64,000 nucleotides of DNA from Somniosus microcephalus. Lineage: Eukaryota. Each line of letters starts with the position of its first letter. Position 1 is the stretch's first letter. Positions 1 to 64,000 of the stretch are shown here, one piece after another. The notes under the pieces were generated by a model. The model was not told the DNA's origin. It was given only the letters and a program-made list of their open reading frames with translations, and made no database searches. The stretch is taken from contig CM126207.1 of the NCBI GenBank assembly GCA_052327205.1, forward strand, positions 151,776,001 to 151,840,000. Reading direction: 5' to 3'. Made by a program: the position numbers and the translations under genes.

Positions 1-3000
1 GATCACACGGTACGCAACTCAAATCAGAAAGTACGCTGCTCTGATCAGACTGTACGCTGCTCTGATCAGTCTGTATGGTGCTCTGATCAGGCTGTAAGCT
101 GCTCTGATCAGGCTGTACGGTGCTCTGATCAAACTGTATGGTGCACCGATCAGACTGTACGTTGCTCTGATCAGACTTCATGCTGCTCTTATCAGACTGT
201 ACACTGCTCTGATCAGACTGTACGTTTCTCTGATTAGACTGTACGCTGCTCCGATCAGACTGTATGGTGCTCTGACCAGTCTGCTCAATGCTCAGATCAC
301 ATTGTACACTGCTCTGATCAGACTGTACGGTGCTCTGATCAGACTGTACGGTTCTCCAATTTTACCATATGATGCTCTGATCCAACTGTACAATGCTCCG
401 ATCTGACTGTACGCTGCTCTGATCAGACTTTACATTTCCCCGGTAAGACTGTACCATGTGCTGATCAGACTGTACGGTTCTCTGATCGGACTGTACGGTG
501 CTCTGATCAGAATCTAAGCTGCTCTGATCAGATTGTACACTGCTCCGATCAGACTGTACACTGCTCTGATCAGACTGTAAGCTGCTCTGATCAGACTGTA
601 TGGTCCCCCGATCAGAATGTACGGTGCTCTGGTCAGAATGTAAGCTGCTCTGATCAGACAGTACGTTGCTCTTAACAGATTGTATGATGCTCCGATCAGA
701 CTGCACCATTCTCCGATCAGACCGTACGATGCTCTGACCACACTGTACGATGCTTTGATCTGACTGTATGCTGTTCTGATCAGACTGTACGTTTCCCCGA
801 TCAGACTGTACCGTGCTCTGATCAGACTATATGGTTCTCTGATCAGAATGTATGGTGCTCTGATCTGACTGTAAGCTGCTCTGATCAGACTGTACGGTGC
901 TCTTAACAGACTGTATGGTGCTCTGACCAGACTGTACGGAGCTCCGATCAGACTGTACGCTGGTCTGAACAAACTGTACGCTGCTCTGATCAGTCTGCAT
1001 GCTGCTTTGAACAGATTTTACGCTGCTCTGTTCAGACTGTATGTTGCTGTGATCAGTCTGTACGCTGCTCCAATCAGACTGTACGATGGTCTGATCAGAC
1101 TGTTCGATGCTCAGATCAGACTGTATACTGCTCTGATCAGACTGTATGCTGTCTGATCAGACTGTACGTTGCACCGATCAGACTGTACGGCGCTCTGATC
1201 AGACCATGGGCTGCTCATATCAGACTGTACGATGCATTGTTCAGACTGTACACTGCTCTGATCAGACTGTACGTTTCTCCAATCAGACTGTATGCTGCTC
1301 TGATCAGACTGTATGGTTCTCCGTTCAGACTGTACCCTGCTCCGAATAGTCTGTATGGTGCTCCGATCAGACTGTACGCTGGACTGATCAAACTCTACGG
1401 TGCTCTGATCGGACTGTACCGTGCTCCGATCAAACTGTACGGTGCTTTGATCAGACTGTACTCTGCTCTGATCGGACGGTACGCAACTCAAATCAGAAAG
1501 TACGCTGCTCTGATCAGACTGTACGCTGCTCTGATCAGTCTGTACGGTGCTCTGATCAGGCTGTAAGCTGCTCTGATCAGACTGTAGGGTGCTCCGATCA
1601 GACTGTACGTTGCTCTGATCAGACTTCACGCTGCTCTTATCAGAATGTACACTGCTCTGATCAAACTGTACGTTTCTCTGATTAGACTGTACGCTGCTCC
1701 GATCAGACTGTATGGTGCTCTGATCAGTCTGTTCAATGCTCAGATCAGACTGTACACTGCTCTGATCAGACTGTACGGTGCTCTGATCAGACTGTACGGT
1801 TCTCCAATCAGACCATATGATGCTCTGATCCGACTGTACAATGCTCCGATCCGACTGTACGCTGCTCTGATCAGACTTTACATTTCCCCGGTAAGACTGT
1901 ACCATGTGCTGATCAGACTGTACGGTTCTCTGATCGGACTGTACGGTGCTCTGATCAGACTCTAAGCTGCTCTGATCAGATTGTACACTGCTCCGATCAG
2001 ACTGTAAGCTGCTCTGATCAGACTGTACAGTTCCCCAATCAGAATGTACGGTGCTCTGATCAGACTGTAAGCCTCTCTGATCAGACAGTATGGTGCTCTT
2101 AACAGACTGTATGATGCTCTGATCAGATTGCTGCATTCTCCGATCAGACCGTACGATGCTCTGACCACACTGTACGATGCTTTGATCTGACTGTATGCTG
2201 TTCTGATCAGACTGTACGTTTCCCCGATCAGACTGTACCGTGCTCTGATCAGACTATATGGTTCTCTGATCAGAATGTATGGTGCTCTGATGAGACTGTA
2301 AGCTGCTCTGATCAGACTGTACGGCGCTCTTAACAGACTGTATGGTGCTCTGACCAGACTGTACGGAGCTCCGATCAGACTGTATGCTGGTCTGATCAAA
2401 CTGTATGCTGCTCTGATCAGTCTGCATGCTGCTTTGAACAGACTTTACGCTGCTCTGTTCAGACTGTATGCTGCTGAGATCAGTCTGTACGCTGCTCCAA
2501 ACAAACTGTACGATGGTCTGATCAGAAAGTTTGATGCTCAGACCAGACTGTATGGTATCTGATCAGACTGTACGTTGCTCCGATCAGACTGTACGCTGCT
2601 CCGATTAGACAGTATGGTGCTCCGATCAGACTGTATGCTGGTCTGATCAGACTGTACGCTAGTCTGATCAGACTGTACGCTGCTCATATCAGACTGTTCA
2701 TTGCTTTGATCAGAATGTATGCTACTCCGATCTGAATGCAAAATGCTCCGACTGGACTATACACTGCTCTGATCCAACTGTACGATGCACTGATCAGACT
2801 GTATAATGATCTGATCAGACTTTTCGATGCTCTGATTAGACTGTACGGTGCTCTGATCAGACGGTACGCTGCTCAGATCAGACTTCACGCTGCTCTGATC
2901 AGACTGTACGCTGCTCATATCAGATTGTTTGATGCTCTGATCAGACTGTATGCTACTCCGATCAGAATGCACAATGCTCCGATCAGACTGTACACGTCTC

Positions 3001-5015
3001 TGATCCAGCTGTACGATGCTCTGATCAGACTGTATGATGATCTGATCAGAATTTTTGATGAGCTGATTAGACTGAACGATGCTCCGCTCAGACTGAACGA
3101 TGCTCCGTTCAGACGGTACGGTGATTCGACCAGACTGTACGCTGCTCTGATCAGACTGTACGCTGCTCTGATCAGACAGTTCAATGCTCAGATCAGACAG
3201 TACGATGCTCTGATCAGATTGTATGATTCTCTGATCGGACTGTACACTGCTCTGATCCGACTGTACGATGCTCTGTTCAGACTGTATGATGATCTGATCA
3301 GACTGTTTGTTGCTCTGATTAGTCTGTACGCTGCTCAGATCAGACTGTACGATGCTCAGATCAGACTGTACGGTTCTTCGATCAGATGGTACGCTGCTCA
3401 GATCAGACTGAACGATGCTGCGATCAGACTGAACGATGCACCAATCAGTCTGTACAGTGCTCCGAACAAACTGTACGCTGCTCTGATCAGACTATGCTGC
3501 TCTGATCAGACTGCTCGATGCTCTGATTAGACTGTATGATGCTCCGTTCAGACTGTACGCTACTCTGACCAGAATGCACAATGATCCGATCAGACTGCTC
3601 ATGGCTCCGATTGGTCTGTACGCTGCTCTCATCAGACTCAACGCTGCTCTGATCAGACTGCATGGTGCTCTGATCAGCTGTACGGTGCTTCGCTCAGACT
3701 GTACGGTGCTTCGATTAGACTGCACGGTGCTCTGATCAGACTGTACGCGGCACTGATCAAACTGTACGGTGCTCTGATCAGATTGTACGGTGCTGTGATC
3801 AGACTGTATGTTGCTCTGATCAGACTAAACGCTGCTCTGATCAGACTGTACGCTGCTCCTATCAGACGGTATGATGCTCTGATCAGATGGTACGGCGCTC
3901 TGATCACACTATATGCTGCTCATATCAGACTGTACGATGCTCCGTTCAGACTATAAACTGCTCTGATCAGACTGTATGTATCTCCAATCAGACTGTACGC
4001 TGCTCTGATCAGCCTGTATCGTTCTCCGATCAGACTGTACACTGCTCCGAGTAGTCTGTATGGTGCTCAGATCAGACTGTACGCTGGACTGATCAAACTG
4101 TACGGTGCTCTGATCAGACTGTACGGTGCTCCGATCAGACTGTACTGTGCTCTGATCAGACTGTACGCTGCTCTGATGAGACTGTACGGTGCTCTGATCA
4201 GGCTGCAAGCTGCGCTGATCAGACTGTACGTTGCTCTGATCAGACTGTATCGTGCTCTGCTCAGACTGTAGGGTGCTCCAATCAGGCTGTCCGTTGCACT
4301 GATCAGACTTCATGCTGCTCTTATCAGACTGTACACTGCTCTGATCAGACTGTACGTTTATCTGATTAGACTGTACGCTGCTCCGATCAGACTGTATTGT
4401 GCTCTGATCAGTCTGTTCAATGCTCTGATCAGACTGTACGATTCTCAAATCAGGCCATAAGATGCTCTGATCTGACTGTACAATGCTCCGTTCTGACTGT
4501 ACACTGCCCCGGTAAGACTGTACCATGTGCTGATCAGAGTGTACGGTTCTCTAATCGGAATGTACGGTGCTCTGATCAGACTCTAAGCTGCTCTGATCAG
4601 ATTGTACACTGCTCCGATCAGACTGTACACTGCTCCGATCAGACTGTAAGCTGCTCTGGTCAGACTGCATGGTTCCCCGATCAGACTGTACCATGCTCTG
4701 ATCAGACTGTACGCTTCTCTGATCAGAATGTATGGTGCTCTGATCAGACTGTACGCTGCTCTGATCAGACAGTACGGTGCTCTTAACAGACTGTATGATG
4801 CTCTGATCAGATTGTACCATTCTCCGATCAGACCGTACGATGCTCTGATCACACTGTACGATGCTTTGATCTGACTGTATGCTGTTCTGATCAGACTGTA
4901 CGATTCCCCGATCATACTGTACCGTGCTCTGATCAGACTATATGGTTCTCTGATCAGAATGTACGGTGCTCTGATCAGACTGTAAGCTGCTCTGATCAGA
5001 CTGTATGGTGCACTT

Positions 5016-5604
5016 TGTGATGAAATATATGTCTTCATCAGCCCCTGTGTTTTACCTGCATTGTATTGTGTGTACCGCCCCCTTTTCCCCTATTGTGTTT
5101 ATTGGCTCCGCCCCTGTCTTTTGTCATATAAAGTTCTCAAGAGCTGTATGAGTCATTCTGCCAGACGAATCCGATGTGGAATGACGTGCAATGTTCTTAG
5201 CGATTAAAAGCCTTCAGTTGAATCCTTTAACTTCTTGTCTTTGAGTTATTGATAGGCATAGTGGTTAGCACGGTTGCCTCACAGCGCCAGGGACCCGGGT
5301 TTGAATCCGGCCTCGGGTGACTGTCTGTGTGGAGTTTGCACATTCTCCCCGTGTTTGCGTGGGTTTCCTCCGGGTGCTCCGGTTTCCTCCCACAGTCCAA
5401 AGATGTGCGGGTTAGGTTGATTGGCTATGATAAAATTGACCCTTAGTGCTAGGGGGATTAAATACGTGGGGTTACGGGGATAGGGTGGGATATGTGTTGG
5501 TGTAGGGATTACGGGGATCGGGTGGGATATGTGTCGGTGCAGGCTCGATGGGCCGAAATGGCCTCTATCTGCACTGTGGGGTTTCTGTGAATCTGTGAAA
5601 ATCA
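5016..5604 (+). mobile_element. Solo Gypsy-type LTR with a SINE inserted near its 3' end
   Basis: Starts TGTGATG and ends ...ATCA, with imperfect TSD cactt/cacat in the satellite. Contains TATAAA and ATTAAA. Its 3' end (ttgataggcat..atca) resembles the end of the LTR at 47941-48262 (ttgataggtatatca). Confidence 0.7.
5260..5599 (+). mobile_element. tRNA-derived SINE (HE1/V-SINE type), slightly 5'-truncated
   Basis: Box A/B-like head (gtggttagca...ggtttgaatcc), V-domain core (gtgtggagtttgcacattctcccc...ggtttcctcccacagtccaaag) and CR1-like tail (ggccgaaatggcct). Near-identical to 40267-40558. Confidence 0.88.
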
Positions 5605-7775
5605 CACATAACAGACTGTATGGTGCTCTGACCAGACTGTACGGAGCTTCGATCAGAATGGACGGTGCTCTGATCAGAATGTATGGTGCTCTGATCAGAC
5701 TGCTCGATACTCAGATCAGACTGTACACTGCACTGATCAGACTGTACCGTGCTGTGAACAGACTGTGTGTTTCTCTGAACAGACCGTACGATGCTCTGAT
5801 CAGATGGTGCGATGCTCCCATCTGACTGTACGCTGCTCTGACGTACGGTTCCCCGATCAGACTGTACGGTGCTCTGATCAGAATGTAAGCTGCTCTGATC
5901 AGACTGTACAGTGCTCTGATCAGACTGTATGGTGCTCTGATCAGAATTTACTGTGCTCCGATCAGACTGTACGTTGCTCTGATCAGATTTCATGCTTCTT
6001 TGAACAGACTGCATGTTTCTCTGATCAGACTGTACGCTGCTCCGATCAGACTGTAAGCTGCTCTGATCAGACTGTACGTGGCACTGATCAGACAGTATGG
6101 TGCTCTGATGAGACTGTACGGTGCTCCGATCAGACTGTATCTTGCTCTGGTCAGACTGCACGCTGCTCTGATCAGACTGTACACAGCTCTGATCAGACTG
6201 TACGGTTCTCCTATCAGACTGTACGCTGCTCTGATCAGATTGTACGCTTCTCCAATCAGACTGTACGCTGCTCCGATTAGACTGTATGGTACTCCGATCA
6301 GACTGTACACTTGTCTGATCAAATTGTATGGTGCTCTAATCAGACAATTCGCCGCTCCAATCAGACTTTACCCTGCTCCGATCAGACTGTACGTTGCTCT
6401 GATCAGAATTCATGCTGCTCTGATCAGAATGTATGCTGCTCCAATCAGACTGTATGCTGCTCTGATCAGACTGTACGATGCTCTGATCAGACTGTTTGAT
6501 GCTCTGATCAGACAGTTCGATGCTCAGATCAGACAGTACAATGCTCTGATCTGGATGTATGATGCTCCGATCGGACTGTACACTGCTCTGATCAGATTGT
6601 ACGGTGCTCTGATCAAACTGTACGATGCTCTGATCAGACTGTACACTGCTCTGATCAGACTGTACGATGGTCTGATCACACTGTACGATGCTCTGATCAG
6701 ACTGTACAATGCTCTGATCAGACTGTACGATGCTCTGATCAGACTGTATGATGATCTGATCAGACTGTTCCTTGCTCTGATTAGAATGTACCCTGCTCAG
6801 ATCAGACTGTACGATGCTCAGATCAGACGGTACGATGCACTGATCAAACTGTACGATGCTCCTTTCAGACTCTATGCTACTCCGATCAGAATGCACAATG
6901 ATCCGATCAGACTGTTCGAGGCTCCGATCAGACTGTACGCTGCTCTGATCAGACTGCGCTGCTCTGATCAGACGGCATGGTGCTCCGATCAGACTTTACG
7001 ATGCTTTGCTCAGAGTGTACGGTGTTTCGATTAGACTGTACGGTGCTCCGATCAGGCTGTACGCTGCACTAAACAAACTGTACGATGCTCTGATCAGATT
7101 GTACATTGCTCCGATCAGACTGTATGTTGCTCTGATCAGATTACACGCTGCTCTGATCAGACTGTACGCCGCTCCTATCAGACGGTATGATGCTCCGATC
7201 AGACTGTACGGTGCTCTGATCAGAATATATGCTGCTCATATCAGACTGTACGATGCTCCATTCAGACTGTACACTGCTCTGATCAGACTGTACGTTTCTC
7301 CAATCGGGCTGTACACTGCTCTAAACAGACTGTATGGTTCTCCGATCAGACTGTGCCCTGCTCCGAGTCATCTGTATGGTGCTCCGATCAGGCTGTACGC
7401 TGGACTGATCAAACTGTACGGTGCTCTGATCAGACTGTACGGTGCTCCAACCAGACTGTATGGTGCTCCGATCAGGCTGTTTTCTTCTCCAATCGGATTC
7501 TACGCAGCTCAAATCAGACAGTGCGCTGCTCTGATCAGATTGTACGCTGCCCTGATCAGACTGTACAGTGATCCGATCATGCTGCATGGTGCTCTGATCA
7601 GACTGTACGGTCCTCCGATCAGACTGCGCAGCTCTGATCAGACTACACAATGCTCTGAGCAGACTGTATGCTGCTTGATCAGGCAGTATGCTAATCGTAT
7701 CAGACTGTACGCTGCTCGGGCCAGATAGTACGGTGCTTGATGAGACTGTACGCTGCTCTGATCAGACTGTATGCT

Positions 7776-9321
7776 TGTAGGGGGTTTCTCTTGCTCTTTC
7801 TGGTCTCTGCCAGGCTTCGTGCAATAATTACCCTTGAGTGGTTTGACCCACTCCCCCTACGGTTCTAGACCTTGGACTTAGGTGCAGAGAACAGTAGTGC
7901 AGAGAAAGAACTCAACAGACCAGGTTGAATAGCACGAAATGGATGCTTTTATTTTTAAACAGTTTGAAGCATTACAAAATACATGTCATAGGCACAGATT
8001 AAAGTTACTACAATCATGCACAAATTTATGAACTTGACTCTATGGAAATGGGGAACACACGGCACATCTTAAAAGGGAAAACACATTACGGTTACCCTTA
8101 ACTCCCTCCCCTATACCTAAACTAAGTTTTGACCTGGGGAACTTGGGATCATGCTCACCACTCTTGAAATCACGAAAAAGGGGGTTCGCAGCCTTTTCGC
8201 ACCGCTTTCCGTCGTCACGTGGATTTGGGAACTTCTGGCGCAGTCGATATTCTCTCTCCCTCGAGGCGGTGGGGTAGACACAGCCTCGATGAGCGCTCGT
8301 CAAGGTTGAGATCCACTATTGTGGATTTGGGTTCATGGAGCAGACCTTCAGCTGCAGGCTGTTGAAGAACTGCATGCAAATGGGAGAATCTCTCCGGCCT
8401 GGATCGTCGGTTCTCCAGAGGGCTTCTTCTCCGTCGGCCTGGGTCATTGATGATCTCCCGACCCCAGTACCCGGGCCACCCTCGTCGTCTTCTCGTCGTG
8501 GCCGAGCCTTGTTTGGCTGAACACCGACCACGTTGTCTTTTCACCGAAATTGTCCGTCTTTAAAAAGACGAAACGTCTTCATCGATTCCGCATCTATCGA
8601 AGTGGAAGAGGCGCCGATCCTGGCACCATCTGTCCTTCGTACGTTCCTTGTAGAAGAAGTTCTTGAAGAAGTAGAAGTCTGAAGTCGCCCAGCCAGAAGC
8701 ATCAGTGAAGTGAAGTACGAAGTAACTTAGATGGACTTTCAATCCATAGTTATACTCTTTTGGGACAGTCTTATCTCCCGCCAAATCATAGTCCTGTCTT
8801 TGTATTAATTTTGGTGGGCAGAAATCTCTGCAGAGGCGCTTTGTCTTGTAATGGGAGCCGGTGATAAATTAACTGGCCTTCCTGGCCGATAATGTCTTTT
8901 AATGTCTTTTACATTGTCATCGCGACTCGGTTCGCATATTGATCGGTTCGGAGATTTTCCTTGATGGCTGCTAAACGGTTTCTCCATTGTACAATAAATG
9001 GGTATAAGTGTTTTTGCATTGTCCGCCCATATCTTGATGGGCCCCATCCTGTACTTAGAATCCATTGAATATGTATGCTGTTTCCCTGAGTTTCGGTTCC
9101 CAGATACTGGCTTTCGCGGGCTTACTGTCTTCAATCCACAAGCCTGTCTGGCTTGCAGTAACAGAAATAAAATGGTCCAGAAAACTGATCATGAGGCCCG
9201 GCGGCCATTTTGTATGCCCTTTTATCAAAGGTTTTTCTGTGCAAGCTTACTTTGGTCAATAAACAGTCTTATTTTATCCGGTTTTCTTGCGTGATTTTTG
9301 CTGAAAATTTCGAATCTTACA
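7776..9321 (-). repeat. 3' LTR of element 1
   Basis: TGTA...TACA termini. Direct repeat of 15329-16875 with roughly 40 substitutions and one indel counted by eye. Preceded on the minus strand by AGGGGGG (9324-9330, PPT-like). AATAAA on the minus strand near 7950. Confidence 0.95.
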
Positions 9322-9713
9322 GGCCCCCCTGTGATACTGATAGCTTGCTTAAAGTATCAATAATCCTTGGTGAGCAAATTTTCCCTGATTCCCCACATCC
9401 AAACATTCCTGGCACTTAACTATCTATGACCCTTACGACACATGCAGTTCCCATTTCCGAAGAAAACGAAAATTACCTTGTGCACAGTTGGATAATCATA
9501 GACAGCATATCTTAAACTATAACACATTCATCTGTCAGATGTGCGGGGGTTGATACCCCCTTGCGCCATCCGCATACACCTTTTATTATTCCAAAAAACT
9601 TAAGAACGACTAATAACATAACAATACTTATTTCCTTAAAACCCAAAACAAAAGAAAAAAAAAAAACGCGAATGGTCAAAATTTAAAAATGGGGGGACGC
9701 TTAATCTTCAATA

Positions 9714-12080
9714 CTAGCAGCTTAAAGTGGGGTGTCTTCTTCCCCCATTCGCACATAGCGTTCTCTCCATTCTCCTGCGTTCTCGTGCCTCTGGAGGCGT
9801 TTGCCTCTTTTGCAATGCACGGAAGAGCAAAAATATCACAATTAAAACCTAACACACTACTAGGATGTGGGATGCTATTGTAATCCAGGCCGGGACCTCT
9901 ATGTTAGTGAACAAGTCCCACCATGGTGGGATGGTTATGTCCAATATGTCTTTTCCTATCTCTAAAGTCTTCTGCTCCAGTGTGTAGAAATGTTTCTGTG
10001 AAACTATAACGGCTTTTAAAATCTTTGTGAGGTGTTCGGGAAGAGGGGGAATGACATAACCAAAATGCGCGACAAATCGTTGCGAGTCTGTGAAATTCTC
10101 TTTGATAGTGATGTGAATGGTGGAGGGCGCAGGAATGGGAACAATTCGTTTTTGTGCCACTTGAACCTCGGCCCTGGGTTTGAAACAGAAACTGCTATCA
10201 CCGATCGAACACCACTCGTGTTGTCCGTAGCGGTAATGAGGCGCTGCAGTGGTGACGCAGTATGTCCCACCCCTGATATATGCTACCTGCGGGGGCACAT
10301 GGTCCTCTGCCATTGCCTCCATGGTGCAATTTATCGGCTTCGCGCTAGCGGTTCTGAACCCACACTGTGGTTTCAAAAAGGCATTCAAGTGCTGGGGACA
10401 CAGGATGATGTGTGCCCCCCGGCTCCGACATCCCGAGAGGTCGGTGCCTGTCATCGTACGCTTCCATCTGATGACGTAAGGCGGGACCACTGCGTAACGA
10501 ATGTGTGCGCCCCCCTGAATGACTCCAATGTTCTCTACCCTGTATACCGGGGCGGGCTTTGCTGTGGGACCCAACACCGGCATTCTTACCACTATTCCCA
10601 TGATAGTATGATTCGAATGTCCGCAGTCCACTGGGACTGGGTACGCTTATGCAGCTAGTCTGAGCTGGCACGGGCTTAATGCATTCTCAAAAGGGTGGAG
10701 CGCTTGCAAGTGCTTGTTGCTAATCCAGGACGGGACCAAACCCTGTTTTAAATCCTCAAGATTACTGCGGCCCTTGCCCAGTAACCACGCCCCATACAGC
10801 ACACAGGCCTCATTTTGCGCAGCTTGATCGGACGCATTCTGATCCTCCTTAATGAGCGCATTGACCGTTCTCGCGTGTTTCTCCAGCTCAGCTATTATAT
10901 CCTTAAAGTGTAGTGTCATGGCCTGGTCCTCATGCAACTCAGAACCCACTACCTTATTTTCGTCTGTCAGTATGTTCCTTAACTGGGCTTTTAAACCGTT
11001 GATCTGTGTCTGCAGCTCCACGTTATCTAGAGCGTTGATGACAGATGTCCCGGTATTAAAAGCAGTGAATATGTCATTTACAGTACCCCTTCTTTGCCTC
11101 CCGACTCGATCCAAAACTTCTGGCAGTGTGGTGTATAATTTGTCTTTGTCGATGTCGGCAAAGTCAAATTCGTAAAATTGTCTAAACATTCGGGTTAACA
11201 GGACCTGGTATAATTGTTCCGTTTCATTGGGACACCACTCCGGCAATCGTACCTCAGTGAGATTTAATATCACTGAGGCCACCGCGTAGTGTACCCCTTG
11301 GTACAGCACCTGACCGGTGGGTACCAATACTAAACCATTCCCGGGTCCCTTGGTGGTGGTTGGGCACCCTTCTATCTGGGCTAGCGCTACCGGAAGCGTG
11401 GGCAGGGGCTTGCGTGGGCGGGTGATGAGTTCAGTGGCGTTTACCGGAATAGGGGAGTATGGGGCTCCGCACGCTCGAGTGCTGACATCCCATCTCATCC
11501 CCTTCCCTTCATCCTGCCACTGCCTCTGGAAGAAGATGGATACGCCCTTGGGGCACACGTGTCTCGAACCCCACATACAGACATATATTCCTTCATCTGG
11601 TTCCCACCATTTGTCCCAACACACACGTAATTGTCCGTGAGTCCCCGTAATAGTCCGATGGGTATTATTACCCAGTCGCTCCCACTCGACCGCAGAGTTT
11701 CTCATGTCCTTTCCCAGCTTTCATAGCCACCACCATCGCCTTAGTGGTATGTTCCCATTGCACACCAGACAAATCCTCTTTCCCACGGTAACGCTGACTC
11801 TGGGTGCAAGGATCCTCACCCGAGGGCATGTTAACGAAGTCTTTTGGCAGGCAAAACCGAAATTGCTGGAATATTCCGTAGAATTCATTCCCAGCCAACC
11901 TGGCCATCTCCCTTGGTGGAAGTAGGTGGCGGTTTCCTCAACCGCTCGCTCCTCTGTCCCATCCGTTGCGATGGGGGCCATGTCCCCGGAGCACCCGAAG
12001 ATGATGACGTCCTTGGTGCGGCCTCGGTAGGCCCACCCGCACCCGATCGCCATGAACGCGATGAGAATATTTTCCATCAT
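9714..12080 (-). pseudogene. env: env: class I fusion glycoprotein-like, ~788 codons, three in-frame stops
   Basis: ORFs 11721-12101, 10647-11705 and 9849-10631 share one frame. In order: signal peptide MMENILIAFMAIGCGWA, Ig-like segment, furin site RQRR (11088-11099), fusion-peptide-like GTVNDIFTAFNTGTSVINAL, heptad repeat, Cys-rich region, WWDLF, TM (WITIASHILVVC*VLIVIFLLF), basic tail. Stops at 11721, 10647 and 9849. Confidence 0.85.
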
Positions 12081-13393
12081 ATCCCAGGTTTCTGTAACCA
12101 ATAAAATGATGTAGCCGGGCTCCCAATAGGTGCTGGCCTAATCCCTGTGAGGGCTGTCGCGTGCCACACCCTGCGGTGGGGCTGCACTGACCTTCGGCTT
12201 TGATCCCCGCAGCCTGTCGCTGTTGAACGGGGACCATGCCTTCCTGGGGCTGCTCTAAGCCGTGGTTGGGAAAAATGGGGAGAATCTGGCCAAAACTTTC
12301 TGGGCTGGGGCGCTCGAGCCGACCTACGAGGGGCTGCTTTGGGTTGGGCTCCCGGGGCTGATGGACCAGGGGTTGGGACTGTTACCGTCACAGCCTGTGG
12401 TTCCTCCACAGCTGCCGGCTCCAGCTCCCCTCCCTCAGGCTCCGCCCCCCCGGGGGCGGGATCTGTGGCTTCCGACTCCACCTCACCTGTCCCTACAGGT
12501 AGTGAGTCTCTGCCCCCATTCCCTACCTCACCCAAGCTTGAGTCAAGGGCGGGGTCATCGTCCTCTGACTCTTCCTCCTCCGTGATTGGGTCTAAGGCGA
12601 GGTCGAGCTGTTTGGGCTCTCTCCTGCCTGAATCCCATTCAAAAGGTGAGACCTCCCACTCCAATGGGATGGCCTCTCCCTTCACGCAGGCTACTGTTCC
12701 AGCCTGTGTGGTCTGTGACTCTGTTACAGGCTGAGGATCTTTGTTCTCAGACCTGGTCCCCTTTGATGGGCCTTGTGCACCCGGTTTAAACAGTTTACAC
12801 CGCTTCATGTGAAACCACCTTTTGCGTTGGGACACCTCTACTGTATGAGTGGCGCAGACCGGCGGATTTTTCACTGATTCCGGTTCTTCCTCCTGGTCTA
12901 CGGTTCTCTCGCCAGCGCATAGGGTTAGACCCAAGAATTTTACTTCTCGCCGGCCAACCCGCACCTTCGTAGGGGTTTCCTTGACGCTTTCTATCCCCTT
13001 CACACTCGTACCCTCTCCCCAGAGACAATGATTTCTCAGGTCCACGTGGATCCCGTGGGCTACCAAGAAATCAGACCCCAGGACTCCCGTTCCACCTCCC
13101 ACCTCTCACTTCATCAGGATACACTTCCACTTGGTGCGGAGTGGTCCTAAATGAATGGAGAGGGGGAGGGAATGTGCGCCAGCCTGTTCTTCGCCCGTGA
13201 AGCCCAACAGATGATATGGGACCCCGGTGGACAGAGGCGAGGTGGTGGGGTTATCTGCGTGGATTACGGTGCACGATGCGCCCGTGTCCAACAGATAGGT
13301 TTCCTTCACCTCCTCTACCTCCATTTCTATGAGGGGTCATCTCCATGCGTCATAGCGGAGCAGACACAGGTAGACGGGCTGCGCTGACTCTAG
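12077..13393 (-). pseudogene. pol: Protease plus internally deleted pol remnant with acidic/Pro-rich tail
   Basis: LLDTGAS...VLGSDFL aspartic protease, in frame with gag past the stop. Followed by an RT fragment (EVKFLG), an integrase C-terminus-like KRWFH..CKLF, and a tail containing PRRSAR. RT/RH/IN cores are absent. Two in-frame TGAs in pro. Confidence 0.8.
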
Positions 13394-15325
13394 TCATTTG
13401 GGGACAGCGATCGGAGCTTCAGGAGCGCCAAGGCCGGTGGTGATTGCTATTTTCCCCTGCGAGGTCATCAGAGACCGCATTGTCTGTATGATTGACTCAA
13501 TCGCAGCGGGATCCACAACCGCACCACCCCCTGTGGTTGGGGCAGGTGCTACGGTTGGGCTCTGGACTGGTGCTGGGGCAGCGGTCTGGACTTGTGCTTG
13601 TGCTGGTGCTGGGGTAATGATCTGGCCGTGGGCTTGGACTTGGGCTATGGCTCGGTCTTGGGCTGCGGCAAATGCTCTCTCTCTCTTATCCTTCCATGGA
13701 TTTCTACAGTCCTTGCGCCAATGACCCTCCTTCCCACACCCGTAACAACTGCTGTTGGCTTGGGGAGGGCGATTTCCCTCCTGATGCCATTCCTTTTTTG
13801 CAGAAGCTGCGGGCCTCACCTCATGCACCTTTCCTTTTATAACAGGCGTTTTCTTACCCTTGTTGTTCCTATAAATGATCGTGAGCTGATCCAGCACTAG
13901 ATCCTCTGTGGAGCGGGCGTTAGTGGGGTCAAACCATGCTTTGGCCTGCTCCCTCACTACTGGCAAGCAACCTGCTACCAGGCACCGAAGCCAATGAGCC
14001 CTTTGTTCATTATTCAGCCCGGCCCAGGCCGGCCCACCCGGGCAGCTGCGCCGATGCACTGGCCACAACCTTTCGGCGAAAACCCGTGGGGGTTCTCCCT
14101 CTAGCTGCACTGTCTTTTCTAAACGGAGGAACAGAGTTCCGTCCCCCTCTCCCATAATCTCCAGAATCTCATCCCGTAGCAACTCATAGTCCCTGTGCCC
14201 TCTCTTGCTCTCGTCAGGGAGACGCTGGAGGAGCGAACTGTCCATGGAGAACAGCAGCATTTTAGACTGTTCCACCCCGTCGCAGTCATTGACTGCTGCG
14301 GTCTGCTCCACGTCCCTGAAATGCACGGAGGGATCTCCTGACTCGGAGAGTTTTGGGATGTGACTTATCATTTCTCTTAGCTGTCGTGCGCTATGGGGCA
14401 TTACGATCTGACTCTCAAGGGGTCCGTCATCGCCATTTGCTTCATTTGGACCGAGCCTCCGGTGTCTAGTTGGACACATCGGCGCCGGCCCTGACTCTAC
14501 TATCTGGGGTTGCTCTACCTCAGGACTCTCTTCCTCTACCGTCTCCGTCTCCTTCCCCGGAGTCCAAGACTCATCATAAGCAGGAGGCGCAGAGGGTTCA
14601 GGAGTTGCTACCCCAAATGCCTCTTGTGGAATCGGTCTTTTGGATTCCTTGGCTAGCAATAGCTGACTCGCTGGTGGATTTATGAGACACACCAACCCGT
14701 TTGCCTTGGCTAGGGCCATTCTCAGGTCCTCTTGAACCCTGCGGCAAGCGCTGTGGTCAGTGCTCTCCGATCTATCCTCCATGGCCATCTTATATGCTGC
14801 CCTGGCTCCCAGAAGTTTTTCCTCTTGGGCCTCTATTTGCTTGGCTAGACGGAAACACCTGTCTCTCATTCTACCTTCACTGGCCTTGGCCTCAATGACC
14901 TGACATTTTATATACTCTACCCGGGTTTTGTGGCAGCGAATTAGTGAGTGGCGTTCCTGATTCAGCATGTTAAGCGATTCAATCAGTTTTTGACCTCCCG
15001 CAACCTTTTCCTCTACGTCTGTAAGCAACCCGTTGATCTGGGCTGTCTGTGCTGCAACGACCTGGTCCAAAAGCTGGACTTGCTTCTTGTAGCACATCAG
15101 CCAGACCGCCTTCTCTACAGATTTCTTATGCTCTTTACCCGCTGTCCACTTGATGGCTGCGTCTAGCGGGCGCCTATCTCTCAACAGGTCAGATATCCAT
15201 TGTTTTGTGAGGTTGACTTTTCCAAAAACATAATCTGCTATTCTTTCATCCATCACATCTCGTTTACTCAGACCTTGATCTAACACACTACTTTCCTGCT
15301 GCCAAGGTCCTGCCGCGGTCGCCAT
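13394..15325 (-). CDS. gag: Gag, 643 aa, open
   Basis: N-terminal coiled coil, PSAPPAY late-domain motif, capsid-like region, single zinc knuckle CYGCGKEGHWRKDC. Clear homologue at 57101-58821. Confidence 0.9.
   Translation of the reverse strand: MATAAGPWQQESSVLDQGLSKRDVMDERIADYVFGKVNLTKQWISDLLRDRRPLDAAIKWTAGKEHKKSVEKAVWLMCYKKQVQLLDQVVAAQTAQINGLLTDVEEKVAGGQKLIESLNMLNQERHSLIRCHKTRVEYIKCQVIEAKASEGRMRDRCFRLAKQIEAQEEKLLGARAAYKMAMEDRSESTDHSACRRVQEDLRMALAKANGLVCLINPPASQLLLAKESKRPIPQEAFGVATPEPSAPPAYDESWTPGKETETVEEESPEVEQPQIVESGPAPMCPTRHRRLGPNEANGDDGPLESQIVMPHSARQLREMISHIPKLSESGDPSVHFRDVEQTAAVNDCDGVEQSKMLLFSMDSSLLQRLPDESKRGHRDYELLRDEILEIMGEGDGTLFLRLEKTVQLEGEPPRVFAERLWPVHRRSCPGGPAWAGLNNEQRAHWLRCLVAGCLPVVREQAKAWFDPTNARSTEDLVLDQLTIIYRNNKGKKTPVIKGKVHEVRPAASAKKEWHQEGNRPPQANSSCYGCGKEGHWRKDCRNPWKDKRERAFAAAQDRAIAQVQAHGQIITPAPAQAQVQTAAPAPVQSPTVAPAPTTGGGAVVDPAAIESIIQTMRSLMTSQGKIAITTGLGAPEAPIAVPK
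15307..15324 (-). promoter_or_regulatory. Primer-binding site, tRNA-Arg(TCG)
   Basis: TGGCGACCGCGGCAGGAC, 4 nt after the LTR end. Complementary to the 3' 18 nt of vertebrate tRNA-Arg-TCG (...GTCCTGCCGCGGTCG-CCA, recalled sequence). Confidence 0.85.
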
Positions 15326-15328
15326 TTC

Positions 15329-16875
15329 TATAGGGGGTTTCTCTTGCTCTTTCTGGTCTCCTGCCAGGCTTCGTGCAATAATTACCCTTGAGTGGTTTGA
15401 CCCACTCCCCCTACGGTTCTAGACCTTGGACTTAGGTGCAGAGAACAGTAGTGCAGAGAAAGAACTCAATAGACCAGGTTGAATAGCACGAAATGGATGC
15501 TTTTATTTTTAAACAGCTTGAAGCATTACAAAATACATGTCATAGGCACAGATCATAGTTACTACAATCATGCACAAATTTATGAAATTGACTCTTTGGA
15601 AATGGGGAACACACGGCACATCGTAAAGGGGAAAACACATTACGATTACCCTTCACTCCCTCCCCTATACCTAAACTAAGTTTCGACCTGGGGAACTTGG
15701 GATCATGCTCACCACTCTCGAAATCGCGAAAAAGGGGGTTCGCAGCATTTTGGCAGCGCTTTCCGTCGTCACGTGGATTTGGAAACTTCTGGCGCAGTCG
15801 ATATTCTCTCTCCCTCGAGGCGGTGGGGTAGACACAGCCTCGATGAGCGCTCGTCAAGGTTGAGATCCACTATTGTGGATTTGGGTTCATGGAGCAGACC
15901 TTCAGCTGCAGGCTGTTGAAGAACTGCATGCAAATGGGAGAATCTCTCCGGCCTGGATCGTCGGTTCTCCAGAGGGTTTCTTCTCCGTCGGCCTGGGTCG
16001 TCGATGATCTCCCGACCCCAGTACCCGGGCCACCCTCGTCGTCTTCTCGTCGTGGCCGAGCCTTGTTTGGCTGAACACAGACCACGTTGTCTTTTCATCG
16101 AAATTGTCCGTCTTTAAAAAGACGAAACGTCTTCATCGATTCCGCATCTATCGAAGTGGAAGAGGCGCCGATCCTGGCACCGTCCGTCCTTCGTTCGTTC
16201 CTTGTAGAAGAAGTTCTTGAAGAAGTAGAAGTCTGAAGTCGCCCAGCCAGAAGCATCAGTGAAGTGAAGTACGAAGTAACTTAGATGGACTTTCAATCCA
16301 TAGTTATACTCTTTTGGGACAGTCTTATCTCCCGCCAAATCATTGTCCTGTCTTTGTATTAATTTTGGCGGGCAGAAATCTCTGCAGGGGCGCTTTGTCT
16401 TGTAACGGGAGCCGGTGATAAATTAACTGGCCTTCCTGGCCGATAATGTCTTTTAATGTCTTTTACATTGTCATCACGACTCGGTTCGCATATTGATCGG
16501 TCAGGAGATTTTCCTTGATGTCTGCTAAACGGTTTCTTCATTGTACAATAAATGGGTATAAGTGTTTTTGCATTGTCTGCCCATATCTTGATGGGCCCCA
16601 TCCTGTACTTAGAATCCATTGAATATGTATGCTGTTTCCCTGAGTTTCGGTTCCCAGATACTGGCTTTCGCGGGCTTACTGTCTTCAATCCACAAGACTG
16701 TCTGGCTTGCAGTAACAGAAATAAAATGGTCCAGAATACTGATCACGAGGCCCGGCGGCCATTTTGTATGCCCTTTTATCAAAGGTTTTTCTGTGCAAGC
16801 TTACTTTGGTCAATAAACAGTCTTATTTTATCCGGTTTTCTTGCGTGATTATTGCTGAAAATTTCGAATCTTACA
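15329..16875 (-). repeat. 5' LTR of element 1
   Basis: Direct repeat of 7776-9321. The terminal CA on the PBS side is mutated to TA. Confidence 0.95.
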
Positions 16876-19800
16876 TGCTGTTCTGATCAGACTGTACATG
16901 GCTCTGATCAGACTGTACACCGCTCATATCAGACTATAAGCTGCTCTGATCAGACTGTATGGTGCTCCGATCAATCTGTATGCTGGTCTGATCAAACTGT
17001 ACACTGCTCCGATCAGTATGTATGCTGATCGGAACAGATTTACGCTGCTCTGATCAGTCTGGATGCGACGCCAATCAGACCGTACGATGCTCTTATCAGA
17101 CTGTTCGATGTTCAGATCAGACTGTACACTGCTCTGATCAGACAGTACGGTTCTCTGATCAGACTGTACGGTTCTCCGATCAGACCGTACGATGCTCTGA
17201 ACAGACTGTACTGTGCCCCGATCCGACTGTACTGTTCTCTGATCATTCTATACGGTTCTCTGATCAGACTGTACAGTGCTCTGATCAGACTGTATGGTGC
17301 TCTGTTCAGACAGCAGGGTGCTCCGATCAGACTGTACGTTGCTCTGATCAGACTTCACGCTGCTCTGATCAGACTGTACACTGCTCTGATCAGTCTGTTC
17401 GATGCTCAGATCAGACTGTAAACTACTCTGATCAGACTGTACGGTGCTCTGATCAGAATGTGTCGTTCTCCAATCAGACCACATGAAACTCTGATCAGAC
17501 TGTGAGATGCTTCGATCCAACTGTGCGCTGCTCTGAACAGACTATACGGTTCTCTGATCAGACTGTACGGTGCTCTGATCAGACTCTAAGCTGCTCTGAT
17601 CAGACTGTACGGTGCTCTAATCAGACTGTACGTTGCTCTGATCAGACTGTATGCTGCTCCGATCAGACTGTATGGTGCTCTGATCAGTCTGTTCGATGCT
17701 CAGATCAGACTGTACACTGCTCTGATCAGACTGTACGGTGCTCTGATCAGACTGTATGGTTCTCCAATCTGACCATCTGAATCTCTGATCAGACTGTGAG
17801 ATGCTCCGATCCAACTGTACGCTGCTCTGATCAGACTGTATGGTTCTCTGATCAGACTCTACGGTGCTCTGATCAGACTCTAAGCTGCTCTGATCAGACT
17901 GTACAATTCTCTGATCAGACTGTACCTGCTCTGATCAGATTGTACGCAGCACTGATCAGACAGTATGGGACTCTGATCAGAATGTACGTTGCTCCGATCT
18001 GACTGTATCTTGCTCTGGTCAGACTGCACGCTGCTCTGATCAGACTGTACACAGCTCTGATCAGACTGTACTGTTCTCCTGTTAGATTGTACACTGCTCT
18101 GATCAGATTGTACGCTTCTCCTATCAGACTGTACGCTGCACCGATTAGACTGTATGGTGCTCCGATCAGACTGTACGCTGGTCTGATCAAACTGTACGGT
18201 GCTCTGATCAGAAAATATGCTGCTCCAATCAGACTATACGCTGCTCCAATCAGACTGTACATTGCTCTGATCAGAATTCATGCTGCTCTGATCAGACTGT
18301 ACAATGCACTGATCAGACAGTAGTCTGCTCTGGTCAGAATGTACGAGGCTCTGTTCAGACTTAACGCTTCTCTGTTCAGACTGTACGCTGCTCTGTTCAG
18401 ACTGTATGATGCTCTGATCAGACTGTATGCAGCTCTGATCATACTGTATGCTGCGCCCATCAGTCTGTATGCTGCTGTGATTAGACTGGACGGTGCGCCG
18501 AACAGATGGTACGCAGCTCCGATCAGTCTGTAAGTTGCTCTAATCAGACTGTACAGTGCTCCGATTGGACTGTTCGCTGGCCTGATCAAACTGTACAGAG
18601 CACTGTTCAGACTGTATGCTGCTCCAATCAGACTGTACGATGCTCCGATAAGATTGTATGCTGCTCTGATCAGGCTGGACGTTGCTCCTATCAGGCTGTA
18701 CACCCTCCAATCAGACTGTACATTGCTCTGATCAGACTGTACGATGCTCTGATCAGAATGTAAGTGTTGCATCTTGACCGAACAGTAATGAATAGTTGAG
18801 ACGGAATGTACCTTTTACTATTTAATGAGTAAATGGTGGACATTACAGCACATTGTCTGCATGGCAGAACCCAAAACTGAAAGTGAAAGACAAAGTAAAA
18901 CCGAGCCCCCCAGCACCCCCTTCAGGTAACACACGGGAACTGGGACAAACTTAATTTATTCAAAACTCAAAACACAACAGTAAATATCTCAGATCAGACT
19001 GTACGGTGTTCTGTTAAGAGTGTTTGCTTCTCTGATCAGAGTGTAAGATGCTCTGATCAGACTGCACACCACTGTGATCAGACTGTACGCTGCTCCGATC
19101 AGACTGTATGATAATCAGATCAGAATTTACGATGCTCTGATCAGACTGTGCAAAGCTCAGATCAGACTGTACACTGCTCTGATCAGACTGTTCGCTGCTC
19201 TGAGAAGACTGTACGCTGCTCATAATAGATTGTGGGCTGCTATGATCTGACTGTACGGAGCTCTGGTCAGACTGTATTATGCTCAGATCAGACTGTACGC
19301 CGCTCATATCAGACTGTCCGCTGCTCTGATCAGGATGTACTCTGGTCTGATCAAATTGTAGTGTGCTCTAATCAGACTGTACACTGCTCCGATCAGACTG
19401 TATGCTGCTCTGATCAGACTGTAGAGTGCTCCGATCAGACTGTACTGCCCTCCAATCAGACTGTACAGTGCTCTGATCAGAATGTACACTGCTCCGATCA
19501 GAAAGTTCGCTCAACCGATCAGACTGTATGCTGCTCCGATCAGACTATACGATGCTCCAATCAGACTGTATGGTTCTCCGAACAGAATGTATGGTGCTAT
19601 GATCAGACTGTACGTACATTGCTCTGATCAGACTGTACACTGCTCTGATCAGACTGTACACTGCTCCGATCAGACTGTACGGTGCTCTGATCAGAATGTT
19701 CTTTGCTCTAATCATACTGTATGCTGCTCTAATCAGACTGTAAGCTGCTCTGATCAAACTGTACATGAAATGATCTGACTGTACGCTGCTCTGATCAGAC

Positions 19801-22800
19801 GGTACACTGCTCTGATCAGACTGTACAGTGATCTGATCAGACTGTATGAAGCTCCGATCAGAATGTACGCTGCTCCGATCACACTGTATGGTGCACTGAT
19901 TTGAATGTATGATGCTCTGATCAGACTGTACGCTGCCCCCATCAGTCTGTAAGCTGCTGCGATCAGACTGTACGGTGCTCTCTTCAGACTTTACGGTACA
20001 CTGATCAGACTGGTCATTGCTCAGATCAGACTTTTTGCTGCTCTGATCAAAATAATAAGGTGCTCTGATCAAACTGTACATGCTCTGATCCGACTGTACG
20101 CTGCACGGATCAGACAGTACGATGCTCCGATCAAACTGTACGCTGCTGCGAACAGACTGTATGTTTCTCTGATCAGAATGTACAATGCACTGATCAGACT
20201 GTAGTCTGCTCTGATCAGAATGTAGGAGGCTCTGTTCAGACTGTACGCTGCTCTGTTCAGACTGTACGACACTCATATCAGACTGTATGGTTCTCCAAAC
20301 AGGCTGTACGCTGCTCTGATCAGACTCTACGTACGTTGCTCTCATCAGACACTGCGCTGCTCTGATCAGACTGTACGCTGCTTTATTCAGACAGTACGGT
20401 GCACTGATCAGACTGTTCATTGCTCAGATCGGACTGTTTGCTGCTCTGATCAGAATGTAAGGTGCTCTGATCAAACTGTACATGCTCTGATCAGACTGTA
20501 CGCTGCACTGATCAGACAGTACGAAGCTCCGATCAAACTGTACGCTGCTGCGAACAGATTGCTTGCTGCGCAGATCAGATTGGACGGTGCTCCGATCAGG
20601 CTGTACCGTCCTCCAATCAGACTGTACATTGCTCTGATCAGACTGTACGATGCTCCGATCAGAATGTAAGTATCTCAGATCAGACTGTACGGTGTTCTGT
20701 TAATAGTGTTTGGTTCTCTGATCAGACTGTATGATGCTCTGATCAGACTGCACGCCACTGTGATCAGAATGTACGCTGCTCCGATCAGACTGTATGATAA
20801 TCAGATCAGAATTTACGATGCTCTGATCAGACTGTACAAAGTTCTGATCAGATTGTACGCTGCTCTGATTAGACTGTATGCTGCTTCGTTCAGAATGTAC
20901 ACTGCCCTGATCAGACTGTAGAGTGCTCCGATCAGACTGCACTGCCCTCCAATCAGACTGTACAGTGCTCTGATCAGAATATACACTGCTCCGATCAGAA
21001 TGTTCGCTCAGCCGATCAGACTGTATGCTGCTCCGATCAGACTATACGATGCTCCGATCAGACTGTATGGTACTCCGAACAGAATGTATGGTGCTCTGAT
21101 CAGACTGTACGTACATTGCTCTGATCAGACTGTACACTGCTCTGATCAGACTGTATGCTGCTCCGATCACATTGTACAGTGCTCTGATCAGACTGTTCGT
21201 TGCTCTAATCAGACTGTATGATGCTCTGATCAGACTGTAAGGTGCTCTGATCAAACTGTACATGACATGATCTGACTGTATGCTGCTCTGATCAGACTGT
21301 ACGCTGCTCTGATCAGAATTTACAGTTCTCTGATCAGTCTGTATGCAATTCCGATCAGAATGTATGCTGCTCCGATCACACTGTATGGTGCACTCATCAG
21401 AATGTGCGATGCTCTGATCAGACTGTACGCTGCCCCCATCAGTCTGTAAGCTGCTGCGATCAGACTGTACAGTGCTCCGAACAGATTGTACACAGCTCTG
21501 ATCAGTCTGTAAGCTGCTCTAATCAGACTGTAAGCTGCTCTGATGAGATTGTACACTGCTCCATTCAGACTGTGCGCTGCTCTGATCAGACTGTACAGTG
21601 CTCCGATCAGAATGTACTGTCCTCCAATCAGACTGTACGCTGCTCCGATCAGACTGTACGATGCTCAGATCAGACTGTATGGTACTCCGAACAGACAGTA
21701 CACTGCCCTGATCAGACTGTACGTACGTTGCTCTCATCAGACTGTACGCTGCTCTGATGAGACTGTATGCTGCTCTATTCAGACTGTACGGTGCACTGAT
21801 CAGACTGTTCGTTGCTCAGATCAGACCGTTTGTTGCTCTGACCAGAATGTAAGATGCTCTGATCAAACTGTACATGCTCTGATCAGACTGTACGCTGCAC
21901 TGATTAGACAGTACGATGCTCCGATCAAACTGTACGCTGCTGCGAACAGACTGTATGTTTCTCTGATCAGAATGTACAATGCACTGATCAGACTGTAGTC
22001 TGCTCTGATCAGAATGTAGGAGGCTCTGTTCAGACTGTACGCTGCTCTGTTCAGACTGTACGACACTCATATCAGACTGTATGGTTCTCCAAACAGGCTG
22101 TACGCTGCTCTGATCAGACTCTACGTACGTTGCTCTCATCAGACACTGTGCTGCTCTGATCAGACTGTACGCTGCTTTATTCAGACAGTACGGTGCACTG
22201 ATCAGACTGTTCATTGCTCAGATCGGACTGTTTGCTGCTCTGATCAGAATGTAAGGTGCTCTGATCAAACTGTACATGCTCTGATCAGACTGTACGCTGC
22301 ACTGATCAGACAGTACGAAGCTCCGATCAAACTGTACGCTGCTGCGAACAGATTGCATGCTGCGCAGATCAGATTGGACGGTGCTCCGATCAGGCTGTAC
22401 CGTCCTCCAATCAGACTGTACATTGCTCTGATCAGACTGTACGATGCTCCGATCAGAATGTAAGTATCTCAGATCAGACTGTACGGTGTTCTGTTAATAG
22501 TGTTTGGTTCTCTGATCAGACTGTATGATGCTCTGATCAGACTGCACGCCACTGTGATCAGAATGTACGCTGCTCCGATCAGACTGTACGATAATCAGAT
22601 CAGAATTTACGATGCTCTGATCAGACTGTACAAAGTTCTGATCAGATTGTACGCTGCTCTGATTAGACTGTATGCTGCTTCGTTCAGAATGTACACTGCC
22701 CTGATCAGACTGTAGAGTGCTCCGATCAGACTGCACTGCCCTCCAATCAGACTGTACAGTGCTCTGATCAGAATATACACTGCTCCGATCAGAATGTTCG

Positions 22801-25800
22801 CTCAGCCGATCAGACTGTATGCTGCTCCGATCAGACTATACGATGCTCCGATCAGACTGTATGGTACTCCGAACAGAATGTATGGTGCTCTGATCAGACT
22901 GTACGTACATTGCTCTGATCAGACTGTACACTGCTCTGATCAGACTGTATGCTGCTCCGATCACATTGTACAGTGCTCTGATCAGACTGTTCGTTGCTCT
23001 AATCAGACTGTATGATGCTCTGATCAGACTGTAAGGTGCTCTGATCAAACTGTACATGACATGATCTGACTGTACGCTGCTCTGATCAGACTGTACGCTG
23101 CTCTGATCAGAATTTACAGTTCTCTGTTCAGGCTGTACGCAATTCCGATCAGAATGTATGCTGCTCCGATCACACTGTATGATGCACTCATCAGAATGTG
23201 TGATGCTCTGATCAGACTGTACGCTGCCCCCATCAGTCTGTAAGCTGCTGCGATCAGACTGCACAGTGCTCCGAACAGATTGTACACAGCTCCGATCAGT
23301 CTGTAAGCTGCTCTAATCAGACTGTAAGCTGCTCTGATGAGATTGTACACTGCTCCATTCAGACTGTGCGCTGCTCTGATCAGACTGTACAGTGCTCCGA
23401 TCAGAATGTACTGTCCTCCAATCAGACTGTACGCTGCTCCGATCAGACTGTACGATGCTCAGATCAGACTGTATGGTACTCCGAACAGACAGTACACTGC
23501 CCTGATCAGACTGTACGTACGTTGCTCTCATCAGACTGTACGCTGCTCTGATGAGACTGTATGCTGCTCTATTCAGACTGTACGGTGCACTGATCAGACT
23601 GTTCGTTGCTCAGATCAGACCGTTTGTTGCTCTGACCAGAATGTAAGATGCTCTGATCAAACTGTACATGCTCTGATCAGATTGTACGCTGCACTGATTA
23701 GACAGTACGATGCTCCGATCAAACTGTACGCTGCTGCGAACAGACTGTATGTTTCTCTGATCAGAATGTACAATGCACTGATCAGACTGTAGTCTGCTCT
23801 GATCAGAATGTAGGAGGCTCTGTTCAGACTGTACGCTGCTCTGTTCAGACTGTACGACACTCATATCAGACTGTATGGTTCTCCAAACAGGCTGTACGCT
23901 GCTCTGATCAGACTCTACGTACGTTGCTCTCATCAGACACTGCGCTGCTCTGATCAGACTGTACGCTGCTTTATTCAGACAGTACGGTGCACTGATCAGA
24001 CTGTTCATTGCTCAGATCGGACTGTTTGCTGCTCTGATCAGAATGTAAGGTGCTCTGATCAAACTGTACATGCTCTGATCAGACTGTACGCTGCACTGAT
24101 CAGACAGTACGAAGCTCCAATCAAACTGTACGCTGCTGCGAACAGATTGCATGCTGCGCAGATCAGATTGGACGGTGCTCTGATCAGGCTGTACCATCCT
24201 CCAATCAGACTGTACATTGCTCTGATCAGACTGTACGATGCTCCGATCAGAATGTAAGTATCTCAGATCAGACTGTACGGTGTTCTGTTAATAGTGTTTG
24301 GTTCTCTGATCAGACTGTATGATGCTCTGATCAGACTGCACGCCACTATGATCAGAATGTACGCTGCTCCGATCAGACTGTACGATAATCAGATCAGAAT
24401 TTACGATGCTCTGATCAGACTGTACAAAGTTCTGATCAGATTGTACGCTGCTCTGATTAGACTGTATGCTGCTTCGTTCAGAATGTACACTGCCCTGATC
24501 AGACTGTAGAGTGCTCCGATCAGACTGCACTGCCCTCCAATCAGACTGTACAGTGCTCTGATTAGAATATACACTGCTCCGATCAGAATGTTCGCTCAGC
24601 CGATCAGACTGTATGCTGCTCCGATCAGACTATACGATGCTCCGATCAGACTGTATGGTACTCCGAACAGAATGTATGGTGCTCTGATCAGACTGTATGT
24701 ACATTGCTCTGATCAGACTGTACACTGCTCTGATCAGACTGTACGCTGCTCCGATCAGACTGTACGGTGCTCTGATCAGAATGTTCTTTGCTCTAATCAT
24801 ACTGTATGCTGCTCTAATCAGACTGTAAGCTGCTCTGATCAAACTGTACATGAAATGATCTGACTGTACGCTGCTCTGATCAGACGGTACACTGCTCTGA
24901 TCAGACTGTACAGTGATCTGATCAGACAGTATGAAGCTCCGATCAGAATGTACGCTGCTCCGATCACACTGTATGGTGCACTGATTTGAATGTATGATGC
25001 TCTGATCAGACTGTACGCTGCCCCCATCAGTCTGTAAGCTGCTGCGATCAGACTGTACGGTGCTCTCTTCAGACTTTACGGTACACTGATCAGACTGGTC
25101 ATTGCTCAGATCAGACTTTTTGCTGCTCTGATCAAAATAATAAGGTGCTCTGATCAAACTGTACATGCTCTGATCCGACTGTACGCTGCACGGATCAGAC
25201 AGTACGATGCTCCGATCAAACTGTACGCTGCTGCGAACAGACTGTATGTTTCTCTGATCAGAATGTACAATGCACTGATCAGACTGTAGTCTGCTCTGAT
25301 CAGAATGTAGGAGGCTCTGTTCAGACTGTACGCTGCTCTGTTCAGACTGTACGACACTCATATCAGACTGTATGGTTCTCCAAACAGGCTGTACGCTGCT
25401 CTGATCAGACTCTACGTACGTTGCTCTCATCAGACACTGCGCTGCTCTGATCAGACTGTACGCTGCTTTATTCAGACAGTACGGTGCACTGATCAGACTG
25501 TTCATTGCTCAGATCGGACTGTTTGCTGCTCTGATCAGAATGTAAGGTGCTCTGATCAAACTGTACATGCTCTGATCAGACTGTACGCTGCACTGATCAG
25601 ACAGTACGAAGCTCCGATCAAACTGTACGCTGCTGCGAACAGATTGCATGCTGCGCAGATCAGATTGGACGGTGCTCCGATCAGGCTGTACCATCCTCCA
25701 ATCAGACTGTACATTGCTCTGATCAGACTGTACGATGCTCCGATCAGAATGTAAGTATCTCAGATCAGACTGTACGGTGTTCTGTTAATAGTGTTTGGTT

Positions 25801-28800
25801 CTCTGATCAGACTGTATGATGCTCTGATCAGACTGCACGCCACTGTGATCAGAATGTACGCTGCTCCGATCAGACTGTATGATAATCAGATCAGAATTTA
25901 CGATGCTCTGATCAGACTGTACAAAGTTCTGATCAGGTTGTACGCTGCTCTGATTAGACTGTATGCTGCTTCGTTCAGAATGTACACTGCCCTGATCAGA
26001 CTGTAGAGTGCTCCGATCAGACTGCACTGCCCTCCAATCAGACTGTACAGTGCTCTGATCAGAATATACACTGCTCCGATCAGAATGTTCGCTCAGCCGA
26101 TCAGACTGTATGCTGCTCCGATCAGACTATACGATGCTCCGATCAGACTGTATGGTACTCCGAACAGAATGTATGGTGCTCTGATCAGACTGTACGTACA
26201 TTGCTCTGATCAGACTGTACACTGCTCTGATCAGACTGTATGCTGCTCCGATCACATTGTACAGTGCTCTGATCAGACTGTTCGTTGCTCTAATCAGACT
26301 GTATGATGCTCTGATCAGACTGTAAGGTGCTCTGATCAAACTGTACATGACATGATCTGACTGTACGCTGCTCTGATCAGACTGTACGCTGCTCTGATCA
26401 GAATTTACAGTTCTCTGATCAGGCTGTACGCAATTCCGATCAGAATGTATGCTGCTCCGATCACACTGTATGGTGCACTCATCAGAATGTGTGATGCTCT
26501 GATCAGACTGTACGCTGCCCCCATCAGTCTGTAAGCTGCTGCGATCAGACTGTACAGTGCTCCGAACAGATTGTACACAGCTCCGATCAGTCTGTAAGCT
26601 GCTCTAATCAGACTGTAAGCTGCTCTGATGAGATTGTACACTGCTCCATTCAGACTGTGCGCTGCTCTGATCAGACTGTACAGTGCTCCGATCAGAATGT
26701 ACTGTCCTCCAATCAGACTGTACGCTGCTCCGATCAGACTGTACGATGCTCAGATCAGACTGTATGGTACTCCGAACAGACAGTACACTGCCCTGATCTG
26801 ACTGTACGTACGTTGCTCTCATCAGACTGTACGCTGCTCTGATGAGACTGTATGCTGCTCTATTCAGACTGTACGGTGCACTGATCAGACTGTTCGTTGC
26901 TCAGATCAGACCGTTTGTTGCTCTGACCAGAATGTAAGATGCTCTGATCAAACTGTACATGCTCTGATCAGACTGTACGCTGCACTGATTAGACAGTACG
27001 ATGCTCCGATCAAACTGTACGCTGCTGCGAACAGACTGTATGTTTCTCTGATCAGAATGTACAATGCACTGATCAGACTGTAGTCTGCTCTGATTAGAAT
27101 GTACGAGGCTCTGTTCAGAATGTACACTGCTCTGTTCAGACTGTACGCTTCTCAGATCAGATTATATGCTGCTGTGACCAGACTGTCCGCTGCTCTGATC
27201 AGACTCTACGGTGCTCCGAACAGACTGTACGCTGCTCTATCAAAATTTATGCTGCTCTGTTCAGACAATACGATGCTCTGATCAGACTGCATGCTGCTCA
27301 GATCAGAATGTACGATGCTCTGATCAGTCTGTATGTAGCTCAGATCAGACTGTACGCTGCACTAGTCAGACAGTACGATGCTCCAATCAAACTGTACGCT
27401 GCTGCGAACAGACTGTATGGTTCTCTGATCAGAATGTACAATTCACTGACCAGACTGTACGCTGCTCTGTTCAGTTTAGATGCTGCCCTGATCAGACAGT
27501 ACGGTGCTCCTAACAGACTGTACACTGCTCTATTAAAATGTATGCTGCTCTGTTCAGACAGTACCATGCTCTGATCAGACTGTACGCTGCTCAGATCAGA
27601 ATGTACTTTGCTCTGATCAGACTGTACAAAGCTCAGTTCAGACTGTACGCTGCTCTGATCAGAAGATATGCTGCTCTGATCAGACTGTACGCTACTCATA
27701 TTACACTTTGTGCTTCTCTGATCAGGCAGTACGATGCTCCGATCAAAGTGTACGATGCTGTGAACAGATTGTATGATTCTCTGATCAGAATGTACAAATC
27801 ACTGATCAGACTGTAGTCTGCTCTGAGCAGAATGTAAGAGCCTCTGTTCAGACTGTACGCTGCTATGTTCAGACTGTACGCTGCTCGGTTCAGATTATAT
27901 GCTGCTCTGATCAGACGGTACGCTGCTCTGATCAGACGGTACGCTGCTCTGATCAGACGGTATGCTGCTCTGTTCAGACAGTACGATGCTCAACTCAGAA
28001 TGTACTTTGCTCTGATCAGGCTGTACAAAGCTCAGATCAGACTGTACGCTGCTCTGATCAGACGGTATGCTGCTCTGATCAGACTGTACGCTGCTCATAT
28101 TAAACTGTGGGCTTCTCTGATGTGACGGTACTGTGCTCCGATCAAACTGTACGATGCTGTGATCAGACTGTACGATGTTCTGATCAGAATATACGATGCT
28201 GTGATCAGACTGTACGATGCTCTGATCAGTGAGTATGGTGCTCTGATCAGACTGTACGTACGTTGCTCTGATCAAACTGTATGAAGCTCATATCAGACTG
28301 TACGCTGCTCTGATCAGATGGTACGCTTCTCTGATCAGACTGTATGCTGCTCATATTAGACTGTGGGCTGCTCTGATCTGACTGTACGGTGCTCCAATCA
28401 AACTGTACAATGCTGTGATCAGACTGTACAATGCTCTGATCAGAATATACGATGCTGCGATCAGACAGTACGGTGCTCTGATTAGACGGTATGCAGCTCT
28501 GATCAGACTGTACATTGATCTGATCAGACTGTACATGCTCATATCAGACGGTACGCTGTTCTGATCAGACTGTACTCTGGTCTGATCAAATTGTACAGTG
28601 CGCTGACCAGGCTGTACACTGCTCAGATCAGACTGTATGCTGATCCATTCAGACAGTACGGTGCTCCGATCCAACTGTACTGTCCTCCAATCAGACTGTA
28701 CAATGCTCTGATCAGAATGTACACTGCTCCGATTAGAAAGTGCACAAATCTGATCCGACTGTACGCTGTTCAGATCAGAATGTACGATGCACTGATCAGA

Positions 28801-31800
28801 CTGTATGAAGCTCTGATCAGACTGTACGCTGCTCTGATCAGACTGTACAGTGCTCCGATCAGACTGCATGCTGCTCCATTCAGGCAGTACGCTGCTCTGC
28901 TCAGACTGTACAGTGCTCCGTTCTGAATGTACAGGCCTCCAATCAGACTGTATAGTGCTCTGATCAGAATGTACACTGCTCCGAATAGAAAGTACGTGGA
29001 TCCGATCAGACAGTATGCTGCTCCGTACAGACTGTATGATGCTCTGATCAGACTGTACGATGCTGTGATCAGTCTGTACGATGTTCTGTTCAGAATGTAC
29101 GATGCTGTGATCAAACTGTACGATACTCCGATCAGACTGTACAGTGCTCTGATCAGACTGTACATGCTTTGATCCGACTGGACGCTGCTCTGATCAGACT
29201 GTACAAAGCTCCGATCAAACTGTATGCTGCTGCGAACAGACTGTACAATGCACTGATCAGACAGTAGTCTGCTCTGGTCAGAATGTACGAGGCTCTGTTC
29301 AGACTTTACGCTGCTCTGTTCAGACTGTATGCTGCTCTGTTCAGACTGTATGATGGCCTGATCAGACTGTACGCAGCTCTGATCATACTGTATGCTGCGC
29401 CCATCAGTCTGTAAGCTGCTATGATTAGACTGAGCGGTGAGCCGAACAGATGGTACTCAGCTCCGATCAGTCTGTAAGTTCCTCTATTCAGACTGTACAG
29501 TGCTCCGATTGGACTGTTCGCTGGCCTGATCAAACTGTACAGCGCACCATTCAGACTGTATGCTGCTCCTATCAGACTGTACGATGCTCTGATCAGATTG
29601 TATGATGCTCTGATCAGACTGGACAGTGCTCCGATCAGGCTGTACCATCCTACAATCAGACTGTACATTGCTCTGATCAGACTGTACGATGCTCCGATCA
29701 GAATGTAAGTATCTCAGATCAGACTGTCCGGTGTTCTGTTAAGAATGTTTGGTTCTCTGATCAGACATTAAGATGCTCTGCTCAGACTGCACGCCACTGT
29801 GATCAGACTGTACGCTGCTCCGATCAGACTGTACGATAATCAGATCAGAATTTACGATGCTCTGATCAGACTGTACAATGCTCAGATCAGACTGTACGCT
29901 GCTCCGATCAGACGGTACGCTGCTCTGAGCAGACTGTACGCTGCTCATAATAGACTGTGGGCTACTATGATCTGACTGTACGGAGCTCTTGTCTGACTGT
30001 ATTGTTATCAGATCAGACTATACACCGCTCATATCAGACTGTCCGCTGCTCCGATCAGAATGTACTCTGGTCTGATCAGACTGTATGGTGCTCTGATCAG
30101 ACTGCTCGATACTCAGATCAGACTGTACACTGCTCTGATCAGACTGTACTGTGCTCTGAACAGACTGTGCGTTTCTCTGAACAGAGCGTACGATGCTCTG
30201 ATCAGACGTTATAATGCTCCCATCTGACTGTAAGCTGCTCTGACCAGGCTGTACGGTTCCCCGATCAGACTGTACGGTGCTCTGATCAGAATGTAAGCTG
30301 CTCTGATAGACTGTACAGTGCTCTGATCAGACTGTATGGTGCTCTGATCAGATTTCATGCTGCTCCGAACAGGCTGCATGTTTCTCTGATCAGACAGTAC
30401 GCTGCTCCAATCAGAATGCAAGCTGCTTTGATCAGACTGTACGCAGCACTGATCAGACTGTATGGTGCACTGATCAGACTGTACGGTGCTCCGATCATAC
30501 TGTACCTTGCTCTTGTCAGACTGCACGCTGCTCTGATCAGACTGTACGGTTCTCCTATCAGGCTGTACGCTGCTCTGATCAGATTGTACGCTTCTCCAAT
30601 CAGACTGTACGCTGCTCCGATTAGACTGTATGGTGCACTGATCAGAATGTATGATGCTCTGATCAGACTGTACGCTGCCACCATCAGTCTGTAGGCTGCT
30701 GCGATCAGACTGTACGGTGCTCTGCACAGATTGTACGCAGCTCCGATGAGTCTGTAAGCTGCTTTAATCAGAATGTACGCTGCTCTGATCAGACGGTACG
30801 CTGCTCTGATCAGACTGTACGCTGCTCATATTCAACTGTGGGCTGCTCTGATTTGACTGTACGGAGCTATGATCAGATTGTATGGCGCTCAGATCAGACT
30901 GTACGCTGCTCATATCAGACTGTACGCTGCTCTGATCAGAATGTACTGTCCTGCAATCACACTGTATAGTGCTCTGATCAGAATGTACACTGCTCCAATC
31001 AGAAAGTTAGTTGATCTGCTCCGATCAGACTGTCCGATGCTCAGATCAGACTGTATGGCTCTCCGAACAGACTGTATGCTGCTCTAATCAGAATGTAGGT
31101 ACGTTGCTCTCATCTGACTGTACGCTGCTCTGATATGACTGTACGCTGCTCTATTCAAACTGTACGGTGCACTGATCAGACTGTTTGTTGCTCAGATCAG
31201 GCTGTTTGCTGCTCTGATCAGACTGTATAGTGCTCTGATCAAACTGTACATGCCCTGATCCGACTGTATGCTGCACTGATCAGACAGTACGATGCTCCGA
31301 TCAATCTGTACGCTGCTGCGAACAGACTGTATGATTATCTGATCAGATTGTACAATGCACTGATCAGACTGTAGTCTGCTCTGATTAGAATGTACGAGGC
31401 TCTGTTCAGAATGTACACTGCTCTGTTCAGACTGTACGCTTCTCAGATCAGATTATATGCTGCTGTGACCAGACTGTCCGCTGCTCTGATCAGACTCTAC
31501 GGTGCTCCGAACAGACTGTACGCTGCTCTATCAAAATTTATGCTGCTCTGTTCAGACAATACGATGCTCTGATCAGACTGCATGCTGCTCAGATCAGAAT
31601 GTACAATGCTCTGATCAGTCTGTATGTAGCTCAGATCAGACTGTACGCTGCACTAGTCAGACAGTACGATGCTCCAATCAAACTGTACGCTGCTGCGAAC
31701 AGACTGTATGATTCTCTGATCAGAATGTACAATTCACTGACCAGACTGTACGCTGCTCTGTTCAGTTTAGATGCTGCCCTGATCAGACAGTACGGTGCTC

Positions 31801-34800
31801 CTAACAGACTGTACACTGCTCTATTAAAATGTATGCTGCTCTGTTCAGACAGTACCATGCTCTGATCAGACTGTACGCTGCTCAGATCAGAATGTACTTT
31901 GCTCTGATCAGACTGTACAAAGCTCAGTTCAGACTGTACGCTGCTCTGATCAGAAGATATGCTGCTCTGATCAGACTGTACGCTACTCATATTACACTGT
32001 GTGCTTCTCTGATCAGACAGTACGATGCTCCGATCAAAATGTACGATGCTACGAACAGACTGTATGATTCTCTGATCAGAATGTACAATTCACTGATCAG
32101 ACTGTAGTCTGCTCTGAGCAGAATGTAAGAGCCTCTGTTCAGACTGTATGCTGCTCTGTTCAGACTGTACGCTGCTCTGTTCAGATTATATGCTGCTCTG
32201 ATCAGACAGTACGCTGCTCTGATCGAATGGTACGCTGCTCTGATCAGATGGTACGCTGCTCTGTTCAGAGAGTACGATGCTCAGATCAGAATGTACTTTG
32301 CTCTGATCAGACTGTACAAAGCTCAGATCAGACTGTACGCTGCTCTGATCAGACGGTATGCTGCTCTGATCAGACTGTACGCTGCTCATATTACACTGTG
32401 GGCTTCTCTGATCAGGCAGTACGATGCTCCGATCAAAGTGTACGATGCTGTGAACAGATTGTATGATTCTCTGATCAGAATGTACAAATCACTGATCAGA
32501 CTGTAGTCTGCTCTGAGCAGAATGTAAGAGCCTCTGTTCAGACTGTACGCTGCTATGTTCAGACTGTATGCTGCTCGGTTCAGATTATATGCTGCTCTGA
32601 TCAGACGGTACGCTGCTCTGATCAGACGGTATGCTGCTCTGTTCAGACAGTACGATGCTCAACTCAGAATGTACTTTGCTCTGATCAGACAGTACAAAGC
32701 TCAGATCGCACTGTACGCTGCTCTGATCAGACGGTATGCTGCTCTGATCAGACTGTACGCTGCTCATATTACACTTTGGCTTCTCTGATGTGACGGTACT
32801 GTGCTCCGATCAAACTGTACGATGCTGTGATCAGACTGTACGATGCTCTGATCAGAATATACGATGCTGTGATCAGAATGTACGATGCTCTGATCAGTGA
32901 GTATGGTGCTCTGATCAGACTGTACGTACGTTGCTCTGATCAAACTGTATGAAGCTCACATCAGACTGTACGCTGCTCTGATCAGACGGCACGCTTCTCT
33001 GATCAGACTGTATGCTGCTCATATTAGACTGTGGGCTGCTCTGATCTGACTGTACGGTGCTCCAATCAAACTGTACAATGCTGTGATCAGACTGTACGAT
33101 GCTCTGATCAGAATATACGATGCTGCGATCAGCCAGTACGGTGCTCTGATTAGACGGTATGCCGCTCTGATCAGACTGTACAGTGGTCTAATCAGACTGT
33201 ACATGCTCATATCAGACGGTACGCTGTTCTGATCAGACTGTACTCTGGTCTGATCAAATTGTACGGTGCGCTGACCAGGCTGTACACTGCTCAGATCAGA
33301 CTGTATGCTGATCCATTCAGACAGTACGGTGCTCTAATCCGACTGTACTGTCCTCCAATCAGACTGTACAATGCTCTGATCAGAATGTACACTGCTCCGA
33401 TTAGAAAGTGCACAAATCTGATACGACTGTACGCTGTTCAGATCAGAATGTACGATGCACTGATCAGACTGTACGAAGCTCTGATCAGACTGTACGCTGC
33501 TCTGATCAGACTGTACAGTGCTCCGATCAGACTGCATGCTGCTCCATTCAGGCAGTACGCTGCTCTGCTCAGACTGTACAGTGCTCCGTTCAGAATGTAC
33601 AGTCCTCCAATCAGACTGTATAGTGCTCTGATCAGAATGTACACTGCTCCGAATAGAAAGTACGTGAATCCGATCAGACACTATGCTGCTCCGTACAGAC
33701 TGTATGATGCTCTGATCAGACTGTACGATGCTGTGATCAGTCTGTACGATGTTCTGTTCAGAATGTACGATGCTGTGATCAAACTGTACGATACTCCGAT
33801 CAGACTGTACAGTGCTCTGATCAGACTGTACATGCTTTGATCCGGCTGGACGCTGCTCTGATCAGACTGTACAAAGCTCCGATCAAACTGTATGCTGCTG
33901 CGAACAGACTGTACAATGCACTGATCAGACAGTAGTCTGCTCTGGTCAGAATGTACGAGGCTCTGTTCAGACTTTACGCTGCTCTGTTCAGACTGTACGC
34001 TGCTCTGTTCAGACTGTATGATGGTCTGATCAGAATGTACGCAGCTCTGATCATACTGTATGCTGCGCCCATCAGTCTGTAAGCTGCTGTGATTAGACTG
34101 AACGGTGCACCGAACAGATGGTACTCAGCTCCGATCAGTCTGTAAGTTCCTCTATTCAGACTGTACAGTGCTCCGATTGGACTGTTCGCTGGCCTGATCA
34201 AACTGTACAGTGCACCGTTCAGACTGTATGCTGCTCCGATCAGACTGTACGATGCTCCGATCAGATTGTATGATGCTCTGATCAGACTGGACAGTGCTCC
34301 GATCAGGCTGTACCATCCTACATTCAGACTGTACATTGCTCTGATCAGACTGTACGATGCTCCGATCAGAATGTAAGTATCGCAGATCAGACTGTCCGGT
34401 GTTCTGTTAAGAGTGTTTGGTTCTCTGATCAGACTGTAAGATGCTCTGATCAGACTGCACGCCACTGTGATCAGACTGTACGCTGCTCCGATCAGACTGT
34501 ACGATAATCAGATCAGAATTTACGATGCTCTGATCAGACTGTACAATGCTCAGATCAGACTGTACGCTGCTCCGATCAGACGGTACGCTGCTCTGAGCAG
34601 ACTGTACGCTGCTCATAATAGACTGTGGGCTGCTATGATCTGACTGTACGGAGCTCTTGTCTGACTGTATCGTTATCAGATCAGACTGTACGCCGCTCAT
34701 ATCAGACTGTCCGCTGCTCCGATCAGAATGTTCTCTGGTCTGATCAGACTGTATGGTGCTCTGATCAGACTGCTCGATACTCAGATCAGACTGTACACTG

Positions 34801-37800
34801 CTCTGATCAGACTGTACCGTGCTCTGAACAGACTGTGCGTTTCTCTGAACAGTCCGTACGATGCTCTGATCAGACGTTACAATGCTCCCATCTGACTGTA
34901 CGCTGCTCTGACCAGGCTGTACGGTTTCCCGACCAGACTGTACGGTGCTCTGATCAGAATATAAGCAGCTCTGATAGACTGTACAGTGCTCTGATCAGAC
35001 TGTGTGGTGCTCTGATCAGATTTCATGCTGCTCGGAACAGGCTGCATGTTTCTCTGATCAGACTGTACGCTGCTCCAATCAGAATGTAAGCTGCTCTGAT
35101 CAGACTGTACGCTACACTGATCAGACTGTATGGTGCACTGATCAGACTGTACGGTGCTCCGATCATACTGTACCTTGCTCTTGTCAGACTGCACGCTGCT
35201 CTGATCAGACTGTACGGTTCTCCTATCAGGCTGTACGCTGCTCTGATCAGATTGTACGCTTCTCCAATCAGACTGTACGCTGCTCCGATTAGACTGTATG
35301 GTGCTCCGATCAGACTGTACGCTGGTCTGATCAAACTGTATGGTGCTCTGATCAGACAATACGCTGCTCCAATCAGACGTTACGCTGCGCTGATCAGACT
35401 GTACGCTGTTCCGATCAGACTGTATGCTGCTCTGATCAGACAGTACGATGTGCTGATCAGACTGTATGTTTCACTGATCAGACTGTAAGGTTCATGATCA
35501 GACTGTATGATGCTCTGGTCAGACTGTACATGTGCGGACCAGACTGTACACTGCTCTGAGCACACTGTACGTTGCTCCGATCAGAATGTATGATACTCTG
35601 CTCAGACAGTACGATGCTCTGATCAGACTGTACACTGCTCTGATCAGAATGTATGCTGCTCTGATCAGGACGGACGATGATCTGTTCAGAATGTACGCTG
35701 CTCTGATGAGACTGTACGCTGCTCTGTTCAGACTGTACGCTAGCCTGATCAGACTGTATGCTGCTCATATCAGACTGTTTGATGCTCTGATCAGAATGTA
35801 CAATGCTTTGATCAGACTGAACGGTGCTCTGATCAGACTGTACAGTTCTCCGATCGGAGAGTACGATGCTCTATTCAGAATGTACAATGCTCTGATCCGA
35901 TTTTATGCTGCTCTGATCAGACTGTATGGTTCCCCGATCAGACATTACCGTGCTCTGATCAGACTATACTTTTCTCTGACCATAATGTACGGAGCTCTGA
36001 TCAGACTGTAATCTGTTCTGATCAGACTCTATGGTGCTCTTAACAGACTCTACGGTGCTCTGATCAGACTGTACGGAGCTCCGATCTAACTGTACGTTCC
36101 CACAATCAGTCTGTAAGCCGCTGCGATCAGACTGTACGGTGCTCCGGACAGATCGTACGCAGCTCCGATCAGTCTGTAAGCTGCTCTAATTAGACTGTAC
36201 GCTGCTCCGATCAGACTGTACGATGCTCAGATCAGTATGTATGGTTCTCCGAACACAATTTATGGTGCTCTGATCAGACTGTACGTAGGTTGCTATGATC
36301 AGACTGTACCCTGCACTGATCAGACTGTACGCTGCTCTGATCTGACTGTACGATGCTCTGATCAGACTGTATGATGATCTGATCAGACTGTTCGTTTCTC
36401 TAATTAGACTGTACCCTGCTCACATCAGACTGTACGATGCTCAATTCAGACAGTACGCTGCTCTGATCAGACTGTATGCTGCTCTGCTCAGACTGTATGC
36501 TGCTTGATCAGACTGTACGCAGCTCTGATCAGACTGTACGCTGCTCCGATCAGGCAGCACGGTGCTCTGATCAGACTGTACGGTGCTCCAATCAGACTGT
36601 GCGCAGCTCTGATCAGACTGCACAATGCTCTGATCAGACGGTACGCTGCTTGATCACACAGTATGCTACTCATATCAGACTGTACGCTGCTCGGACCAGA
36701 TAGTACGGTGCTTGATGAGACTGTACGCTGCTCTGATCAGAATGCATGCTGTCCCGATCAGACTGTACATGGCTCTGATCAGACTATACGCCGCTCATAT
36801 CAGACTATATGCTGCTCTGATCAGACTGTATGATGCTCCAATCAATCTGTACGCTGGTCTGATCAAACTGTACGCTGCTCCGATCAGTCTGTACACTGAT
36901 CGGAACAGACTTACGCTGCTCTGATCAGTCTGTACGCGGCTCCAATCAGACTGTACGATGCTCTTATCAGACTGTTCGATGTTCAGATCAGACTGTACAC
37001 TGCTCTGATCAGACTGTACAGTTCACTGATCAGACTGTACGGTTCTCCGATCAGACCGTATGATGCTCTGGACAGAATGTACTGTTCCCCAATCCGACTG
37101 TACCGTTCTCTGATCAGGCTGTACGGTTCTCTGATCAGACTGTACGGTGCTCTGATCAGTCTGTAAGCTGCTCTGATCAGACTATACATATCTCTGATCA
37201 GAATGTACGGAGCTCTGATCAGACTGTAAGCTGCTCTTTTCAGACGGTACGGTGCTCTTAACAGACTCTATGGTGCTCTGATCAGACAGTACGGAGCTCC
37301 GATCTAACTGAAAGTTCCCACAATCAGGCTGTAAGCCGCTGCGATCAGACAGTATGGTGCTCCGGACAGATCGTACGCAGCTCCGATCAGTCTGTAAGCT
37401 GCTCTAATCAGACTGTACACTGATCTGATCAGACCTTACGATGCTCAGATCAGAATGTATAGTTCTCCGAACAAAATTTATGGTGCTCTGATCAGACTGT
37501 ACGTACATTGCTATGATCAAACTGTACGCTGCACTGATCAGGCTGTACGCTGCTCTGATCAGACTGTACGATGCTCTGATCAGACTGTATGATGCTCTGA
37601 TCAGACTGTTCGTTGCTCTGATTAGACTGTACCCTGCTCAGATCAGACTGTACGATGCTCAATTCAGACAGTACGCTGCTGTGACCAGACTGTACGCTCC
37701 TCTGCACAGACTATATGCTGCTTGATCAGACTGTACGCAGCTCTGATCAGACTGTACGCTGCTCCGATCAGGCAGCACGGTGCTCTGATCAGACTGTACG

Positions 37801-38425
37801 GTGCTCCGATCAAACTGTGCGCAGCTCTGATCAGACTGCACAATGCTCTGATCAGACTGTACGCTGCTTGATCACACAGTAGGCTACTCATATCAGACTG
37901 TACGCTGCTCGGACCAGATAGTACGGTGTTTGATGAGACTGTACGCTGCTCTGAACAGAATGTATGCTGTTCCGATCAGACTGTACATGGCTCTGATCAG
38001 ACTATACGCCGCTCATATCAGACTATACGCTGCTCTGATCAGACTGTATGGTGCTCCGATCAATCTGTACGCTGGTCTGATCAAACTGTACGCTGCTCCG
38101 ATCAGTCTGTACGCTGATCGGAACAGGCTTACGCTGCTCTGATCAGTCTGTACGCGGCTCCAATCAGACTGTACGATGCTCTTATCAGACTGTTCGATGT
38201 TCAGATCAGAATGTACACTGCTCTGATCAGAATGTACGGTTCTCTGATCAGACTGTACGGTTCTCCGATCAGACCATACGATGCTCTGAACAGACTGTAC
38301 TGTTCCCTGATCCGACTGTACCATTCTCTGATCAGGCTGTATGGTTCTCTGATCAGACTGTACGGTGCTCTGATCAGGCTGTAAGCTGCTCTGATCAGAC
38401 TGTACGGTGCTCTGATCAGACTGTA
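16876..38425. repeat. 21-bp tandem satellite, block 2, with higher-order repeats
   Basis: Same monomer as block 1. Near-identical multi-monomer segments recur with periods of 1794, 1497, 5085, 4291, 4668 and 1218 bp, read from duplicated ORFs in the track. Confidence 0.97.
18765..18979. mobile_element. Short solo LTR (215 bp) in the satellite
   Basis: TGTTG...CAACA inverted termini and imperfect TSD gtaag/gtaaa. Empty sites (gaatgtaagtatctcag) occur in other HOR copies. Confidence 0.75.
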
Positions 38426-38466
38426 TTTATCATAGCCAATCAACCTAACCCGCACATCTTTGGACT
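38426..38466 (-). mobile_element. SINE fragment at the satellite boundary
   Basis: Reverse complement of the SINE core cagtccaaagatgtgcgggttaggttgattggctatgataaa. Confidence 0.75.
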
Positions 38467-38678
38467 GCACCTTCCCTAAGGCCTTCACATCCATCCTAGA
38501 GTGTGCTGCCCAGAATTGGAAGCAGTACTCCAGTTGGGGTCGAGCCAGTGTTTTTTACAGGTTCATCATTTCCACACTTTTGTACTCTATACCACCATTC
38601 ATGAAGCCCAAGATCCCATAAGAATTTTCAAATGCTTTCTCAACCTGGCCTACCACCTTCAACGATTTGTGCACACAT
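38467..38678 (-). mobile_element. CR1 LINE fragment (continues at 44412-44670)
   Basis: Minus-strand CR1 ORF2 C-terminal-like sequence (LEYCFQFWAAH..MDVKALGKVQ). It joins the 44412 segment across the LINE insertion. Confidence 0.65.
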
Positions 38679-39573
38679 TTGGGGGCTTGTGCCAAAATTG
38701 GGAGAGCTGTCCCACAGACTAGTCAAGCAACAGCCTGACATAGTCATAATTACCGAATCATACCTTACAACCAATGTCCCAGACACCACCATCACCATCC
38801 CTGGGTATGTCCTGTCCCACCGGCAGGACAGACCCACCACAGGCGGTGGCACCGTGGTATACAGTCGGAAGGGAGTAGCCCTGGGAGTCCTCAACATTGA
38901 CTCAGGACCCCATGAGGTCTCATGGCATCAAGTCAAACATGGGCAAGGAAACCTCCTGCTAATTACTGTTATGTTCATTAATAACTAAACATTCTTATTA
39001 TGAACACAGCTAGCTTTTGCTAGTTACTTTATTGAGCCATGTGGACTAGGTACAGCATCTTGTAGAGATGCAGCATTGTGCCATCTTGACTGTTGCCTTC
39101 TGGGTAGCCTAGCCTCATGGGTAATGTAGTCTAAATATATATATAGCTGGGTAGTGTAGTTTTATAAATACAGCTCTATACAGCCGCACTGCTCCACCTA
39201 GTGTCCACCACAGAATGACATGCTAGTGATCACTGCATCCCCCTTTCTTTGGAGGTTTAACAAAATCAATATCAATCAACTTTCAAGAAAACAATAAAGA
39301 TAATATCAGTAACAATTTTGTTAGTGCTCTATAAACATAAACATTTTCAAAACAGTCACCACATTTTCAAAGCTTTACATTGTACTCAAAGATTAAGTCT
39401 ATCAGGCTCTTTTACTTCACGTGTGGATCTTCACAACATGGGTAAGTCTGATGTGTCTTCATGAGATTGTTCTGGTGGTGAATGACAAGATGCAGTTGCG
39501 GCATTGTCATCAATCTGCTCTTGTATAGATCGAGGTCTCCTTGCGATCTTTGCTTGGAGAGGGTTTCAGTGTT

Positions 39574-39979
39574 TCCTTCACTCTTCATGCCATAACTCTC
39601 AATGTAGTCAATGCACTCTCGAAAAACTGCTGGCAGCTGGATCCCATCATTCAGCATAGTCCTCTCAGCAGCCTCGGCTAATGGAACACCAAAGATTGGC
39701 CTGAGGGAAGAAGGAGTATCCACCGGAACTGCTTCCTGCTCTGCTGCAGGCTTCTTCTTTTTCTTTTTCTCTTTCCACTGCTTAACAACATCTGCTGCGG
39801 TTATATCTTTGGACTTTTCCTCCTTGTGTTTTTCCTCTTTGTGCTTTTCTTCCTTTGGCTTCTCTTTGACCTGAAAGTCTTTTTCTTTCTTCTTGGAGAA
39901 ACTAGGCTTTTTGAAGACATGGATACCCTTTGGCCTTTTCATCCTTGATGGGCTCTCTGCTTCATCACCTGAGTCATCT
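39574..39979 (-). pseudogene. RALBP1: Captured fragment of RalA-binding protein 1 (RLIP76): Lys-rich region and start of the RhoGAP domain
   Basis: Translation DSGDEAESPSRMKRPKGIHVFKKPSFSKKKEKDF...KDITAADVVKQWKEKKKKKK...PIFGVPL...LPAVFRECIDYIESYGMKSEG closely matches vertebrate RALBP1 as I recall it. Confidence 0.9.
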
Positions 39980-40266
39980 GGTCTGCTTATGGCACAGTTT
40001 ATACGGTAGACTCTCTTGACCAGTTCTAAGTCTTCAGAAGCTTTGTCACCTAATAGTGAATCAAGTCTTTCAGCCACAACAGAAAACATGAGATGATGCA
40101 CTTTGTCTTTGACTGTAACTTTAAGTCTGCATACATCTAAGCTATCTATTTTCTGTCCATTATAGTTCTTCAGTAGTACTGACTTTTTCTGTATTTTGGG
40201 CTTTTCTTTCATATTGTTAATGTCACTCATACTGATTAAGTTTGCTTTTGTCCCAGTGTCCAGTTT

Positions 40267-40558
40267 CACTGTTGCCTCACAGCACCAGGGACCCGGGTTC
40301 GAATCCGGCCTCGGGTGACTGTCTGTGTGGAGTTTGCACATTCTCCCCGTGTTTGCGTGGGTTTTCTCCGGGTGCTCCGGTTTCCTCCCACAGTCCAAAG
40401 ATGTGCGGGTTAGGTTGATTGGCTATGATAAATTGACCCTTAGTGTTAGGGGGATTAAATACGTGGGGTTACGGGGATAGGGTGGGATATGTGTCAGTGC
40501 AGGCTCGATGGGCCGAAATGGCCTCTATCTGCACTGTGGGGTTTCTGTGATTCTGTGA
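40267..40558 (+). mobile_element. HE1/V-SINE-type SINE inserted in the Gypsy protease
   Basis: Same core and tail as 5260-5599. Splits ...VTF/KLDTG. Confidence 0.88.
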
Positions 40559-42861
40559 ATGTAACTAATGCTCCATTTATCTGCAGCGGGATCATCCATT
40601 TGTCCTCTTTTACTGCATTAACTTTATGTTCAGCATTGTCTATTTCTGAGGGCTGCACATTTTCTGTATCTTTTTTGATATCGTCACATGCCACCATTCC
40701 TACAAAAAATGTCTCACTTAAATCAGTGTCCTCAATCACATTAACTCGTTGCCCTTTCATCGTTTTTACTTTTGAAAAGCATTGTTTGGCAAAGTGATTC
40801 TTTCCATTACACTTTGTGCACATTTTTCCAAACGCTGGGCATTGTCTTAACTGGTGTTTGTAACCACAGCGTTTACAATTAAAAATTTCATCCTCCGATT
40901 GCTTTTCATTTCTGTTCTGCCCATGTTTCTTCCCCTTGTAGGACACAGCACCGACAGCAGCATTATCACTCATTACATTCGCATCATTATTGATTTCACT
41001 GAAAGTCTTCGCGTGATTTCGAGCTAGCTCGCTGGCTTTGCATATTTTCACTGCATTTTCCAAATTTAGTTCGGTTTCCCTCAACAGACGTTCCCTGACT
41101 TTTTTATCATGAATACCAAACACAATCTGGGCAATAATCATGGATGCTTTGAGCTCAGAGAAATTACATGTCTGTGCTTTCAGCTTTCAGTTTCAGATCA
41201 GTTATAAAGCTAACAAAAGTCTCATTTTGTTGCTGTGTCCGAGAACGGAAGATGTATCTTTCATACGTCTCATTCTTTTTGGGAGAGCAATGTGCATCAA
41301 ATTCTTTTAGCACATCTTCTAATTTTTCTCTGTTCTCCGCTGGATTAAATACAAATGTATTAAATACCTCTATTGCCTGTGGGCCTGCAACTGTAAGCAG
41401 CAACGCTATCTTCCTTGCGTCTGGCTTCGTACTGAATCCGATGGCTGCAATGTAGAGTTCGAATTGTTGTTTAAAAATCCGCCAATTGTAGTCGACATTT
41501 CCCTCGAGATTCAAACCTCCTGGTGGCTTCAAATTCTCCATGTCGCTTTTCACAATTTTCAGCAGATCTTCACCATGTTATGTTCATTAATAACTAGACA
41601 TTCTTATTATGAACACAGCTAGCTTTTGCTAGTTACTTTATTGAGCCATGTGGACTAGGTACAGCATCTTGTAGAGATGCAGCATTGTGCTCCTGTGTGC
41701 CTTCTGGGTAGCCTAGCCTCATGGGTAATGTAGTCTTAATATATATATAGCTGGGTAGTGTAATTTTATACATACAGCTCTATACAGCTCCACTGCTCCA
41801 CCTAGTGTCCACCACAGAATGACATGTTATTGATCACTACAATTACCACCTACCGCCCTCCCTCAGCTGATGAATCAGTACTCCTTCATGTTGAACACCA
41901 ATTGGAAGAAGCACTGAGAGTAGCAAGGGCACAAAATGCCCTCTGGGTGGGGAAATTCAATGTCCATCATCAAGAGTGGCTCGGTAGCACCACAACTGAC
42001 CGCGCTGGCCGAGTCCTAAAGGATATAGTTGCCAGACTGGGTCTGCGACAGGTGGTAAGAGAACCAACAAGAGGGAAAAACCTACTTGATCTCATCCTCA
42101 CCAATCTAACTGTTGCAGATGCATCTGTCCATGACAGCATTGGTGGAAGTGACCACCGCACAGTCCTTGTGGAGACGAAGTCCCGTCTTCATGTTGAGGG
42201 TACCCTCCACCGTGTTGTGTGGCACTACCATGGTGCTAAATGGGACAGATTTTGAACAGATCTGGCAACTCAAAACTGGGCATCCATGAGGCACTGTGGG
42301 CCATCAGCAGCAGCAGAATTGTATTCAACCCCAATCTGTAACCTCATGGCCTGGCATATCCCTCACTCTACCATTACCATCAAGCCGGGAGATCAACCCT
42401 GGTTTAACGAAGAGTGCAGGAGAGCATGCCGAGAACAGCACCAGGCATACCGAAAAATGAGGTGTCAACCTGGTGAGGCTACAACACAGGACCACTTGCA
42501 TGCCAAACAACGGAAGCAACATGCGATAGACAGAGCTAAGCGATCTCACAACCATCGGATCAAATCAAAGCTCTGCAGTCCTGCCACATCCAGTCGTGAG
42601 TGGTGGTGGACAATTAAACAGTTAACAGGAGGAGGAGGCTCCAAAAATATCCCCATCCTCAATGATGGTGGAGCCCAGCACGTGAGTGCAAAAGACAAGG
42701 CTGAAGCGTTTGCAACTATCTTCAGCCAGAAGTGCCGAGTGGATGATTAATCTCGACCTCCTCCTGAGGTCCCCAGTGTCACAGATGCCAGTCTTCAGCC
42801 CATTCAATTCACTCCACGTGATGTCAAGAAATGGCTGAAGACACTGGATACTGCAAAGGCT

Positions 42862-44349
42862 ATGGGCCCTGACAATATTCCGGCAATAGTACTGAAGACT
42901 TGTGCTCCAGAACCTGCTGCACCCCTAGCCAAGCTGTTCCAGTATAGCTACAACACTGGCATCTACCCGGCAATGTGGAAAATTGCCCAAGTATGTCCTG
43001 CCTACAAAAAGCAGGACAAATCCAACCCGGCCAATTACCGTCCCATCAGCCTACTCACAATCATCAGCAAAGTGATGGAAGGTGTCGTCGACAGTGCTAT
43101 CAAGCGGCACTTACTCAGCAATAACCTGCTAACTGACGCCCAGTTTGGGTTCCGCCAGGGTCACTCAGCTCCTGACCTCATTACAGCCTTGGTCCAAACA
43201 TGGACAAAAGAGCTGAACTCAAGAGGTGAGGTGAGAGTGACTGCCCTTGACATCAAGGCAGCATTTGATCGAGTGTGGCATCAAGGAGCCCTAGCAAAAC
43301 TGAAGTCAATGGGAATCAAGGGGAAAATTCTCCATTGGTTGGATTCATACCTAGCACAAAGGAAGTTGGCTGTGGTTGTTGGAGGTCATTCATCTCAATC
43401 ACATGACATCACTGCAGGAGTTCCTCAGGGCAGTGTCCTAGGCCCAACCATCTTCAGCTGTTTCATCAATGAACTTCCCTCCATCATAAGGTCAGAAGTG
43501 GGGATGTTCGCTGATGATTGCACACTGTTCAGCACCATTCGAGACTCATCAGATACTGACGCAGTCCGTGTCCATATGCAGCTGGACCTGGACAACATTC
43601 AGACTTGGGCTGACAAGTGGCAAGTAACATTCGCACCACACAAGTGCCAGGCAATGACCATCTCCAACAAGCGAGACTCTAACCATCTCCCCTTGACATT
43701 CAATGGCATTACCATCGCTGAATCCCCCACTATCAACATCCTGGGGGTTACCATTGATCAGAAACTGAACTGGACCAGCCATATAAATACTGTGGCTACA
43801 AGAGCAGGCCAGAGGCTGGGACTTCTGCAGCGAGTGTCTCACCTCCTAACTCCCCAAAGCCTTTCCACCATCTACAAGGCACAAGTCAGGAGTGTGATGG
43901 AATACTCTCCACTTGCCTGGATGAGTGCAGCTCCAACAATACTCAAGAAGCTCGACACTATTCAGGATAAAGCAGCCCGCTTGATTGGCACTCCATCCAC
44001 CACCTTCAACATTCACTCCCTCCACCACCGGCGCACTGTGGCTGCAGTGTGTACCATCTACAAGATGCATTGCAGCAACTCGCCAAAGCTCCATCAACAG
44101 CACCTTCCAAACCCGCAACCTCTACCACTTAGAAGGACAAGGGCAGCAGACGCATGGGAACATCACCACCTACAAGTTCCCCTCCAAGCCAGACACCATC
44201 CTGACTTGGACCTGTATCGCTGTTCCTTCACTGTCGCTGTGCCAAAATCTTGGAGCTCCTTTCCTAACAGCATTGTGGGTGTACCTACACCATATGGACT
44301 GCAGCAGTTCAAGAAGGCGGCTTACCACCATCTTCTCAAGGGCAATTAG
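42862..44349 (+). pseudogene. LINE reverse transcriptase domain (longest open segment of ORF2)
   Basis: 495-aa ORF with non-LTR RT motifs GVPQGSVLGP and FADD. Confidence 0.88.
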
Positions 44350-44411
44350 GGATGGGCACTAAATGCAGGGCTAGCCAGCGATGCCCACATCCCATCAATG
44401 AATAAACAAAA

Positions 44412-44670
44412 ACACATACGCCCAGGTCTCTCTGTTCGTGCACCCCCTTCAGGATTGTACCATTTAGTTTATATGTCCTCTCCTCATTCTTTCCACCAAA
44501 ATGGATCACTTCACACTTTTCTGCGTTAAATTTCATCTGCCACGTGTCCGCCCATTTCACCAGCCTGTCTATGTCTTCGTGAAGCCTATCACTCTCCTCC
44601 TCACTGTCCACTATACTTCCAAGTTTTGCATCATCTGCACATATTGAAATTGTGCCCTGTACACCCAGGT
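44412..44670 (-). mobile_element. CR1 LINE fragment
   Basis: ORF 44336-44611 reads ...DRLVKWADTWQMKFNAEKCEVIHFG...RDLGV, typical of the CR1 RT C-terminus. Confidence 0.75.
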
Positions 44671-44790
44671 CTATATATTTGACATTTCAGAAGGATAGGC
44701 AGAAAGGAAAAGGAGGTGGGGTAGCTCTGTTAATAAAGGATGAAGGAGTGCAGGAGTGAGAAATGATATTGGCTCAGAAGATCATGAAGT
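44671..44790 (+). mobile_element. CR1 endonuclease fragment
   Basis: Encodes a KDRQKGKGGGVALLIKDE-like APE motif. Confidence 0.5.
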
Positions 44791-44794
44791 AAGA

Positions 44795-45237
44795 TCAACA
44801 GGAAATCCTGAAAAAACTCAGCAGGCCAGGCAGCATCCATGGAAAGAGAAACAGAGTTAACGTTTCAGGTGGAAGAACTTTCGTCAGAACTGGAAAAAAT
44901 CAGGCAATGGAAAGCAAGTTTAGGGGGTAGGAAAAGGGGGAGGGGATGAAAGAACAAAAGGGAAGGTCAGTGATGGGATAGAAAGCAGGAGAGATTAGGA
45001 AACATTGAAAGATATTAAGTGATTTTCAAGGAAAGAGGAGGAGGTAATGGGACAGGTTAAGGAACAAAGGGTGGCTCTCGATGAAGTGTGAATTGCACTG
45101 GCAGAATGAAGGACAGTTGCCATGTGGGAGGGAAGAAAAAATCTTCCCTTCACCTCCCCTTTCAGCATTCCGTAAGGACCGCTCCCTCCGCGACAAACTA
45201 GTCTATGCCTCTACCATCCCGAGCACCCCTTCCCCTT
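44795..45237. mobile_element. Penelope-like element remnant
   Basis: Terminal-type sequence aaactcagcaggccaggcagcatc...acgtttcagg, plus a PSPPLSAFRKDRSLRDKLV peptide like that preceding the PLE GIY-YIG domain. Confidence 0.45.
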
Positions 45238-46726
45238 TGTAGGGTTCTCAAAAATCCCACATTCACCAAAAAGTTATCAATAAAAGGGACCCTGAATGGA
45301 CAAGTTATTAAAAAGGGTACCCAAAGTAAAATGGCTTCAAACCTCATGACAGAAGCCTGCAGGATTTTAAAAAGCAAGGCCCTGCAAAAGCAGGTCAATT
45401 CAAAGCTGTGAAGAGAACCCTGGCAGGCATGGACCTGTGAAAGAATTTGTCATTTCTAAAGCCAGACAGCTAGATAAACACAGAATATGCATTCTTCATC
45501 TTGAAACAGATCGACTCAGGATAGACCTAATCTTGAAGCCATTAACTTTCTGCATAAATAATCGGTAACAGCTCAAAGTAGCTTCCAAGCCAGGGAAAGA
45601 TGATTAAACTTCATAAATGACAAGCATCCAGGATAATGAAGCCGTTAAGCAAGGAGACAACTGCCCCAAAAGACATTAAGGTGAATGGCTGTAAACACTT
45701 TAGATGAGCCCGCCAAAATTAAACAAAGAACTCGACTTGATTTGGTGCGCAGATAAGGGGTGAAGAGTTGGTATAATTGTAGGCCCACCTGTAGCCAAGG
45801 TCTCTTCCTTCTCTCTCTTCTTCTCTCCTCATCCCGCGCTGACACTGAAATAAACGCCCACCATAACACTGGGGACCAAACGCGTGGCAGGAGAAGGCCA
45901 GCCATCGGGGCTCGAAAAGGAACGAAGCCAAACAACAAGATCGAGGGCCAGCCATCGGGGGCACAAAGAGGAATAGAGCCAAACAGCAAGATCGAGGTCG
46001 CAGCACGGTGGGGTAGGCTCAACTGAGGACAACTAGGCTGTAAAAGACCAAGCCTACACGGAAGGCCACCAACCGAGCATATCCGCAACGAAACTCGACG
46101 ACCAAACCACCACGAGAAGAACAAAACCCGAGGTTTCCACTCTACAACGTAAGGACTTTACTGTCCCTATTTCTAGTCAAAGGAAAGGGGACTTAATGGA
46201 CAAATCCATAACCGTGCCCATACCGCATCAGCGGACTCAACCCAACTGAGGGACCTTCGCAGTTCCCAAGACTGAGACCACGAGGAGATGGCAGGCCCCA
46301 AACGACACAGAGAGTGAACAACAAAACTGCAACCGGCTTGATCAACATGTTTCAAACTGTCAAGGAAACCCGATTGGTGAGCATAAATCCCTGGCCCTTC
46401 TTAGCTCAATCTAGTTAGGTATTGGGGGTGGGACAAGGGTAGGGGGATTATTAATGTGATTGTTCCCTCGTTGTGCTGTGTGTGCCCCATTCCCAACTAA
46501 GTGTACTTTTATATGTCTGTAATTATCCTAGTAATTTCCAGTGTTGTTATATTCTGGTGCCTTTAATAAAATTGTGGTTTTCTTGTACCAAACCACTTGT
46601 CTACTCTAATTCTGTATCGCCGCCTGTACCTAAGTCCGGTGTCAAGAACCCAGGGGTGTGGGAGTGATTCGAACCGCTCAGAGACAGTCAGGGGAGGAGC
46701 TGACTGGGCACACGCCACCCCCTACA
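45238..46726 (+). repeat. 5' LTR (1489 bp) of ERV-like element 2
   Basis: TGTAGGG...CCCTACA inverted termini, TATAA at ~45772, AATAAA at ~46565, and an internal ~50-bp tandem duplication at 45897-45998. Followed by GAAA and the PBS. Confidence 0.8.
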
Positions 46727-48284
46727 GAAATGGCGACCACGGCAGGACACCAGCAACAGGGGTGCAATAGAGTAGACGATGGTTCGGAAGAGCAAACCAT
46801 GATGGAGGAAAGGATCAAAGACCGAATGGATGAGCTACAGAATTTGTTCATCCCAGTTTGGCATAAATATAAAACAAAAAAGGTGACTCAACCATTGCTA
46901 ACAAGGGAAATTAGGGATAGCATAAGATCCAAGGAGACGACATATAAATTGGCCAGAAAAAGCAATAATCCTGAGGATTGGGAGCAGTTTAGGATTCAAC
47001 AAAGGAGGAAAAAGGGATTAATTAAGAAAGGGAAAATAGAATATGAGAGTAAGCTATCAGGGAACATAAAAACTGACTGTAAAAGCTTTTATAGATATGT
47101 GAAGTGAAAAAAATTGGTGAAGTCAAGCGTAGGTCCCTTGCAGTCAGAATCAGGGGAATTTATAATGGGAAACAAAGAAATGGCAGACCAATTAAATTCA
47201 TACTTTGGTTCTGTCTTCACAAAGGAGGACACAAATAACCTCCCAGAGATGCCGGGGAACATAGGGCCTGATGAAAGGGTGGAACTGAAAGAAATCCGTA
47301 TTTGTAGGGAAATGGTGTTAGGAAAATTGATGGGACTGAAGGCCAATAAATCCCCAGCGCCTGATAATCTACATCCCAGGGTATTAAGGAAGTGGCCCTA
47401 GAAATAGTAGATGCATTGCTGGTCATCTTCCAGAACTCGATAGACTCTGGAAGAGCACCCATGGAGTACCCAAGAGTACTCAAAAAAGGTGGTAGAGAAA
47501 AAGCGGGGAATTATAGACCAGTATGCCTGACATCGGTAGTGGGGAAAATGCTAGAGTTTATTATAAAATATGTAATTGCAGAGCACTTGGAAAGCAGTGA
47601 CAGGATCGGACAAACTCAACATGGATTTACAAAAGGTAAATCATGCTTGACTAATCTACTGGAATTTTTTGAGGATGTAAGTGGTAAAATAGATAAGGGA
47701 GAACCAGTGGATGTGGTGTATTTGGACTTTCAGAAGGTTTTCGATAAGGTCCCATACCAGAGATTAGCATGCAAAATTAAGGCACATGGGATTGGGGGCA
47801 AGGTATTGACTTGGATAGAGAACTGGTTGGTGGACAGAAAGCAAAGAGTTGGAATAAATGGGTCATTTTCCGAGTGGCAGGCAGTGACTAGTGGGGTACC
47901 TCAAGGATCAGTCATGGACCCCAGCTGTTCACAATATATATGTGGTAAACCACTTTTACCGTTCACTATCGTTACACTATAGTTATCACTGTTAGATCGT
48001 TTCCCTATAGTTATCACTGTTCACATTGTTGTATCACTGTACGAGGTCGCCTCTTGTCACGCTGCTATACCTGGGCTGACCACTGCCGACTCCGCCCATG
48101 GCTCCACCTACCTGCCCAGGTATAAAGGTGGTCGACTGGCTGGTATTCCTCCTTCTTGGATCCGATCACCCACGAGGGTGGGCTCTGTTATTTAGTCAAT
48201 AAAAACCTATAGTTACTTTCTTAACTCGTCGCTTTTCATTGGACGAATTGATAGGTATATCAATTTTATTGACTAAATTTTAAA

Positions 48285-49202
48285 ATGTCGTCACTTGAGC
48301 AGCCAAACAACCAGTCAACGGAGCAGCCAAACGACCAGCCAGACACCCAGCTACAACAGCCACAGCAGCCGGCTTGGCTGCGAGCCCTCAAACCACCGTA
48401 CCTGGATCTAAACCCACAAGCAACAAACGCAGCCCTCGACTTCAAACACTGGCTGTGCTGCTTCGAATCCTACCTGGAAGAATCCGGCGTCCCCCAGAGA
48501 TCCAAACTAAGAGTTCTGACTGCCCAAGCGAGTCCTAAAGTATACGCACTCATCCAGGACATTACTACTTACGAGGCCGCTATCAACCTACTGAAACAGC
48601 AGTACCGGAGCCCGGTAAATTCCATGTATGCCAGACACCTCCTAAGATCCCGCCCGCAACAGCCAGGAGAGTCTGTAGCTGAATTTTTACGGGCGCTACG
48701 AACACTCGGCAGGGACTGTGACTTTAAAGCAGTATCGGCTGCAGAAAACACTGAAGATAACATCCGCGATGCCTTCGTGAAAGGCCTTCGGTCCGACTAC
48801 TCACGGCAGAGACTGCTGGAATCAAAGGACCTCGACCTGAACACAGCTGCAGCCTTGGCCTACTCCCTAGAAGTGACCCAGCGGGACCTCGAGGTGTATT
48901 CCAGGTACAGTTCGCGACTCTGGGACTCGGGCCCGACCCCGACCGCAATACCCCTCGTAGCGCCACCCCCGGGACCTACCTCAGCATCGGCGTCCCGGAC
49001 CCGATCGGGACCGCCACCCCCGGTACCGGCTGCGACATCGGAGCCCCGCGACCGGGCCGCCGGCTGCTTCTTCTGTGGGCAGGCGAAACACCCGAGGTCG
49101 CGCTGCCCAGCCAAAAACGCGACGTGCTCCAGCTGCCTGAAGAAAGGCCACTTCGCGAAGGTCTGCAGAGGGAGAGCAGCAGAGGCCAGCAGTGCCTCAT
49201 GA
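48285..49202 (+). CDS. gag: Gypsy Gag with two zinc knuckles
   Basis: CFFCGQAKHPRSRC and CSSCLKKGHFAKVC. Same frame as pol; the intervening TGAs look mutational. Confidence 0.85.
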   Translation: MSSLEQPNNQSTEQPNDQPDTQLQQPQQPAWLRALKPPYLDLNPQATNAALDFKHWLCCFESYLEESGVPQRSKLRVLTAQASPKVYALIQDITTYEAAINLLKQQYRSPVNSMYARHLLRSRPQQPGESVAEFLRALRTLGRDCDFKAVSAAENTEDNIRDAFVKGLRSDYSRQRLLESKDLDLNTAAALAYSLEVTQRDLEVYSRYSSRLWDSGPTPTAIPLVAPPPGPTSASASRTRSGPPPPVPAATSEPRDRAAGCFFCGQAKHPRSRCPAKNATCSSCLKKGHFAKVCRGRAAEASSAS

Positions 49203-49262
49203 GAACTGTGGGGGTGGCCATCTTTTATCAAGGCCACAGATGAGCAATGAGGGTGGCCATCT

Positions 49263-52200
49263 TTGATCCAGGCAACCGACGCCAGCAGTGCCTCATGTGG
49301 GTTGTGGGGGCAGCCATCTTATCCGCCATTTTGCCCCACCTCGTGGGCGCCTCCATTTTACCCACCACGCTCGACCGCCACCTTACCTCCAGACCTGACG
49401 ACCGCTTCACCTACAGACTACAGCGACCCGCTCAGCCACACACTTACCTCCGTCACGCTAGACCAAGCTCGCCCGCATCAGCTGTCCAAGTCAATGATGG
49501 ACATCAAAGTAGACGGCCACGCCACGACCTGCCTGTTCGACAGCGGAAGCACGGAGAGCTTCATACATCCAGACACGGTGAGCCACTACTCCCTCACTGT
49601 CCAGCCAACGCGCAACCGGATCTCGATGGCATCGAGGTCCCACGCCACAGACATCAGCGGCTACTGTGTTGTGACCCTGTCGGTTAAGGGCACGGAGTAT
49701 AAAAACTTTAAACTCCTCGTCCTGCCCCAGCTATGCGCTGCCGTCCTACTAGGGCTGGGTTTTCAATCCCACCTCCAAAGCGTCACTCTAGCATATGGTG
49801 GACCCCTCCCCCCGCTCACAGTCGACAACCAGCAGCCTTTAAATCGCCCACCGCGTAACACCTGCGGCCTATCCACCCTCAAGGTCCCGCCACCTTCCCT
49901 GTTCGCTAACCTCACCCCCGACTGCAAACCCGTCGCTACCAAGAGCAGGCGGTACAGCGCCGGGGACAGAGCTTTCATTAGCTCTGAGGTGCAGCGTCTC
50001 CTGAAGGAGGGCATCATCGAGGGGAGCAGCAGCCCCTGGCGTGCCCAGGTTGTAGTCGTTAAGACCGGCAATAAAAACCGCCTGGTCATCGACTACAGCC
50101 AAATCATAAACCGGTACACCCAGCTGTATGCATACCCCCTTCCCCGCATATCTGATATGGTCAATCAGATTGCTCAATACCGGGTATTCTCTACCATCGA
50201 CCTTAAGTCGGCCTACCACCAACTCCCTATCCGCCCCGAGGACCGCCAGTATACCGCCTTCGAGGCGAATGGCCGCCTCTACCGCTTCCTTAGGGTCCCC
50301 TTCGGCGTCACCAATGGGGTTTCGGTCTTCCAAAGGGAGATGGACCGGATGGTTGACCAGAACGGGCTGCAAGCCACGTTCCCCTATCTAGATAACGTCA
50401 CCATCTGCGGCCGCGACCGGCAAGACCATGACGCTAATCTGGAAAGATTCCTCCGTACGGCCCAACGGCTGAACCTCACCTACAATAAGGAAAAATGTGT
50501 GTTTAACACCTCGCGCCTTGCCATCCTCGGCTGCGTAGTAGAGAACGGAATCATCGGCCCCGATCCCGAAAGAATGCGTCCCCTCATGGAGCTACCCCGT
50601 CCCCACTGTCCAAAGGCGCTGAAGAGAACCCTGGGGCTCTTCGCCTACTATGCCCAATGGGTGCCGAATTATGCGGACAAAGCCAGACCCCTCATGAAGT
50701 CCACCTCCTTCCCCCTTACGGAAGAAGCGCGCGCGGCCTTCTCCCTCATCAGGGGAGACATTGCTAAGGCCACTATGCACGCAGTGGATGAGTCCATCCC
50801 CTTCCAAGTGGAGAGCGATGCATCCGACTTCGCCCTAGCCGCTACCCTCAACCAGGAGGGGAGGCCGGTGGCCTTCTTCTCAAGGACCCTACAGGGCCCC
50901 GAGATCCGACACTCTTCGGTCGAGAAGGAGGCCCAGGCGATTGTGGAGGCGGTACGCCGCTGGAGGCATTACCTCGCAGGCAAGCGATTTACCCTCCTCA
51001 CCGACCAGCGTTCGGTCGCTTTTATGTTTAATAACAAGCTGAGGGGTAAAATCAAGAACGACAAGATCTTGAGGTGGAGAATCGAGCTATCCACCTACGA
51101 TTATGATATCTTGTACCGGCATGGTAAGCTGAATGAACCCCCTGACGCTCTATCGCGAATTACATGCGCCAACGCGCAAATTGATAGACTTCAGACCCTC
51201 CACAACGACCTCTGCCACCCCGGGATCACCAGGCTTTACCACTTCATTAAGGCCCGCAACCTGACCTACTCCATCGAGGAGGTCAGGACCATGACCAGGA
51301 ACTGCCAGACCTGTGCCGAGTGCAAACCGCACTTCTTTAGGCCGGACAGAGCAAGCCTGATCAAGGCCACCCGCCCCTTCGAGCGCTTGAGCATCGATTT
51401 TAAGGGGCCCCTCCCGTCCTCTGACCGTAATGTGTACTTCCTCAACATTGTTGATGAGTACTCCCATTTCCCCTTTGCCTTCACCTGCCCAGACATGACC
51501 AGCACCACGGTCGTTAAATGTCTGAACGATCTCTTTGCCTTGTTCAGGTTCCCAAACTATATACATAGTGACCGGGGTGCCTCCTTCATGAGCGAGGAAC
51601 TCCGTCAGTTCCTACTAGCGAGAGGCATCGCCACTAGCAGGACCACCAGCTACAACCCCGGAGGGAACGGCCAGGTGGAAAGAGAGAACGCGACGGTATG
51701 GAAGGCCGTCCTCTTAGCCTTAAAGTCTAAGGGCCTCCCAACCTCTCACTGGCAGGAGGTCCTCCCGGCGGCGCTGCATTCCACCTGGTCACTACTTTGC
51801 ACTGCCATTAACGCCACCCCCCATGAACGAATGTTTGTTTTCCCCAGGAAGTCGACTACGGGAACCACGCTACCAACCTGGCTGACCTCTCCGGGGCCTG
51901 TCTTGCTGCGAAAGCACGTGAGGGCCCATAAAATGGACCCCCTGGTCGAGAGGGTGAACCTCCTGCACGCCAACCCCCAGTACGCCTACGTGGCATACCC
52001 AGACGGGCGGGAGGACACAGTCTCCTTACGAGACCTCGCACCCTCGGGCACTCCGGAGACACCACCGCTACCCCCCCACCACCCCCCCAATTCCAGCCCA
52101 GGTAGACGGTACGCCGGAACCCCAAGAGCCTTCGCCTACCTCGCAGACGCCAGCATTAACACCGGAGAACGCAACACCGCCGCTGTGACGATCAGACAGG

Positions 52201-52283
52201 CTTACAAGGCCTCCGGACAGACTGACATACCAGAACTGGTAGTACACTTCACCCCGCCGGACTCAAATCTAAACAAGGGGTGA
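49263..52283 (+). CDS. pol: Gypsy Pol PR-RT-RH-IN, 1006 aa
   Basis: LFDSGS protease, RT (IDLKSAYHQ, PFG, YLDN), RH (SDAS, EKE, TD) and IN (H..H..C..C, DFKGP, SDRG, VER). Confidence 0.92.
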   Translation: MIQATDASSASCGLWGQPSYPPFCPTSWAPPFYPPRSTATLPPDLTTASPTDYSDPLSHTLTSVTLDQARPHQLSKSMMDIKVDGHATTCLFDSGSTESFIHPDTVSHYSLTVQPTRNRISMASRSHATDISGYCVVTLSVKGTEYKNFKLLVLPQLCAAVLLGLGFQSHLQSVTLAYGGPLPPLTVDNQQPLNRPPRNTCGLSTLKVPPPSLFANLTPDCKPVATKSRRYSAGDRAFISSEVQRLLKEGIIEGSSSPWRAQVVVVKTGNKNRLVIDYSQIINRYTQLYAYPLPRISDMVNQIAQYRVFSTIDLKSAYHQLPIRPEDRQYTAFEANGRLYRFLRVPFGVTNGVSVFQREMDRMVDQNGLQATFPYLDNVTICGRDRQDHDANLERFLRTAQRLNLTYNKEKCVFNTSRLAILGCVVENGIIGPDPERMRPLMELPRPHCPKALKRTLGLFAYYAQWVPNYADKARPLMKSTSFPLTEEARAAFSLIRGDIAKATMHAVDESIPFQVESDASDFALAATLNQEGRPVAFFSRTLQGPEIRHSSVEKEAQAIVEAVRRWRHYLAGKRFTLLTDQRSVAFMFNNKLRGKIKNDKILRWRIELSTYDYDILYRHGKLNEPPDALSRITCANAQIDRLQTLHNDLCHPGITRLYHFIKARNLTYSIEEVRTMTRNCQTCAECKPHFFRPDRASLIKATRPFERLSIDFKGPLPSSDRNVYFLNIVDEYSHFPFAFTCPDMTSTTVVKCLNDLFALFRFPNYIHSDRGASFMSEELRQFLLARGIATSRTTSYNPGGNGQVERENATVWKAVLLALKSKGLPTSHWQEVLPAALHSTWSLLCTAINATPHERMFVFPRKSTTGTTLPTWLTSPGPVLLRKHVRAHKMDPLVERVNLLHANPQYAYVAYPDGREDTVSLRDLAPSGTPETPPLPPHHPPNSSPGRRYAGTPRAFAYLADASINTGERNTAAVTIRQAYKASGQTDIPELVVHFTPPDSNLNKG

Positions 52284-52745
52284 ATGTGGTAAACCACTTT
52301 TACCGTTCACTATCGTTACACTATAGTTATCACTGTTAGATCGTTTCCCTATAGTTATCACTGTTCACATTGTTGTAGCACTGTACGAGGTCGCCTCTTG
52401 TCACGCTGCTATACCTGGGCTGACCACTGCCGACTCCGCCCATGGCTCCACCTACCTGCCCAGGTATAAAGGTGGTCGACTGGCTGGTATTCCTCCTTCT
52501 TGGATCCGATCACCCATGAGGGTGGGCTCTGTTATTTAGTCAATAAAAACCTATAGTTACTTTCTTAACTCGTCGCTTTTCATTGGACAAATTGATAGGT
52601 ATATCAATATATTAATGATCTGGACGAGGGAATTGGATGTAATATCTCCAAATTTGCAGATGACACAAAGCTGGGTGGGAGGGTAAGCTGTGAGGAGGAT
52701 GTCGTGAAACTCCAGTATGATTTGGACAGATTGGGTGATTGGGCA

Positions 52746-55700
52746 TGTAAGGATATCAGCAAATAGTGATGATATTTGTCTGTGTTTGATTACTTATGCC
52801 TTACAGCATATTTGTCTGTGTTTTTGATTACTTGTGCCTGACCAGCAGAGGTCATGTGAGAGACAAGCAGTCCAGAGGAGTTTTACTTTCAGTTTCATTC
52901 TAGCTGCATCACAGCATAGTGTGTTCTGTAAAAAGCTGTAGAAAGTCTTGAACAAGACTTTAGATTAAACAACATTCTCTTTCAGAAATGAGTCTTTATT
53001 GAACCCAAAATAAACCAAAACATGATGTCAGAAGTGGCTGAAAGAGAAAAAATCTGAAGTTAGCAACTTGATGGGACAGTGAAAGCAGTTGTGGCAAGTA
53101 AGTGAAATCAGCTCTCCACATATTAGCAAGCCAGAAGAGAACATCGTTGCTTACCATTAGAGAATAGCTAACGAAGTGAAAAAATGGAAGGTTTACACCC
53201 ACCGGCGACGCTTCAATTGACCGGTAATGTGGCTGAAAATTGGAGGAGATTCAAACAACGTGTAGGGTTGTATTTATCAGCAATCGGAGCTGACGATAAA
53301 AGTAATAAACAGAAATCGTCCATGTTTTTACATGTAGTGGGTGATGCAGCGCTGGAGGTATATAATAATTTCATATTTGCCGTTGATGGAGACAAAATGA
53401 AGCTAGATAAAATAATGGAACAGTTTGAGGCCTACTGCATACCTAAATGCAACGTGAGCTTTGAGAGGCACAAATTTATCACATGTGCACAGAAAATCGT
53501 TGAGACTATTGATCAGTATGTGACTGAACTGAGAAACCGGAGCAAATCGTTTGAATTTGGGGGACTCACAGACTCGCTGATAAAAGACAGACTGGTGTGT
53601 GGTATTCCAGATAATGATCTAAGGGAAAGGCTGCTAAGAGAGCAAGATCTAGACCTGGGAAAAGCCATAGCACTGTGTAGGGTTACAGAGACTGTGAAGT
53701 TGCAGGCAAAGGAGCTGTTCAGTGACAGTAGCTGCAACGTGGATGCAGTGAGAAAGAACGGATACAAACCGTTTAACAAAGAGAGCGCCAATGTGAAAAA
53801 AGAGACGTGGCCAGCAAACGAAAATGACAGGGACAATCGGAAGTCATGTAGTCGATGCGGTACACAGCATCCACCAAGAAAGTGTCCAGCATATGGTAAA
53901 ACTTGCTATAGTTGCAACAAGAACAACCATTATGCCCGTTGCTGCAAGAACCAAGTGCAACAAAGCAAGGTCCATGCAGTAGATGCAAGCGACATAGAGG
54001 AATTCTATGTAGATGTTGTGTCTGAAAACAAAAGAGAAGAAAGAGACTGGGTGTTGACACTAAAAGTGAACGACATACACATTCCATTTAAATTGGATAC
54101 TGGAGCACAAGTTAATGTGATATCAGAGACCGATTTTAAGAGAATTAGACCCAGACCAAAGTTACATGGAATACAAGTGAAAGTGACCGGATACTCAGGT
54201 ACTGACATACCAGTGAAAGGAAAATGCATTGTCAAAGTAACACACAAGGACAGAGAGCACACGCTAGCATTAATCATGGTGCCAAAGGATGTGCAAGCCA
54301 TACTAGGTTTAAAAGCCTGTGAGAGACTGAACCTGGTAAAGAGAGTCCTCGTTGTGGAAAGTGAAAGAGAGACAGTCTATGATGAACTGAATGTTGCGTA
54401 CACACCGGGTAAGCTGATGTGTGCAGCAGACACGTTGTCCAGAGCTGTTGACCCAAGTGAGCCCGCAAACACCACAATGGATGAAAAAGTGAACGCCTGC
54501 GTGGACATGATCACAAGTGCACTGCCCATAGCAGATGCAAAAATGGAGCTCATAAAGACTGAGACAAACAAAGATGAAACAATGAGACGACTGAGAAAAA
54601 GCATCTTGGATGGATGGCCCAACATGAAGCAAGACTGCTCACCTGATATAGCAGAGTACTGGAACTGCAGGGTGGAACTATCAGTGGTCGATGACATCAT
54701 CTACAAAGGAAGTAACATAGTTATCCCAAAGAGTCTGAGAAGAGAGTTGTTAAAAAAGATCCATGGAGGACATCTGGGAATCGAACAGTGTAAGAAAAGA
54801 GCACGAGAGGTGATGTACTGGCCACGAATCAAACAAGATGTGACAAATGAGGTGTCAAACTGCACAATATGCCTGAAATATCGAGCAAGCAATCTGGGAG
54901 AACCACTAAAGCCACACCCAGCACCAGACAGACCTTACCAGAAGGTAGGCGCTGACCTATTCGTATGTCAAGGGAAGGACTATCTTGTTGTCACAGACTA
55001 TTACTCCCTGTATCCAGAGGTTTGTAGACTGTACACCACCACTGCAGAAGCTGTGATAAGAAGTATGAAAGCCATTTTCTCCAGACATGGCGTGGCAAGC
55101 GAGGTCTTCACAGACAAAGGACCCCAGTTTAACAATGCAAATTTCCGACACTTTGCCAAAGAGTGGGACTTTGTCCGCACAACGTCAAGTCCTCACTATC
55201 CAAAGTCCAATGGACTAGTGGAAAAATCGGTCCAGACAGTGAAAAACTGATGTACAAGGCAAAAGACAGTGGAACTGACTTCTACCAAAGCATGCTTGTA
55301 TACCGCACAACGCCGCTCGAGTGTGGTATGTCACCAGCCCAACTCCTGATGGGATGTCGGCTAAGGTCAAACTTACCCATCCCGGAGAACGTCCTGAAAA
55401 CAAAAGAGGGGGAGAAAGTGAGGAAGTTCAAAGAGCAACAGAAAGAAAAGCAAAAGTACTACTATGACAGAGGAACACAAAACCTACCTGAACTCCACAC
55501 TGGTGACCAAGTAAGGTTGAAAGACAAAACAAACACATGGACTCAGAAGGGAACTGTCCTGAGTGAAGATCAACCAAGATCATACACCATTCAGACAGAT
55601 GAGGGTGCTGTTCTGAGAAGAAATCGTCGAGATCTTCTCATGGGACCAGCCACAGCAGGTCAAGAGACTGATACTGGTGAACAACCTGGTCACACAGCTG

Positions 55701-56259
55701 AGAACCAATCATCTGAGGCAACAACTCAGATTCAAGGACAATCAATCAGAAAAACCTCAAGACACGTGACGCCTCCTGAGAGACTCATTGAGCAAATTTA
55801 AGGACTATTGTTAAAGAAGGAAGTAATGTTATCTTATTCTTTCTTCAAGTTCTAGTGTATTGACATATTTCATGTGAACACACAAAGCAAGGGTAAGAAA
55901 CCTTGATCATGATAATGATAATGTAAGTTCATTAAATGTTGTTAGTTAAAAGTAAAATACTTTTGTTTTAAGAAAGGGAGATGTAAGGATATCAGCAAAT
56001 ACTGATGATATTTGTCTGTGTTTGATTACTTATGCCTTACGGCATATTTGTCTGTGTTTTTGATTACTTGTGCCTGACCAGCAGAGGTCATGTGAGAGAC
56101 AAGCAGTCCAGAGGAGTTTTACTTTCAGTTTCATTCTAGCTGCATCACAGCATAGTGTGTTCTGTAAAAAGCTGTAGAAAGTCTTGAACAAGACTTTAGA
56201 TTAAACAATATTCTCTTTCAGAAATGAGTCTTTATTGAACCCAAAAAGAAACCAAAACA
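52746..56259 (+). mobile_element. Gypsy LTR retrotransposon lacking RT/RH (non-autonomous)
   Basis: LTRs 52746-53022 and 55982-56259, TSD GGGCA, PBS TGATGTCAGAAGTGG (tRNA-Leu-like), PPT AAGAAAGGGAGA. Confidence 0.93.
53184..55801 (+). pseudogene. gag-protease fused in frame to integrase; frameshift near 55250
   Basis: Gag with knuckles, then KLDTGA, then directly ...YTPGK..ADTLSR, IN zinc finger and core (GADLF, TDKGPQF, GLVEK). Confidence 0.85.
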
Positions 56260-57100
56260 GGGCAGAAACATGGCAAATGCACTATAATGTGGATAAATGT
56301 GAGGTTATCCACTTTGGTGGCAAAAACAGGAAGGCAGATTATTATTTGAATGGCAATAGATTGGGAGAAGGGGAAGTGCAAAGAGACCTGGGTGTTCTTG
56401 TGCACCAGTCGCTGAAGGTAAGAATGCAGGTGCAGCAGGCGGTTAAGAAGGCAAATGGTATGTTGGCCTTCGTAGCAAGAGGGTTCGAGTACAGGAACAA
56501 GGATGTCTTGCTACAATTGTACAGGGCCTTGGTGAGACCGCACCTTGAGTATTGTGTGCAGTTTTGGTCGCCTTACCTGAGGAAGGATGTGCTTGCCATG
56601 GGAGGAGTGCAGCGAAGATTCACCAGGCTGATACCTGGGATGGCAGGAATGACGTATGAGGAGAGATTGTGTCGATTGGGCTTGTACTCACTGGAGTTTA
56701 GAAGATTGAGAGGGGTTCTCATCGAAACCTATAAAGTTCTGTCAGGCATGGACAGACTAGATGCAGGAAGGATGTTTATGATGGCCAGGGAGTCCAGAAC
56801 CAGGGGTCATAGTCTAAGGATAAGGGGTAAGCCATTTAGGACTGAAATGAGGAGGAATTCCTTCACCCAGAGAGTGGTGAACCTGTAGAATTCTCTGCCA
56901 CAGAGGGCGGTGGAGGCCAGTTCATTAAATATATTCAAAAAGGAGTTGGATATATTTCTTAAGGCTAAAGGGATCAAGGGATATGGGGAGAAGGCAGGGA
57001 CAGGGTACTGAATTTGGATAATCAGCCATGATCTCATTGAATGGCGGAGCAGGCTCGAAGGGCCGAATGGCCTACTCCTGCTTCTATCTAAAAAAAAAAA

Positions 57101-58821
57101 GATTTCTGATTATGTGTTCAGCAAGGTGAATATCACGAAGAAGTGGATCACCAATCTGTTAAAGGCTGGGCATCCGGTAGATGCCGCAGCTAAGTGGACA
57201 GAAGCGAAGGATCACAAGAAATCCCTAGAGAAGGCAGTCTGGCTGATGTGCTTCAAGAAGCAGGTCCAGCTTTTGGACAGGCTCGTTGAGGCACAGGCAG
57301 CCGAGATACGGGATTCAGCCCTGGAGGTCCAAGACAGGACTCTAGCAGGGGAAAAGTTACTGGTAGCATTGCAGGCCCTAAATCAGGAAAGGGTACAGTT
57401 AATGGGGGAACATAAGGCCAGGTTGGACAACCTACAGTGCCAGGTCACCGAAGCCAAGAGTAATGAGATGAGGTTGCGGGAGAAGAATGCCCGCCTCTCG
57501 AGACAAGTAAGAGAGCAGGAGGAGAAAGTAAAAGACATAAAGGCAGCCTATAAGATAGCAAGTGCACAGGGGTTTGAAGCTGCAGATCATGCCGAATCTG
57601 AGCCTTGCCCTAAGGAAGGCAAAGGGCATGGTGTGCCTCATAAGCCCGAAGGCAGCCCAGGTCGACTTTACAGTGAACCTGGGGAGAATGGTTCAAACAC
57701 AACTGGTAGTGCCAAGGGACGAATCGGTTGAGGAGCAGGAGGTCCCACAACCACGACACGTAGCGCCAGTTTTCAGCGAGGTCTGGCAGCAAGGGGGGGT
57801 GGAGTTAGGGGTAGAAGTGGAGGTGGAATGACCGCCACAAGAGAGGCTGGAACCAGGGCAGATGTGCCCAGCCCGGAAGCGGAGGTTTGGCCCACCCGCT
57901 AATGACGGGGAAGAGTGACCCCTCCAAAACCAGTTTGTAGTACCCTACAGCACCCAACAGCTTAGGGCTATGGTGAGCCATATCCCAAAGCTCACTGAAA
58001 AAGGGGACCCCTCGGTCCACTTCAGGGAAGTGGAACAGGAGGCCAGCATCAATGAATTCGATGATGCTGAGGAGACCAAAATGTTGCTGTTCTCTTTGGA
58101 GGGCAAGCTCCTCCAGTCCCTCTCTGCCCAGTGTAAGAGGGGGCAGTGCGTGTATGGGGAGCTCAAGGAGGAAGTTCTGGAGGCGATGGGGATGAATGAG
58201 GGAAGTCCTTTCTCCCGTGTGGAGAAGACAGTGAAACTCGCAGGGGAAACCCCGCAGGCTTTCGCGGACAGGTTATGGCCGGTATATAGGCATGCCTGCA
58301 CAGGGGCACCTAACCGGGCGTTCCTGGACCAGGGTCAGCTGGCCAACTGGCTCCGCTGCCTGGTGGCAAACAGCTTGCCACAGATCCGGGCCAAGGGAGA
58401 AGTCTGGTTCGACCCTAATAATCCCCTGACCACCGAACTTACGGTGATCAGACAGTTGACCCTAGCCTATAGGAATGGTAGGGGAACCGATGCACATCCA
58501 CCTAAGGGGAAGGTGCATGAGGTAAAACCCGGACAGGGTAGGAAGGATTGGCATCAGGAAGGGAATAACCCTTCTAGCACAAAGCTCAATAGTTATGTGT
58601 GTGGGAAGGATGGACACTGGAGTAAGGAGTGCAAAAACCCTTGGAAGGGTAACAAGGGAAAGAATTCCACGGCCCCAGCCCAAAAGACAGAGACAGAAAT
58701 CCCTCCCGCCGCGGTCGAGTCATTTCTGGACACCATGTGGTCCCTATTGACTGGCCATGGGAGAGTAGCAACCATTACCGATGCTATGACCCCATCAGCT
58801 CCGTCCAACACACAGCCCTGA
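57101..58821 (+). pseudogene. gag: gag of element 2 (main part; frameshift and stops)
   Basis: Aligns by eye with the 13394-15325 Gag (HKKSLEKAVWLMCFKKQVQLLD, SHIPKL..GDPSVHFR, KGKVHEV, CGKDGHWSKEC). Ends TGA-CTAG. Confidence 0.88.
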
Positions 58822-61800
58822 CTAGAGCCAGGGCACCCTGTTTACCTGTGTTCCCTTCAGTACAATGTATGGAAGAGACCCCTCATGGAGATGGAGGTAT
58901 AAAAGGTGAAGGGGACCTATCTGTTGGACATGGGGGCATCATGCACCGTGATCCATTCAGCTAACCCCACCACCTCACCTCTATCTAGCGGGGTCCCATA
59001 CAGCCTGTCGGGATTCACAGGCAGAAAACAGGCCGGCTCATTTTCCATCCCGCTCTCCATTCGTTTAGGAACACTCCGCTCTAAGTGGACCTGTATCCTA
59101 ATGAAGTGGGAAGTAGAGGGTGGAAAGGGGATCCTGGGAGCCGACTTTATTGTAGGCCACGGGATCCTGGTGGATGTAAGAAATCATTGCCTATGGGGGG
59201 CAAGTACAGGACAGGAAGGCAGAGTAGTAGTCATCCCAGGGACAGAAGGGAAGGGGACCCTGTCACCATGAAGCCTAAAGAAGGTTATAACCTCGAGCTC
59301 ATGGTCAGCAATACCCCAAAAGAGTTCCAGGCATTTGTTCCAACCCACCTGGCCACATTTGCCACACATAAACACGACTGTGGGAGGGTCAATGGGTTTG
59401 AGGTCAGCGTAGACGGGGACCCCCATGGCCCGCCCACAGAAACAGTATAACTTCCCCAGGGAAGCGGAGCCAGACATGGAAGCAGCCATGTCCTCTTTGG
59501 TACAACAGGGGGTCCTGAGACCGATAGCCACCCACGTAAACTCTCCACTGTGGCCGGTTACAAAGCCGGATAACTCCTGGAGGGCCACGGTGGACTATCA
59601 GGTGCTCAACAGCAACATCCCAGCCTGTGCACCCACGGTAGCAGCAGTTACCGACCTGATAGGAAGTATCCCAGCATTTGCGACCACTTTCACATTGCTG
59701 GATGTTTCCAACAGGTTTTGGTCCATCCCTTTAAGGAGGGAGGATCAGTACAAGTTTGCCTTTACTTTTAAAGGACAACAGTACACCTGGAACTGTTTGC
59801 CTCAGGGTTTCCACAACAGCCCCAGCATCTTCCACCAGTGCATGGCAAACAGTTTAAAGGGTTTCAGCCAGCCCAGACAGTTGGTACAATATGTGGATGA
59901 CATGCTCCTATTCACCGACACGTGAGAAGAGCATGGCCCACTACTGGCCGAACTGCTGGAGTTGATCAGGCAGGAGGGTTTTAAAGTAAACCCAAAGAAA
60001 GCGCAGATCAGCCAGCAGGAGGTGAAATTCCTGGGCCTGTCCGTACACGCTGAGGAAAGGGCCATAGATAAGGCAAGAAGGGAAGTGGTACAGCAGTTAC
60101 CAGTCCCCAACACAGTCACGGGTGTGAGGTCGTTTCTAGGGCTAACCGGGTACTGCAGAGACTTTATTGAGGACTATGCAGCCACAGCAGCCCCTCTGCT
60201 CCGACTCCTACATAAATGAGTGGGGTGAGCTTGGGATGAGAGTTGCCAGGCAGCATTTGTCAGGCTCAAGAAAGACCTGCAGACTGCACCAGCACTAGGG
60301 GCCATAGATGGGGGAAAAGAGTTCTTCCTGGAGGTAGCAGCCAGCGGGGACAGCCTGAGTGCTGTGCTGCTCCAAGAGCAGCATGGCAGGCTGAGGCCGG
60401 TGGTCTACTCCTCCAGGATACTCAGGGATGTGGAGAAAAGCTACTCCAATTGTGAGAGGCACCTTTTGGCCACACATTGGGCTGTAAAACGATCACGGAT
60501 CTTCACAGGCACCTCTCCCATCACCCTCCTAACCCATCACACACCCACCCAGATGCTCCTGGATGGGAGAATCAAAGATGGGACAGTGAGCAGTGTCCGC
60601 ATTGCTCGCTGGACCCTGCTTCTCTCGCAGATGGACCTTAAAGTAAAAGTGCTCTGCTAGCCGCAGCCAACTTGGTATATTCTGGAACAGCCCACCGGTG
60701 ATCCATAGAAGGGGTTTGGGAAGTGGACATAGGTTTATGGGCCGGGATACACCCCACAGGCCACGAAATCTATGTGGATCTGTAAGAATTCGCAATAATT
60801 TACAGTTCTGAAGATTCATTTTTTTGATTAAAGAAACCCTGGGCGATGTGCTTTTAAATTTCCAGGGATAAAAATGGCTGTCAACACATGGCCGAAGACA
60901 AAGGGCAATGCTTTGTTTACAAAGCAATTGAATGCTATTAGCATTTGTTTGTATATCGAGTGGATACATCTAAACTGCAGAAGAGACTTTTGTACCTTAA
61001 ATGGGAAACGTTTAACATTTGAATGGGTTTTAAATCACCCAGCACTGGACAATAGAGCAGTTGTATCTCCCTTTTTGTTTCAGCCCAGGGAGCTCCGGAA
61101 GACACATTAACCCAGTCTAACCACTTTGAGTTAGCCAATCACAGCTTTCTCTTGTGTATTGGACCCTTTTGGGTGGGGAATTTTGTACACAGCCCTTGCA
61201 AGGCAGAACAGCAGGGGCTCACCAGGTATAAAGATAGCGGCTGAGAAGCTATCTCGCTCTCTCTCTCATACTTCGCTGGACCAAAGGTGAGCAGGGTGTT
61301 CTGACTCCTCAGCATAGCAACCTAGTTAAGGAGTTTGGGGGATGGTGATTTAAGGGAATTGCTAAGATTGTTTAAATAACATTGTAGCCATTGTATCCCT
61401 CGTTTTTGCCGTCTGCAACCCCCGTTAATAGTTTTACAATTTTACTGTGTTCGTGTGGGATAGTTTGATATTTTGATTATAGTTTCCTTTAGTTAATATA
61501 ACTTGATATTTTTCTCTCATCCAAACTACGTGTCTGTTTTAATATCAATAATTATAAGCCCTGCAGTCAGAACTGGAAGGTGGGGTAGCGATTCGAAACC
61601 ACTGTTTTAAAATTGGTTTTATTGGAATTGGTCTGATGTGCAGGCAAAGGCTGCAAGACCAGGAAAATTACTTTAAACCAGTTTAAAGAAGCCCCAAACC
61701 CTTGCAGATGGCTCCAGCACGGTATCTGCTGGTGAGCGACTCACAGGGTGTGGAGTTTATGACCCAGCGGCCAACATGGCCCTGGCAATTAAGCTCGCCA

Positions 61801-62690
61801 GCGCCATGAGTGCCCAGCAGGCTGAACTGTCCACGGTAGTGTACATCGTTACACACCCCAATATCTTCCCCACCCCATACACGATTTGATTGGACAGTAT
61901 GTTCACGTGCAATTCATGTACGGAGTACCTGGCCATCTGATCCCGCCGCGGATAGACCTCCGCTGGCGGGAGACCCCTCACAGTGAAACACCTGCTGGAG
62001 AAAATCTTAGCAGCAGTGGGGGAGGAAGGGGAGGTTTTCATCCATATGGTGAAATCCCATTGCTCCACAGAACCCCGTAGTCAGGGCAACCAGCAGGCAG
62101 ATATGCTAGCTAAGGAGGGTGCCCGCACCGGCATTTTCTGGGATCCATATGGGTCCAGTCCTGTAGCAGCAGTCAGGGGTAGGAATGGGACACCAGCGAG
62201 TGCAAGGTTAGCTTTAGCCCCGGACCTCAAGATGGTCCAAACCCAAGACCCCATCCTCAAGGCAGTCCTCAGTGCAGCGACTGAGGGAAAAATGGTAGAG
62301 GGCCGTTACAGCACAGCCGCCCTCTCTGTGAAAGAAGGCATGCTGTTCAGGGGAGAACAATGGGTAGTACCACAGCAGCACCAGAGGGAATTCCTTCAAC
62401 TGGCCCATGAGGGTCCAGGAGCAGGGCATCCCGGGCATGAGACCACCTGGCAGCGGGTGGAAGAGGTGGGATGGTGGCCAGAACTCAGGGAAGATGTCCA
62501 CGAGTTCTTCGCCAGCTGTCTGGTGCGTGCTGCTAACAACCCTGACCCCCACAAAAGGAAGGTAGCTATGGGACACGTCAGAAGGGTAGAGGGACCATGG
62601 CATTCGATACAGGTCGACTACATCGGGCCCGTGCCCACCACCCAGAGAGGCTATAAGTACTGCCTAGTCCTGGTAGATGTGTTCACGAAA
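58822..62690 (+). pseudogene. pol: pol of element 2: PR, RT (YVDD), degenerate RNase H (tether), second RNase H, partial IN
   Basis: LLDMGAS; LPQGFHNSP/YVDD; LEVAAS..YSSR..CERHL tether; YVD|GSS..SAQQAEL..D..H..GNQQAD RNase H; HEGPGAGH..C and QVDYIGP integrase. Multiple stops. Confidence 0.88.
60781..61706 (+). mobile_element. Solo LTR (926 bp) of a third ERV-like lineage, inserted in the RNase H YVDG codons
   Basis: TGTAAG...CTTGCA termini, TSD gatc/gatg, TATAAA at ~61227. Its last 68 bp recur at 62691-62758. Confidence 0.82.
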
Positions 62691-64000
62691 TGCAGGCAAA
62701 GGCTGCAAGACCAGGAAAATTACTTTAAACCAGTTTAAAGAAGCCCCAAACCCTTACAATGGTGACCACGGCAGGACTGCAGGCCGTTTTTGATATGATA
62801 TGTGGTCTGGATCTAGAGAAAGCATCGGTTATTGCCTTTCTTGCTTTCAGTCTGTGGGCAGCCCTGCAGAAGGTAGTGGCAGTGTGTAAGCTGACTTATC
62901 GGGGTATAGGTGGCTGGGCTAGGAAGGGTGAGATGGGAGAGCAGGAGGAGTTTAAAGAGGCCAAGAATCAGGAGTCCCAGCTTGAAAAATGCCAGGCGGA
63001 GGTAGAACGCCTCAGAGAGGTGTATGAGGCCAGAGCTAGTGGCATGAGGGTGCAGGAAGAGAATGCACGCCTCACACTAGAGGTCACGAAATGCCAGGCA
63101 TTTATAGAGCGCCTTGTGCAGGAAGGCACAGAGGTGAGGGACAGAGAGATGAGGCTACAAGAGGAGAATGCACACCTCACCCAAAAAGCTAGTGAGGGAG
63201 AGAGCCATGCGAGAAACGAGATGGAATTCCTAAAGTACCAAATCACTGAGGCCAGGGAAAATGAGATGAGACTGTGGGAAGAGAATGCCAGGTTTGGTGA
63301 AGCAGATCATGGCCCCTGTAGGGCAGAGATAGAAAGCCTTAACATGGATTTAAAGGCATCAAAGGGAATGATTTGCATGATCAGCCCGAAGGCAGGTCAG
63401 CCGGATTTTACTGGCAGCCCAAGTAGAACCATCCCACAGGCAGCACCCAGAACAGTGCTGGATTGGGAATTAGAGACCCCAAGACTGCAGCCCACAGCTC
63501 CGAGTCTTGATGAGCTCTGGCAGTGAGGAGGGGTGGACAATGGGGTGGTAGGATATCACCAGCAGGTCCCGCTAGGCAGGCGGGGACCAGGACCAGTGTA
63601 CCCCCTCCAACAACTGAGGTACGGTCCGCCCGTGAGGAGTGAGCCTGAGAATAGGAATCCTCAGCCCACAGCAAGTTCGAGTTCACAGGCAAGCACTGTG
63701 GCTTGTGTGGGGGGAGGAGCCATTCATATTCAGAGTAAGCTGTTTAAGCCAGGGAACAGGAAAGGAGAGTTCTGGGCCCCCTGTAGAGAAGGTCCAGTAG
63801 CAGAAATCCGGGACAAGGGAGGCACACAGGGGATAGTTTTGGCCCCAGATGAAAGGCAGGTCCAAAATTCCCCATTTAAAGCCACCTGGGTGAGGGAACA
63901 TGAGTTTGCTGTCCATGCAAGTTCAAGTTCACAGCCTACAAAAACAGGAACTGTGACTTGTTTCCAGGGAAAAGTAGACAAACCCAGAGAGAGATTTGCA
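62691..64000 (+). mobile_element. ERV-like element 3: U5 end, PBS-Arg, and truncated gag-tail fusion (runs off the window)
   Basis: 68-bp LTR end, then A and PBS TGGTGACCACGGCAGGAC (62760-62777), with an ORF starting at the PBS ATG. Confidence 0.8.
62759..63526 (+). CDS. Gag-derived protein with N-terminal hydrophobic segment, repeated coiled coil and PTAP
   Basis: Homology to Gag1/Gag2 (YQITEARENEMRL, DH..C, KASKGMICMISP). The frame stays open after the TGA to the window end. Confidence 0.65.
   Translation: MVTTAGLQAVFDMICGLDLEKASVIAFLAFSLWAALQKVVAVCKLTYRGIGGWARKGEMGEQEEFKEAKNQESQLEKCQAEVERLREVYEARASGMRVQEENARLTLEVTKCQAFIERLVQEGTEVRDREMRLQEENAHLTQKASEGESHARNEMEFLKYQITEARENEMRLWEENARFGEADHGPCRAEIESLNMDLKASKGMICMISPKAGQPDFTGSPSRTIPQAAPRTVLDWELETPRLQPTAPSLDELWQ

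Follow-up and report, generated by a model that had tools for sequence, protein, structure and literature searches.

The window, the whole 64-kb stretch of DNA that we analyzed, contains a defective LTR provirus inserted into an array of a 21-bp satellite, and the features of this provirus are collected in Table 1. Its pol deletion is also present in 2 of 29 other copies examined, and the window element may be a recombinant, pol-less form, judging from sequence comparison. Stops interrupt the env reading frame at codons 120 and 478, and within the membrane anchor the frame is broken. Because of these two stops, the frame break, and the deletion of pol, the window copy cannot make the Env protein.

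Table 1. Positions of the provirus and its parts in the window
Feature	Position	Strand	Remarks
Defective LTR provirus	7776..16875	-	TG...CA ends; 4-bp target duplication TGCT
5' LTR, about 1.55 kb	15329..16875	-	97.4% identity with 3' LTR over 1545 bases
3' LTR	7776..9321	-	Short polypurine tract just ahead
gag frame with CCHC zinc knuckle	13394..15325	-	Pfam zf-CCHC, E 0.00027
pol remnant, protease part and integrase tail	12206..13393	-	RT, RNase H, and most of integrase deleted
env start and hydrophobic leader	12030..12080	-	Residues 1-17; signal peptide judged by eye
Pre-Ig segment, conserved	11829..12029	-	Residues 18-84; invariant C30, W59, W62
Ig-superfamily-like domain	11520..11828	-	About residues 85-187; stop at 11723-11721 in the window copy
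Pro/Thr-rich linker	11367..11456	-	Residues 209-238; least conserved part
F2-like segment	11088..11366	-	Ends in furin-type site RQRR, residues 328-331
F1-like segment, membrane anchor, and tail	9725..11087	-	Stop at 10649-10647 and frame break in the anchor region in the window copy

The surroundings of the provirus and its less regular parts can be described briefly. About 1400 units of the satellite flank it (window 1-7775 and 16877-38425). A primer-binding-site-like sequence (15307-15325, minus strand) lies just past the 5' LTR and overlaps the first gag ATG. On the gag/protease side, window 12818-14059 is only ~85% identical to a family copy, compared with 94-96% on the env side, and a ~200-bp piece at the pol deletion matches every close copy poorly. 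Both ~1.55-kb LTRs keep minus-strand frames of 100 to 127 codons; the snakehead retrovirus (SnRV) possesses a 3' ORF.

The env frame opens at ATG 12080 on the minus strand, and positions 11810-11577 encode Env residues 91-168. The initial annotation placed an immunoglobulin-like domain here, based on a B-strand Cys, a C-strand Trp, and a D-x-G-x-Y-x-C motif. We located all three hallmarks: C107 (plus C104) for strand B, W116-118 for strand C, and D-x-G-x-Y-x-C ending in C168. C107, W116-118, and C168 are invariant in 9 of 9 subfamily copies, and 21 Cys and Trp residues are invariant across residues 1-245 of these copies. The domain also carries two N-glycan sequons, at residues 128 and 138. 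Along the protein, the order is leader, pre-Ig segment, Ig-like segment, Pro/Thr linker, F2-like segment, furin site, F1-like segment, and anchor. The domain had been described as lying between the signal peptide and the F2-like part; this order is correct, but the domain is not flush with either neighbor, with ~65 residues before it and ~70 after it, and the F2-like part has its GNGL-type start at about residue 244. The pre-Ig segment (residues 18-84) has no Pfam hit and may lend the Ig domain its first strand.

The N-terminal segment of Env is very probably an Ig fold, based on several lines of evidence that are individually weak, none decisive alone. A Pfam search, one of the checks proposed with the initial annotation, gave a divided answer: Ig_3 matched 16 of 16 aligned N-termini of relatives, but always below the curated cut-off (best E 0.00098), with 15-17 bits in the tabulated members against a cut-off of 30 and a best E overall of 0.00035. 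With the whole, stop-containing Env of the window copy as query, Pfam and PDB sequence searches gave no Ig or F match. A profile built from 12 Ig segments, half of the window-family type and half of a second type found in sharks, matched 269 PDB sequences at E<=10, and 58 of the 60 listed are IgSF chains. Matches of this profile include DIP-alpha (4e-6, 3 domains summed), JAM-A (3e-4, 2 domains), and CRTAM (E 0.0018, a single domain). As a shuffle control, we built a profile from 30 host I-set domains of the same genome and scored each segment against it together with 200 shuffles. Four of the 200 shuffles scored at least as high as the window segment, and 0 or 1 did so for each of six uninterrupted relatives, at low absolute scores of 2.5-6.7 bits. 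The six second-type segments were reached by 1 to 76 of 200 shuffles, and three of them failed to beat the shuffles (29, 43, and 76). In the ESM Atlas, the segment scored 0.91 to Ig clusters, a score that shuffled proteins attain 4-10 times in 100.

Structure prediction, also proposed as a check, pointed the same way, based on a low-confidence model. An uninterrupted natural copy served for the AlphaFold model, which spans residues 17-245 and has a mean pLDDT of 43 and a pTM of 0.41; its Ig part reaches pLDDT 53-68 and has eight predicted strands in Ig order. Foldseek matched this model to Ig V-type chains in every case among the matches listed (E 0.012-0.046), and antibodies are plentiful in the PDB. 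Ig domains make up all of the best 50 VIA matches (Z 6.2-7.2; 74-86 residues aligned at an rmsd of 2.1-2.9 A), at Z scores under 8, which according to the tool may signify only a common arrangement. Two further invariant cysteines, C104 and C154, align in the CRTAM comparison with positions of strands B and E that we take to face each other in V-domain registers. C104 and C154 would thus form a second disulfide in the Ig-like domain.

The remainder of Env is predicted to be a class I fusion protein of the paramyxovirus/pneumovirus F type. The initial annotation had called the Env fusion-type, and the body model (residues 225-740, 47 sequences, pLDDT 63) bears this out: Foldseek matched it to hPIV3 F at E 2.3e-11, with 231 matches at E<=0.001, and VIA gave Z 10.4-12.1 to F proteins. 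Among predicted viral proteins, the matches include lispivirus, baculovirus F, walleye epsilonretrovirus, and foamy envelopes, and the top match carries no name. The body sequence profile matches simian foamy Env (E 0.0016). After the furin site, RQRR 328-331, come long predicted helices and, in an uninterrupted copy, a hydrophobic peak at 729-760. The window-family Env thus resembles paramyxovirus/pneumovirus F in its predicted body fold and in its F2/F1 layout with a furin site, but identity is only 7-13% and F has no N-terminal head. Paramyxoviruses attach through a separate attachment protein.

The pol of a family copy has the order PR-RT-tether-RNase H-IN (Pfam RT, RT_RNaseH, RNase_H, and integrase); LTR-gag-pol-env with a tether plus a second RNase H is common to all retroviruses. 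The family RT has the motifs LPQGFH.SP.IFHQ, QYVDD.LL, and LDISNGFWSI in common with SnRV. Among named retroviruses it is closest to SnRV, at 44.7% identity (to a database protein matching the published SnRV RT); nine class I-type rows reach 34-40%, and five gypsy rows 30-36%. RTs of frog and coelacanth elements are closer than SnRV, mostly at 45-55%. A quick RT tree of 78 rows, which left out 1 of 71 database hits as short and included no lokiretrovirus (Loki) sequence, joined the family and SnRV in one 23-row clade (SH-aLRT 81). In a careful 34-row RT tree, also containing no Loki sequence, the family elements branch as a grade outside the class I clade and do not unite with SnRV in a single clade. 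SnRV-like is the best label for the element, as a candidate member of that group. The SnRV-like clade is known from fish, amphibians, reptiles, birds, and the elephant shark, according to the accessible portions of PMC12193657 and PMC4977317. Where SnRV-related and class III Envs are treated in the available parts of bioRxiv 10.1101/2021.11.23.469661 and PMC8278194, they are gamma-type, unlike the predicted F-type Env here.

We rejected a lokiretrovirus identity: 24 of 24 published Loki RTs read PFG, and the family reads PQG like SnRV and other retroviruses, an exclusion that rests on RT motifs, not on phylogeny. As far as the accessible text and supplement of PMC7947760 go, Loki elements also combine an F-like Env and a tether plus RNase H with a leader, furin site, coiled coil, and anchor, and by eye a similar GP-x-x-G motif begins the F2-like part. 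The Loki sample comprised 18 of the 23 Envs in the supplement file, one of the 18 a fragment, and in 17 of the 18 the F2-start motif lies, by eye, within about 10 residues of the leader (PMC7947760). Compared with these Envs, the window-family Env has about 225 residues, including the Ig domain, inserted between leader and F2 motif. The same source, in its available part, reports 0 lokiretroviruses in 3 cartilaginous-fish genomes (PMC7947760).

We searched the 6.4-Gb genome for further copies of the N-terminal segment. Of 17,328 candidates, the best 150 were scored. Every one of them aligns with the N-terminal 217 residues at 93-100% identity, and 147 contain no stop inside the segment; as the best candidates, they are uninformative on copies without it. 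A more distant query again found the Ig segment in 150 of 150 scored copies, at 52-69% to that query, which adds further subfamilies. The presence of the segment in other family copies, on which the initial annotation had made its reading depend, was thereby confirmed. We compared 36 pairs from the nine subfamily copies, pairs that are not independent and whose pS (0.6-0.7) is near saturation. pN/pS was 0.26 for the Ig segment, 0.35 for the pre-Ig segment, 0.53 for the linker, 0.27 for F2, and 0.19 for F1, which indicates purifying selection on the Ig-like domain. Head identity is 69%, against 68% for F2.

A search of sequencing runs listed no RNA run containing the element. In two RNA runs of another organism, reads from both strands, mostly 90-99% alike, fall in all 30 bins into which the element was divided, and no splice joint has read support in these two runs. 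This shows that related copies are transcribed in the other organism and says nothing on production of the window env. Among viral contigs, 50 pattern matches yielded 0 confirmed relatives, and word-index protein searches for relatives yielded only 3 and 2. Named relatives of the Env come from sharks, rays, and frogs, from which we take the host to be probably a cartilaginous fish. The annotated Pristiophorus proteins P0011 and P0004 join Env pieces to a zinc-finger gene and a Niban-like gene; these fusions may be gene-prediction artefacts.

The N-terminal slot of related shark and frog Envs is modular, with other modules in the same place: the window Ig type, a second Ig-like type, a V-set-like domain, a Cys-rich segment, a short segment, or nothing. 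The initial annotation had overlooked this variety. The second, diverged Ig-like type occurs in Chiloscyllium P0016 (UniRef auto-name 'Ig-like domain-containing') and in own-genome copies. P0041 carries a V-set-like domain without the cysteines (V-set E 0.0015) that weakly resembles CEACAM/SLAM/TIGIT domains (E 0.2-1.5), and P0048 is headless, with the slot empty. Two frog Envs have another possible Ig-like segment, one with a weak match at E 0.21 and the other with none, and the two Cys-rich segments have no Pfam hit. Compared profile against profile, the two shark Ig types showed no significant similarity, with an alignment diluted by one full-length row. In a quick F-body tree (22 rows, three untrimmed), the window Ig type is sister to the Cys-rich and short types, with support of 86-100 along the path, and P0041 is sister to the headless P0048 with support of 100. 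The bodies of L091 and of L092, L093, and L098 are nearly identical, and their fronts are unrelated.

The initial annotation had suggested that the Ig domain was acquired, and we looked for its host donor. None of the PDB sequences, the 47 hits among 1.84 billion representatives, or the 30 host I-set domains is a close one, and capture from a host IgSF gene found no backing in these sets, the best single-domain match being CRTAM at E 0.0018. We also rejected as donor the titin-like Ig repeats of another LTR element in the same genome, whose best domain score was 0.4 bits. That element (L131:1449-5924, and L132-L135) is about 4.5 kb long with LTRs of about 230 bp, and its L131 copy lies within a SnRV-like pol. 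In a single frame, it encodes a gypsy-like Gag, zinc knuckle, and protease together with three titin-like I-set domains that lack introns (E 2e-42 to titin in the PDB). The dispersed copies retrieved, 5 of 5, share about 96% identity, and the element has the appearance of a host mRNA that a retroelement captured and multiplied.

We infer that the Ig-like segment is probably a built-in receptor-binding head, likely exchangeable, on the predicted F-type Env of a SnRV-like ERV, one of the two roles suggested in the initial annotation. This reading fits because of the position of the segment, its linker, its conservation, and the exchange of modules, and it follows the analogy with the N-terminal IgV-like RBDs of gamma-type Envs and with the foamy RBD. 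After furin cleavage, the head would stay attached to the outer subunit, held by a flexible stalk at the trimer apex, where it would bind a cell-surface partner, possibly another IgSF protein. It would thereby replace the separate attachment protein of paramyxoviruses, and head exchange would alter cell or host range. Running counter to this reading, the head shows good conservation instead of the hypervariability often seen in antibody-exposed RBDs.

That conservation, with 21 invariant Cys and Trp in residues 1-245 across nine copies, speaks for a structural cap or shield that assists Env folding, holds the prefusion state, or covers epitopes, with attachment elsewhere in Env. The two sequons inside the domain (128 and 138) and the existence of headless relatives agree with such a role; the F-type fusogen can evidently work headless, because P0048 and 17 lokiretrovirus Envs have no head. 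We nevertheless consider a cap unlikely. A Pro/Thr linker stands between head and body, and unrelated modules sit on closely related F bodies (L091 versus L092/L093/L098; P0041 versus P0048). Because unrelated modules share the slot on similar bodies, an exchangeable ligand-binding head is favored over a fitted scaffold.

Less probable still is an immune decoy, the other role suggested in the initial annotation, here a mimic of a host IgSF receptor that damps lymphocyte or NK-like responses and is not an entry determinant. The best single-domain matches are indeed immune or adhesion IgSF proteins (CRTAM, JAM-A, and CD8alpha), as are the weak likenesses of the P0041 head (CEACAM/SLAM/TIGIT, E 0.2-1.5), but likeness to any host protein is at noise level, and a working mimic usually retains clear likeness to its model. 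The domain is also fused to an entry protein, where other Envs have their RBD. By contrast, a SIRP-like RBD retains up to 12 of 19 contact residues, according to the available part of bioRxiv 10.1101/2024.03.17.585361. The segment might instead be no Ig domain at all, and rather a Trp/Cys-rich beta-sandwich that is Ig-like by chance or convergence. Every score is weak taken singly, three of six second-type segments do no better than shuffles (29, 43, and 76 of 200), and the two shark Ig types find each other in profile-profile comparison at a probability of only 0.5% (E 0.11). However, the Ig clan is the only fold indicated by the sequence profile, the language-model features, the shuffles, and both structural aligners, and the hallmark residues sit on the expected predicted strands, which makes this the most improbable of the alternatives.

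Each ingredient of a receptor-binding Ig head on an F-type body has a precedent, and it is their combination that the literature searched did not show. N-terminal IgV-like RBDs of gamma-type Envs move between Envs, and one was captured from SIRP, according to the accessible part of bioRxiv 10.1101/2024.03.17.585361. In the portions of the literature available, the MLV/FeLV RBD, EnvP(b)1, and Env-Dbi resemble the window-family Env in having an Ig-fold domain at the Env N terminus; theirs stands on a gamma-type fusion subunit, whereas the window-family head stands on an F-type body. The Env-Dbi RBD has a clear host donor (SIRP), unlike the window-family Ig head, for which none was found. The available text of PMC11468914 describes the foamy-virus Env as an F-like fusogen with its own RBD, standing in for a separate attachment protein. 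It is thus, like the window-family Env, a retroviral Env with a paramyxovirus/pneumovirus F core. According to that text, a new fold placed immediately ahead of the furin site forms the foamy RBD, whereas the extra domain here is Ig-like and N-terminal. The initial annotation knew of no description of the architecture. We likewise found no Ig domain on an F-type retroviral Env in the openly readable literature searched, which also took in parts of PMC12583693, PMC12690878, PMC13709493, and bioRxiv 10.1101/2023.10.26.564294, but the N-terminal IgV-like RBDs and the foamy RBD precede it.

A receptor-binding head of this kind would be a third way for an F-type fusogen to find its cell, through an N-terminal, seemingly exchangeable Ig-like head. 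The other two are a separate protein, used by paramyxoviruses, and an internal insert, used by foamy viruses. Being small, conserved, and soluble, such a head also offers a direct handle for a receptor search, in a family with thousands of candidate copies in the genome. F-type Env on SnRV-like retroviruses bears on which envelope the first retroviruses had. More tentatively, the SnRV-like retroviruses of sharks, rays, and frogs could be an overlooked F-type Env lineage whose plug-in slot took host IgSF domains several times, with IgSF adhesion-type entry. If so, then together with lokiretroviruses, foamy viruses, and epsilonretroviruses, they would point to the F-type fusogen as the ancestral retroviral Env.

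Other retroelements occupy the far side of the window, and no tRNA genes were found within its 64 kb. A second SnRV-like gag-pol (57000-62700, plus strand) is broken and has 75-78% protein identity to the family Pol, with no env match for it within the window. By eye from translations, three further retroelement pieces lie on the plus strand: a LINE-type RT frame at 42751-44349, a gypsy-like gag-pol at 48273-52283 whose open frames are long, and a second gypsy-like element at 53172-55801.

What the first reader, a model, noticed from the sequence alone, without database searches (positions are those of the whole stretch)
39412..40266. Gypsy element that replaced RT-RH-IN with an in-frame piece of host RALBP1
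Seen: protease (KLDTG...LELVKRVYRINCAIS) reads without a stop into ~135 codons of RALBP1-like sequence (39979-39574). It then returns to the element's own IN-end remnant, PPT and LTR; both LTRs and a 5-bp TSD are intact. Knowledge: LTR elements can capture host mRNA by template switching. RALBP1/RLIP76 is a Ral effector with a RhoGAP domain. Inference: a transduced Gag-PR-RALBP1 chimera that transposed as a unit, resembling retroviral oncogene capture. The piece is the Lys-rich region and stops at the start of the GAP domain, so it is not catalytically complete.
Basis: partly seen in the sequence, partly recalled or inferred. Interest (0 to 1): 0.8.

Follow-up and report, generated by a model that had tools for sequence, protein, structure and literature searches.

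The report
Shark retrotransposon amplifying a RALBP1 fragment
A jumping gene in a probable shark genome has two pieces of the host gene RALBP1 where its copying enzymes used to be, likely picked up from the messenger RNA, and has spread to about 3,000 copies, but the host piece mutates like a passenger rather than like a working gene.

Summary
Real, and bigger than reported. The window holds one dead copy of a non-autonomous Gypsy family with about 3,000 copies (2,356 and 2,317 exact junction matches). The autonomous parent is in the same genome; 2.5 kb of its RT-RNaseH-IN is replaced by 445 nt of RALBP1. The capture is two pieces, not one: 399 nt from inside one coding exon and the last 55 nt of the last exon, 38.5 kb apart in the gene, joined at a 7-nt microhomology. 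Only one of three junctions is in frame, and the piece ends three codons before the GAP arginine finger. RALBP1 codons show no purifying selection in 120 copies, so 'oncogene capture' is not supported. The chimera is transcribed in an RNA run of a holder organism. This copy has a frameshift, a SINE and a clipped primer site. An unrelated LTR family captured spliced RALBP1 independently. The mechanism is known (LTR-mediated retroposition; maize Bs1); the scale is unusual. The scan noted similar captures of other genes on other DNA of this genome, but not this RALBP1 family.

The parts
41842..41846 (-). 5-bp target-site duplication, upstream copy
   Evidence: same five bases flank both LTRs
41576..41841 (-). 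5' LTR, 266 bp, TG...CA
41572..41575 (-). remnant of the primer-binding site; shortened in this copy compared with nearly all other copies parsed
40559..41541 (-). gag (with zinc knuckle) and first residues of protease; frameshift near 41190 in this copy
   Evidence: (zf-CCHC weak, E 0.02-0.05); 922 identities and 49 mismatches to a parent copy
40269..40558 (+). later SINE insertion, opposite strand, private to this copy (tRNA-type SINE; family name HE1/V-SINE is recalled, not tested)
   Evidence: absent from the 29 other closest copies; 290 extra bases; parts repeat elsewhere in the window
39974..40268 (-). aspartic protease, DTG active site to the end of the domain
   Evidence: Pfam gag-asp_proteas E 0.02 here, 1e-5 in the parent; 281 identities and 12 mismatches to a parent copy
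39575..39973 (-). captured RALBP1 piece 1: inner part of the second coding exon (host residues 93-230), in frame with protease, one 15-nt repeat unit shorter than the host
39575..39581 (-). 7-nt microhomology shared by the two RALBP1 exons; the internal joint
   Evidence: chance 0.001 in 200,000 random joints
39527..39581 (-). captured RALBP1 piece 2: last 55 nt of the last exon up to the first base of the host stop codon, read out of frame
   Evidence: 55 of 55 identical to host
39386..39528 (-). remnant of the integrase C-terminal tail, read out of frame; the fusion frame stops at 39414-39412
   Evidence: (parent polyprotein runs through it)
39238..39250 (-). polypurine tract
38967..39237 (-). 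3' LTR, 271 bp
38962..38966 (-). 5-bp target-site duplication, downstream copy
38605..44349 (+). older LINE (endonuclease and RT frames) into whose endonuclease region the element inserted; not part of the element
   Evidence: Pfam Exo_endo_phos_2 E 1.6e-12; ORFs

Best explanation
This is a dead copy of a non-autonomous Gypsy LTR family of about 3,000 copies in which two RALBP1 exon pieces replace RT-RNaseH-IN, likely by reverse-transcriptase template switching onto co-packaged RALBP1 mRNA, with the host piece likely riding along as a neutral passenger. Shown: the replacement, the three junctions, the parent, the spread with new TSDs, the lack of codon-level constraint. Inferred: RT left the element RNA at a 3-5-nt match just after protease, copied RALBP1 mRNA and rejoined the element at a 2-nt match in the integrase tail; the 1.24-kb middle of the mRNA was skipped at a 7-nt match, in the same round or in a lost intermediate. 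The product kept both LTRs, primer site, polypurine tract, gag and protease, and would be copied by the RT and integrase of the parent family in trans.
For: Parent found: 23 of 30 loci examined from 69 matches run from the same protease end straight into RT; Pfam RT, RNase H and integrase above cut-off; 2,524-2,525 nt replaced in 5 parents measured. Both pieces are exonic and sense, 38.5 kb apart in DNA but about 1.24 kb in mRNA. Microhomology at all three joints, no poly(A) and no TSD around the insert; 7 nt has chance 0.001. 2,356 and 2,317 exact junction matches, controls 0. Exact 5-bp TSD in 20 of 26 copies with both LTRs parsed out of 60 taken in order along one contig and in 17 of 24 of the 30 closest. 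Gag-PR of all 54 chimeras in the tree nests with 9 of 28 parents on one 100/100 branch, and 42 of 74 sites that vary among chimeras also vary among parents, which fits continued exchange with helper RNA. RALBP1 codons: shared variants 23 N / 7 S against singletons 153 N / 53 S, p = 1.0. An unrelated LTR family holds spliced RALBP1 exon joints, so this mRNA does get captured here. The pattern matches Tan et al. 2016 (PMC5131818, passages).
Against: No splice junction lies inside the capture: each piece is within one exon, so an mRNA template is inferred, not shown. No intermediate with a longer capture was found. The 2-nt and 3-nt matches are weak on their own (chance about 0.18 and 0.07). The selection test has modest power: 30 shared variants, some of them recurrent CpG changes. 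The family reached thousands of copies and is transcribed, which a neutral model explains only by luck or by the small size of the element.
Confidence: 0.8

Rival explanations
1. Selected cargo: the Gag-PR-RALBP1 fusion, or the basic RALBP1 segment cut from it, helps the element (membrane or RNA binding, trafficking), which is why the family outgrew its closest parents.
For: The 5' junction is in frame; 6 of 60 copies taken in order and 7 of the 30 closest keep one frame from Gag to the tail. The piece includes the polybasic stretch and the R-Ras-binding stretch described for human RLIP76 (PMC8124665, passages). Sense transcripts are present. About 3,000 copies against 69 matches for the nearest parent protease end (the two patterns differ in strictness).
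Against: No constraint on RALBP1 codons, while Gag and PR show some (shared/singleton N:S ratio 0.57, p 0.03; 0.32, p 0.05; weaker without CpG sites). One in-frame junction of three is what chance gives. The wider parent family is as large (4,527 matches at the RT start).
Confidence: 0.1
2. DNA-level origin: a RALBP1 cDNA made by a LINE was patched into a broken element, or a retrocopy inserted into pol and was later trimmed by deletions on both sides.
For: LINEs are abundant here; break repair by capture of reverse-transcribed mRNA is reported (PMC4516963, search listing only); microhomology also marks end joining; no splice junction is kept.
Against: pol is replaced, not interrupted; no poly(A) or insert TSD; needs two or three further deletions with no intermediates left; no free RALBP1 retrocopy with the Ral-binding domain was found (1 match among 51 candidates scored).
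Confidence: 0.07
3. Classical oncogene-type route: an element sitting upstream of or inside RALBP1 made read-through RNA that was joined to the exon, and the 3' end was restored later.
For: A copy of the family lies 24-28 kb upstream of the first coding exon on the same strand.
Against: That copy is itself a finished chimera with near-identical LTRs (1 mismatch), so it is young; with about 3,000 copies one in 150 kb has a chance of about 7%. The 5' junction lies about 30 nt inside the exon, not at its splice acceptor.
Confidence: 0.03

Closest known systems
LTR-mediated retrocopies in animals (Tan et al. 2016, PMC5131818; 12 passages read)
   Same: Partial mRNA replaces part of the internal ORF; microsimilarity at the switch points; both LTRs kept; further rounds of copying as a non-autonomous element; mostly sense transcription.
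   Different: [quoted passage not shown] Here there is a third, internal jump within the same mRNA. Sharks were not among the species named in the passages read.
Maize Bs1 (passages in PMC5131818 and PMC13317346; original papers not read)
   Same: Host gene fragments in an LTR element in place of pol; all copies share the switch points.
   Different: Bs1 has 1-5 copies and pieces of three genes, and is described as a new chimeric gene; here one gene, thousands of copies and no codon constraint.
Crocodilian ERVs carrying KIT-ligand or nectin3 (PMC4299795; 12 passages read) and acutely transforming retroviruses
   Same: Vertebrate LTR element with captured host mRNA, multiplied afterwards.
   Different: Those are retroviruses with whole or near-whole ORFs under purifying selection; this is a Gypsy element without env, carrying a non-catalytic fragment without selection.
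TR-GAG-type non-autonomous elements of plants (search listing only; definition recalled)
   Same: Non-autonomous LTR element that keeps gag, with or without protease, and lacks RT and IN.
   Different: Here the loss of pol came with a host-gene capture.

Membership tests
Ty3/Gypsy LTR retrotransposon (parent) | Domain order PR-RT-RH-IN | tested here: met
   Pfam on a parent copy: protease 3-86, RT 189-344, RNase H 410-541, integrase 647-803
Ty3/Gypsy LTR retrotransposon (parent) | LTRs TG...CA, primer site, polypurine tract, short TSD | tested here: met
Ty3/Gypsy LTR retrotransposon (parent) | Placement in a named clade by RT phylogeny | not tested
   no reference RT set was aligned
LTR-mediated retrocopy (Tan et al. 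2016) | Internal ORF replaced, not interrupted, by host sequence | tested here: met
   2,524-2,525 nt replaced by 445 nt
LTR-mediated retrocopy (Tan et al. 2016) | Microsimilarity at the switch points | tested here: met
   3-5 nt, 7 nt and 2 nt; only the 7-nt and 5-nt matches are unlikely by chance
LTR-mediated retrocopy (Tan et al. 2016) | Intron loss showing an mRNA template | tested here: inconclusive
   each piece lies within one exon; the jump over 38.5 kb of gene fits mRNA, but no splice junction is kept
LTR-mediated retrocopy (Tan et al. 2016) | No poly(A) tail and no TSD around the insert | tested here: met
LTR-mediated retrocopy (Tan et al. 2016) | Further retrotransposition with shared junctions | tested here: met
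Retroviral oncogene capture | Captured coding region kept functional and under selection | tested here: not met
   23 N / 7 S shared against 153 N / 53 S singletons; arginine finger and Ral-binding domain absent
Retroviral oncogene capture | Protein made and acting on cell growth | not testable with these tools
   RNA only; no protein data
Circular-RNA capture (earlier notes on this genome) | Back-splice order of exons | tested here: not met
   the two pieces are in forward order and joined inside exons

The most novel reading that the evidence does not exclude
The captured basic RALBP1 segment, or the RNA that carries it, gave the element an edge or now acts on the host: some 3,000 LTR-driven copies make RNA that outnumbers the host's own exon about twentyfold in one library, enough to feed small RNAs against RALBP1 or to make a dominant-negative fragment that binds membrane or R-Ras.
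Probability: 0.1. Interest if true: 0.75.

Novelty: new member of a known kind. Interest (0 to 1): 0.45.

Why it matters
It is a clean vertebrate record of LTR-mediated gene capture, with host gene, parent element, all three junctions and thousands of descendants in one genome, at a scale far above the published cases read here. Two unrelated LTR families captured the same mRNA and share four alleles that today's host gene lacks, so the elements likely preserve the older host sequence. About 3,000 transcribed copies would also distort RALBP1 read counts and annotation in these species. If the cargo proved functional, it would be a Gypsy counterpart of oncogene capture.

Tried and rejected
Chimeric assembly: rejected; thousands of copies on many contigs, and contigs of another organism bridge the 5' and middle junctions. 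Single later insertion into an element: rejected; no insert TSD, shared junctions. Circular-RNA origin: rejected, forward order. Descent from the second RALBP1-carrying family: unlikely; none of its 7 loci examined holds the last-exon piece, 0 of the 4 that cover the site have the focal K102R change, and its LTRs do not match. Intermediates: a pattern continuing past the middle joint gave the host plus 7 loci, none with this element's LTR or gag; a pattern upstream of piece 2 gave only the host; the Ral-binding-domain family gave only the host. The upstream neighbour as founder: rejected, young LTRs. Rfam at E <= 1 gave only three matches far below cut-off. The run index listed no RNA holder; two unindexed RNA runs were laid instead. 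A test for missing stops and frameshifts among shared RALBP1 variants had too little power (1 shared CpG stop; shared deletions of 27 and 6 nt in frame). No absolute date is given: the only shark rate read is per generation in another species (PMC10587355, abstract). My exon model had boundary slips of 2-3 nt at two later exons; it affects only the 1.24-kb figure, by a base or so. Literature: searches (RALBP1 + retrotransposon) listed no paper on this element or on gene capture by shark LTR elements; only titles and abstract openings were seen, the library lacks most subscription papers, and no supplements were read.

Full report
Observation. On the minus strand the window holds an LTR element from 41841 to 38967 with a 5-bp TSD, inserted in the endonuclease region of an older LINE, beside a 21-bp satellite array. 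The frame from KLDTG is open for 284 codons. The RALBP1 call is right: PDB 2mbg E 1e-17, 83-88% identity to cartilaginous-fish RALBP1. That the organism is a shark is inferred from these matches and from earlier notes; the genome has 6.4 Gb.

Host gene. The Ral-binding-domain family gave one match among 51 candidates scored, at G000:C7:32.31 Mb. In 150 kb fetched around it the nine coding exons were mapped. The element matches two places: window 39973-39575 matches the second coding exon at 94% (with a 15-nt repeat unit missing), and 39581-39527 matches the end of the last exon in 55 of 55 bases. The two are 38.5 kb apart in the gene and about 1.24 kb apart in the mRNA model. They overlap in a 7-nt sequence present in both exons; random joints reach 7 nt in 0.1% of 200,000 trials. 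Piece 1 starts about 30 nt after the splice acceptor and ends 17 nt before the donor, so no splice junction is kept. It ends at host residue 230; the arginine finger follows three codons later (human Arg232 per PMC8124665, passages).

Parent. A pattern for the protease end followed by non-RALBP1 bases gave 69 matches; 23 of 30 loci examined run on into RT, and at least 3 are chimeras with small junction changes (part's output was cut). A parent frame has protease, RT, RNase H and integrase in Gypsy order. In 5 parents measured, 2,524-2,525 nt are replaced by 445 nt. The 5' joint shares 3 nt with most parents and 5 nt with 4 of 11; the 3' joint shares 2 nt. Only the 5' joint is in frame; the last-exon piece and the integrase tail are read in other frames. 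The wider parent family has 4,527 exact matches at the RT start.

Spread. Exact 30-mers across the middle and 5' joints occur 2,356 and 2,317 times, controls 0; 46 of 60 copies with the first also have the second, which gives about 3,000. Of 60 copies taken in order along one contig, 26 had both LTRs parsed by strict motifs; 20 of these have an exact 5-bp TSD, and the median LTR-LTR difference is 1.5%. RALBP1 pieces differ by 1.8% between copies and 2.2% from the host. 6 of 60 keep one frame from Gag to the tail. In a Gag-PR tree (54 of 60 chimeras and 28 of 29 parents kept; rows with under 1,000 aligned bases left out; bootstrap not settled) all chimeras sit with 9 parents on one 100/100 branch; 42 of 74 sites that vary among chimeras also vary among parents. 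This fits exchange with co-packaged helper RNA, though recurrent CpG change could add to it.

This copy. It has a frameshift in gag near 41190, a 290-bp SINE directly before the protease active site and a shortened primer site. The SINE is absent from the 29 other closest copies.

Selection. Variants shared by three or more copies were compared with singletons. Gag 61 N / 36 S against 189 / 64 (p 0.03; p 0.18 without CpG sites) and protease 9 / 7 against 80 / 20 (p 0.05) in 60 copies; this may be imported from parents. RALBP1 piece in 120 copies: 23 / 7 against 153 / 53 (p 1.0); tail 13 / 5 against 41 / 9 (p 0.5). The only substitution fixed in the element and absent from host and second family is K102R. 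No constraint on the host codons is seen; power is modest.

Expression and distribution. The index listed holders under organism labels A, B and C at shares 0.36-0.72. In RNA run X23 (organism B, 24% read) depth over the RALBP1 piece is about 135-360 on the likely sense strand against 6-36, apart from a dip at a skipped repeat, with no drop at the middle joint; the host allele at the K102R site and at four other host-specific sites stays under the 5% listing threshold. So most of these reads come from the element. Caveats: organism B may not be this genome's species, host reads near a junction may be clipped, and 19 loose-end rows were not shown. Run X24 also covers the piece, with weaker strand bias. 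Contigs of organism C bridge the 5' and middle joints; one low-depth contig under label D bridges the 5' joint; organism E shows very high depth on protease and none on piece 1, which suggests parent without chimera, though contigs cannot prove absence.

Second capture. Seven further loci carry RALBP1 sequence, including spliced joints of the first three coding exons, without this element's LTR or gag; five of them have other, longer direct repeats; 6 matches for one splice joint genome-wide. One continues in frame into PGK (Pfam E 2e-30) and a VWA domain. Both families share four bases that differ from today's host, so the host likely changed after both captures.

Mechanism and comparison. 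The anatomy matches LTR-mediated retroposition by template switching (PMC5131818, passages) and maize Bs1. It differs from ERV captures under purifying selection (PMC4299795, passages). The steps of capture are inferred; replacement, junctions, parent and spread are shown. Earlier notes of this scan describe other host-gene mosaics in LTR elements of this genome (not checked here beyond using their leads); look-ups by sequence and words found none on this family.

Verdict. A real, highly amplified, apparently neutral capture: new member of a known kind, notable for its copy number and complete record. Interest 0.45.

Noticed in passing
L096-L102 (G000:C7:228.57 Mb, C3:191.90 Mb, C5:207.09 Mb, C8:142.36 Mb, C10:164.74 Mb, C35:98.70 and 108.47 Mb): A second, unrelated family with long direct repeats carries spliced RALBP1 exons followed by other host-like pieces (PGK and a VWA domain by Pfam in L100; further pieces not identified by a call). 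Copies differ in their cargo, which suggests stepwise capture.
   Followed up: partly
G000:C7:32361072-32357713 (L041-L042): A young copy of the chimeric family, with a LINE 3' fragment inserted next to the middle joint, sits 24-28 kb upstream of the host RALBP1 start codon on the same strand.
   Followed up: yes
window 1-38400: Long array of a 21-bp satellite (over 900 units in register), interrupted by other repeats.
   Followed up: no
window 38605-44349: The element inserted into the endonuclease region of a LINE; the two halves of the LINE frame join across the TSD.
   Followed up: partly
L001-L030, L103-L162: LTR length varies from about 260 to 304 bp among copies while the RALBP1 piece stays nearly star-like, which suggests LTR exchange with helper subfamilies.
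   Followed up: partly
host exon, G000:C7:32331455-32331042: Four host bases (three synonymous, one giving Leu where other sharks have Ile) differ from both capturing families, so the elements likely keep the older host allele.
   Followed up: yes
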